A stretch of 64,000 bases of DNA from Tubulanus polymorphus (GCF_964204645.1 NC_134030.1:1967355-2031354), one strand, 5' to 3'; numbered from the stretch's first letter, positions 1 to 64,000 are shown. Numbers and translations: made by a program. The notes: generated by a model not told the origin, from the sequence alone.

Positions 1-73
1 GGGCCGGGATTTTACAATTTAGACTCAAGAGCTGATTGTTTATTGATTGTATTTGTGTGTGTGATGTTTACAG

Positions 74-3000
74 ATATGATCTCGCCGACCTGTTACTGAA
101 ATTACGACAGTACGAAAAAGCTGAAAAAGTTCTCAAACAAGCAATTGAACAAGATGATTTAGGTACAAATCTATTCATGTTTACTGAAGCTGTGTCTTTT
201 TAATCCAAATTTGTATTTCTAATTCAATTTACTAAGTCATCATTTGGATAAGTCGTCACATTACTGAAGTCATCTCTATTTTTAAGCCCTATTTTTGAGT
301 CTCAATTTGTATTTCTAATTCAATTTACTAAGTGTAAGTCATCATTTGGATAAGTCGTCACATTACTGAAGTCATCTCTATTTTTAAGTCTCAATTTGTA
401 TTTCTAATTCAATTTACTAAGTGTAAGTCATCATTTGGATAAGTCGTCACATTACTGAAGTCATCTCTATTTTTGAGTCTCAATTTGTATTGCTAATTCA
501 ATTTACTAAGTGTAAATCATCAGCGTAATGATCTTGGTCACAACTACAATGATTTAACTGATTTAGACTGTGTAAACTGCCTCCCCCCACAGTCCCAGCT
601 GTGTAAGATGTTTCCTATGATGACATTATTTTCCTTGTATGAGATAAGATCCCATTTCAGACGACACCTGCTGGTCTGTCTCAGATCGCGCGTGTTTTCT
701 ATTTGGTCGAGATTATTAATGATATTTCTTACATCTCATTAGTTTAAGTCTGAGGAAAATCTAACATCTCAATAGATAAGAATCATAATAATGATTGCGA
801 GTTGTTTCTTTGTTTCAATAATCGTTTTATTCGTTGATGAAACTTGTTTCTTTTTGCAATATTTTTGGGGTACATACCTTATTTAGGTCTTAACGTAACC
901 CCTAGAATCGCAGAAGTGAGTTGAACCATCAAACTTAATGCAAGTTCCATACTTCTTTTACTCATGTTGAGAAAAGGGACTCGATTGAGTAAAATAGCAG
1001 TGATCGGCAGGGGTTGATAATGAGTTGTTTGTTTATTTTGTAGGCAGTGATCTTCAGGGTCTAATGCAGAAAACTCGATACTATGTGTTACTATCGAAGG
1101 TCTATCAGAAAGTTGGACGTGTGGATGAGGCGTTGACTAATCTGAATAAAGCGAGGGAAATGCAGTCCAGGTAGAATTTATTCACAGAAATGTAAACTGA
1201 AGGGAAGGCTGACTTCACAAAAATCTGCCTGTAATCTTCTGTTCAGCGTCCTCACCAGTTGCGATCAACAATAGATTTTCTAGACTGGTAACCGGCCTCT
1301 ATTTCTAATAAGCATTTTTCATGATTGGTTAAAGTCTTTCAACTTAACCAAGTCTTGAAAATGCAATCCTCAATCCTCGCTGAGAAAATATCATCGAAAG
1401 TATTGCTGAGAAAATCTATTGTTTATTGATAAAGGTGAGGTTGCTGATCAGAACACAAGATTAGTAGACGTGTCTAGTGGGTTTTTGAAGAGTCGGCATT
1501 CCCTTCTTCATTTTACATTTCTATGTATTCTTCAACTGATTATTCCAGGGTTTAAACCCCTCTTTCTTTCTCTCTCACACTGTTATTTCAATCTTCTATC
1601 GTGAACAGAGTTTTAAAGAGAGTTCAAACCGAACAGCCGGACGCGGTCTCCTCGCAGAAACAGCTCGCTGCTGACATCTGTTGTCAAGTATCGGAACACG
1701 CTGCATCTCACAGGGAATATGATAAAGCCATCAAATCATATAAAGAGGCTTTGACTTATATGGAAAATGACAGCAAGGTAAAAACTGAATTATTCTATCA
1801 ACTAGAATTAGAGGGACAGGAGTCTTTCACCAACTCTTACTCGGTATTTCATACCACCTCTTGGTAGAAGTTTACCATTCCCTTGTCTCTTACTGCAGTA
1901 AAGTTTTGAGTCTCAAAACATAACCTCATGAAAAGACTGAGTCTGCTCCACATTAGATTTCTGTATGAACTAGAATTAGAGGGCCAACAGTCTTTCACAA
2001 ACTCTTACTCGGTATTTGATACCATCTCTTGGTAGGAGTTTACCAGTCACTTGTCTCTTACTGCAGTAAAGTTTTGAGTCTCAAAACATAACCTCATGAA
2101 AAGACTGAGTCTGCTCCACATAAGATTTCTGTATGAACTAGAAAAAGAGGGCCAACAGTCTTTCACAAACTCTTACTCGGTATTTGATACCACCTCTTGG
2201 TAGGAGTTTACCAGTCACTTGTCTCTTACTGCAGTAAAGTTGTGAGTCTCAAAACATAACCTCATGAAAAGACAGAGTCTGCTCCACATAAGATTTCTGT
2301 ATGAACTAGGAAAAGAGGGCCAACGGTCTTTCACAAACTCTTACTCAGTATTCGATACCAAGTTGGGGTAGAATTTTCCAGTCTTAACTTCACACAGAGT
2401 CTACTGCTTACTCAGTATCTGACACCAACTCGGGGTACAATTTTACCAGTCTTAACTTTACTGCAATAAGAGACACAGAGTCTACTTGTGACAGAGTGTA
2501 TGACAGCGTTCCTACTAGCTCAGCTAACGGGAATATACTCTTTAGCTCAGCGGTAGAGCGTCTGCCTTGGACGCCAGGCATCGAGAGTTCAAATCTCGGG
2601 AAGGACAGAAATTTCTTCCTGTTGCATACTGCTTACTCAGTTGCTGACACCAACTCAGGGTAGAAGTCCCTCATCTCTGACGTATTATCCCTCATTTCTG
2701 CAGTAAAGTTTTTAGTCTCAAGACTTTACTGCATGAAAAGAGAGAGTTAACTACTGTATTTGTAAGCTCTCTGATAAATGAATGTATTTATTTATAGATA
2801 ATGTTAGAGTTGGCGAGATTGTATTTATTAACTGAAGATTTAGATTCGTGTCAGCATCAATGTATGACCCTACTGAAGGCCGATACCGAGAATGACGCCG
2901 CTACTGTGATGATGGCTGATTTAATGTTCCGTAAAAATGAGTACGATTCTGCGACGTTTCACTTTCAACAGTTATTAGAACGTAAACCAGGTCAGTTTCA

Positions 3001-6000
3001 TCTGAGAGAGAAAACCATCAATCTTCATGAGAGAGGCGAAGTGGCCGAGTGGGTTAATCCGCCGGTCACTGACTGGTCTCGTCAATCCAGGATTTATGGG
3101 TTCAAACCCTGGTGGTGACAGAGTTTCTTGGTCGAAGGTTCTTCTCTGGTCTCTCCCCCATTGGGAAATGAAACATCGAACCCGCTTATAATGCCCTGCG
3201 TGGCGCTTAGCGGGTTGGGGGTGTTGAAAAAAAATCAATCTTTATCAATGATTGTATATTGATATGAAATCCCATGCTAAGAATAGGAGTCTGTAATGTT
3301 TCCTAGAGCGAGTAGTTAATTAGATCATTTAGTTTGTAACTGTTGTTATGCTGTATATAACGATACTCCCTAGTTCGTATCGTATCACCGCTACTTAATT
3401 AGTCTCTTAGTTTCTTACGTCTGGGGCTGGCTCCATAGTCATTCATGGCTTAGACTAAGACCAGTCTGGCTTAAACCAGTCTAAGACTCTCCTAGTTCTA
3501 TAGCCAATCTAACAAATTAAGACCAGTCTTTAGGTTTCAGACCACTTTCGGACTTAAGTCTCGACTATGTAACTGGCCCCTGGATTGAATATAAACATAT
3601 CTCATGATTTTGTAATAATCAAAGCTATAGTATTATTGCTCAAGATGATATAAGGATATAGTCGAAATGTTGAAATAGATGCTAGCTCATACAAAGAAAT
3701 TTCATGATCTTTATATTGTTAGTTTAGGATTTTGCATAATCTGATCAAAACGTATTCAGAGTTCATTAATGATTGTTTGTATTTGAATAGATCACTATGA
3801 AGCGTTAGCCCGGTTAATTGATCTACTACGTCGAGCTGGTAAATTAGAAGATGCTCCCAGATTCCTCGAAACTGCTGAGAAAGCATCGAATAAAGCTCAA
3901 ATTGAACCTGGATTTCAATATTCTAAAGGAATCTATGAATGGTACGTATTATTTATAGGGATTGACCCTATTATTTATTTGATTGGTAGATTTTGTTTGA
4001 TCTTGTGTCCCTTACAACCCGACCACACCTGCTGGGAGCAAAATAGGGAGTTTGATTCTGAAATCAGAAATCAAAGTACAGATATAATAGTCGTAGAATT
4101 TACTACAATTCAGTGGTTGAATTTACAGATAATTTTGTTTAAGTCAAAGTTCATGATTGGAAATTTCGGTTGCGGTTCATGGAAAAATAAGGTAGAACTC
4201 CAGGGCTGGGTTTCATAGATGTGGAAGAAAAATAGTCCCTGGGAATATTTTGAAATTCGTCAGTTCTCATCGTTACTACGGTGGTTGTTACCCAGATTTA
4301 GGATTTATCCCTAGAGATAACTTCGATACTCAGTCTATGAAACCGGGTCCTGGTATTTTTTGGCTTAAAGCGGCGCCACCCTGTTATATATGCGTATATC
4401 TGTATTGCAGGCATTTAGGAAACCCTAACGCCGCGTTACGACATTTTAACAAAGCTCGTAAAGACACAGATTGGGGACAAAAAGCCGTGTTTAATATGAT
4501 AGAAATCTGTCTGAATCCGGACAATGAAACGATCGGAGGAGAAGTTTTCGAATCTGTGGATAATGATTCGGGGTAAGATTACATTTCATTCTTCAATACA
4601 GCCTGGAACCTGCACAAACTCCAGATTACCACATGTGTTCAGTTCTTCACCCGAGACATTTTTTATTTAAAATGAACTACAAACACCAGACATTAGACAT
4701 TTTATCAGCACAGTTTCAACTCTCATAAACTGATCGTCTACACTTCACATGTGTTCAGTTCTTCACCCGAGACATTTTTTATTTAAAATGAACTACAAAC
4801 ACCAGATATTAGACATTTTATCAGCGCGCTTTCAAAAACTGATCGTCCACACTTCACATATTGTGTTCAGTGCTTCATCTGAGACATTTCTAAATGAAAA
4901 TGAACTACAAACACCAGACATTAGACATTTTATCAGCACATTTTCGAAAACTGATCGTCCACACTTCACATGTGTTCAGTGCTTCACCTGAGACATTTTC
5001 AATTGAAAATGAACTAGTAACATCTGATATTAGACATTTTATCAGCACAGTTTCAACTCTCAGAAACTGATCGTCCACACTTCACATGTGTTCAGTACTT
5101 CATCTGAGACATTGATATTTAGTTGAAAATGAACTACAAACACCAGACATTAGACATTTTATCAGCACATTTTCAAAACTGATCGTCCACACTTCACATG
5201 TGTTCAGTGCTTCATCTGAGACATTTTCAATTGAAAATGAACTAGTAACATCTGATATTAGACATTTTATCAGCACAGTTTCAACTCTCAGAAACTGATC
5301 CACACTTCACACTTCACATGTGTTCAGAACTTCACCCGTGACATTTTTAATTGAAAATGAGCTACGAACACCAGATATAAGACATTTTATCAGTACACTT
5401 TCAAAAACGTCCACACTTCACACTAAAACAGGGTGAATGACCGAAGGGCTGCAGATTGATCATTTTATAAGTATTTCTAACAGTTGAATTGAAATGTATA
5501 TTTTGTAGAAGCGCAGCTGAAAAAGCCGATAGTGAACAATTAGCAGTTCGTACCGCTGATAAACTACTGAAAGAATTACGTATTAAACCGAGTGATATTC
5601 GTCCTAGATTACTCGAGAATATGATTCTAGTTGCTACAAAAAATAAAGCTAACGTTGAGAAAGCTTTATCTGCGTTTATGGAAATAGCGTCGACTGAGGT
5701 AAAAATACTGGATCTCTGTTCTAATTAGAATATTGAATCGAAACGTCAGAAATAAATCGAGTTTTCGTAATATATGAAAATTAACCGTCATTTGAGAGTT
5801 GTTGAAAACGAATTTTAACACGAAAAATTAATTCTGAAGATGACTCCAAGGATATAGCCGAAAAGCTGGATAAATCATAAGGAAAAAACAAACATTAGCT
5901 TAAGGAAACATCAAGGACTCGTATGAGATTTCATCTGATTACAACACGGACTCAGAGTGTGTTGATTAGTGTCTCATCAATGGATATCTAAACTGGGCCC

Positions 6001-7953
6001 ACATTGTAATGACTAGTGTTACTTTTTGATTCAGAACTTTGTAAAAAAGAAAAACCTTAAAAAAATCGATGAAAAGTTAGGGAAATAAGTTGAGATTGTT
6101 AGATCATGCAGGTCTGTCTAATGAGTTGTCTATCTATCTATCTCTATATTTGTAGCGGGACCACGTAGGCGCGCTGTACGGAATGGCTACTGCTTACATG
6201 GTTCTCAAACAGGTTCCTCGCGCGCGTAATCAATTAAAACGAATCGCCAAAGTGAACTGGAACATGCAGGATGCCGAGGATTTAGAGAAAGGATGGCTCT
6301 TACTCGCCGATATTTATATTCAATCCGGGAAATACGATATGGCTCAGGATTTACTGAAACGATGTTTGCAACATAATCTAGTAAGTTTAGATGTTTCCTT
6401 CGTTTATCAGGGGTGCATGGAGTCTAGACAGTATTTTCGGTTTAGAGGGGCACCTAATAAAAGTATCTCCAGAGGTCCTGTGCTACTTTGGGGAACGTAG
6501 CCCCTCATGCCGCATACTATTGCCCTTCTTCGGGCCTCTGCCCTAAGTGATTTAGCCGATTTTCAACCCCCTTGCCACACCCCCTTCCATGTCCAGATTT
6601 ACAGTCATCTGTCCAAGTTCTATTCAACATGGACAAATGTTGCTTCACGCAAAACCACGGTTTGATTATCGAAAAGAAAAATATCACTCAATGAGTTTTC
6701 AGTCATGAAATCATCAGGATAAACAGATATATGTCAGAATGTTCTATTATTCATTGGGACAAATATTCAAGTCCTCATTTCCGCAATTCTATAAGCATCA
6801 TGTAAATTGGGAGAATTGAAGAGAAAATCCTTGGTCTTTATTTCACAAACATTCACTCGGTATTTATCATATTTGTGTTTTTTAGTCGTGTTGTAAAGCG
6901 TATGAATATATGGGATTCGTGATGGAGAAAGAACAGTCGTATAAAGACGCTGCTAAAAACTACGAGATGGCCTGGAAATATGGAAACAAGAATAATCCTG
7001 CTATCGGTAAATTTACATTCATCATTACCACAACCAGTTCCACAATGAGAGCAGTCTCATTATCACAACCAGTTCCACAATGAGAGCAGTCTCATTATCA
7101 CAACCAGTTCCACAATGAGAGCAGTCTCATTATCACAACCAGTTCCACAATCGTGATATTTCAATAGAGCAGTCTCATTATCACAACCAGTTCCACAATC
7201 GTGATATTTCAATAGAGCAGTCTCGGTAGCTCTGTGAGATAAGGCGTCGTGGCGTTGCAAATGGTGCTAAAAATATTGATTCTAAATTTCAAACCTTTTT
7301 CACGGAGTCTTAACAGTAAAATTATCGTATTTTCACCGTTATCATGCACGGTACGAGATCAAAGTTAAAATCAAATAAACAATTGATGCGATCGGATTTC
7401 TATCAGATCAACGCGGAGTAGTCTCAGTAGCTCTGCGAGATAAGGCATGATGCTGTTGTATCCACTATCAGTGATGAGTGGGTTCGAATCCTGCTGGCTG
7501 CTTACAGTGTGCGGTCAACACTTCAAAGGTGGCCATCCCGTAGTGAGGTTAAATGAACAATCCAGTAGGGTTAGTCTTGGGAAGCCAAGATCCAAGCGAC
7601 GAAAAGCCAAAACAAACAAAACTAAACCAAAAATCATTCAAATCGTTTTTTGGATCGTTCTGGATCCTGTATTCCTCTTATTGTTATTTATAAATTGTTT
7701 GATGATGTTTCAGGTTATAAATTGGGTTTTAATTATCTGAAGGCGAGAAGATTTACTGATGCTATCGATATTTGCCATCATGTAAGTAAAGTAGAACAGT
7801 CTCCTGATGAAGGTTCGGAAATATTTTCGTCGTTTTCAGTCTTTTAAATCAAGAGTCTGTTTTGTTATTTTGTAGGTTTTGGCGAGTCACGCTAATTATC
7901 CGAAAATACGTAAAGATATCTTGGATAAAGCACGAGCAAGTCTTAGAGTTTAG
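74..7953 (+). CDS. TTC21B: Tetratricopeptide repeat protein 21B / IFT139 (IFT-A), 3' portion; gene starts upstream of the window
   Basis: Eleven GT-AG exons in consistent phase: 74-162, 1044-1170, 1609-1777, 2798-2990, 3791-3941, 4411-4572, 5509-5698, 6156-6380, 6886-7006, 7714-7781, 7876-7953 (TAG). TPR-like translation includes [36 protein letters not shown] and the C-terminus [25 protein letters not shown], matching the TTC21 C-terminus as I recall it. Confidence 0.95.
181..517. repeat. Intronic tandem repeat, ~89-bp unit, ~3.5 copies
   Basis: AATTTGTATTTCTAATTCAATTTACTAAG recurs at ~208, 304, 393, 482; a dispersed copy lies at ~43471. Confidence 0.85.
1795..2360. repeat. Intronic tandem repeat, ~169-bp unit, ~3.4 copies
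   Basis: AACTCTTACTCGGTATT recurs at ~1832, 2000, 2168, 2337. Confidence 0.9.
2538..2610 (+). mobile_element. tRNA-like SINE head or pseudo-tRNA
   Basis: TAGCTCAGCGGTAGAGC D-arm and GAGAGTTCAAATCTC T-arm, but poor anticodon and acceptor stems. Confidence 0.55.
3034..3240 (+). mobile_element. tRNA-derived SINE in a TTC21B intron
   Basis: A-box TGGCCGAGTGG, B-box GGTTCAAACC, ~200-bp body and a short A-rich tail. Confidence 0.6.
4630..5422. repeat. Intronic tandem repeat, ~118-122-bp unit, ~7 copies
   Basis: CACATGTGTTCAG...AGACATTTTATCAGCAC recurs. Confidence 0.9.
7420..7632 (+). mobile_element. tRNA-derived SINE
   Basis: B-box GGTTCGAATCC at ~7481 and an (AAAC)n-like tail; 5' end also duplicated at ~7218-7245. 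Confidence 0.5.
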
Positions 7954-8491
7954 AATCTCCGTTCGTCACTGTCTGAAATATATGGATCAAATCCGTCCGA
8001 AACATTCCTGCCTATACAAACATGGTTCTTCCAGTAAGGGCAATTTACGGAATTCCGACTTTTCAAAAAGAAAGTTAAGGAATTTGAATTTTTGGTATCT
8101 TGTCGTTCTTGCTGGTGACACAAGTGGCATAAGGGACCTTTTGATCAGAAACAGCCCTCACCGAGGATATCTTACAATTTTATCGGGGAATTTTTGTCAA
8201 AGGTTGGGGAAACGAAATTCCCTTATCTGTTAGAACCCTGTACAAACCGTTGCGTAGATTTTTCTGTAAAGGCAAAATTTTCTTAATGTTTACTGCTCTC
8301 CAAAATTGTATCACTCGAGATGTTGAAAATATGACTGTTAACAAATATTTAAAAATATCAGTTTCTGGTTAATTCAATTAAACCAGATATTTATTATTTA
8401 TTCTACATAAAATGAATTTTATAAATACATGTACTCAACTTTATTGTACAAAATATACAGATGGAATCATTTGAAAAATGTCTTCAATATT

Positions 8492-8627
8492 TCACTGAGT
8501 TGGAGATCACTGAGTAGATCACTGAGTTGGAAGTCACTGAGTAGATCACTGAGTTGGAAGTCACTGAGTAGGAGATCACTGAGTTGGAGATCACTGAGTC
8601 GGAGGTCACGAGTTGTAGGTCACTGAA
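8492..8627. repeat. Short TCACTGAGT-based tandem repeat in the METAP1D 3' UTR, supplying its stop codon
   Basis: About 9-10 units of 12-15 bp; the METAP1D TGA is the TCA at 8620-8622 of the last unit. Confidence 0.85.
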
Positions 8628-11374
8628 TCGGAGGATCGTTGATATTGTTGTCAGATGTTAATATCTCGACTGCAGTATCTGTTATTAATACAGTATGTTC
8701 AAACTGTGCCGATCGACTGTTATCCAATGAAACGGCCGTCCATCCGTCTGCTAGTATCTGATACTGTGGTGAACCTTCACTGAGAGCTGGTTCTATAATT
8801 ACACATCAATGTGGATTACATCAGTGATTACGAGCGAGTACAGGGATCATTGATAAAGCAAAATTCAGCCAATTTTCAACCCCTATGTACTGCGAACCTT
8901 GCCCAACTGGACATGGGCAACTCGGGACTTAAACAAAATCTTTTTCTGTATTTCCTTTATCACATGTTTCCAATTCTTAAAACTCGGACTTTGTTAAATT
9001 CAGACCAAATTTGGTGGTCAGTTGGTCTGAGTTAGGTAAGGTTTATTGTACGCTATTTCACACTTCACATACTTTTAGCCTTGCTCCTATGTATGAAGCA
9101 TAAGCATTACGAACATCAGGAGAAGTAGACATTCTTTGTCAGTCCCCTGATCGCGTACATACTTTACGAACGTCCCCTAAAGAGGATTCTGCCGGTACGG
9201 AAATATCTTACCGATTGTAAACGTCATTCCAGGCAACATGCGATTTGTTCGATCATTATCTGTGAGCGAAAGAGCACAAACTATTCATTTAACTGCGGCC
9301 TAAATCAGAGTTTGCAATCGAACATTTCAAATCTGTTCTTACCGACGTGGATAACATCAGGAGGACCGTGAAAATATTGTCCTATCCCGTGTCCGCACAG
9401 GTTCCCGATTACATTAAAACCATTTTCGGAAGCAATTTTACTGAAAAAATAGCATATTTTATCACAATTTTTCCCTGGTTTCATAACAAATTGGCAACTG
9501 GATCTAGTTTTACAATTGTGGGTCGAAATTTCTACTTCAAGATTTATGAAAAGATTTGACCCGATTTCGAATTTTGTACTTATTTTGAAATCAACAGAAA
9601 TATGTGCGGTGTCTCACCTGACAGATCGACCAATCACGTTGAAGTATTCACCCGGGTCACATGAATCAATAGCTGCCATTAAACATTTCTCTGTCGTTTC
9701 GATCAGTTTTCGACCGTTTTCATCAACACTACCGACTTCATACGTAGCAGACGTATCGCCGTGGTAACCATTATAATACACCTGAAAACTTTTATTGGAT
9801 ATTTCAAATCAGTTTGAAATTTTGAATATTTCCGAACACGAATGATTTAGAATTTACCGTAAGATCGATGTTTATAATATCCCCGTCTCGTAATGCCCGA
9901 CTGTCCGGTATCCCGTGACAACATACATTGTTGACGGACGTACAAACGGATTTCGGGAATCCGCGATATTTCAGCGGGGAGGGATACGCATTGTGACGGA
10001 TACATTCCGTGTGAACAATTTCATCGATTTCATCAGTGGTAACACCGGCCTGAGTGGAAGAGAAGACAGAGTATGAGCTGATATTACTAGAGGGGCATTA
10101 AAACTAGTAGTGAAGTTTCAGATCTTTTTTTTCAATGCACAAAACTAAGTCAGCACGATTCTTCTGAATCCAAAAACGTTTTAAATCAATGAAATAATAA
10201 AATGCATGCAACTGAATTCAGAATCTATAAAGAAACGATCAATTTAAATTTTGACTTAAAGTAGTAGGCCTAGACCTTATTTCCATGACATTGAGCACAA
10301 AAAGAAAGAACTTATCAGCAGGACTTAAGCGACTAATCAGACCTTATCTCCACAAGTTTAAGAATTTGTCGTACTCGCTACAAACATTTCTAAAAATGAA
10401 TTACCTGTATAAATTTAGCGGAATGATGAAGTACTTTTCGAGCTATCGCACACGCCTTTCTCATACAGCGAATCTGTTCCGCTGTTTTAATTTCTGGTTT
10501 CAACAATATTGGATAAGCTGCTGCTGCTGCTGCTGTGTTGTCAGTAGTTACAGCGTATGGGGGTAAGTTTATACGCCGCGGAACCGATAACGGCGAACTT
10601 ACATCAGCTGGAACAACTATACTCGTTTTCTGTTTCCTGTAGACATAAACAATATAACTTAGAATTACAATGAGTTATAGAGCATAAGTTTAATAATTGA
10701 AATCAAAACCAGTGGCTCATAGTCGAAGTTTAGGGGGTCAGGGGGGTTGAGTAGCTGAGATGCTCCAATTGATAATTATCGCTACTTTATTGTACGTAAT
10801 CATTACTATGTAGTTGTTGGGATATTGGAGCGTCTTAGTTTCTAAATACCCCAAACTTCAATATCCAGCCCCTGAGCCAAGGCTATGAGTTTGCTGGGAC
10901 CAAGAATAATGGGGTGCTTATAACAGATATTGGCTAGGCATAATGAAGAGAATGGTGTAGTTTTCATTAAATTTGAATTAAGTAAGTTAAGCAGCCTAGA
11001 TCTCGATCAGATCGAGGTCCGCCACAAAACAAATTGGCAATATTTCAGCGGTCATCCTGGAAGTAGCGTTGAGAACTGAATGGTGATCTCATTCATAACG
11101 GGCACTGACTTGAAATTCACCTGAATTTGAACATGTCGAACCATCCTGATTTGTGTCTGATTTGTTGAACCCATATCGATGTCGACAATGATTTCCTGCT
11201 GAACAGTGGCAGCGACAACGGAATCATGAGTTTCACCAAGGATCGACCTGTTACATAGATATATAGAGGATAGATACATTTATAACAGTCAAACACAGAA
11301 ACACCTGCGTTCAAAAACACAATACAAGCAACACACGCACCTGTGACAGCTGCCGGTTTCATGGGCGCTGACAT
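8620..11374 (-). CDS. METAP1D: Mitochondrial methionine aminopeptidase type 1D
   Basis: Exons (descending): 11374-11341, 11247-11121, 10636-10405, 10049-9858, 9781-9618, 9440-9343, 9259-9212, 8792-8620 (TGA). Type I MetAP motifs: [69 protein letters not shown]. Basic presequence-like N-terminus and no N-terminal zinc finger, hence 1D rather than METAP1. Confidence 0.92.
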
Positions 11375-11555
11375 CTTCTTTCATTCTCACCTCCTATACA
11401 GAAAATTCCGTTAATTTGTTTCGCAGTGGCTGTATTAAAACTAGATTGAATACAGCCACGCATAAACAATTTGAACCGATGTGGCAGAATTCTGTTGGTT
11501 GATACAGATTAGGGCTCGAATCAGATACCCAGGTATCATATATTCACTATTCATC
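11375..11555. promoter_or_regulatory. Bidirectional promoter between METAP1D and CNPY
   Basis: Divergent start codons are separated by only 181 bp. Confidence 0.7.
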
Positions 11556-13945
11556 ATGAAACTCAACGTGGTAATATATTTAAACTAATTAAACTTATCG
11601 GTTATAATCAAACTGTTCATTGTGTCGTATTTTATTCTCTGTCACTGGCTGTCCTTCTGTCGTGGCTGTCAAAAAGCTAATTAATCAAAAGATGAGTATG
11701 TTGAATTTTCAGGTCATCGATGCTGCAGCGATGTTTGTTTTTATGTTAGTTTTGTTGGTGACATTTTCATCCGCTGCGAAACTGAGTAAAGATGAAATAT
11801 GTGGAGGTAATTGAAAGTTCCTATCCCACCCTCCTTACCCGCCTCCCTACCCGCCTCCCTTCCCGCCTCTCTACTGCAGTTTTGCGTTCAAGATTTTGTT
11901 AATTTCATGTTGAATATTTTGCAGCATGTTTGGCTCTCGTCGATGAAGTGAATAATGAAATAAAACAAGTCGATCCAAAAAAGATGATAAAAGTTGGAAG
12001 TTTTCGAGTTGACGGTCAGGGAAACCAACCACACGTCAGACAGGTGCGTATGAATAAACTATAGTATAATATTGCGCTCTTGCCTCAGATTTATACGACG
12101 GAAAGCATGCTAGCCAAGCAGAGTCCTGGGTTTATGATAATCCAAGTCAATTTGCTATGAGTCACGAGTCTTTACTGTAAGCACTTTCATTATTCAGGTG
12201 TTTAAATATCTGTATAATTTATTCAGGTTCCGTACGCGACGTCTGAAGAGAAACTTCACGAAGTAGTCGAACAATTGTGCGGAAAATTACACAACTACAC
12301 GAAACATACACCAGAGGGCAGCAGTGAGTCTCTGTGTGTGAGATCAACATCGAGAGATTACACTTCATACAGAACTCTAGGAATTACAACCGATAGAGAT
12401 CTAGGTTTACGATTAAAAAGAGCAGTAAGTTTCTAAAACCTCTTCTCAACTCTCTCTCCTGATTTTTGATATTTTGAAATAGAAGCTACAAGTTTCTCAA
12501 ATTTCCCTCATGATTTTGATATTTCAATATAAGTTTCTCAAACCTCTCTTGATTTTTTGATATATTTTGAAATAACAATCTCTAAAATATCTCAAATCTC
12601 TATTGATATTTCGAAATAACAAGTTATATGTTTCTCAAATCTCAGTAGATTTGTTGATATATTTTGAAATAACAATCTCTCTAGAATATCTCAAATCTCT
12701 ATCGATATTTCGAAATAACAAGTTATAGGTTTCTCAAATCTCTCTTGATTTGTTGATATATTTTGAAATAACAATCTCTCTAGAATATCTCAAATCTCTA
12801 TCAATATTTCGAAATAACAAGTTATAAGTTTCTCAAATCTCTCTTGATTTGTTGATATATTTTGAAATAACAATCTCTCTAGAATATCTCAAATCTCTAT
12901 TGATATTTCGAAATAACAAGTTATGTTTCTCAAATCTCTCTTGATTTGTTGATATATTTTGACATAATCTCTCTAGAATATCTCAAAATCTCTATTGATA
13001 TTTCGAAATAACGAGTTATAAGTTTCTCAAATCTCTTCGCAAATTGATATAAGATCAAGATTGATGAATTGATCCAAATGTTTGTGATTTATTTCTAGTG
13101 TCAGGACATCGTCGATGATCACGAAGAAGAAATAATTACGATGTTCAATAAAAATGAAGAAGATATTGATTTAAAACTATGCAAAGATTTAGCTGGTACG
13201 TGTACGACCTCTTAGGACTCGACATTGGCTCACTACAATACAGGCAGAGATTGCAAAACCTGTTTATTTGACACTCATCAGCCAGAAATCATAGGATTTT
13301 TTCGAAAATACGAACACCGAAGTCGCTGTTGATTTGTTGATATATTTTGAAATAACAATCTCTCTAGGATATCTCAAATCTCTATTGATATTTTGAAATA
13401 ACAAGTTATAAGTTTCTCAAATCCAGACAGAGATTAAAACCTGTTTATTTGACACTCATCAGCCAGAAATCATAACATTTCTTCAAAAATACCAAACACC
13501 GAAGTCGCGATCAGCTAATGGCCCTTGATGTGACTGCTTTATCCGAGAAAAGCTTTACTTTCCTTCTAGGACCTACCATCGAATTTTCTTAGCGTTCTTG
13601 ATTCCTGATAATGAAAAATGATGATTATAAAAATCACTGATCTGCGTTTGTCTTATTTCAGGTGTTTGTTCAACGGAAACAGTTCAACAGAAACGTGAAT
13701 TCCTCTCGAAAGAACCGCAGATGGTCGAACAAGCGAAACTAGAAGAAGAAAAAGAGAGAGTGAAAGAGGAAGCGGAGAGAAAAATACGAGAGGCTGAGGA
13801 AGAGAAGAAGAAGGCGGAAGAAGAGGCAGCGAAAAAAGAAGCCAAGAAGGAAAATGATGATGATGAGAAACAAAGTGAAAATGAAGATGATAAATCTACT
13901 GATGATGATAATAATGAAACTGATGCTAATAAGGATGAATTATGA
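11556..13945 (+). CDS. CNPY2: Canopy family (CNPY2-like) saposin-like ER protein with an acidic coiled-coil tail and KDEL
   Basis: Exons 11556-11570, 11713-11806, 11925-12043, 12227-12424, 13099-13195, 13662-13945. Signal peptide followed by CGACLALVDEV..IKQVDPKKMIKVGSFRVD..VPYATSE..LCG..CQDIVDDHEEEII..LCKDLAGVC (six canopy cysteines); ends KDEL*. Confidence 0.88.
12430..13035. repeat. Intronic tandem repeat, ~119-bp unit
   Basis: GATATATTTTGAAATAACAATCTCTCTAGAATATCTCAAATCTCTAT recurs about 4 times, with a further copy at ~13331-13422. Confidence 0.85.
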
Positions 13946-15532
13946 TGATTTTGATAAAAGCTTTAATTTTTAGACCATATCTGAATCGACTATGTGTAAC
14001 TGTGACCAACTGTGTGAGAAACAATCTGTTATATTTATTCCATAATGAAGTACTTAATCTTCCCATTTACCAACGAGTTTATATTAAGTATAGAAATGGA
14101 TTCAATTTAAGTTGAATTTTCTGCGAAATTCTTCATTTTGTGCTGTTAAAAACTATCGGTGTATTTTTACTATTCCATCCTGTGCCTTTATCTCTTAGCG
14201 ACGAGTTAGATTTATTTGGGTTTTTTTAGAACCAAGTATTTTTGGTTGATCATTCCAAGTTGTAGCGACGATCAATTTATCGAATGTTTCTTCTTTTGGT
14301 GTTCTTTTTTTTTGAATGTATAAATTGCTGTTGCTGCGTATGATATGAATACATGATGAATTTTCGAACGAATAAATATTATTTATAGGAATTCAGTTTT
14401 TGGTCTCGATTTGTTTAGTAGAGTTGCAAGAATCGGTGGGTCTTAAGGAGGCATTCAGATCATGTTCAATCAGTATCAATTGACTGGGTTCGAACCTGGG
14501 TCACTATATCTAAGAGCGCTCCCTCATTCTGTAGCTCCCTAGATCCAGTGGTGCGCTCCCTCATTCTGTAGCTCTCTAGATCCAGTGGTCCCCTGTCATT
14601 CTGTACAAGCTCTCTAGATCCAGTGCCAGGGGCGGATTTAGGCCGTGTCGCCCGACACGGTCAGAATTTTAGAGTGCCTCTTTATTTTTCTCTGTATCAA
14701 AATTTGTTCTCTCAGAGATGCTCAGAAAGCTCTAAAATGATAGTAAAATTTCCAAAATTTTGCTGATATGCCTTTCTGCCCTAATCTAAGAATATATGCC
14801 CTTTTTATTGGTCACAACATGCCCCTGGATCCGCCCCCCCGAGTGCTTCCCTCATTCAGCAGGCCTGATCCAGACATCCACCATTTTAGTGTTGGACGAT
14901 ACATTTATTTCCACTAAGAAATGTCTCAGGTGAAGTTCTGTATACAGGTGAAGTTGGCGATTAAGAATGTGTTAGGGGTACGAGTTCCGTCCGAGCTAAA
15001 GGGTGGCAGGGTCCAGGCTGCACATTGATAGTGCTCATTGAGAATGACTGGATCTAGAACACACGCATCTGTAAAAACAAGGGGCAGTTGCACAGCTTAG
15101 ACTTAAGACCAGTGTAAGCTCATTTTGGTTCTTTAACCGATCTAACAACAAGACCAGAGTAAACTCATTTTAATAACCAATAACCAATCCAACAAATTAA
15201 GACCAGTCGCAGCTCATTTTGGTTCTATAGCCACTCTAACAACTTCAGAAAAGTCCTAGTCACCAGTCGTAACTGGTTCCCTACAACGTGGAACGAAGGC
15301 TAGGTACTAGCCTAGAGAAGTCTTAGCTAATTTTGGTTTTTTACCAACTCAATAATTTTGGTTCTATCAACTTAATACCAGTCTAAGACCAACTTGGTTC
15401 TATAGCCTATCTAACAACCAAAGAGCAGTCTTAAGGCCACTTAAGTCACAACCTGTGCAACCTGGCCCAGGATCCAGCTTGAGAGGGGATCGTTGGATCC
15501 AAGCCTAGAGCGGAGGCAGAGTCCAGGCTGCA

Positions 15533-15642
15533 GGATCCAGTTCCATAGTTGTGAGTTAGATTTAACTTGAGTCAAAGTTAGTTCATTTTCAATGTTTTAA
15601 CTCGACAGTCAAATCTTAACTCGCGACTGTGGAACCGGGCCC
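15533..15642. mobile_element. ~110-bp MITE, same family as 55800-55902
   Basis: Near-identical internal sequence and TIRs. Related TIR elements lie at ~3423-3580 and ~15081-15468. Confidence 0.75.
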
Positions 15643-15884
15643 TGATTGCTACTGCATTCATCTAATCAGTGTATACTTGGTCATTAGCATTCTTAAATCT
15701 ACAACAACTAACAGGTGAAAACTATAAAAGCATAGATTTTATTGAAAAAGATGCAATCAGCAAAACCAGTATTCGACTAAAAACTGGTTTAAAGAAAACT
15801 AAACAAAAACTCAAAATTCACAATTTGATTGGCATATATTATTTAATTAACTGTTTGATCAAACTCAACACAGCAAAATACAAT

Positions 15885-16335
15885 ATTTTTTCGATACAAA
15901 GATTTTCAATTAACTTTAAGTGTTACACCACACAAAAAAGTATCGATACTAGACTCCGCCCAAACATCCGACCCTCTTAGTTAAAACTACAGACTAAAGA
16001 TATTTTTCGATACATAGATATTTTTTTTCAATACAAATATATTTTTTTCGATACAAAGATATTTTTTTCAACTAACTTTAAGTGTTTCATCATATAAAAC
16101 AGTATTTGATACTAGACTCCGCCCAAACATCCGACCCTCTTAGTAAAAACTAAAGATAACAGACTAAGATAATTTTTGCAATACAAAGATATCTTTTTTT
16201 CGATACTTAGATAATGTTCTAACTAACTTTAAGTGTTACATCATATAAAACAGTATTTGATACTAGACTCCGCCCAAACATCCGACCCTCTTAACAAAAA
16301 CTACAATTACAACTAAGATATTTTCAACTAACTTT
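15885..16335. repeat. Three ~155-bp units with an invariant GC-rich core
   Basis: GATACTAGACTCCGCCCAAACATCCGACCCTCTTA at ~15945, 16108, 16259. Confidence 0.85.
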
Positions 16336-17424
16336 AATTAATTAATTACAAATTGTTTTGATACTGTGATATATTATTCTGTACTATGATTCACATTAAA
16401 TACTACTTAAAAATAGTGTAGCTACAATGTCTTTGATTCAGGAAATACCACAAATCTGATCAGAGAAATTCAAGATCAAGAAATGACCTTCTTATCTTTA
16501 TCAACAATGACTCTCAATTATAAATTAAGTCATCAATCAAACATTCTATGATACCAATCATTTATTTTTGAAGTTGATGGATTTTTTAATTGTGTGTTTG
16601 ATTTTATTTGGTTTAGTGTTTTTACTCGTTAATTGAGTCCATAGAATGCTTATAAGCGATGACGTTTGAAATGATCGAGTCACTGTTTACCGTACGTCCT
16701 TATCCTCAGTCGCCAGAGACTGCTCTTCCAATTCAACAGAAAGCGGTATTTCATGAAAAACTCTTAACACTTACAATCAATTTCAACATAATATTCATGA
16801 TAATTCAGATAATCCAATTAATTATTCGTTAACAATATAAGATAATTATAGAGCGTGATTTTATTAATCCTCTTACAACAATGTATCATAGGCCCAGTTT
16901 AAAAAACAATTAATAATTTCTATTAATGGGCAAATTAAACTCACACAGAAAAATATTGTAGCTACAAACATCAATTTCTTCAATTCATAAATTACCAAAT
17001 ATAACAAAATACCTGACTATGAAAATAATATAAGAGGAAACTCGATTATATTGGATAAAGTCATCATCGAGTAAAACTTGATGAAACTTGATTCGCAAAG
17101 TATCCAGCATTCTATCCTATCAACTGTTTATATGTGTCATTTTTTCTCTTATGTTATTGTTTTTATTTAACCCTTAGTATTTTCAGTGTTGTTGATTTGT
17201 GTATTTTGAATGGTTTATTGTTCATGCGTAGTTGAGCTGATAGAATGCTGAAATAACATCGCGGTAAAAGGTCCTCGACCGACCGGAGGCTCGTACCCTG
17301 CAGACGACACATCCTCAGTCAATAACAAACTGCTCCTCTATATTTTCAACAGGATTTTGATTAAATCGGTATTTTATGAGTCGGCGAAAAAGACTTAAAT
17401 ACAAACATAACTCTTTTGAAAATA

Positions 17425-17660
17425 GCCATGAACGTAAAGCCTAGATACGTCCATGACAAAAACAGACTCCAAAACCTAAGAGTCTATGGTGTAACACTAA
17501 GCCGGAGACACAAGCAAAGAGTTGAAATATGACTGTTTTCAACTCAGGACTGCTGTGTTCATCCAGCTAAAATCCTTCAAAAGGTTAAGTTCACTCTGGA
17601 AAGCGTAAGGTTCGAAACCTCCGCACTAAAACCAGACATAACCTCGAAGGCCGTATTCAC
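17425..17660 (-). ncRNA. Candidate multi-hairpin structured RNA
   Basis: At least six consecutive stem-loops in ~235 nt, ending (minus strand) in GUUUUU and a 12-bp terminal hairpin with G-U pairs. Confidence 0.35.
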
Positions 17661-17737
17661 TCGTAATGTTAACAATATAACTTATTTCTTTCATCTATAT
17701 CATTATTTTTCATAATTGATTCATTTTTTCATCATGA

Positions 17738-19138
17738 TTAATACATTATCTTTTTCTTTTTTTTTAAATTCTTAATTAATACATTATCTTTTTCTTTTTT
17801 TTTAAATTCTTAATTAATACATTATCTTTTTCTTTTTTTCAAAATTCTTAATTAATACATTATCTTTTTCTTTTTTTTTAAATTCTTAATTAATACATTA
17901 TCTTTTTCTTTTTTTTTAAATTCTTAATTAATACATTATCTTTTTCTTTTTTTTTTAAATTCTTAATTAATACATTATCTTTTTCTTTTTTTTTTAATTC
18001 TTAATTAATACATTATCTTTTTCTTTTTAAAAATTCTTAAACAATACATTATCTTTTTCTTTTTTTTTAAATTCTTAATTAATACATTATCTTTTTCTTT
18101 TTTTTTAAATTCTTAATTAATACATTATCTTTTTCTTTTTTTTTTAATTCTTAATTAATACATTATCTTTTTCTTTTTAAAAATTCTTAAACAATACATT
18201 ATCTTTTTCTTTTTTTTTAAATTCTTAATTAATACATTATCTTTTTCTTTTTTTTTAAATTCTTAATTAATACATTATCTTTTTCTTTTTTTTTAAATTC
18301 TTAATTAATACATTATCTTTTTCTTTTTTTCAAAATTCTTAATTAATACATTATCTTTTTCTTTTTTTTTAAATTCTTAATTAATACATTATCTTTTTCT
18401 TTTTTTTTAAATTCTTAATTAATACATTATCTTTTTCTTTTTTTTTTAAATTCTTAATTAATACATTATCTTTTTCTTTTTTTCAAAATTCTTAATTAAT
18501 ACATTATCTTTTTCTTTTTTTCAAAATTCTTAATTAATACATTATCTTTTTCTTTTTTTTTAAATTCTTAATTAATACATTATCTTTTTCTTTTTTTTTA
18601 AATTCTTAATTAATACATTATCTTTTTCTTTTTTTTTTAAATTCTTAATTAATACATTATCTTTTTCTTTTTTTTTTAATTCTTAATTAATACATTATCT
18701 TTTTCTTTTTAAAAATTCTTAAACAATACATTATCTTTTTCTTTTTTTTTAAATTCTTAATTAATACATTATCTTTTTCTTTTTTTTTAAATTCTTAATT
18801 AATACATTATCTTTTTCTTTTTTTTTTAATTCTTAATTAATACATTATCTTTTTCTTTTTAAAAATTCTTAAACAATACATTATCTTTTTCTTTTTTTTT
18901 AAATTCTTAATTAATACATTATCTTTTTCTTTTTTTTTAAATTCTTAATTAATACATTATCTTTTTCTTTTTTTTTTAATTCTTAATTAATACATTATCT
19001 TTTTCTTTTTTTTAAATTCTTAATTAATACATTATCTTTTTCTTTAAATTCTTAATTAATACATTATCTTTTTCTTTTTTTTTAAATTCTTAATTAATAC
19101 ATTATTTTTTTTTTTTTTTTTTATACATAATTAATACA
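17738..19138. repeat. AT-rich minisatellite, ~38-40-bp unit, ~35 copies
   Basis: TTAATTAATACATTATCTTTTTC(T)nAAATTC repeated. Confidence 0.97.
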
Positions 19139-19639
19139 AAATTTTAGACTTCTATTAACCATCATTCATAAAACAATGAATATTCACATTAAGTGAATGA
19201 GAGTGGGGCTATTTTAAAGGAAACTTGATCTTTCATTTGTTTATTATGCACATCCTATCGTGCTGCCAACACCCGGTTTGTTAGTTAAGAAAAATGAAGT
19301 AATAAGAGGAGAATTGTTGAGGAGAATAAGAAAGTCTAGAATGTATTGAATTAACTATCAAAAGATCAAGTAATGAATTAAGTAAAGAGATCAGGCTATT
19401 TTTGAGGGCGATGTTTTATGAATGAATGAAAAAAACCTATTTTTAATTTCACTAGAAAATGATACCAGATGATGTAAATAGGACCCATTCATAACACACA
19501 GATTCACACACAAATTTACACACAGATTCACACAGGACCAACAAATACACATCACAATTGCACCTACCTTACACCACCTCCATTTACATCATACTGCATC
19601 TTTTTCGTCGTGAATTTCGGGGCCCCTTTTAAAAAATGC

Positions 19640-22085
19640 GCACTACACTATACGATTGTCCACCGGTCGCTGCTGCTGCTGCTGCTCCTCAGAATATTCC
19701 GTTTGTTAAATCAGCTGCTGCTCCTTAAAGAATTGTTCGTAAACTTGCTGCTCCTCAAATCATGTAAACTATGTCCCTCCTTGAATCATTGTTTATAAAC
19801 TATGCTGCTCCTTGAATCATTGTTTGTAAACTATACTGCTCCTTGAATCATTGTTTGTAAACTATGTCGCTTCTCGAATCATTTGCTGCTCCTGTAAACT
19901 CGCTGCTCCTTCTGTTGTTTTAACAATTGTTTGTAAACTCCTCCGTCTCTGCCAAAACTCTGTCGTAGTAAACTCTCAACTGTAGAACTCTGGAAAATTA
20001 CAATTTATAAGAATAAATCAATGAAGATTTTGTAAAAGTAATGTTAAAATGATTAATTCAATTTTGAAATCTAACTCACCATATATCACAAGAAATTGTT
20101 GTCTTGCCTTGTCTGATTGCTGCTCTATAATTGTCTTCGTTGCTGCTGAACCATATTCTGCCATCTACTGCTCATCGTGCTGTTGCTGGTAAACTCATCT
20201 TGAACTCTCCGCTCACATTTTCTGGATGTCGTCCTGGCAACAAAAATAATAATTTCTAAGAATAATTCAACATTGAAACAAGTTCCCTACGACTCTACTT
20301 GATGAGATGTGAAAAGACAATGATTTTAATTTTGACACCTAACTCACCATAACTAATCGTCTCTGTTGCTCCTAAACCAAATTCTGCTATCTACTGCTAT
20401 CTGTCTGCGGTAAACTCATTGCTGCTGCTGCTGCTGCTCCTATAAGTTATTTGTAAACTCTGTTGCTTCCAGGCTGATTATAGTATGTAAACTTTGCCCT
20501 GGTATTGTCTTCTCTAACAACTCTGATAAATATATAAAGATATATGAAAAATTGTTCAACGAATATAATTTCGAAGTCTAAACTCACCACATATCACAAG
20601 AAACTGTTGTCTTGACTCTCTCTGTTGCTTCTGTGATCTCATCTGGAACTCTCCGCTCACAAAACTGTCTCTGTTGCTTCTTAACCAAGTTCTGCCATTT
20701 ACTGCTCATCGTGCTGTTGGTGGTAAACTCATCTGGAACTCTCCGCTCACAAAACTGTCTCTGTTGCTTCTTAACCAAGTTCTGCCATTTACTGCTCATC
20801 GTGCTGTTGGTGGTAAACTCATCTGGAACTCCGCTCATATTTCTGGGTCTTCTGTTGTCGTCACAGGCGTGATTCAGTCACTGATTATCGGCCCCCCCCC
20901 CCCCCCATTTCACAGGAAGTTCATGATTGGTAAACAAGTTGGTCCATCGGTCATCAGTCAGTGTCTAGTAACAGGATAGAAGTTCATGATTGGTAAACAA
21001 GTTGGTCCATCGGTCATCAGTCAGTGTCTGGTAACAGGATAGAAGTTCATGATTGGTAAACAAGTTGGTCCATCGGTCATCAGTCAGTGTCTGGTAACAG
21101 GATAGAAGTTCATGATTGGTAAACAAGTCGGTCCATCGGTCATCAGTCAGTGTCTGGTAACAGGATAGAAGTTCATGATTGGTAAACAAGTCGGTCCATC
21201 GGTCATCAGTCAGTGTCTGGTAACAGGATAGAAGTTCATGATTGGTAAACAAGTCGGTCCATCGGTCATTAGTCAGTGTCTGGTAACAGGATAGAAGTTC
21301 ATGATTGGTAAACAAGTCGGTCCATCGGTCATCAGTCAGTGTCTGGTAACAGGATAGAAGTTCATGATTGGTAAATAAGTCGGTCCATCGGTCATCAGTC
21401 AGTGTCTGGTAACAGGATAGAAGTTCATGATTGGTAAACAAGTCGGTCCATCGGTCATCAGTCAGTGTCTGGTAACAGGATAGAAGTTCATGATTGGTAA
21501 ACAAGTCGGTCCATCGGTCATCAGTCAGTGTCTAGTAACAGGATAGAAGTTCATGATTGGTAAACAAGTTGGTCCATCGGTCATCAGTCAGTGTCTGCTA
21601 ACAGGATAGAAGTTCATGATTGGTAAACAAGTCGGTCAATTGGTCATCATCTTCTGTATGGTCGTCCGATCGGCTGCGTCTTGGAATATTCAGCTGGAAA
21701 GAAATGATATTTTTGAGGCGTACAATCTTTTCGAGCATCTTATAAATTTACATGTAAAAGTTAAATCCGTTCTTGTCGTATACAATTGCAATAATTGTAT
21801 TATTTGATCAGTGATTGTCAATAAACCCCCGATTGATTAGTATTAGTAGCGTTAGTTAATCACTATTTAAGACAGTGATCATTAACGTAGATTTCTCTGA
21901 TACAAGATCAGTTAACGTTGATTTGGTACAAAGACCACAGTGTCTTTAAAAAGACGGATCTGAGAACCTACTGAACCTACCCGACCTCGTCGTTCGAGGA
22001 GTTTGGATTTTTCGTGCAAATAAGGATATACAGCTTTTTGAGGCTGTTATTTCTAGAGGATGTTTGGCAAAAGGACATTTGATAG
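19640..22085 (-). pseudogene. Spliced minus-strand transcript unit: decayed Q/E-rich repetitive gene or lncRNA
   Basis: Four predicted introns: 21980-21694 (GTAGGT..TTCTTTCCAG), 20587-20523, 20347-20234, 20079-19990 (the last three GTGAGTT..CAG). The best frame (AESSR*VYQQQHDEQ*MAE..) has repeated stops. Outer boundaries are approximate. Confidence 0.55.
20916..21638. repeat. 63-bp minisatellite, ~11.5 copies
   Basis: Unit GAAGTTCATGATTGGTAAACAAGTCGGTCCATCGGTCATCAGTCAGTGTCTGGTAACAGGATA. Confidence 0.97.
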
Positions 22086-22102
22086 TTAGGAGCTCTAGCG
22101 AG

Positions 22103-22880
22103 GCTGGTAGCGCCACCTATTGCTCTGTCACTATTGTCTCTGCGCTCTGAGAGGAATGGATAGTTTTTTAAAGATGGATATGTTTGATTTGCGAGTTCTA
22201 GGTGACTGGTAGCGCCACCTATTACTCTTCATCGTCTCCGCAACTTTACCTGTTGCCCCAGAGAGTATTAGATGGGAGATATTTGGGGTTTGTTATGAGT
22301 TGGGAGCTATAGGAAGGCTGGTAGCGCCACCTATTATTGCTCAGGCACCATCGTCTTTGCAACTTACCAGAAGCTCTGATTTACATGATTGAATTCACAT
22401 GATTAAGTGATTTCAAGGGAATTTTTTTTAGAGTTGGGAGCTATAGGAAGGCTGGTAGCGCCACCTATTATTGCTCAGGCACCATCGTCTCCGCCCACTT
22501 ACCCGAAACTCTGATCAAAGTTTAATGTATTTTTAGGGGAGTTTTTTGAGATCTAAGAGCTATAGGAAGGCTGGTAGCGCCACCTATTGCTCAAACACCA
22601 TCATCTCCGCGCACTTACCCGCAGCTCTGATTGTATTTTATAAGGTTTGGGAGCTATAGGAAGGCTGGTAGCGCCACCTTTTATTGCTCAGGCACCATTG
22701 TCTCTGCCCACTTACCCGACTCTGATCAAAGATTAATGTATTTTTAGAGCTATATTTGGGCTGGTAGCACCACCTATTGCTAATGAACCATCATTTCCGC
22801 GCACTTACCCAAAAAGCTCTGATTGTATTTCATAAAGTTTTAGTAATTTAGGGGAGTTAGGGGGTAGTGCCACCTATTGC
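22103..22880 (-). promoter_or_regulatory. Array of 8 CTCF-like motifs, unit 1
   Basis: TAGCGCCACCT(A) or a one-mismatch variant at ~22108, 22210, 22322, 22456, 22575, 22669, 22765, 22865. The reverse strand reads AATAGGTGGCGCTA, resembling the CTCF core CCASYAGRKGGCRS. Confidence 0.6.
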
Positions 22881-23782
22881 TCAGGAATGGTTCCTTTTGC
22901 CTCTCATCAACTATCAAGTTAAACAGTCAAAATATTCATGCATGACTTTTATAACTAGTGACTAATGGATGACACCAAAGCCTTCGATGTGACAGAAAAC
23001 TTGATAGAAAACTTTTACTGGAAATCCAGAATTTTCAAACCAATCGACTAAATGTCAGTAAATCATTAGAAAATATAAACTTGTCATAAAATGAGAAGCT
23101 GAATTGAAAGAGATCTTGAAATGACTCTTTTAAGATTGAGATTTCATTAACAAAGATTGAGATTTCAGTGAGAAAATATTTGAAATATTGCAAATAGTTT
23201 CTGCAATTGATAATTCTAGTAACAAAGATTCACTGACTCAATTGATATATCAATATCAAAATACTGATAGAAGTGACACAGAAATTAGCAACAAACATTC
23301 AGAATTTCATATCTGAAGTTTCTCTCGAAGTTCATTATCAGCTTTGAAATGATACAGTGATTTTCCATCAAAAGGAAAAACACAATTTAAAGTTTTTTCC
23401 ATCAAAAAATGATTTTATTCCGTTCTGTCAAAAGGAAAGATACAATTTAAGTCTTTCCATCAAAAATAAAAACATAGTCAAGTTTTTTTCCGTCAAAAGG
23501 AAAAACGCTATCTCAAGTTCTTCCGAGTTTCACAGGAAATTGCAAACAACCAGTATTCAAACAGGTTTCTTTTCAAATCTCATTATTGTCTGGTTTTAAG
23601 AATTTTCAAACTTAAATCAGCACCAAACAAACATTCATAGAAATTGCTTATAAAAATCAAATATAAACAGATGACATCTAGATGTCAATATCATCTTGAG
23701 AAAAATTATTAATCTTCATTTTTGAAAAATTACTACATGTCATTTACTATGTCTGGTTACAACAGTTATAATGATTATGCAA

Positions 23783-24395
23783 ATGAGAGTGGAGAGAGTG
23801 CCACAAATGAATCGGGACTTTCATCTAATACGAGCACGCTGAAAATAGAAACATGTGTTAAATTGAATGAGGCAAACCATTATGTATAAGACATGAATGA
23901 GTTCGCGGTGGTCATTGAAATATGACCGGTTAAAACTGACGTTTAGAAATAAAGATTGGTGAAATATTGAATTGTAAATTTGTACTCGGAGAAGTCCCAA
24001 GACGACACCTCACCACTCATTATTTCTCACTCTAAACCGGTGTCAGTAATTAAACTCTACACAACCTCAAATTAAAACTATACATCAAAATTACTAATTT
24101 TTGGAATAGTGCCACTGAATGTATTTAAGGACTTCAGTCTAATACGAGTACAAACAAACAAACAAACAAATGAACAGAATATGATGAAAATCTGAACACA
24201 GTAAAATTGAATAAAAGCAAACCATTTATGCAAAACAAAGTTACTACATAAATGAGTTCACAAGTGGCCATTAAATTAGACCTGATTGAAAATGATAAAT
24301 TATTGGAATTGTACTCGGAAAAGTCCTGCATTTATTTCCAAAACGGCACTTCAGTTTCTAGTTCCTAATATTCTCATAGACACCGGTATCATTGA
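23783..24395 (-). ncRNA. Pair of candidate structured RNAs (element A); also at ~29599-30205 and ~35326-35930
   Basis: Two diverged paralogs (23783-24050, 24108-24395) share nested helices with compensatory changes. Most non-Watson-Crick positions become G-U on the minus strand. Confidence 0.45.
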
Positions 24396-25380
24396 TAAAC
24401 TTATATTAGGCTAAATTTATATTAGGCTAAATTTATATTAGGCTAAATTTGAAGTAAAATTTCAAAGCGTCGAAGCTTTTACTCGCAATCACTTTCATTT
24501 TCAGTAATTTCTATTTTTGATTGTTTGGTGCAAATTTATCAATCGGAATATTTGAAATGACACCAGACGTTTTGGATAAAACCTGAAGGTTGCGCAATTG
24601 ATTTTGAATCATACTACAGTGATTTTCCATCAAAAGGAAACTCACAATTTAAATCTTTTCCATCAAAAAAATGATTTTATTCTGGTCTGTCAAAAGGATA
24701 GATAAAATTTAAGTCTTTCCATCAAAAATAAAAACATACTTAAGTTTTTTCCGTCAAAAGGAAAAACGTTATCTTCAGTTCTTCCGAGTTTCACAGGAAA
24801 TTGCAAACAACCAGTTTTCAAGCAGGTTTCTTTACAAATATTTTTCAAAGTTCAGATATCAATTACAAAAAAACTGAATGAAGATTCTATATTTGCATTT
24901 GAATCACGTAAACAAAGTGAGGAACTTCAATTAATTTATTTCAACTTTTAAACTTCACTTCTAAAAGCATTTTAATAAAATCGATATTAAAATATATCGA
25001 GATTTCATAAGATGATATTTGAAATATTCACATAAATGTGGCACAAAACATTAACTAGAAATCAAGAACTTTTAAAACTAAATATCAGTAAGACATCTTG
25101 AAATGACTCTTTTTGAAATTGAGATTCCACTAAGAAAACATTAGAAATGATTGCAAATCTTAGTGCAATTGAGATTTCACTACCAAATATTAAGATTCCA
25201 GTAAGAAAACATATCTAATGATCGCAATTCCTTTGGAGATTGCAAATTTAAGCAAAAGAACTTAACACCCTTATATTGACATTTTGCAGAGACGTTTTTT
25301 AAAGGAAATATGATATGGGAACTTTGATAACATGATTAAAACAGAGCTTGCGGAGATGATCCTAATATACCTCAAGGGAC

Positions 25381-26307
25381 AAGCGTGTTCACCACTGAAC
25401 CAATAGAACTTAAGTCTAATTGGCCAGTGGTTAAACAACGCGAGATTTTATCAAAAATAAAAATATCATGAGCTAATGCTGTTAAGAACTAGCAACGATG
25501 ATACACTTTTCACAGAGCTGACAGAGACTATTTGAACTTTGTTAGCAGGATATGGCCAGGTTTTTGTTATAAACTATGACTACTTAAGGTTGTCCAACAT
25601 TGAAAAGTAGAATCTCTTATATTGACGTGTTTTAAAGGAACTATGATATCGAAACATTGATAACATGATTAAACCAGAGCTTGCGGAGATGATCTTACAA
25701 TACATCAATAAGTCAAGGGACAAGATAAGCGTGTTCACCACTGGACCAATAGAATATAAGTCTAATTCGTCAGTGGTTAAACAGCGCGAGATTTTATTAA
25801 ACAAAATATCAACAGCTATATTTATCCTTAAACAGAACTTAACAGAGATGACCTTATTATAAGTTAAGGCACAAGACAAGCGTGCCAACCACTGATTCAA
25901 TAGAACTTAAGTCTAATTGACCAGTGGTTAAACAGCGCGAGATTTTATTAAATGAAATATCAAGAGCTTTTATTTATCCTATATCAAACAGTAACTAGCA
26001 TCAATAATAAACCTTAAACAGTACTTAACAGAGATGATCTTATTTTAAGTAAAGGCAGAAGACGAGCGTGTTCACCACTGGACAAATAGAACTTTAGTCT
26101 AATTGACCAGTGGTTAAACAGCGCGAGATTTTATTAAACAATATATCAACAGCTATATTTATCCTATATTGAGCAGTAAGCATCAATAATAACACCTTAA
26201 ACATTACTTTACAGAGATGATCTTATTTAAAGTAAGGCCACGAGACGAGCGTGTTCACCACTGGACAAATAGAACTTTAGTCTAATTGACCAGTGGTTAA
26301 ACAGGGC
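25381..26307. ncRNA. Cluster of five ~59-nt hairpins (element B; pre-miRNA-sized); 4 more at 31181-31950 and 3 more at 36870-37457
   Basis: GCGTGTTCACCACTG..CCAATAGA-7-nt loop-TCTAATTGG.CAGTGGTTAAACA.CGC, a stem of ~24 bp, embedded in ~150-350-bp sub-repeats. Confidence 0.4.
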
Positions 26308-28064
26308 GAGATTTTTCTAAAAATACAAAATATCATGAGCTAATCCTGTTAAGAAGTAGCAACGATGATACACTTGTATCAGAGCTGACAGAGACGATAT
26401 TTATATGAACTTTGTTAGCGGGATTTATCGGGGCATTAGACTAGTGATTATACTCATTGATATAAGTTTTTGTAACAAACTATGACAACTTTTCCAACAT
26501 AGGAAAATAGATATCTCCTATACTGAATCAGTTATTTATTCTATTGCACAGCTTTACAAAGACGATCTTTACTGGGAATTTGATATAAGAATAAAAAATG
26601 GGGCCACGGAGACAATGATTAGTTAGTACTAGTCCGAGTGAACTAGCGTCCACTCGGACTAGTGACTAGATAGCTTATAATAGTAATAGTTATATAAGTA
26701 CGACTGCTAATATTTTAACTAATATACAGTAAAACATAACTTACAGCGCCATCTATTTTCAGACAAGGTAAGCGTGCTAACTAGTAAAACGGCTAAAATA
26801 TACACTTAATAACAGTAATATATCGACTAACATAATTATCCTTATATAAAATAGATACTAAATCTAAAACACAACTTATTTACAAAATTGTATTTACATT
26901 AAATAAAACTAAAGCTAATGATTATTATGTATTATTATGTATTAAATAACTGATTGACTGAGATATAATAATAAAATAGTAATTACATATTTACATTAAT
27001 TACATATTTATATTAATTACATATTTACATTAATTACATATTTATATAACATATATTTACACATTTATTTATATTGAGTAAAGATGAGATATTCTAAGAC
27101 GCTATATTGAGTGAAAAATGAAATTCCAACACAGAGCTAACAGAGACCAAGGTTTGAGGGTATTTTGTTAGCAAGATTTTGGCCGAAGGTTTTTGTTATG
27201 AAGCTAATCTACTAACAAGAGAAAAGTCATTCTAAGATCTTATCCCAAGTTATCTTATCCTAAGTTATCTTATCCTAAGTAACTATTCTAAACTAGTGCG
27301 GTGCAGACACAGAACATCGTTTAACGATTTTGTGTCATTTGGATATTTTTTTTTTTCAGTTAGAGATATTAAGCGTTAAAAATCTTAAGTTTTGAGATGA
27401 GCTTTTAAAAAGCTTTTCAACACCTCCTTTATGTGTATTTCTACACGTTTTTGGTTTTGTGGACTCTCAGCACTCCACTCTCTCTCTTTCTTACCCCCCA
27501 AAATATAGAATGATAAATCAAACTTAGCTTTTTTGTATTGCGAAGTCACAGTTCCTCTTGGATCCACTTCGCATCTGCTGGTTTCTGCTGGCTTGGAATG
27601 ATTGGTTCTCATCTGTTCGTCCGATCAGCTGCATCTTGGAAATATTCACCTGGAAGTAAATGATATTTTTGAGGCGTACAATCTTTTCGAGCATCTTATA
27701 AATTTACATGTAAAAGTTAAATCTGTCCTTGTCGTTTACAATTGCAATAATTGTATTATTTGATCAGTGATTGTCAATAAACCCCCGATTGATTAGTATT
27801 AGTAGCGTTAGTTAATCACTATTTAAGACAGTGATCATTAACGTAGATTTCTCTGATACAAGATCAGTTAACGTTGATTTGGCACAAAGACCACAGTGTC
27901 TTTAAAAAGACATTGAGAACCTACTGAACCTACCCGACCTTGTCGTTCGAGGAGTTTGGATTTTTCGTGCAAATAAGGATATACTGCTTTTTGAGGCTGT
28001 TATTTCTAGAGGATGTTTGGCAAAAGGACACATGAGGTTTTTGATAGTTAGGAGCTCTAGTGAG

Positions 28065-28708
28065 GCTGGTAGCGCCACCTATTGCTCTGTCACTATTGTC
28101 TCTGCGCTCTGAGAGGAATGGATAGTTTTTTAAAGATGGATATGTTTGATTTGCGAGTTCTAGGTGACTGGTAGCGCCACCTATTACTCTTCATCGTCTC
28201 CGCAACTTTACCTGTTGCCCCGGAGAGTATTAGATGGGAGATATTTGGGGTTTGTTAAGAGTTGGGAGCTATAGGAAGGCTGGTAGCGCCACCTATTATT
28301 GCTCAGGCACCATCGTCTCCGCCCACTTACCCGAAACTCTGATCAAAGTTTAATGTATTTTAGGGGAGTTTTTTGAGATCTAAGAGCTATAGGAAGGCTG
28401 GTAGCGCCACCTATTGCTCAAACACCATCATCTCCGCCCACTTACCCGCAGCTCTGATTGTATTTTATAAGGTTTGGGAGCTATAGGAAGGCTGGTAGCG
28501 CCACCTATTATTGCTCAGGCACCATTGTCTCTGCCCACTTACCCGACTCTGATCAAAGTCTAATGTATTTTTAGAGCTATATTTGGGCTGGTAGCGCCAC
28601 CTATTGCTAATGAACCATCATTTCCGCGCACTTACCCAAAAAGCTCTGATTGTATTTCATAAAGTTTTAGTAATTTAGGGGAGTTAGGAGGTAGTGCCAT
28701 CTATTGCT
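28065..28708 (-). promoter_or_regulatory. Array of 7 CTCF-like motifs, unit 2
   Basis: Same motif at ~28070, 28172, 28284, 28402, 28496, 28592, 28692. Confidence 0.6.
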
Positions 28709-31700
28709 CAGGAATGGTTCCCTCTGCCTCTCGTCAAGTATCAAGTTAAACAGTCAAAATATTCATGCATGACTTTTATAATTAGTGACTCATGGATGAC
28801 ACCAAAGATACAAAACTTGATAGAAAACTTTTACTGGTAATCCCGAATTTTCAAACCAATCGACTAAATGTCAGTAAATCATTAGAAAATATAAACTTGT
28901 CATAAAATGAGAAGCTGAATTGAAAGAGATCTTGAAATGACTCTTTTAAGATTGAGATTTCACTAACAAAGATTGAGATTTCAGTGAGAAAATATTTGAA
29001 ATATTGCAAAGACTTTTGCAGTTGATATTCTATTAACAAAGATTCACTGACTCAATTGATATATCAATATCAAAATACTGATAGAAGTGACACAGAAATT
29101 AGCAACAAACATTCAGAATTTCATATCTGAAGTTTCTCTCGAAGTTCATTATCAGCTTTGAAATGATACAGTGATTTTCCATCAAAAGGAAAAACACAAT
29201 TTAAAGTTTTTCCATCAAAACAAATGATTTTATGCCGTTCTGTCAAAAGGAAAGATACAATTTAAGTCTTTCCATCAAAAATAAAAACATACTTAAGTTT
29301 TTTTCCGTCAAAAGGAAAAGCGCTATCTCAAGTTCTTCCGAGTTTCACAGGAAATTGCCAACAACCAGTATTCAAACAGGTTTCTTTTCAAATCTCATTA
29401 TTGTCTGGTTTTAAGAATTTTCAAACTTAAATCAGCACCAAACAAACATTCATAGAAATTGCTTATAAAATTCAGATAAAAACAGATGACATCAAGATGT
29501 CAATATCATCTTGAGAAAGATTAATTAATCTTCATTTTTGAAATATTACTACATGTAATTTACTATGTCTGGTTACAACAGTTATAATGATTATGCAAAT
29601 GAGAGTGGAGAGAGTACCACAAATGAATCGGGACTTTCATCTAATACGAGCACGCTGAAAATAGAAACATGTGTTAAATTGAATGAGGCAAACCATTATG
29701 TATAAGACATGAATAAGTCTGCGGTGGTCATTGAAATATGACCGGTTAAAACTGACGTTTAGAAATAAAGATTGGTGAAATATTGAATTGTAAATTTGTA
29801 CTCGGAGAAGTCCCAAGACGACACCCTCACCACTCATTATTTCTCACTCAAAACCGGTGTCAGTAATTAATCTCTACACAACCTCAAATTAAAACTATAC
29901 ATCAAAATTACTAATTTTTGGAATAGTGCCACTGAAAGTATTTAAGGACTTCAGTCTAATACGAGTACAAACAAACAAACAAATGAACAGAATATGATGA
30001 AAATCTGAACACAGTAAAATTGAATAAAAGCAAACCATTTATGCAAAACAAAGTTACTACATAAATGAGTTCACAAGTGGTCATTAAATCAGACCTGATT
30101 GAAAATGATAAATTATTGGAATTGTACTCGGAGAAGTCCTGCATTTATTTCCAAAACGGCACTTCAGTTTCTAGTTCCTAATATTCTCATAGACACCGGT
30201 ATCATTGATAAACTTATATTAGGCTAAATTTATATTAGGCTAAATTTGAAGTAAAGTTTCAAAGCGTCAAAGCTTTTACTCGCAATCACTTTTATTTTCA
30301 GTAATTTCTATTTTTGATTGTTTGGTGCAAATTTATCAATCGGAATATTTGAAATGACACCAGACGTTTTGGATAAAACCTGAAGGTTGCGCAATTGATT
30401 TTGAATCATACTACAGTGATTTTCCATCAAAAGGAAAAAACACAATTAAAATTTTTTCCATCAAAAAAATGATTTTATTCCATTCTGTCAAAAGGATGGG
30501 TACAATTTAAGTCTTTCCATCAACAATAAAAACATACTTAAGTTTTTTCCGTCAAAAGGAAAAACGTTATCTTAAGTTCTTCAGAGTTTCACAGGAAATT
30601 GCAAACAACCAGTTTTCAAGCAGGTTTCTTTACAAATATTTTTCAAAGTTCAGATATCAATTACAAAAAAACTGAATGAAGATTCTATATTTGCATTTGA
30701 ATCACATGAACAAAGTGAGGAACTTCAATTGATTTAATTCAACTTTTAAACTTCACTTCTAAAAGTATTTTAATAAAATCGATATTAAAATATATCGAGA
30801 TTTCATAAGATGATATTTGAAATATTGACATAAATGTGGCACAAAACATTGACTAGAAATCAAGAACTTTTAAAACTAAATGTCAGTAAGACATCTTGAA
30901 ATGACTCTTTTTTAAATTGAGATTCCACTAAGAAAACATTAGAAATGATTGCAAATCTTAGTGCAATTGAGATTTCACTACCAAATATTAAGATTCCAGT
31001 AAGAAAATATATCTAATGATCGCAATTCCTTTGGAGATTGCAAATTTAAGCAAAAGAACTTAACACCCTTATATTGACATTTTGCAGAGACGTTTTTTAA
31101 AGGAAATATGATATAGGAACTTTGATAACATGATTAAAACAGAGCTTGCGGAGATGATCCTAATATACCTCAAGGGACAAGCGTGTTCACCACTGAACCA
31201 ATAGAACTTAAGTCTAATTGGTCAGTGGTTAAACAACGCTTGATTTTCTTTAAAATACAAAATATCATGAGCTAATCCTGTACAGAACTAGCAACGATGA
31301 TACACTTTTCACAGAGCTGACAGAGACTATTTGAACTTTGTTAGCAGGATATGGCCACGTTTTTGTTATAAACTATGACTACTTAAGGTTGTCCAACATT
31401 GAAAAGTAGAATCTCTTATATTGACGTGTTTTAAAGGAACTATGATATCGAAACATTGATAACATGATTAAACCAGAGCTTGCGGAGATGATCTTACTAT
31501 ACATCAATAAGTCAAGGGACAAGACAAGCGTGTTCACCACTGGACCAATAGAATATAAGTCTAATTGGTCAGTGGTTAAACAGCGCGAGATTTTATGAAA
31601 CAAAATATCAACAGCTATATTTATCCTATATTGAGCAGTAAACATCAATAATACACCTTAAACATTACTTAACAGAGATAATCTTATTTTAAGTAAGGCC

Positions 31701-33689
31701 ACGAGACGAGCGTGTTCACCACTTGACAAATAGAACTTAAGTCTAATTGACCAGTGGTTAAACAGCGCGAGATTTTATTAAACAAAATATCAACAGCTAT
31801 GTTTTTCCTATATTGAGCAGTAAACATCAATAATACACCTTAAACATTACTTAACAGAGATGATCTTATTTAAAGTAAGGCCACGAGACGAGCGTGTTCA
31901 CCACTGGACAAATAGAACTTTAGTCTAATTGACCAGTGGTTAAACAGCGCGAGATTTTTCTAAAGATACAAAATATCATGAGCTAATCCTGTATAGAACT
32001 AGCAACGATGATACACTTGTATCAGAGCTGACAGAGACGATATTTATATGAACTTTGTTAGCGGGATTTATCGGGGCATTAGACTAGTGATTATACTCAT
32101 TGATATAAGTTTTTGTAACAAACTATGACAACTTTTCCAACATAGGAAAATAGATATCTCCTATAATGAATCAGTTATTTATTCTATTGTAGAGCTTTAC
32201 AAAGACGATCTTTACTGGGAATTTGATATAAGAATAAAAAATGGGGCCACGGAGACAATGATTAGTTAGTACTAGTCCGAGTGAACTAGCGTCCACTGGG
32301 ACTAGTGACTAGATAGCTTATAATAGTAATAGTTATATAAGTACGACTGCTGATATTTCAACTAATATACAGTAAAACACAACTTACAGCGCCATCTATT
32401 TTCAGACGAGGTAAGCGTGCTAACTAGTAAAACGGCTAAAATATACACTTAATAACAGTAATATATCGACTAACATTTAATTATCCTTATATAAAATAGA
32501 TACTAAATCTAAAACACAACTTATTTACAAAATTGTATTTACATTAAATAAAACTAAAGCTAATGATTATTAACTGTATTAAATAACTGATTGACTGAGA
32601 TATAATAATAAAATAGTAATTACGTATTTACATTAATTACATATTTATATTAATTACATATTTACATTAATTACATATGAATATAACATATATTTACACA
32701 TTTATTTATATTGAGTAAAGATGAGATATTCTAAGACGCTATATTGAGTGAAAAATGAAATTCCAACACAGAGCTAACAGAGACCAAGGTTTGAGGGTAT
32801 TTTGTTAGCAAGATTTTGGCCGAAGGTTTTTGTTATGAAGCTAATCTACTAACAAGAGAAAAGTCATTCTAAGATCTTATCCCAAGTTATCTTAAGTTAT
32901 CTTATCCTAAGTAACTATTCTAAACTAGTGCGGTGCAGACACAGAACATCGTTTAACGATTTTGTGTCATTTGGATATTTTTTTTTTTCAGTTAGAGATA
33001 TTAAGCGTTAAAAATCTTAAGTTTTGAGATGAGCTTTTAAAAAGCTTTTCAACACCTCCTTTATGTGTATTTCTACACGTTTTTGGTTTTGTGGACTCTC
33101 AGCACTCCACTCTCTCTCTTTCTTACCCCCCAAAATATAGAATGATAAATCAAACTTAGCTTTTTTGTATTGCGAAGTCACAGTTCCTCTTGGATCCACT
33201 TCGCATCTGCTGGATTCTGCTGGCTTGGAATGATTGGTTCTCATCTGTTCGTCCGATCGGCTGCGTCTTGAAATATTCAGCTGAAAGTAAATGATATTTT
33301 TGAGGCGTACAATCTTTTCGAACATCTTATAAATTTACATGTAAAAGTTAAATCCGTCCTTGTCGTATACAATTGCAATAATTGTATTATTTGATCAGTG
33401 ATTGTCAATAAACCCCCAATTGATTAGTATTAGTAGCGTTAGTTAATCACTATTTAAGACAGTGATCATTAACGTAGATTTCTCTGATACAAGATCAGTT
33501 AACGTTGATTTGGTACAAAGACCACAGTGTCTTTAAAAAGACGGATCTGAGAACCTACTGAACCTACCCGACCTCGTCGTTCGAGGAGTTTGGATTTTTC
33601 GTGCAAATAAGGATATACAGCTTTTTGAGGCTGTTATTTCTAGAGGATGTTTGGCAAAAGGACATTTGATAGTTAGGAGCTCTAGCGAG

Positions 33690-34466
33690 GCTGGTAGCGC
33701 CACCTATTGCTCTGTCACTATTGTCTCTGCGCTCTGAGAGGAATGGATAGTTTTTTAAAGATGGATATGTTTGATTTGCGAGTTCTAGGTGACTGGTAGC
33801 GCCACCTATTACTCTTCATCGTCTCCACAACTTTACCTGTTGCCCCGGAGAGTATTAGATGGGAGATATTTGGGGTTTGTTAAGAGTTGGGAGCTGTAGG
33901 AAGGCTGGTAGCGCCACCTATTATTGCTCAGGCACCATCCTCTTTGCAACTTACCAGAAGCTCTGATTTACATGATTGAATTCACATGATTAAGTGATTT
34001 CAAGGGAATTTTTTAGAGTTGGGAGCTATAGGAAGGCTGGTAGCGCCACCTATTATTGCTCAGGCACTATCGTCTCTGCCCACTTACCCGAAACTCTGAT
34101 CAAAGTTTAGTGTATTTTTAGGGGAGTTTTTTTAGATCTAAGAGCTATAGGAAGGCTGGTAGCGCCACCTATTGCTCAAACACCATCATCTCCGCCCACT
34201 TACTCGCAGCTCTGATTGTATTTTATAAGGTTTAGGAGCTATAGGAAGGCTGGTAGCGCCACCTATTATTGCTCAGGCACCAATGTCTCTGCCCACTTAC
34301 CCGACTCTGATCAAAGATTAATGTATTTTTAGAGCTATATTTGGGCTGGTAGCGCCACCTATTGCTAATAAACCATCATCTCCGCGCACTTACCCAAAAA
34401 GCTCTGATTGTATTTCATAAAGTTTTAGTAATTTAGGGGAGTTAGGGGGTAGTGCCACCTATTGCT
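33690..34466 (-). promoter_or_regulatory. Array of 8 CTCF-like motifs, unit 3
   Basis: Same motif at ~33695, 33797, 33909, 34041, 34160, 34254, 34350, 34450. Confidence 0.6.
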
Positions 34467-37400
34467 CAGGAATGGTTCCTTTTGCCTCTCATCAAGTATC
34501 AAGTTAAACAGTCAAAATATTCATGCATGACTTTTATAACTAGTGACTAATGGATCACACCAAAGCCTTCGATGTGACACAAAACTTGATAGAAAACTTT
34601 TACTGGAAATCCAGAATTTTCAACTTGTCATAAAATGAGAAGCTGAATTGAAAGAGATCTTGAAATGACTCTTTTAAGATTGAGATTTCATTAACAAAGA
34701 TTGAGATTTCAGTGAGAAAATATTTGAAATATTGCAAATAGTTTCTGCAATTGATAATTCTAGTAACAAAGATTCACTGACTCAATTGATATATCAATAT
34801 CAAAATACTGATAGAAGTGACACAGAAATTAGCAACAAACATTTAGAATTTCATATCTGAAGTTTCTCTCAAAGTTCATTATCAGCTTTGAAATGATACA
34901 GTGATTTTCCATCAAAAGGAAAAACACAATTTAAAGTTTTTCCATCAAAAAATGATTTTATGCCGTTCAGTCAAAAGGAAAGATACAATTTAAGTCTTTC
35001 CATCAAAAATAAAAACATACTTAAGTTTTTCTCCGTCAAAAGGAAAAACGTTATCTCAAGTCCTTCCGAGTTTCACAGGAAATTGCAAACAACCAGTATT
35101 CAAACAGGTTTCTTTTCAAATCTCATTATTGTCTGGTTTTAAGAATTTTCAAACTTAAAGCAGCACCAAACAAACATTCATAGAAATTGCTTATAAAATT
35201 CAAATATAAACAGATGACATCTAGATGTCAATATCATCTTGAGAAAAATTAATTAATCTTCATTTTTGAAAAATTACTACATGTCATTTACTATTGCTGA
35301 TTACAACAGTTATAATGATTATGCGAATGAGAGTGGAGAGAGTGCCACAAATGAATCAGGACTTTCATCTAATACGAGCACGCTGAAAATAGAAACATGT
35401 GTTAAATTGAATGAGGCAAACCATTATGTATAAGACATGAATGAGTTCGCAGTGGTCATTGAAATATGACCGGTTAAAACTGACGTTTAGAAATAAAGAT
35501 TGGTGAAATATTGAATTGCAAATTTGTACTCGGAGAAGTCCCAAGACGACACCTCACCACTCATTATTTCTCGCTCTAAACCGGTGTCAGTAATTAAACT
35601 CTACACAACCTCAAATTAAAACTATACATCAAAATTACTAATTTTTGGAATAGTGCCACTGATTGTATTTAAGGACTTCAGTCTAATACGAGTACAAACA
35701 AACAAACAAATGAACAGAATATGATGAAAATCTGAACACAGGAAAATTGAATAAAAGCAAACCATTTATGCAAAACAAAGTTACTACATAAATGAGTTCA
35801 CAAGTGGTCATTAAATCAGACCTGATTGAAAATGATAAATTATTGGAATTGTACTCGGAGAAGTCCTGCATTTATTTCCAAAACGGCACTTCAGTTTCTA
35901 GTTCCTAATCTTTATAGACACCGGTATCATTGATAAACTTATATTAGGCTAAATTTATATTAGACTAAATTGAAGTAAAGTTTCAAAGCGTCAAAGCTTT
36001 TACTCGCAATCACTTTTATTTCTCGTAATTTCTATTTTTGATTGTTTAGTGCAAATTTATCAATCGGAATATTTGAAATGACACCAGACGTTTTGGATAA
36101 AACCTGAAGGTTGCGCAATTGATTTTGAATCATACTACAGTGATTTTCCATCAAAAGGAAAAAACACAATTTAAATCTTTTCCATCAAAAAAATGATTTT
36201 ATTCCATTCTGTCAAAAGGATAGATACAATTTAAGTCTTTCCATCAAAAATAAAAACATACTTAAGTTTTTTTTCCATCAAAAGGAAAAATGTTATCTTA
36301 GGTTCTTCCGGGTTTCACAGGAAATTGTATGAACAAAGTGAGAAACTTCAATTGATTCAATTCAACTTTTAAACTTCACTTCTAAAAGCATTTTAATAAA
36401 ATCGATATCAAAATTTTGAGATTTCAGTAAGATGATATTTGATTAATTGCAAATTGAGATTTCAGTAACAAAGATGAAACGATCTTTTTTTTTCAGAAAA
36501 TTTCAATGAAATATTGACATAAATGTGACACAAAACATTGACTAGAAATCAAGTACTTTTAAAACTAAATGTCAGTAAGACATCTTGAAATGACTCTTTT
36601 TGAAATTGAGATTCCACTAAGAAAACAATAGAAATGATTGCAAATCTTAGTGCAACTGAGATTTCACTACCAAATATTAAGATTCCAGTAAGAAAACATA
36701 TCTAATGATCGCAATTCCTTTGGAGATTGCAATTTTAAGTAAAAGGTCTTAACTCCCTAATATTGACATTTTTTCAGAGACGTTTTTAAAGGAAATATTA
36801 TATAGGAACTTTGATAACATGATTAAAACAGAGCTTGCGGAGATGATCCTAATATACCTCAAGGGACAAGCGTGCTAACCACTGAACCAATAGAACTTAA
36901 GTCTAATTGACCAGTGGTTAAACAGCGCGAGATTTTATCAAAAATACAAAATATCATGAGCTAATGCTGTTAAGAACTAGCAACGATGATACACTTTTCA
37001 CAGAGCTGACAGAGACTATTTGAACTTTGTTAGCAGGATATGGCCAGGTTTTTGTTATAAACTATGACAACTTAAGGTTGTCCAACATTGAAAAGTAGAA
37101 TCTCTTATATTGACGTGTTTTAAAGGAACTATGATATCGAAACATTGATAACATGATTAAACCAGAGCTTGCGGAGATGATCTTACTATACATCAATAAG
37201 TCAAGGGACAAGATAAGCGTGTTCACCACTGGACCTATAGAATATAAGTCTAATTGGTCAGTGGTTAAACAGCGGGAGATTTTATTAAACAAAATATCAA
37301 CAGCTATATTTATCCTATATTGAGCAGTAAGCATCAATAATACACCTTAAACATTACTTAACAGAGATAATCTTATTTTAAGTAAGGCCACGAGACGAGC

Positions 37401-38223
37401 GTGTTCACCACTGGACAAATAGAACTTAAGTCTAATTGACCAGTGGTTAAACAGCGCGAGATTTTTCTAAAAATACAAAATATCATGAGCTAATCCTGTA
37501 TAGAACTAGCAACGATGATACACCTGTATCAGAGCTGACAGAGACGATATTTACATGAACTTTGTTAGCGGGATTTATCGGGGCATTAGACTAGTGATTA
37601 TACTCATTGATATAAGTTTTTGTAACAAACTATGACAACTTTTCCAACATAGGAAAATAGATATCTCCTATACTGAATCAGTTATTTATTCTATTGCAGA
37701 GCTTTACAAAGACGATCTTTACTGGGAATTTGATATAAGAATAAAAAATGGGGCCACGGAGACGATGATTAGTTAGTACTAGTCCGAGTGAACTAGCGTC
37801 CACTGGGACTAGTGACTAGATAGCTTATAATAGTAATAGTTATATAAGTACGACTGCTGATATTTTAAATAATATACAGTAAAACACAACTTACAGCGCC
37901 ATCTATTTTCAGACGAGGTAAGCGTGCTAACTAGTAAAACGGCTAAAATATACGAGTATAATATATGAGTGAAAAATGAAATTCCAACACAGAGCTAACA
38001 GAGACCAAGGTTTGAGGGTATTTTGTTAGCAAGATTTTGGCCGAAGGTTTTTGTTATGAAGCTAATCTACTAGCAAGAGTTATCCCAAGTTATCTTATCC
38101 TAAGTTATCTTATCCTAAGTAACTATTCTAAACTAGTGCGGTGCAGACACAGAACATCGTTTAACGATTTTGTGTCATTTGTATATTTTTTTTTTCAGTT
38201 AGAGATATTAAGCGTTAAAAATC

Positions 38224-39239
38224 TTAAGTTTTGAGATGAGCTTTTAAAAAGCTTTTCAACACCTCCTTTATGCGTATTTCTACACGTTTTTGGTCTTGTG
38301 GACTCTCGGCACTCCACTCTCTCTCTCTTGCCCCCCAAATAGAGAAGGATAATTCAAACTTAGCTTTTTTGTATTGAGATCATCATTCACCGGTAGGTAG
38401 TTACAGTAGTTCATCATCTACTAGTTCAAGTAGCATTTCATTTTCTAGGATTCTAACTTTCTGCGACTGCAAATATAAGAAAATCATGATAAGTTTCTCG
38501 GAGTGAAAATGATTAACGTTAAAATATGAAGCACAGTGAAAAATATCGTTCAAACGCTACAAAGAAAAACATGGATTATTACTAAATGAAAACAGTAATA
38601 TGAAAAATGGCAATTTATGAAGATGATTTTATGAAAAAATTTATTAAAATGTACTCTACAACTCAATGGGATGTTACTGCATGGGTAAAACAATTAACTA
38701 AATTTTGAAATCAAGCTTTCTCACCATAATATAGCGATTTGAAGCGGATGTCCCCATCTAAAATTCAGCCGGCGGCATGGCTTGGAATAGGATTTCATTT
38801 ACCATTTCAGCATTCAGACCGCTCGGAGGTTTAGACAGGAGTGCGGCGATTCTGAGTGAATGGCGCGAAATGCTTTCAAACCTATTGACGCGTTACCGGA
38901 TTAGATCGGGAGACTATTGAGGGACCGAGTTCGGCATTCCTGCAGTGGCCAATCACAGAGAGCATCGTCCTTGAATAGATTCACCGCGAGGTCGAGTTTG
39001 ACTTCACCGCCGCCCGTTCCGCTGGAATAAACACCGGGTCACACACGAGATACCCTTTCATATTCATATTCTTAGCGTAACATTTCGATAGAAGGAATAA
39101 ATCTTAGATATCTCAATTAGAGCTTTTTATAGCAGTTACATTTCGTGGATACGAATTCAAATTTCTCATCGTACGTGTCTCTCGGAGGAGTCCTAATTTA
39201 GTACCGGTATCATCGTTGTTACACTTACATTTATCGTAT
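38224..39239 (-). pseudogene. Decayed spliced gene of uncertain family (possibly Mab-21/cGAS-like)
   Basis: Exons 39239-38725 and 38466-38224 have canonical splice sites. Protein-like frames (..EVKLDLAVNLFKDDALCDWPLQEC.., ..SQYKKAKFELSFSIWGAREREW..LKSFLKAHLKT*) are interrupted by several stops and frameshifts. Confidence 0.55.
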
Positions 39240-39314
39240 CTGTAATTCGAATTATCCCTTAAAACAGTATGATAAAACATAGGCTATATATCACCATCGG
39301 TTTTATGGTGACAA

Positions 39315-39522
39315 GATAAAACCCACTATTTACAAATTAAAAGAAATCTAAAATCGAGAATTTATTTATTGAAACAATCTAAAATATAAGAACACGACGT
39401 TTCGATCTCTAGAGATCCCTAGAGATCTAAAATTCTCGATTTTAGATTTCTTTTGATTTGTAAATAGTGGGTTTTTATCTTATCATCTGTTCACCACGTT
39501 TGAGTGTAGTTATCGTACATTT
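39315..39522. mobile_element. Penelope-like inverted-repeat insertion
   Basis: Inverted arms of ~50 bp (39315-39363 / 39431-39480) enclose GACGTTTCG (reverse of CGAAACGTC). Flanked by the direct repeat TGGTGACAA (39306-39314, 39523-39531). Confidence 0.55.
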
Positions 39523-40663
39523 TGGTGACAATTTTTATACTCGAATCTTCAAACAAACGAATATCAATTTGATATGCGAAATGTGATTTCTTACACTGAC
39601 AATCGTGTGAGCCCGTATCCTATAGCTTAAGATATAAAATTCGATTCAAATTTCGATGCCGCTGTTAAACTTCTTATATTTGCGGTGAAACGCTCCGAAT
39701 CCGCCTGAAACGTTCATCAACTCCTCCTTACAATGTGAACCGTTGTCAAACTTTATTTCTCATTTTATTAAAAAGTCATCTCGAATCTCCTCAACACACG
39801 TAAATAGGACCATGACGTGGAAGTCCAGTAATAACACGAACAGTCAGTAATCAAACCCCCTGCTCCCGTCAGATGTGGCACCAAATCCAAACAAAATCTC
39901 AAAAACAAATAAATAACAGGGTCATTCCATATTCAAAGTCAAAGATGAATAAGAAATTATAAAACTAACTTTATCTATGATAAACCGCCTCATTTTCAAG
40001 TTGTGAAAATGAAAATGAACATTTGTATTTTTTTCAACTGCCACATCATCTTTTGACATCACGCAAACACAAAATCACTGTGGACAATCTGGTGTTCTGA
40101 TGAATATATTTGTCGTGTTTTCGTTGATCAGTAAATAGCGAAAACTTACAAAAAATGGCGCGGCACCTGCGTGGCAATAGATACAACATTCGGGTATCAA
40201 AAACGGCCTCCAAAATAAGGCAATTTGTTTCTATAATTCCCTCGATACACTTGACTCGTAATGAATTCAACGTTTAAAGAAAAAAAATTATTTTCTAATA
40301 ACATCCCTCCGTTATTATCTCAAGTCCATAAAATCCGTAATCCATGATAAAAACGGCCTTAGCCATCAATCATGGATATTTTAAGAAAAACATTATTTCT
40401 AATAAGATTCTCGCCGTTAATGTCTCAAGTCCATAAAATCCTTAATCCAACTTATGTAATAGAAATTGCCTTTAGCCATCAATTATGAACACGTAGACGG
40501 GACATTACGTGGTTTACGCACGTGCCACAAAGCACCGACCTGTTGTGGAAACTAAAGTTCGCATGTTACAATTCATGTTAACGTTTGAAAAGACACTACG
40601 CCGTTTTTTAGAGTCTCCACGACTACAGACATTCCGGAGAGTATCAACTATTCACGATTTATC

Positions 40664-41930
40664 ATGAAACTCAACGTGGTAATTATATCTTAACTAATTA
40701 CTGTTATCTGTTAAACTGTTGATATTTTGTCGAATCAAATTCACTGTCACTGGCTGTCCTTTCACTGTCACACTGCTGTCTAACGTTACTAGAACTGGCT
40801 GTCCTTTCATTGGCTCTGTCCCAGTGTCTACTGTCTCACTACTGGGCCCTGACAAATGTTGAATTTTCAGGTCATCGATGCAGGAGCGATGCCTGTTTTT
40901 ATGTTAGTTTTGTTGATGACATTTTCATCCGCTGCGAAACTGAGTAAATTTTGCGGAGGTAATTGAAAGTAACCCAACACATAGTCCCATACCTTCCTCC
41001 AAAACCTAGTCTTATTACCTGACGATGTTTGGGTTTGACATTTACTATTTACAGTACAAATACCACTGGAGGGATTTCTTAACATTCAGACCTGTTTTCA
41101 TAAATTTAACAACAATGTTCAGAAAGGTCTTTATGTTAACGTAAAACAGATACAGTGCTCAAACATTACATGTTCTCAATTTGTAATTTTTCTTTGTCCG
41201 GACTACAGTTTTTTAAGCTGACTTGAGGCAGATACCATTAGAGGTTTTGTCGCTTTTGTTTATCTGAATTTTGCCAGCAAAGTTTCCTCTTGTTCTGGTA
41301 CGCGGACATTTTGGGAGCAAGAAATCGCTGTTGAAACGGTAGTTTTCATGTAGCAAGTTGTACAATAATAGTATTTGTAAAAATAATATATTTTTTTTAT
41401 ATTGGCACGGCTGCTTTTCACCGAGTCCTGGCAGTGGTTGTCTCCACAGTTATATCCGTCGCTCTACGATCCTAGTGTAACCAACTGTGGTACATCATAC
41501 ACTAAGGTTCTTGGTGAAGGCTGCTTAACCCGAGGAATGATTTCTTCTGGATCCCAGCCTCCCGATTATCCTACCCCCTGCAATCACATACAGTTCTGTC
41601 AAAATTCAAATGATGATCGTTTAAATGACTGATTGCTTGTCAACTCTTATAATTTCAGGTTCAGCAGAGACATGTGAATCACAGTCGAAAGAAGTGATCG
41701 AACAAGCGCCGAAAATTGAAAAAGAAAAAGAGAGAGTGAAACAGGAAGAGGAAAGAAAAATACGAGAGGCTGAGGAAGAGAAGAAGAAAGAAGATGAAGA
41801 AACTGCGAAGGAGGAAGATGGTGGTGATGATGAGAAACAAAGTGAAAATGAAGATGATAAATCTACTGGTGATAAAAATGATGCTGATAAGGATGATAGC
41901 TTTAAATTTCTAGACGATTTCATCAGATAA
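40664..41930 (+). CDS. Truncated CNPY paralog (signal peptide plus acidic tail; no saposin domain, no KDEL); 124 aa if spliced; may be a pseudogene
   Basis: Exons 40664-40678 (MKLNV), 40871-40958 and 41659-41930 are homologous to CNPY exons 1, 2 and 6. Splice sites are intact and phases compatible (375 nt). No homologs of exons 3-5 are visible between them. Confidence 0.6.
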
Positions 41931-43610
41931 ATGAAGCGTTTAAAATGGATTCGGTTTATGGCGAAATCCTTCCTTTCCATATTATGTTTATTGATTATCA
42001 GTGTACTTTACTCTACCATTCCGACTGCTTTCATTTATGATAATGAGCTAAGTATTTTTATCTAATCGCTTTGGATACAAATCCACGGTTGTCTGGGGCT
42101 GATATTTTAATTGATGGATTTGTATCATAGATGACCGTGCGGATAAGTAACAAGCGCCGGGGAGACGTGCTGATTCTTTTCTACCAACTCTCCGTGTAAA
42201 TCACGCAAATCGCGCTGCGCGAATGATCAAATCGGATTTGAGTAATCATCCAAATGCATTACTCTGAATCGATTTTTGACAAATCAAATACCTCTAGATG
42301 ACTCAAACGCCTCTAGATTGATTTGGTTTTTTCAGAACTGAATTTTTAGTTGATCATTCGAAGTTGTTGTCGATCAATTGAATGCTTTCAGTATCTGGTT
42401 TGTCCGCAGTATATATAACTCACTGCTCTGCTTACGATGTATAAACGAATGAATTTTCGAACGAATAATTTTATTCAGAATCAGATTCTTCAGTTTTTGG
42501 TCTTGTGATGAAAGACGGCGACGATGTATTTCGTAGGTCATTTCGGCTTTCAAATTTGTAAGAACTGTTAGACTGGTTGCCAGTATTCAGCCGACAAGCA
42601 ACCAGTCTAAAGAGCCGAGGGATTCTTTCTCTGGCAGTCGAAGATTTGGTGGCAGCACCGTAGGGTACCCCGGCGGGATTTCCGCAAACTAAATGTTCTG
42701 GCTAGAGTGGATTGAATATAATAAACTTTACAGTATCATTTTCATTTTATGCACTTGTAAATAACTGTGTCTTGTTTTTTAATTGGTCAATTGTGAGCGC
42801 AGTCGCAGTGTATTGCATTAGTTCTCGTAAATTCACGCTAGAGGACCGTATGGTCCTGCCGCCTTCTTCGACTGCCAGAGCAAGAATCTCTCGACTGCCA
42901 CAGTTGCGTTCTAACAATAATATTAAAACGTTATACTGTAACATTCGTAGAATTTGAAGTAGATTATTTTTCTGTAAATCTTTATGGATAAATAGATTAT
43001 TAGATCATAAATAATATTTCAAATCATTCAATGGCACCCTGACCACATAATCAGGTTCGGGTTCGAGCCTGGGACTACCCTGAATTGACTCATTAACAAA
43101 CAAATCGCCACTTGGGAAATCCAATGTTGTCCTTTCAGATTTTAAATAGAAACTCCTCATTCGAACTAAAAAATAACCGTGAAAACAGAAACTTTATTTT
43201 GAAGATGAAAAAACTTTATTCAAATTTCTAGCAGCACCATTACGACTACAAGCATTCGATGGAATGTTTCATGTACAATTCATCAAAAAACAATAAGACG
43301 AAGGAAAATAAGTTTCAAGAACGAAAGGAAGAAGTGAATGAAAATCACATCAATCAGTTCCATCTAAATTAGTTAGTTTATGTAACTGACGTCAAAAAAA
43401 CACAACACTTGATCATAAACTAATAAAACAAATCACCATGTACTCTGATAAAAATATTGCATCATAAAATAATTTGTATTTCTTATTCAATTTACTAAGT
43501 GTAAGCCATCATTCGGATAAGTCATCGTCTCAACTATATCTTAAACAAGTTTGGCTGCATTTCAAGGGTTACAAGAAAATTAGCCACGGAGCCATTCACA
43601 TCCTCCCTCT

Positions 43611-43924
43611 GCAGGGACTCGAACCTGATGGCATCGCTGCACTCAGCCACGGCACAAACCCCTGCCACACTAGACCGAGTGCGCAGGTACATGCGCAGCT
43701 TTCCGAACGAAAACTGGCGGCACCAATCAGATTGCTCGTTGTATAATCGTTGAGACAAATTTCAAGGAAGAACTATAAATGGGAAAACCCGGGCTAAAAT
43801 AAAACGGGATTTCTGATTGGCTAAAAATCACATCATCTGAACTGCGCATGTATCTGCGCACACGGTCGATTATGGCAGGGTTTCGTGCCTTGGCAATCTC
43901 GATGCCATCAGGTTCGGATCCCTG
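43611..43924. mobile_element. Foldback MITE with ~90-bp imperfect TIRs
   Basis: CAGGGACTCGAACCTGATGGCATCG...CGATGCCATCAGGTTCGGATCCCTG, plus inner TGCGCAGGTACATGCGCAG / CTGCGCATGTATCTGCGCA. Confidence 0.7.
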
Positions 43925-44528
43925 CCGGGGGAGGATGAGCCATTCATAGAATACACAGTGTATGAGTGTACAGTGTATGAGAAATTGACCAACTTTTGTC
44001 GATACTTTGTCTATGAGATTTATAAAATGATCTTTGTGACATCTCAAACATTACATTAAACATTAAGTAATTATACTATCAGTACCCTGTAAAGAGAAGC
44101 AAGTTGTTGTAATGAATCCAGTCCTGGTAATCAGTTGCATAGTCGACCATATAAAGCCAATCAAACAACTAATGACCAGTTTTAAGATTTAAGACCCTTT
44201 TTGGACCTTTGCAAGTGGGCCCAGAGCTCTAGTCCACCATGTTTAGTGATCTAAGATTCTGGATCCAGGATAAGTTTCAGTTTGGTGAAAAATTCCAAAC
44301 ACCTGAGAATTATAGGCAGTTATTATTAAATGCAGCAGTAAAGAGAAGACTACACCAACGTTAAACATTCTACAAACAAAGTCCCACATAAAAAGAAAAT
44401 ATCTAAAACATTTCCACGATCACAATTGAGAGTAGATCGATAGCCATATCGCTGAAACTGGTAGCGCCATCTGCGGTCGATCATGAATCAACTGATTCGC
44501 GGGTGTCGCGTTGTTGTCAAGTCGTGAT

Positions 44529-47500
44529 TCACGAATGTTTCGGTCTAACAGTCGCGTATTCAGCGTAACCGGGGGCGACGAATGAGAGCACGAATTTCAT
44601 TAATAAATCGCAGACATTCGGAAATATCAATTCAGTCGAAACCGGCATCAAAAACCACTTCACGAAAGCCAAAACGTAGAACAAATTTATGGATGTCTGA
44701 GGAAGTTTTTGTCGATCGAAAATCTGATAAAGTGAAACGGCGACAGCGATGTAGAAGATTCTACTCGGTAAAGATGGCGGTCGATCTTTCAGAGAACGTC
44801 TGGTTAACCTGAGGGCAATCCCAAGTCCTACAAAACAGAGCAACTGATACATGTATATTCTTTGAAAGATTGCGTTTAAAACATTCCTATACTCCCAAAC
44901 TATGTGTTAATGGCCCATTATTGATTCAGTTACAAACTCTCTACCGGTCGCTTCTATCAGGTTTACAGATTGCAAACTCTCTACCGGCCCTTTCTATAGG
45001 TTTACAGATTACAAACTCTTTACCGGTCGCTTCTATCAGGTTTACAGATTACAAACTCTCTACCGGCCGCTTCTATCAGGTTTACAGATTACAAACTCTC
45101 TACCGGCCGCTTCTATCAGGTTTACAGATTACAAACTCTCTACCGGCCGCTTCTATCAGGTTTACAGATTACAAACTCTCTACCGGCCGCTTCTATCAGG
45201 TTTACAGATTACAAACTCTCTACCGGCCGCTTCTATCAGGTTTACAGATTACAAACTCTCCACCAGTTGCTTCTATCAGGTTTACGGATTACAAACTCTC
45301 TACCGGGGCCGCTTCTATCAGGTTTACAGATTACAAACTCTCTACCGGTCGCTTCTATCAGGTTTACAGATTACATACTCTCTACCGGCCGCTTCTATCA
45401 GGTTTACAGATTACTAACTCTCTATCTTTCCTTCTATCTTCTAGATTTACAGATTATACTACTCCAAAATAGGTAGAGTGTATTCTGGTCGAAACAAACA
45501 TGTCAGAAGAGAATTTCACAATTGATAAGAGACCAATCAGAAACCTGCCTAAATTCTTACCTAATAAAGCAGCAGAATCGCGAACTATTGCATGAAATAG
45601 AGTCGTATCGAGATGAATCCATTCGGGTTTTTGACACCATTTTAAAGCACTGGAAACACTCCACATCGGATTCATATTCAATACGTTCTCAATCAGCGAG
45701 TAAACAGCGAATCCACTTAATAACAATCCTGCACTCACTAACATATAGACACAACTACGCACGTGTAATAGTGGAACATGACGAATCAATTCAGCTACGA
45801 TCAAACCTAGAAATATAAAACAGAGATAAATATCAATCATTACCGGTGCTGAAGTTGTTGGTTAAGTTTTCAAATTGTTAGTACTCGTGAGAATGACTTT
45901 AAATCCAAACAACAAATTGGTAAATTGACTTCAAAATACAACTTGGGACTAAAGAATAGAGATGACATCAGTAATGTGACAACTCTGATGACAACTTAAC
46001 AGAGTTTGATAATGCAAGATCTATAGGCCTACATGGGAAACTCGTTACAACAAACTTTAGGGGACCAGAAAATCTGTTTGTTATTACTGATGATACAGTG
46101 ACACAATGAACTTCAGACCAGAAAATCTGTTTGTTTGTTACCGGTATAAACAAAGGAAAATACAGTGTGAAATTATATAAATTGTCCTACCCGGTATTTG
46201 AATGGGATGAAATTCTAGGTTTGTAATAACTTATAAATCATTGTATCCAAAGATCATACATATACCGCAGTTTACGAGATGCAAATAAAAACGTTTACCT
46301 ATGAACGTGCCCAGGACGACTTGATGAGGGAAATGAGTAGCAATAAACAACCGCGAGATCATTACGCAAAACATGAATATGAAATATCCAAACCAACATA
46401 AAACATTCATCACAAACCTGAAATTAGATCAAACAGCACGAATCTTCAAATGATGACAGTAACACCAAAATCAGTTCATTTTCAATTTTTAACACTGAAA
46501 CCAGTTTGACAAATAGATTTTAATCAATTATTCTTATTCAGAGCACAATTTTAGCAGAGACCAGGCGTGGATCGCTGCGGCCCGGTTTCACGAAAAAGTT
46601 TAAATGTCAAATCAATTTAAGGATATCAAATTCTAATCCTCCTAAGGAAATGGGTTGAATTCAACTCCTAAATTTTAAAGCGATTTATTAACTAAAACCT
46701 GAGTCCTGGTTTGTTATACAGAACATGTTGCTATAAATGAGTATCTCGTACCTGTGATGTTTCGAAGCAAAGGTGCTGTGGCAAGTGAGGTGTCGTATAA
46801 GTAGATATAAAACAGACGCTGTAACCATCGCGTGACCAGACGGACTTCCCGGACCGGTTTCACACGTTAAATAAAACTGATCTAATCTCGGACGAGTTTG
46901 ATTGTTGTATAAATGAGTTTCATGAATCCACCAGTACGGTCGGTGACCGTGCAGAACCCTGAAATATCAAAAACTATTCATTATCATCCATTTAACTCTC
47001 TTTCAGCGTGTCCACCCCATAGTGCAGTGTAAAATTGGGTGATGCTAGTACACTGCATCGCGGTGTATTGATGTAATTAGTTATTAGTTATTAATCTATA
47101 TTGTATAAGATATATTCAGTGTTGACGCACTATAGCGGTATTCCCATTATGATCAACAAATTCGGACGAAATTTCTAAAAAGTTTTTAAATCTCCAACTC
47201 TTTTGGGTGTTAAGAGCTCCACGGCTGATCTACATCTGGATATTTATTCAGTTAAATTGAGCTTTAACCCTTTTAGTGCTGACCAATTAACACCCAGAGC
47301 TGGAGATGATTACCGGTAGATAATTTTTTAAAATTCAACCCCAGCGTGTTATATAGGTCTGCCAAGCATCCGGCTAGCTGCTACAGTGCATCTACACACT
47401 GGTTTAGTGTATTGTAACAAACTAATATTTCACCAAATTTGACAGGTGCTGCCATCTTCTGATAAAGATATAAACTACTGGTATTTACATATACTGTGAT

Positions 47501-48026
47501 GCGGTGTAAGCCGACTAGCAAAGTCCATCATCGGTGCTTAATTTAGATTCATACACCGCATGGTGGTGTAGACACATTGAAACATGCTAAAAGGGCAGTT
47601 CAATCTGAATTTCGTATTTACCATTTCAACAACGCGTTAATCCATTCAGAAATAGAAGCCGCCCACAACAATCGGATTCCTACCGATCGATTTAAGTAAA
47701 ATGCCAGCGGGAAATAGATAATAAACGCGTTTCTCGGGTCTCCCAAATACGTCAGTAATAACATAACGTTACTGTATTCCTACAAATGTAATAATAATAA
47801 TAATAATAATAAAAATAACAATAATAATTTCAAGAATAAAAGTTATTGTTAATTTATGTTCAAGATAGAAACAATAAATCGTTATTGGATTGAATTGAAT
47901 TAAACAGAACGCGTAACCCCGACAGGAATCAGCTTTATAAAACAAATTATTCCTAGAATTTACCTTAAACTGTATTTGTAAATACTGAATGAATAGAACT
48001 CCGTTGACATGAAGTACATCCATCAT
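44529..48026 (-). CDS. G6PC: Glucose-6-phosphatase (PAP2 family, ER membrane)
   Basis: Exons (descending): 48026-47964, 47779-47622, 46958-46752, 46417-46299, 45806-45561, 44827-44529. Catalytic motifs KWVLHGHRPYWW, TCETGPGSPSGHAM, SRLFIATHFPHQV; also LGDPRNAF and KWCQKPEWIHLDTT. Confidence 0.93.
44930..45430. repeat. 40-bp minisatellite, ~12 copies, in the last G6PC intron
   Basis: Unit TACAAACTCTCTACCGGCCGCTTCTATCAGGTTTACAGAT. Confidence 0.95.
47264..47595. mobile_element. piggyBac-type MITE, diverged relative (another partial copy at ~46992-47140)
   Basis: Starts TTAACCCTTTTAGTGCT and shares the internal TTTGACAGGTGCTGCCATCTT block. Confidence 0.65.
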
Positions 48027-48223
48027 CTTTTATGATGCAAAAAAGCACAAAATATCTGTTGTCAAAAAATTACGAATATCTTGACCGTTACGTGCTGCCC
48101 CTATAAAAAACGTTGACGGCGAATTGTTGAACTAATTTGTTACTCGCATGCCACAGTAAGAATGCGTGATTACCGTACGGTGCTGCCACCGTCTGATTCA
48201 GTCCAGCATTACTCAATTTTATT
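48027..48223. promoter_or_regulatory. Bidirectional promoter between G6PC and AGMO
   Basis: Divergent start codons are separated by 197 bp; TATAAAA at ~48102. Confidence 0.7.
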
Positions 48224-51200
48224 ATGGCGTCTGCAAATCTAGGAACAGTTTTCAACCATCCTGTGGTTTTTGGTGTCCGTAGATTGTTCTATTTAGTTGG
48301 CACCAATGAAACATCATTTGAAACGACAGAACAGGTTCCCGATTATGTAACTAAAGTAAGTAATTCTTTCTAGAATTCTTAATTAGTCTTAATTACGCTA
48401 TGTTTAAAGACAATTCAATTCAAGAGCTGTCAAAAAAGTCAAGACAAAATCATTTGAAAATGACACTGTTTTGTTCGCTTTGCCTTTCTTCTTTATCACT
48501 CTGGTATCTTCTTTTAGAAGTCCTTCCTGGGTCCGGTTACAAGTGTATTGTGTTTATTTCAGGCGCTACCCTATTTCTTTTCTCTGGCCGTGTTAGAAGC
48601 GATCATAGCCCCTTTAAGAGGAAAAAGAAGAATTCGTATCAATGATGGAATAACGTCTATCAGTGCTGGGCTGATTAGCCTGCTTCCGCTGTAAGTATCA
48701 TCAGTAACTCTCCTCCACTACAACCATACTCTGGCTCAGAGCTGTCTCTGTGAATGAGAAGAATAGAAGCAATCGCTTCTCAGGTCTGCGGTCAAAGTAA
48801 AATTCTACGCTTAGGGCTAGCATTTCAATTTTTTTTGGGGGGGGGGGGGTGCCAGTAAGTTAATAACCCGAAGAAGGGCAGGTATAGACTTAGTGGATAT
48901 AACACATCGCTAAACATCGCATCATTTTTTATCTTAAATTCATATAAGTTTTATCGTCCAAACGATACCTTACATAAAAATGTCATAGGTCTACGAGAGG
49001 TCAATGGAGATAGGCCTACTGATTATCAAAATTGGTTATTTACTAGCTGAGATATCGCAGTTTAAACAAAGATAAAATAAAGAATACCGACCGACCGCCG
49101 TCTGTTCGGCAAACGTCAAAGGATGATAAATTTTTTCAATTGTATCCTATTTATAGAATTTTTAATTCCAGGTTAAATATCTTAAGTTATGTAGGCTCCC
49201 CTGGTTTAATTAAAGTGATTCAAACAATTGATAGCGGCTGATCAACTGACCTTGTACCTTGACTTAAAATGGGGTCAGATCAATAATAGGAACCTCAGCT
49301 AGCAAGAAACAACTGTTCATATTGAATACAAGTTTTAGTTCACATTAAAATAGATTTCACGGAAAGCATGACAGGTTATAAGCAGCTAGATTCAAGGAAA
49401 CAAGCCAAAAAACAAACAAAAGAAATTATATAGGCCTATATTTATACTAGTTAATTCTAGGCAATTCTTTATAGTCTCGGTTTTGCTTGCGCTGCCCCTG
49501 TTTTATGGAATAATCTACCTTTAACCTTACGTACTAGTGATGATATTTAATTATTTTAAAACCAATCTAAAAACATTTCTTTTTACTCAGTATTATGATA
49601 ACTAATGTTTTATTAAAACTATTTTATTATCTTAATGTATTCATTATTGTAAACCGCCTTGAAACGCAGTGTAAAGCGGTATATAAATAAGATTATTATT
49701 ATTATTATTATATTTGATGATTGACACTGTATTGCTGTTGTGACGATTATATAAAGAGAAGCCCACAATAATACCGCAAAAATGAAGTTCGAAAATGTTT
49801 CCTTGAGCTAGCCTAGTAGTTTACTTGACGTTTCAAATTAATATTTATATATCTATCTTCATAATAGTGAGTTATGTAATGTATATACAATCCAGAACAA
49901 AGAGACTAATCAAGTAATCAGAGGTGATGATACAAACTTAGTAGAAAATAATATATTAACATTAACCATGAATTTAGAGATACTGACATGTATGTCTGAG
50001 AGATGATGGGCTTTTTGTAGTTGAACTCTGCTGCGATCACCGACAGCTACTGACCTACTCGGGAGATGAATCATATATTTGATTAAGTAGGCCTTTATTC
50101 TTTAACCCTTTCAGTGCTGACTAATTAATACCCTATAGTACTGAGTATGATTTGAAAATTCTGAAAAATTCCACCCTAGTGTGTTGAATAACGGGAATAG
50201 CACTATAGTGCGTCTACACCGCGGCGCCGTGTATCGTTAGTTACTAATATTTCGCTATGTTTGACAGGTGCTGCCATCTTTCAATATAGATAATTACTAA
50301 TTAAATCAATACACCGCAGTGCGGTGTACTAGCGAAATCCATCACTGATTCGTACACCGCACTGCGGTGTAGATTCACTGAAAGGCTTAAAAGGTTATTT
50401 TCGTGATTTATTTATTTCAGGATTTTCTGGCGAGGAATTGACACTTCTTTATACATGATAATGTATGATATGAGATTGATGAGTTTACAGTGGGATCATC
50501 CGCTCACCTGGTGGATCGCGTTTATAGGCGTCGACTTCGCGTATTATTGGGTCCACAGAATGGCACATGGTAAGAGACCAAATTTGAAAATTTCTGTTTA
50601 AAGGTCTTTTAAATTATGGATGAGTAAGTTCCAAGTTTCGAAGAAGTTTATTTTCAAACATGTAAAATTTTGTTTCAATGTGGGGTTGCGTTGTAAGCAG
50701 GGACCGACCCACTGGGAGGATGCAGTTGGTTCATGGCCCCCCTTAAAAAAGTCAAGTTACACCGGAATTTTACAGGAAAATGAAAAATAATGAACTGATA
50801 GCAAAACGTTCAAACTCATAAACTCGTTCTCTGTATTTTCAAAAATGAGTCAAAGTTAGTTTTCAGATGATCGGATGCCCTTTTCATTAGAATGTGAGAT
50901 ATACCCTATTTCGGGGGGTGCAGACTCTAGATCCTCCCCTGGCAAGTTACCATTAGGCTCAATTATGATGGTGTAGAATTGTCTCAGGAGGACAATAGAT
51001 AACCACAATTTTGAGCTAGTGGCAATCTGTTTTTCGGTTCTATAGAATTCTCAGTTACTGATCGCGTGTATAATCTCTTACTATAAATAGATTACGATTT
51101 AGATTTCAAACTCATTTTCTTCTGATTAAAACGTCAGTAATGTTTTTTTTGTTTGAACTGTATTCCAGAGGTGAATCTGTTTTGGGCGGCGCATCAGGTT

Positions 51201-54200
51201 CATCATAGTTCGGAAGATTATAACTTTTCAACCGCACTTCGGCAATCAACGTTTCAGAAATTCTTCTCTATGGTAAACTGAAACTTCCAATTATATCTCA
51301 GATTCAAAATGAAAAAATTGAGAGTTAATTGGTTGGATTCTTAGCAGATGGAATCAGGAAAAACAACGTGCGTGACAGGGAAAAATTAAGTCAAATAAAA
51401 GTGGTCGCCATGTAGATCTGTACTTTGATTCCTATTCCGAGATCAAATGCCCTGTTTCATTCCGGGTAGGGTTTGTAAGGGAAACTTAAAAAATGATAAT
51501 ATGGACAATCGTCTCATTTCAAAGTTAAAAATCTACATATAACTCTAATTCTTAATATTTCATTACAATTCTGAAAATTTCAATTTTTATTGCAGTTTTT
51601 TTATTTGCCGATGGCTATAGTCGGAGTTCCACCGTCATTGTATTTGGTGCACGCACATTTTAACTTGCTGTTCCAGTTTTGGGTTCACACAGAGGTACGC
51701 CTTAAACACAATCGAAAAAATTATTCGCAATAGAATTAGATACCGGTACATCTGCTGAAAAAAATCAAACCACTAAAATTTATTCTATTTCTATCTCTTC
51801 AGATGTTAACTGGTGTATTTTGATGAATTCAATGATTTGATTATTAATTGAATTACAGATTGTAGGTAAATTAGGACCACTGGAGTATATACTGAATACA
51901 CCGAGTCTTCATCGCGTTCATCACGGTAGAAACAGATATTGTATCGATAAAAACTATGGTGGAACTTTGATTATCTGGGATTTATTATTCGGTAAGATCT
52001 GAATTTGTAATTGATCATCAGTTACACAGTTGACTGTGGATCCAGTTCCACAGTTTACTGTGGATCCAGTTCCACAGTTGACTGGATCCAGTTCCGCAGT
52101 TGACTGTGGATCCAGTTCCACAGTTGACTGTGGATCCAGTTCTACAGTTGACTGTGGATTCAGTTACACAGTTTACTGTGGATCCAGTTCCACAGTTGAC
52201 TGGATCCAGTTCCGCAGTTGACTGTGGATCCAGTTCCACAGTTGACTGTGGATCCTGTTCCGCAGTTGACTGTGGATCCAGTTCCACAGTTGACTGTGAA
52301 TCTAGATACACAGTTGACTGGATCCAGTTCCACAGTTGACTGTGGATCCAGTTCCACGGTTGACTGTGGATCCAGTTCCACAGTTGTGAGGGTCTGATGT
52401 GACTGTGGATCCAGTTCAACAGTTGTGTTGGTCTGATGTTACCGTGGATCCAGTTCCACAGTTGTGTGGGTCTGATGTGACTGGATCCAGTTCCACAGTC
52501 GTGTGGATTTAATTTGACTGTGGATCCAGTTCCACAGTTGTGTGGGTCTGATGTGATTGGATCCAGTTCCACAGTAGTTTGTAAATTATCTGTAAGTTAT
52601 AGATGAAATGCACTGTTTTATTTTCTAAGGTACATACGCCAGTGAAACTGATGAAGTTGTTTATGGTTTAGTTCATCTAGTCAATACCTTTGACCCGATC
52701 CACATACAAGTAAGTAATTAGAGCATCTTGAATTTTCTGATAGCTGATGGCATAGACCTGTGTAGAATATTAGATATAACAGCTTTATTCTTTAACCCTT
52801 TCAGTGCTGGCTAATTAATACCCTATAGCGCTGAAGATAATTTGAAAATTCTGAAAAATTCCACCTTAGTGTGTTGAATAATGGGAATAGCACTATAGTG
52901 CGTCTACACCATGGCGCGGTATATCGATAGTTATTAATATTTCACTATGTTTGACAGGTGCTGCCATCATTCAAGAGAGATAATTAGTAATGACTAATTA
53001 AATCAATACACTGCAGTGCGGTGTACTAGCAAAATCCATTACTGACTCGTACACCGCAATGCGGTGTAGATTCACTGAAAGGGTTAACCAAACTCAGACA
53101 TCCAATTCACATGACAATCATACAATTGATCCTTGTTCAGATCATTGCACATCACATTACACATAAAGTTATACTCAAACAAAAATCAAGACATTACCAC
53201 ACTAGATACCTAGTTCTGAATTAGTAGTGGCGTTAGAAGTGCAGCGCCAAGAGCCGGGGCAATAATTTACTGAATGACGTTTCTTTTTTCTTCAAATACC
53301 ACGTTTTTGAAGAAACTAAGTAAATTCGCCACGCCAATATTTAGAACCAGTCCGTAATCGGCATTTGGCCGCGGCAATCAAAAATTGCTTCCAACGCGCC
53401 TGATTAGCAGTTCTTAACCAGAGACAATTACAGGTTGAAACTGCCAGATTGAGTTTAGCAGAGACGGATTTTGTCATATTACATTATCAACGAATAAACT
53501 GATAAGTAATTGACTTATGATGTCTCGATAGCTATGTCTAGATAGATGTCTCCTTGTAGTTGTTATGAAAGGAATTTTATTTACGTTAGGAAAGCATGTT
53601 TCCGCTGATACTCAGCTCCCTGTGTATGCAACTTGTCTGTATTTTGTATTTTTCAGTTGTGTCATTTTAAATGGGTTTGGAGTCAGTTTTGGGAAAAGGA
53701 CGGTTTGAAGAATAAATTGTCGGTGATTTTTAAAGGCCCCAGCTGGAAACCCGGCGAATCGCGTCTCGGTTATAGATTGGATTTTCCTGAAGTAAGTGGA
53801 TCATTCGAATCTATCGTTTGTAGTCGATTAGAATTAATGAAACAACGTGAATTTCTTTCTGAGAACCACGGCATGGAATTATATTTAGGAATTGTTTGAA
53901 AAGTATGCATATTATTTTATTTCTCTCCAGGTATCTGCCCCTCAGCCACGGTACGACCCACAGTTGCCGACGTGGTGTGGTGTCTACATTCTATTGCATA
54001 CTGGTTTATTGGTATTTGGATATTTATGGTTATTGAATATTTCTGAGGTGCGTAACTGTGCTAGTCGATGTGCGCTATGTCATCGGTGCTACAAAAATAA
54101 CAATTACAATTGTGAATTTTGGCGAAAGCAAATATATTTCATAACTCTTATTCTATTTTTGATAAATTTTGATTTTGAGAGGATGTGCACTACGCTATCG

Positions 54201-55751
54201 AAATATCAACGCTAGCCTATTTGCTGGTCAATTAGCGATTTATTCAAATCCGAAATAATTTCATCAATCCTTAATATTAATATAGAACTTATATTATTTA
54301 TTATTGACAAATATTAAGCAATACGCAGGGGTCGATCCAGCCGGTGAATTTCAGTATATTCCTAGAAATTATTGCTCAATGATATGCCAGCCGTGCTGCT
54401 TATTAACGAGGGGTTTGGGGTTGCTCCCAAAAGAATAAATTTGATAAATTACTATTTTTCCTTGTATTTAAAGGCATTCTGGACCTGTTAGATTAGGTAG
54501 GGGTCATTCATTTATTACGTAAGCATTAGGGGAGGGGGAGGGGTCGGTACAATTGTGTACTGTAATGCTTAATGTATATGATAAAACGGCTGATTTTGCG
54601 TACTGAGGGGGAGGGGGGGTTGAAAATTTCAAATTTTATGCGTACGTAATAAATGAATGATCCCGTTCTTATAGAAAATATGCTATTCATAGTTTTCTGA
54701 CTACTCTGGAATGGAATATAGCTTGGATCTGACACTGATTCGTGTTACTTTTCAAGGTGTAAATAAACTTTCAAGTTAATTTTCTTGTTCATATTTTGTA
54801 GATACTTCAACAGGTGCTAGTCATTGCCGGTGTTCTTTATATACTGTTTGCTTTATCGTCAATTGGATGGATATGTGATCGTAGGTATGTCGTCATATTT
54901 TAAGATTTCAGACCGGGTTCTTTTCGATTCTATCGTGTATTTTATTGTCGTGGTTCGGGTGTTTGACTCATGACCTTGAGGTGGTAGTAGTATTGGAAGT
55001 GCAGCGACTGCAGCGGCAATAATTTACTGAATGACGCTTTTTTTTTTGAATACCACGTTTTTGAAGAAATTAAGTAAATTTGCCGTGGCAATACTAAGAA
55101 CCTGTCCAAAATCGGCATTTGGCTGCGGCAATCAAAAATTGCCTCCAATGCCCCTGGGACGGGTGGAAGAAAGAAAAAATGATAACCAATTTTTGGAATC
55201 ATTGGAATCAAAACATTCAACTGCCTGGGTAATATAGAACTCATTAATTGACCATTTCCCCCAATGTACGTAAATAGTTTTCTAGATTCTAGGACAATTG
55301 CCCTCCCGAATATAATCCTCTTTAATTTGGATTAATGCAACCTAATTACTAAACTTAGAAATCAATTTGTATATTATTGCATGTAGATTTATAAGATATA
55401 GAATGACTGATGTTGTGTGCAGATCAAAACTTTAAAAAGATTTAATTTGGCGGGGGGCAATTTATTGTCCTGATACCAATTTTCCGTGAACTGGTTCATA
55501 CTTAATGACAAACTGTCTCTATTTTCAGAACGTTCGCGCCTATTGTTGAATTACTCCGCTGTCTCTTTACGATCACCGTATATTTAATGTGCCGTGATTA
55601 CATACATTCATCAAATGATATCATCAAGGTTCCACCGGTCGCGATTGTGTTTGAATTGGCGAACGTGTTTTTCATATTTTCGGCGGTGCTGTGGTCGATT
55701 CAATCTTACAAACAATTCTTCAACACTTCTAAATCAACGAAAACCCAATGA
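48224..55751 (+). CDS. AGMO: Alkylglycerol monooxygenase, copy 1
   Basis: Exons 48224-48355, 48563-48690, 50421-50569, 51169-51272, 51596-51694, 51859-51991, 52630-52709, 53657-53791, 53931-54047, 54802-54884, 55529-55751 (TGA). His boxes HRMAHE, HQVHHSSEDYNFSTALRQS, FWVHTE, NTPSLHRVHHGRNRYCIDKNYGG. Confidence 0.95.
50102..50390. mobile_element. piggyBac-type MITE (TTAA-CCCTTTCAGTG termini)
   Basis: TIRs with TTAA at both ends; the element is absent from the paralogous position in AGMO copy 2 intron 2 (~60620). Confidence 0.8.
52017..52575. repeat. 24-bp palindromic minisatellite in AGMO-1 intron 6
   Basis: Unit CTGTGGATCCAGTTCCACAGTTGA. Confidence 0.95.
52792..53087. mobile_element. piggyBac-type MITE, same family
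   Basis: TTAACCCTTTCAGTG...CACTGAAAGGGTTAA; near-identical to 50102-50390. Confidence 0.85.
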
Positions 55752-55799
55752 ACAATAATTGAATTCTGTTTCTAATTCATCACAATACTGAAGTCATCT

Positions 55800-55902
55800 G
55801 GATCCAGTTCCACAGTTGTGAGTTAGAGTTGACTCTGAGTTAAAGTTAGTTCATTTTCAATGAGTTAACTCAGGGTCAAATCTTAACTGTGGAACTGGAC
55901 CC
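55800..55902. mobile_element. ~100-bp MITE (GGATCCAGTTCCACAG TIR)
   Basis: Ends GGATCCAGTTCCACAG / CTGTGGAACTGGACCC; second copy at 15533-15642. Confidence 0.75.
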
Positions 55903-57926
55903 TGTATTTTTTAGTACCAACCTGTATTTGAAATCAATCTGCTGTAAGTAGATTTAATTATTTGGATGCGTCAACATAATGATCACCCCAAGTTTGACTC
56001 TGGTGGTGTACTTAATTGTCTATGACTTTTGAGATGTTTATTATGAAGTTGCTTTAAAATTTTGCACTAATATGAACAATCACTTTTTGAACTAATTGAA
56101 TTCATAAGTGTCATAAATGTCAATCAATGTTTCCTGGCAATTCACTCTCTTCCTATTGATTCGATGAATCTATCCCTGTTCCCAGGAAATGTCAAACATT
56201 CAGAGAACTTAAGACGAATCAGTATTTTTTAGAGATTATCGTTTAATTTTACATTGTTATATTTCTGGGTGGCCACTGACCTGGAAAACCTGGAAAACTC
56301 AGGCAAACAGAAAACATCTAGAAAAAATCAGGCAAAACTCAGTGAATTTGAAAAATTTGACAAAAAACTCTGATAATGCTATCAAACATGTTATCGGTAC
56401 ATGATTAAATGAAAATCGAATGAATTGTAGCATATATTAAATCTAGAAATTTCTCTGATTCACTCATGGAATTTTGTGAAATCGATTGGAAAAATCAGAT
56501 AAAACTCCAGGGATTGTTAATAAACAGGTAAAAAGTGGTCACTCTGTATTTGTTATCGATAATAAAGTTTATTTGATGTTGAATGATGTTTTATAATGAT
56601 TTAATGATTTGAGAGATTTTTGTGATTTATACTGCTGAATAAATAAAGATATTTTACAATCGATTCAAAAGTAATTGTTTTATTGTATCCTCGGTAAATG
56701 GACTGCAAACATGTAACGTGTCCTTTACACGGGCGGATCCTGGTTCCAATTTTGACTCTGCCTCACCGAAGAAAAAAGGGCCCTTTTTTCAAAATACTTT
56801 ATAGAAAATACTCGAGACCGGTACAACTGGATATTCGAAACTCAGGAAACCAAGGAAACAATTGTTTGACGCACACGCGCTCAGGAAATTTTGTCTGATT
56901 AAGACATTTGAAAGTTTTAAAAATTTATTTAGAATTTTTTCTTTTTTTACAAGAAGTGTATTTCGGATATTTTGAGTGCCTCGCGCGGGTGGTGCATGTG
57001 AGGTATCGTAAATCCGCCACAGTTCAGAGACAAGGTCCATGCAGGTGATAATATTTTCTTCATTCCCTGCCCTAATCAACCCTGGCTGCTGTAGCCCAAA
57101 CCTTTTCCCAATCCCTGACCCTAAACCCATTCAGTCCATAACCCTGGTTACCACTTGGCCGTGAGCCCTGATTTCTGCGGTTGAAAAAGCCACCATTTCG
57201 TGTATCGGGTCACCAGTGTCATGCGCAAGAAATATTTGTAAATTGATTAAAAAAATTATCGAAAATAGAGGCGTTGATTTTCCTAATCGTAATTGCTAGT
57301 CATGTGGATCATCTAATCAAATCAGATTTTCACACCAGGATAAATTTGACGATTTGTTCAAAATGGCTGACAAGGAAATAATGTCCCTGATGGTTATTGA
57401 CCTAAGAGAGAGTAGAGTATATTTACAATTGACAAACAGCATTAAATAGATCCCCGAAAAGTCGATGTATTAGGATCGTACTCTATATCGAGGCATGAGT
57501 GACATTTTCAGTGCCCAAGCAAAATTACGCAGTTAGATTTTACTCTATTATTATTTATTCTAACTCCTGATATACGCCAAATATAAATTGAGAAATTTGT
57601 CTTTATCAGACTTTTATTTCGTGCGCAGACTAATATTTTAGTTTATGTACATTCACCGAAAGGCCGTTGTTGGTGCGTAAATCCTGACCGTAAAGTGCTG
57701 CCTCTATATATAACATTGGCGGCGAATACGTGAACTAACGCCACGGGAGATATTTCTTACTGTGGCATGCGAGTAAGAAGTTAGTTCAACTATTCGCCGT
57801 CAATGCTTTATACAGGGGCAGCACGTGACGGTTGAGATTTTCAAAATGTAATCGACGCGTGCTGGTAGTAGTGAGGTGTGTTTGGAATTAGGGTTAGGGT
57901 TAAGGGTTAGGATCAGAGTTGAGAAA

Positions 57927-57985
57927 ATGATGATGGATGTACTACATGTGAATGGAGTTTTATTCATTCAATATTTTACAAATAT
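57927..57985 (+). pseudogene. Inverted, frameshifted fragment of G6PC exon 1
   Basis: Translates MMMDVLHVNGVLFIQY, matching the G6PC start at 48026(-), followed by an extra T and loss of homology. The upstream 57754-57840 is the reverse complement of the promoter segment 48076-48162. Confidence 0.85.
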
Positions 57986-58144
57986 TGTAAAGATGAATAG
58001 AAATTATTGAGAAAACTAATATTATCTAGTTGTACGAATTCCTATTTTTGAATGAAAAATCCTATTTTCGAAAAAAAAATCCTTTTTTATTTGATTTTAA
58101 CTCATTTGATTTTAGATTAATCATCGGCTTGATCGTCCTGACCC

Positions 58145-59041
58145 GGGGCCGGTTTCACAAAGCATAATTAACTTTAATTATAGTTAGGACCTAAATCATG
58201 ATTAAATTTCCTTAATCATGATTAGTTAATTACGATTAAAATTCGGTTTCACGAAAGGGTTTGATTACAAAATTAACTAATTACATAATTAGGCAACTTA
58301 ATTACAATTTAACTGTATCAAAATGGCGGAACTTGAGACAGCCATTTGCTGTCCAAGCATCAACAACAGGAACAACCTTCCTTGTTTAGAGGAAAAGAGA
58401 AATTCACTCCTTTGGGAGTTAAAGATTGCTCTGAAAGGTCTCAGGAACCAGTGGAAAAACTTAGCAAGATGTCTCAAAAGTTTTTAAATAGAAACTCACC
58501 TCCAGTCAGCAAAATAAAATCCTCGTAAATGGGGTTTATTTCCGAGCAGTGATTAGCACTTTTTAACACTAACTCCATAGATATGTACTCTACTGACAGA
58601 AATCTATCATATGTTTGGACAAAATCAATTAATTCAATACTTCTAAGTATGTGATGGTCGTGCTGACAAAAAACATAGGACGTTTGAAAATAAATCATTA
58701 GAATTTAGAGTATTGACTTGCCTTTTTTACAAAAGGCAAAAAATCCAAATTATTTGAGCCAAACAATCTGAAAAACTGAATAAGTGTAGGAATTGCCGTC
58801 GTCAATTAATAAACACCAAATTCCATGAATAATATCTGCAGCTTTTTGTTTTTAATAATAAACTAATGATAAATGGTTTAATTACACTCTAGAGGAGAAT
58901 TAAATTTTGTAATTAACTTAATTATAATTAAAGTTAATTACGTTTTGTGAAACACCTAACTTGATTAAGTCATGATAATTTAACCATGATTAGTGTTTTA
59001 ATCATAATTAAGGGTTAATTACGCTTTGTGAAACCGGCCCC
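58145..59041. mobile_element. Non-autonomous DNA transposon (~900 bp) just upstream of AGMO copy 2
   Basis: TIRs GGGGCCGGTTTCACAAAGC / GCTTTGTGAAACCGGCCCC with long imperfect subterminal inverted repeats; no transposase ORF. Confidence 0.8.
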
Positions 59042-59129
59042 CGGGTGATTAATCTAAAATCTCGTGATTACCGTACGGTGCTGCCACCGTCTGACTCTGT
59101 GCCAACGTCCAGCATTACTCAATTTTATT

Positions 59130-62100
59130 ATGGCGTCTGCAAATCTAGGAACGATTATCAACCATCCTGTGGTTTTTGGTGTCCGTAGATTGTTCTATTT
59201 AGTTGGCACCAATGAAACATCATTTGAAACGACAGAACAGGTTCCCGATTATGTAACTAAAGTAAGTGATTCTTTCTAGAATTCTTAATTAGTCTTAATT
59301 ACGCTATGTTTAAAGACAATTCAATTCGAGAGCTCTGTCAAAAAAGAAAAAATCATTTTAAATGAAAATGACACTGTTTTGTTCGCTTTGCCTTTCTTCC
59401 TCCTTTCTCTGGTATCTTCTTTTAGAAGTCCTTCCTGGGTCCGGTTACAAGTGTATTGTGTTTATTTCAGGCGTTACCCTATTTCTTTTCTCTGGCCGTG
59501 TTAGAAGCGATCATAGCTCCTTTAAGAGGAAAAAGAAGATTTCGTATCAATGATGGAATAACGTCTATCAGTGCTGGGCTGATTAGCCTGCTTCCGCTGT
59601 AAGTATCACCAGTAACTCTCCTCCACTACAACCATACTCTGGCTCAGAGCTGTCTCTGTGAATGAGATGAATATGTCAAAGCTGGAACTTTCTTACTTGT
59701 AGTATGAGAATGGAGCATCGAGCGAGAAGAAATACTTCTCAGATTAACATCGGTCAAATGTCTACCCCTACCACGCGGGGCACTACAGCTCGTATCTGAG
59801 TTCTAGGAACTACTAAAACGATAATCTCTTAATCCTGTGTTTATAATATATATAAAATGACATTGAGAGAAATCCCACAATAACGAAGCCAAGATTGAAA
59901 AATTCTATATCAGAATGATTATATTTGAGGATGGCTAACAGTTGTTAGCCGAAACGTCGCTCCTCAAATATAATCATTCTGATATAGAATTTTTCAATCT
60001 TGGCTTCGTTATTGTGGGATTTCTCTCGCTATCATCATACACGGATATTGTGTATCTTCTCGTCATAAAATGACATATTATAGACAGAGGATTAAAACAG
60101 ATAAAATCGTTTTTACAGTAAGCCTCTCATACCTGCAACTCTGATACGAAGAGCCCAAGGGTTCTACCTTCGATCTATTCTGGGATGCACTTAATATTGG
60201 CGTCATTTGGATCATTACATCTGCTACAATTCATATTAAAACTGTAAAAATATTGAAATCATAGAAATGAAAATAATTATTATGATCAAACTAAACCGCT
60301 TAATCTGGTACCAGCTGAAAATGATATACGGATTCCAAAACAACTGAGATTAGTCAAACTAAGCCTCACTTCACATACAGCTGTTAATCCAGTAACCTGT
60401 CGCATGGTTTAGATTCACAATCGGATTTTTTCACAAACCACATCCATCCATCTGACTTAAGCCTATCGGATTATAAAAGCTTACCACCAAAATCAACAGT
60501 TGACTGCTGTTACTTAAGGCTTGAAACGTCAAACAATTTTTATATCAAAATCAATTCTAATGGTTCCGATATAAATTCATGAAATTTAGTACCAGGCCAA
60601 AGTGAGATGAATCATATAGATTTAAAAGGTTATTTCGGTGATTTATTTATTTCAGAATTTTATGGCGAGGAATTGACACTTCTTTATACATGATAATGTA
60701 TGATATGAGATTGATGAGTTTACAGTGGGATCATCCGTTCACCTGGTGGATCGCGTTTATAGGCGTCGACTTCGCGTATTATTGGGTTCACAGAATGGGA
60801 CATGGTACGAGACCAAATTTGAAAATTTAAACATTTTTTAAAATGGATAAATTTTTCATCAATTTGGACAAATAAACAGGACCTAAAGTTGACCCTAAAA
60901 AATTTGGCCCTAAAGTTTGGATTCGATCATTTTCAAGAATGTTAGATTTTGACGCACTAGGATATTGTGATTCCTGGAGCCACGAGTTCCAACAATTTCA
61001 TTCTAAATTAGCTCATTTCTAGTCAGTAGTTAATCAGTGTAGATTCACCTGTTAAACAGAGCTTTGGATTTCAAAAGTGCATTTATGACTAGCTGGTCTA
61101 TATCACACTTCTGCGATCTATCAGATAGTGTAGGAGTGTAATTAATTATGACATTCAACCAGTAACAATACAGCACTTTTTCAAGTCTCAAATATTATCA
61201 GTCTTTATGTTAATCACCTGTTGCCAAGTATTTGATCAGTTTTTTTCCATAAAACTAATATGACTACCAGTTGACCTTGACAGCTAGACCTGACGTGGTC
61301 TGAGTCATCGTTGTAAAAAATTGTCATCTCAAATCAATCGGCCTACATATTCCACTTTCAGTACCCAGGGGTAACTAATTGAATATTTTCAGACCAGCCT
61401 CATTCCCCTGAATCTCTCTAATAATAGCCATTCAATTTTCTGAAATAAGGAAATCTACCACAAAGATTTTTAAACACTAGTGATATCTATAGATGTAGGG
61501 TTAACTCAACTATTTATTAAGAGTTTATGCCCTTAGCAGGTTTTAGTTTTATAGACTGGTATTGATTGAACCCGGAGGGGGCAAGTTGAATTGAGCCAGC
61601 CTCAGGGTCAACAGCAGTCTTTAAAAACCAGGCCCTGGGTTAAAGTTTATCCAAGTTAAACCAAAAATCGACCCTAGGATTTTAACTTACGAATTTCCAA
61701 ATGATTTTCTTCGGATTAAAAAGTCAGTAATGTGTTGTTTGTTTGAACTGTATTCCAGAGGTGAATCTGTTTTGGGCGACGCATCAGGCTCATCATAGTT
61801 CGGAAGATTATAACTTTACCACCGCACTTCGGCAATCAACGTTTCAGAAATTCTATGCTATGGTAAACTGAAACTTCCAACTATCTTCATCGACAAGAGA
61901 ATTCTGTAAATTCGACCAATCATGATATTTAGATCTGTACTTCGATATTCGATTTCCAAAATCAAAACCCCCTGTCAGGAGCGAAACAGGAGGTTTGATT
62001 TTGGATTGTAAGGGACACCAAATCAGTCAATCAAATAAATAATACAAACAATCATCTCCTTATATTTCAAATATCTCAAAATCTACTCATAACTTAACAA

Positions 62101-63381
62101 CTCTTCCGATTCTGAAAATTTCAATTTTTGTTGCAGTTTTTTTATTTGCCGATGGCTATTGTCGGAGTTCCACCGTCATTGTATTTGGTGCACGCACATT
62201 TTAACTTGCTTTATCAGTTTTGGATTCACACAGAGGTACGTTTCAATCACCTGAAATCACTAACAGAATCACGATGATGAAAACATGGTTTGGATTAGAA
62301 TTACAGTTGAAAAAATCAAACGACTAAAATTCAATTTATTTTTCTCTTCAGATGTTAACTGGTGTATTTTGATGAATTCAATGATTTGATTATTAATTGA
62401 ATTACAGATTGTAGGTAAATTAGGACCACTGGAGTATATACTGAATACACCGAGTCTTCATCGCGTTCATCACGGTAGAAACAGATATTGTATCGATAAA
62501 AACTATGGTGGAACTTTGATTATCTGGGATTTATTATTCGGTAAGATCTGAATTTGTAATCGATCATCAGTTACACAGTTGACTGTGGATCCAGTTCTAC
62601 AGTTGACTGTGGATTCAGTTCCACAGTTGACTGTGGATCCAGTTCCACGGTTGACTGGATCCAGTTCCGCAGTTGACTGTGGATCCAGTTCCACAGTTGA
62701 CTGTGGATCCAGTTCTACAGTTGACTGTGGATTCAGTTCCACAGTTGACTGTGGATCCAGTTCCACAGTTGACTGGATCCTGTTCCGCAGTTGACTGTGG
62801 ATCCAGTTCTACAGTTGACTGTGGATTCAGTTCTACAGTTGACTGTGGATTCAGTTCCACAGTTGACTGTGGATCCAGTTCCACAGTTGACTGTGGATCC
62901 AGTTCTACAGTTGACTGTGGATTCAGTTCCACAGTTGACTGTGGATCCAGTTCCACAGTTGACTGTGGATCCAGTTCCACAGTTGTGTGGGTCTGATTGG
63001 ATCCAGTTCCACAGTTATGTGTAGATTATCTGTAAGTTAAAGATGAAAGGCACTGTTTTATTTTCTAAGGTACATACGCCAGTGAAACTGATGAAGTTGT
63101 TTATGGTTTAGTTCATCCACTCGGTACTTTTGATTCAATCCATGTACAAGTAAGAAATCATTTCACACTAAAAAATATGTTGGACATGTTTTTGCCGATA
63201 CTCGGCTCCCTGTGTATGCAACTCGTCAATATCTTGTATTTTACAGTTGTGTCATTTTAAATGGATTTGGAGTCAGTTTTGGAAAATGGACGGTTTGAAG
63301 AATAAATTGTCGGTGATTTTGAAAGGTCCCGGTTGGGAACCCGGTAAACCACGTCTCGGTTATAAGGATGATATTCCCGAT
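59130..63381 (+). CDS. AGMO: Alkylglycerol monooxygenase, tandem copy 2 (first eight exons; continues beyond the window)
   Basis: Exons 59130-59261, 59471-59598, 60656-60804, 61759-61862, 62137-62235, 62408-62540, 63070-63149, 63247-63381. Exon lengths equal copy 1, the frame is open and His boxes are intact (HRMGHE, HQAHH, HRVHH). Confidence 0.9.
59864..60064 (+). mobile_element. Penelope-like / retrozyme fragment: 67-bp inverted repeat around a minimal hammerhead-like core
   Basis: Arms 59865-59931 and 59961-60027 are perfect reverse complements. The centre reads TTGAGGA-T-GGCTAAC-agtt-GTTAGCC-GAAACGTC. A 12-bp direct repeat ATAAAATGACAT flanks it (59852-59863, 60065-60076). Confidence 0.65.
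62567..63017. repeat. 24-bp palindromic minisatellite in AGMO-2 intron 6
   Basis: Same unit and same intron position as in copy 1, with a different copy number. Confidence 0.95.
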
Positions 63382-63599
63382 GTAAGTGATCAATCGATTT
63401 TATGTAATTTGTGAATCTCGATGAAATTTAATTACACAAAATGATATTATCTAAGAATCTGTGAAATTCTGTTTCTTCACCACAGTGAGCAGTCAGTAAC
63501 CTGTCTGTGGTTTAGTTTAACGATCGGATATTTTCACAAACCACAATAAGTTGGTATAAGCACATCCGATTATAAAAATCTTACCACCAACGATTAGGT

Positions 63600-64000
63600 A
63601 ACTAACAACACAGTGATATAAATCAGCGATGGACTTTGTTAATATATCGCGTGATTGCGCATTAATGTCATTAGTAATTAGTTATAATTTACATTAAAAG
63701 ATGGCAGGTCAATCGCTGAAATATTAGTAACTAATGATGCCGGTTATCCAACTGGGTGGAATTTTTTTCCGATCGTCTTATTATCTCAAGCACTTTCAGA
63801 TATCAATTAGTCATCACTGAAAGGTTAACCCTTTCAGTGCATCTACACCGCAGTGCGGTGTATAAATCAGTGATGGATTTTGCTAGTACACCGCACTGCG
63901 GTGTATTGATGTAATTAGTAATTTGTAATTATCTCTATTGAAAAATGGCAGCAAGTGTCAAACATAGTGAAATACTAGTAACTAACGATACACCGCACTG
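63600..64000. mobile_element. Two adjacent piggyBac-type MITE copies sharing TTAA at 63825-63828
   Basis: CACTGAAAGG-TTAA-CCCTTTCAGTG junction; both parts are homologous to 50102-50390 in reverse orientation. Left boundary approximate. Confidence 0.65.

What the first reader, a model, noticed from the sequence alone, without database searches (positions are those of the whole stretch)
21663..38376. Macrosatellite whose unit combines a CTCF-like motif array, structured-RNA candidates and spliced exons
Seen: three ~5.1-6.0-kb tandem units with no transposase, reverse transcriptase or other long ORF. Each is built from the same ordered modules: minus-strand exon/intron, 7-8 co-oriented CTCF-like motifs, two TTTTCCATCAAAA clusters, two paralogous multi-helix elements, 3-5 ~59-nt hairpins, one 13-bp hairpin, a single CAGCGCCATCTA motif and a captured exon. 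Module copy numbers vary between units. Known: mammalian DXZ4 and FIRRE combine tandem repeats, CTCF arrays and non-coding transcription, and miR-430/miR-427 are tandemly amplified hairpin loci. Inference: this may be an invertebrate locus coupling a chromatin anchor to a polycistronic ncRNA host, sitting between housekeeping genes.
Basis: partly seen in the sequence, partly recalled or inferred. Interest (0 to 1): 0.85.

Follow-up and report, generated by a model that had tools for sequence, protein, structure and literature searches.

The report
Seven-locus non-coding macrosatellite with CTCF motifs
A ribbon-worm chromosome carries a real three-copy array of about 5.8-kb non-coding units, each with a cluster of CTCF-type motifs and conserved hairpins, and it is one of seven similar loci near chromosome ends, so it resembles the mammalian D4Z4 and DXZ4 repeats, but no binding or RNA data could be obtained.

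Summary
The array is real. Window 21659-38376 holds three tandem units of 5955, 5632 and about 5130 bp, 96-98% alike. They have no long ORF, no coding signal and no Rfam or tRNA match.

The locus is not unique. The genome has exactly seven such loci on six chromosomes. Each has a left arm, 1-4 units (18 in total) and a right arm with a conserved CCAAT-plus-E2F-like block. All seven lie in the terminal fifth of their chromosome. No transposon hallmark was found.

The CTCF reading holds at sequence level:
- The genome encodes CTCF.
- The canonical consensus occurs 661 times against 3 for the control.
- The array's variant motif recurs in unrelated sequence.
- Motif columns are kept better (0.89) than the unit average (0.78).

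The ~59-nt hairpins (28 copies, only in this family) stay paired best on the minus strand. Support for the Element A fold is weak.

The "exons" are not supported. The reading frame, the ATG and the splice donor are not conserved between loci.

Earlier notes of this scan describe other CTCF-motif repeats in this genome, but not this family.

The parts
15700..21658 (.). Left arm, shared with the six paralogous loci. It includes window-specific expansions of a 38-bp minisatellite (17724-19138), a 90-bp repeat (20638-20831) and a 63-bp minisatellite (20916-21649).
21659..27613 (.). Macrosatellite unit 1 (5955 bp)
27614..33245 (.). Macrosatellite unit 2 (5632 bp)
33246..38376 (.). Macrosatellite unit 3 (about 5130 bp). 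It ends about 75 bp short of a full unit.
21776..21957 (.). Most conserved non-coding block of the unit (about 96% identical over 16 units from 7 loci, against 78% unit-wide between subfamilies). It has stop codons in all frames. The same block lies at 27731-27912 in unit 2.
22103..22880 (+). Cluster of 8 co-oriented CTCF-like motifs in subrepeats of about 96-130 bp. The equivalent clusters are at 28065-28710 and 33690-34470.
23353..23578 (+). First TTTTCCATCAAAA cluster (33-bp subrepeats). The second is at 24615-24839. Later units carry them at 29167-29393, 30412-30637, 34897-35121 and about 36136-36290.
23757..24400 (-). Element A1 (23757-24064) and its diverged paralogue A2 (24075-24400). 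The copies in the other units lie at 29573-30213 and 35301-35938.
25367..26313 (-). Five hairpins of about 59 nt, read in 81-nt windows starting at 25367, 25713, 25864, 26050 and 26233. Unit 2 has four (31165, 31512, 31694, 31876). Unit 3 has three (36854, 37201, 37383).
26628..26663 (.). 13-bp-stem hairpin, perfect in unit 1. The copies at 32271-32306 and 37778-37813 carry one mismatch.
26746..26758 (+). Single weaker CTCF-like site per unit (GCGCCATCTATTT). The others are at 32389 and 37896.
27495..27650 (-). Exon-like segment at the unit junction. It has a conserved acceptor-like tract, but the donor, ATG and frame are not conserved. The second junction copy is at about 33127-33282.
38377..39116 (.). 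Right arm, present exactly once at each of the seven loci. Its core (38830-39020) is a conserved GC-rich block with a CCAAT box (38947-38956) and an E2F-consensus site (38862-38870).

Best explanation
The array is one member of a closed family of seven non-coding loci.

Shown:
- Each locus has a single left arm, 1-4 tandem units of 4.1-6.0 kb, and a single right arm. There are 18 units in all.
- The family forms two subfamilies: the window with C8, and five loci that are 91-97% alike across four chromosomes.

Inferred from the pattern:
- The family spread by segmental duplication or ectopic exchange between chromosome-end regions.
- Each array then changed by unequal crossing-over and gene conversion. 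Units are mostly more alike within a locus than between loci, and internal modules such as hairpins and motif subrepeats expand and contract.

Shown: against about 22% divergence between subfamilies, a few blocks stay 92-96% identical in every copy. These are a block at the unit start, the CTCF-motif cluster, Element A1, the hairpins and the right-arm core.

Inferred: this points to selection on DNA or RNA function rather than on protein.

Proposed mechanism (inferred, not shown):
- The right-arm CCAAT/E2F block acts as a promoter that sends a long non-coding transcript leftwards, on the minus strand, through the units.
- The hairpins fold from that strand and may be cut into small RNAs.
- The 5-8 co-oriented CTCF sites per unit make each locus a multivalent CTCF platform or boundary, as at D4Z4 and DXZ4.
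For: Structure of the family:
- The tandem units are shown.
- The seven collinear loci with shared arms are shown.
- The right-arm core has exactly 7 copies, with 7 of 7 candidates scored.
- All 25 unit-junction candidates lie in the same seven loci, and C3 has four units.
- All seven loci lie within the terminal 19% of their chromosome, and five lie within 2 Mb of an end (coordinates and contig lengths). Under a uniform distribution this gives p of about 0.001, by my own arithmetic.

Non-coding:
- Searches show no long ORF, no periodicity, no domain and no conserved frame.

Constraint:
- Conserved blocks are shown.

CTCF:
- The motif matches 12 of 14 consensus positions. It occurs only in the array and only on one strand.
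- A CTCF exon in the genome matches human CTCF zinc fingers 1-4 at E = 1.9e-68, collinear with residues 266-376.
- The consensus occurs 661 times against 3 for the control. The variant AGCGCCACCTANTG occurs 170 times against 1, with T, G and C all common at N.
- The exact 15-mer also sits in at least two unrelated repeat families and in single-copy sites that share no flanking homology.
- Motif columns are 0.89 identical, against 0.81 for the flanks and 0.78 unit-wide.

Minus-strand RNA:
- The hairpins fold better on the minus strand.
- 97.8% of cells are paired. Three pairs vary only through U.G, which would be A.C on the plus strand. One pair switches between A-U and G-C. Only 4 of 500 shuffles reach the observed covariation score.
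- Element A1 gives z = -2.65 on the minus strand against -1.48 on the plus strand.

Promoter-like arm:
- The CCAAT and TTT[C/G]GCGC sites are kept across the loci. The E2F-type site is present in all seven; the CCAAT box is aligned in six and displaced in C8.
- Homology ends shortly to the right of this block, so any conserved target lies on the array side.
Against: - There is no RNA, ChIP or Hi-C evidence.
- The hairpin loop is as conserved as the arms, which is unlike typical microRNA genes. No Rfam family matches.
- The covariation rests on a few inherited events. Four copies carry an A.C mismatch at the covarying pair.
- The splice donor is not conserved, so a spliced host RNA is unsupported.
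- The motif misses two consensus positions.
- Some non-motif blocks nearby are just as invariant, so the constraint need not be due to CTCF.
- The excess conservation of the motif is about 2-3 standard errors only.
- Earlier notes of this scan say that CTCF-motif arrays in another repeat family of this genome decay neutrally.
- The orientation of the promoter-like block is inferred, not shown.
Confidence: 0.45

Rival explanations
1. It is a low-copy, non-autonomous mobile element, for example a rolling-circle or other DNA transposon composite. Its internal macro-repeat carries CTCF motifs and hairpins as selfish cargo or as cis-signals for its own propagation. The conserved blocks would then serve the element, not the host.
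For: - Five loci on four chromosomes are 91-97% alike, which suggests a fairly recent spread.
- Sequence beyond the arms is unrelated between loci.
- Earlier notes of this scan describe a Helentron-type family in this genome that scatters CTCF-motif arrays (not checked here).
- Conserved hairpins could be recognition structures for a replication or transposition protein.
Against: - There is no transposase, Rep or RT coding capacity.
- No terminal inverted repeats or LTR-like direct repeats join the two arms.
- The ends of the copies are graded by relatedness rather than meeting at one sharp terminus, and no target-site duplication was seen.
- Only seven copies exist, all complete, with no fragments or solo pieces despite 22% divergence between subfamilies.
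Confidence: 0.25
2. It is a functionless segmental duplication in recombination-prone subterminal DNA. The patches of high similarity would come from gene conversion between loci, and the motifs and hairpins would be passengers.
For: - All seven loci lie towards chromosome ends.
- Patchy boundaries differ between pairs of copies.
- Local minisatellites expand freely.
- The TTTTCCATCAAAA clusters are poorly conserved and are not a genome-wide motif.
Against: - The same short blocks are conserved in all 16 units compared, across both subfamilies. Conversion would have to hit the same 100-180-bp patches repeatedly at all seven loci.
- Changes in the hairpin keep pairing on one strand only.
- Both arms are retained at all seven loci.
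Confidence: 0.2
3. It is a protein-coding gene family with small exons hidden inside the units.
For: - Splice-like signals occur on both strands.
- An exon-like 156-nt segment with an ATG lies at the unit junction.
Against: - None of 138 windows shows 3-base periodicity.
- The junction segment loses its ATG, frame and donor in other loci.
- The conserved blocks have stops in all frames.
- Pfam gives only repeat-driven noise.
Confidence: 0.03
4. The array is an assembly artefact, that is, a single unit wrongly triplicated.
For: This could not be checked with reads.
Against: - The units differ by 2-4% and by distinct indels and module counts (8/7/8 motifs, 5/4/3 hairpins).
- Four other loci independently carry arrays of 3-4 units.
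Confidence: 0.02

Closest known systems
Human D4Z4 macrosatellite (4q35 and 10q26, with dispersed relatives)
   Same: - A kb-scale tandem unit.
- Paralogous arrays on several chromosomes, sharing flanking homology.
- A subterminal position.
- CTCF-dependent insulator activity is reported for D4Z4 (PMC2639723), and the macrosatellite class is reviewed in PMC5687341. Here only the motifs are shown.
   Different: - D4Z4 is GC-rich and each unit encodes the DUX4 retrogene. Here the units are AT-rich (31-36% GC) and non-coding.
- The arrays here have 1-4 units, not tens.
- There is no sequence homology.
- Binding is untested.
Mammalian DXZ4 and FIRRE
   Same: - A non-coding tandem array with CTCF sites in every unit.
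- Association with a promoter.
- CTCF binding is retained while the rest of the sequence diverges quickly (PMC3491370, PMC3218863, PMC3287207, PMC4391730). Here, likewise, the motif columns are kept better than the unit average.
   Different: - DXZ4 and FIRRE are single X-linked loci tied to X inactivation. This is a seven-locus autosome-like family in a nemertean.
- It has many motifs per unit (5-8) rather than about one.
- It adds conserved hairpins.
- There is no evidence of allele-specific chromatin.
Tandem microRNA clusters (miR-430 and miR-427 type)
   Same: - Repeated hairpins of about 60 nt on a single strand in tandem copies.
- Structure kept through wobble-compatible changes.
   Different: - There are only 0-5 hairpins per 5-kb unit.
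- The loop is as conserved as the arms.
- There is no match to any Rfam microRNA family.
- No small-RNA data exist for it.
Transposon-borne CTCF sites (rodent B2 SINEs; a Helentron family noted earlier in this genome)
   Same: Repeats multiply CTCF-type motifs.
   Different: - This family has seven complete copies and no recognisable termini or coding partner.
- Its motifs are retained above background rather than decaying with it.

Membership tests
Macrosatellite | Head-to-tail tandem repeat with a kb-scale unit | tested here: met
   Three units of 5.1-6.0 kb, 96-98% alike
Macrosatellite | Copy number varies between individuals | not testable with these tools
Paralogous loci carry 1, 3 or 4 units, which shows that unit number changes over evolutionary time only.
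CTCF-bound repeat array (DXZ4, D4Z4, FIRRE type) | Units carry sequences that fit the CTCF consensus | tested here: met
   The motif read as GCAATAGGTGGCGC fits 12 of 14 positions of CCASYAGRKGGCRS. There are 25 sites, all on one strand.
CTCF-bound repeat array (DXZ4, D4Z4, FIRRE type) | The organism has CTCF and uses this motif | tested here: met
   A CTCF exon at G000:C3:3.43 Mb matches PDB CTCF at E = 1.9e-68. The consensus occurs 661 times against 3 for the control, and the array's variant 170 times against 1.
CTCF-bound repeat array (DXZ4, D4Z4, FIRRE type) | Motif retained while the surrounding sequence diverges | tested here: met
   Identity is 0.89 for motif columns, 0.81 for flanks and 0.78 unit-wide. 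The margin is modest, and some neighbouring non-motif blocks are equally invariant.
CTCF-bound repeat array (DXZ4, D4Z4, FIRRE type) | CTCF occupancy and boundary or looping activity | not testable with these tools
   This needs ChIP or CUT&Tag and Hi-C.
Tandem microRNA cluster | Stable hairpin of about 60 nt conserved as a structure on one strand | tested here: met
   z = -4.4 to -6.7 on the minus strand. 97.8% of cells are paired, U.G-only changes occur at three pairs, and one pair covaries.
Tandem microRNA cluster | Arms more conserved than the loop; membership of a known family | tested here: not met
   The loop is almost invariant. Rfam gives no match at gathering score or at E up to 1.
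Tandem microRNA cluster | Small RNAs of about 22 nt from the arms | not testable with these tools
   No read data could be reached.
Transposable element (TIR, LTR, Helitron or Helentron) | Terminal inverted or direct repeats, shared sharp termini, target-site duplication | tested here: not met
   No repeat joins the arms. The ends differ between pairs of copies.
Transposable element (TIR, LTR, Helitron or Helentron) | Coding capacity, or many dispersed and fragmentary copies | tested here: not met
   There are no long ORFs or domains. Exactly seven complete loci exist.
Protein-coding exons | Conserved frame, codon periodicity and both splice sites kept | tested here: not met
   No periodicity was found. 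The donor, ATG and frame are lost in other loci, and only the acceptor-like tract is invariant.

The most novel reading that the evidence does not exclude
A nemertean counterpart of D4Z4 and DXZ4: a family of seven subterminal macrosatellite loci, each driven by a cell-cycle-type (CCAAT/E2F) promoter. Each locus would act both as a multivalent CTCF anchor and as the host of a lineage-specific small-RNA hairpin. This would mean that chromatin-organising macrosatellites arose independently outside vertebrates.
Probability: 0.2. Interest if true: 0.8.

Novelty: new variant of a known kind. Interest (0 to 1): 0.5.

Why it matters
Direct evidence for how CTCF shapes genomes in spiralians is almost absent (PMC10658181). 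A small, closed family of intact loci that concentrate 5-8 co-oriented CTCF-type sites per 5-kb unit offers seven natural test sites. Their unit numbers differ (1, 3 or 4), so CTCF binding, insulation and repeat-derived RNA can be compared across them in a non-model bilaterian. If the loci bind CTCF, the link between macrosatellites and genome folding would be older, or more often convergent, than the mammalian examples suggest. If they do not, the family shows how far motif-level resemblance can mislead.

Tried and rejected
- Rfam at gathering score (whole window) and at E up to 1 (15500-28300) gave only spurious hits on a palindromic MITE at 15527-15646. There are no tRNAs.
- Exact-protein look-ups of two array ORFs found nothing on record.
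- Pfam on nine array ORFs gave noise only.
- A codon-periodicity scan was negative.
- Searches for TIRs and LTRs were negative.
- The candidate Helitron-like left terminus seen in two loci is absent from the window.
- TTTTCCATCAAAAGGAAA is not enriched in the genome outside the family, so I dropped the idea that it is a general factor site.
- A covariance model of the hairpin found no strong copy outside the seven loci. Only 150 of many candidates were scored.
Because no reason such as 'human-like' was given, I went on using own-genome and local tools on this stretch.
- The script machine was lost, so the planned tree of units was not built. Relationships rest on the identity matrix.
- Searching earlier findings by sequence returned nothing.
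Full report
**1. The observation**

Tandem Repeats Finder and a self-comparison show three head-to-tail units at 21659-27613, 27614-33245 and 33246-38376. A multiple alignment puts them at 96-98% identity. No ORF of 110 aa or more lies inside the units. The only one in 21000-39000 (179 aa, 20965-21504) is a reading of the 63-bp minisatellite just upstream of unit 1. No Rfam family or tRNA matches.

- 25 CTCF-like cores, all on the + strand and all inside the array, against 0.15 expected by chance.
- 22 TTTTCCATCAAAA-type sites in two clusters per unit.
- 5, 4 and 3 hairpins of about 59 nt in the three units.
- A 13-bp-stem hairpin, perfect only in unit 1.
- One weaker CAGCGCCATCTA-type site per unit.

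The neighbouring genes are a TTC21/IFT139 homologue, an M24 methionine aminopeptidase and a PAP2-superfamily gene.

**2. The locus is not unique**

The whole genome (268 Mb, 77 contigs) was searched. Earlier notes of this scan name it the ribbon worm Tubulanus polymorphus; I did not check this. The same layout was found at six other places:
- C8 at 16.15 Mb.
- C2 at 30.98 Mb.
- C3 at 1.91-1.93 Mb.
- C1 at 4.57 Mb.
- C1 at 25.99 Mb.
- C5 at 1.72 Mb.

Every locus is collinear with the window:
- A left arm, equal to window 15700-21658 when compared with C8.
- Then 1-4 units.
- Then a right arm, equal to window 38377-39116.

The right-arm core occurs exactly seven times in the genome, with all seven candidates scored. 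All 25 unit-junction candidates fall in the same seven loci, which gives 3+3+3+4+3+1+1 = 18 units. A covariance model of the hairpin found 28 strong copies, all in these loci (only 150 candidates were scored).

The identity matrix shows two subfamilies:
- The window and C8 are 84-87% alike.
- Five loci on four chromosomes are 91-97% alike.
- The two subfamilies are 78% alike.

Units are mostly more alike within a locus (98-99% in C2). In C1a and C3, however, some units are closer to units at the same rank in another locus. This suggests that a multi-unit array predates part of the spread and was later homogenised to different degrees.

All seven loci lie in the terminal 19% of their chromosome, and five lie within 2 Mb of an end. 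Under a uniform distribution I estimate p at about 0.001.

**3. Is it a transposon?**

I found no hallmark of one:
- No coding capacity.
- No inverted or direct repeats joining the arms.
- No single sharp terminus. The closest pairs of copies share a little more flank than distant pairs, and different pairs share different extras.
- No fragments or solo pieces, despite 22% divergence between subfamilies.

A low-copy mobile composite is not excluded. Segmental duplication between chromosome-end regions fits better.

**4. Coding or not**

None of 138 windows of 150 nt shows 3-base periodicity of variable sites. The exon-like segment at the unit junction (27495-27650, minus strand) has an invariant acceptor-like tract. 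Its ATG is lost even in the window's second junction. Its interior differs between loci by out-of-frame indels and a repeat of about 21 bp. The GTAAG donor is missing in the five-locus subfamily. The most conserved blocks have stops in every frame. The exon part of the finding is therefore not supported.

**5. Constraint**

Against 78% identity between subfamilies, several blocks of 60-180 bp are 92-96% identical in all 16 units compared:
- The unit-start block at 27731-27912.
- Parts of the motif cluster.
- 29029-29127.
- Element A1 at 29580-29718.
- The hairpins.
- 32917-33058.

Gene conversion could homogenise patches. It would, however, have to hit the same short patches at all seven loci.

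**6. The CTCF reading**

Read on the minus strand, the motif is GCAATAGGTGGCGC. By my own comparison with the textbook consensus CCASYAGRKGGCRS, it fits 12 of 14 positions.

- The genome encodes CTCF. A degenerate pattern for a conserved finger peptide hit once. The exon there matches human CTCF zinc fingers 1-4, collinear with residues 266-376, at E = 1.9e-68.
- The canonical consensus GCGCCMYCTRSTGG occurs 661 times against 3 for the reversed control. The control contains one more CpG, so the ratio is somewhat flattered.
- The array's variant belongs to the same over-represented set. AGCGCCACCTANTG occurs 170 times against 1, with T, G and C all common at N.
- The exact 15-mer recurs in at least two unrelated repeat families and in single-copy sites with no flanking homology.
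- Across 92 motif copies in 17 units, the 18-22-nt core is 90% or more conserved. This count is biased, because copies were chosen by similarity to the motif.
- In the unbiased orthologous comparison, motif columns are 0.89 identical, against 0.81 for ungapped flanks and 0.78 unit-wide.
- A neighbouring non-motif block is equally invariant.

[quoted passage not shown] In spiralians, motif enrichment at domain borders is reported only for a squid (PMC10658181). Binding at this locus is untested.

**7. The RNA reading**

The hairpins fold better on the minus strand, with z = -6.7 and -4.4 against -4.5 and -3.3 on the plus strand. In 27 copies:
- 97.8% of cells pair.
- Three pairs vary only between Watson-Crick and U.G. 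These would be A.C on the plus strand.
- One pair switches between A-U (11), G-C (8) and G.U (3), with 4 A.C exceptions.
- 4 of 500 shuffles reach the observed covariation score.

These changes are few events inherited by related copies, so the support is real but modest. The loop is nearly invariant, which is unusual for a microRNA.

Element A1 gives z = -2.65 on the minus strand and -1.48 on the plus strand. It has no compensatory pair within A1, and only 1-3 when A2 is added. I rate that fold as weakly supported.

**8. The right arm**

Its core is the best-conserved part across all seven loci. It keeps a CCAAT box in six loci, displaced in C8. It also keeps a site that is TTTCGCGC in the window and TTTGGCGC in the other subfamily when read on the minus strand. 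Both fit the E2F consensus TTTSGCGC; the consensus is from general knowledge.

On the minus strand the order is CCAAT, about 85 bp of spacer, the E2F site, then the array. Homology ends within 100-700 bp on the other side. I therefore infer a promoter facing the array.

**9. Verdict**

The exon claims fail.

The closest analogue is D4Z4:
- It is multi-locus.
- It is subterminal.
- Its arrays share flanks.
- It has CTCF-dependent insulator activity (PMC2639723).

DXZ4 and Firre are next (PMC3491370, PMC3218863, PMC4391730).

There is no homology to any of these, so this is an analogue and not a member.

**10. Limits**

- The script machine failed, so no tree was built.
- Earlier notes of this scan report other CTCF-motif repeats in this genome. 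I used them as context only.

Noticed in passing
window 13631-13942 (+) and 41625-41927 (+): An acidic exon that ends in KDEL (an ER-retention signal) lies left of the element. It has an 82% identical paralogue right of the element that lacks the KDEL ending. The whole 23-kb locus therefore sits between two tandem copies of a gene fragment.
   Followed up: partly
G000:C3:3430346-3430708 (L041:1270-1632): This is an exon of the genome's CTCF gene, covering zinc fingers 1-4 and part of finger 5. Its best PDB match is human CTCF at E = 1.9e-68.
   Followed up: yes
L031-L034, L037, L040 (G000 C8 and C6 sites): An unrelated dispersed repeat carries the identical 15-mer TAGCGCCACCTATTG in a conserved context. 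A third repeat at C1:30.936-30.940 Mb carries it three times.
   Followed up: partly
window 43599-43938: A young, high-copy element of about 340 bp. More than 40 copies are 96-97% alike across the genome, and its roughly 100-bp ends are inverted repeats. It is a MITE-like transposon.
   Followed up: no
window 15527-15646 and 39290-39470: Two palindromic MITE-like elements border the family's arms. The first gives spurious weak hits to plant microRNA models in Rfam.
   Followed up: no
window 14627-14837 and 15101-15446: Dispersed repeats of about 135 bp and about 155 bp, the latter in tandem. Each has dozens of copies genome-wide.
   Followed up: no
window 22100-22900, minus strand: Each CTCF-like motif lies about 25-40 nt downstream of a 5'-splice-site-like AG|GTRAG on the minus strand.
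   Followed up: partly
G000:C1:4573286-4578760 (second unit of the C1 4.57-Mb array): This unit is aberrant. It is only 62-75% identical to all other units and lacks the hairpin.
   Followed up: no
window 52019-52575 and 62568-62985: Two related 24-bp minisatellites lie about 10 kb apart, inside a larger duplicated segment (51568-52468 against 62109-63021).
   Followed up: no
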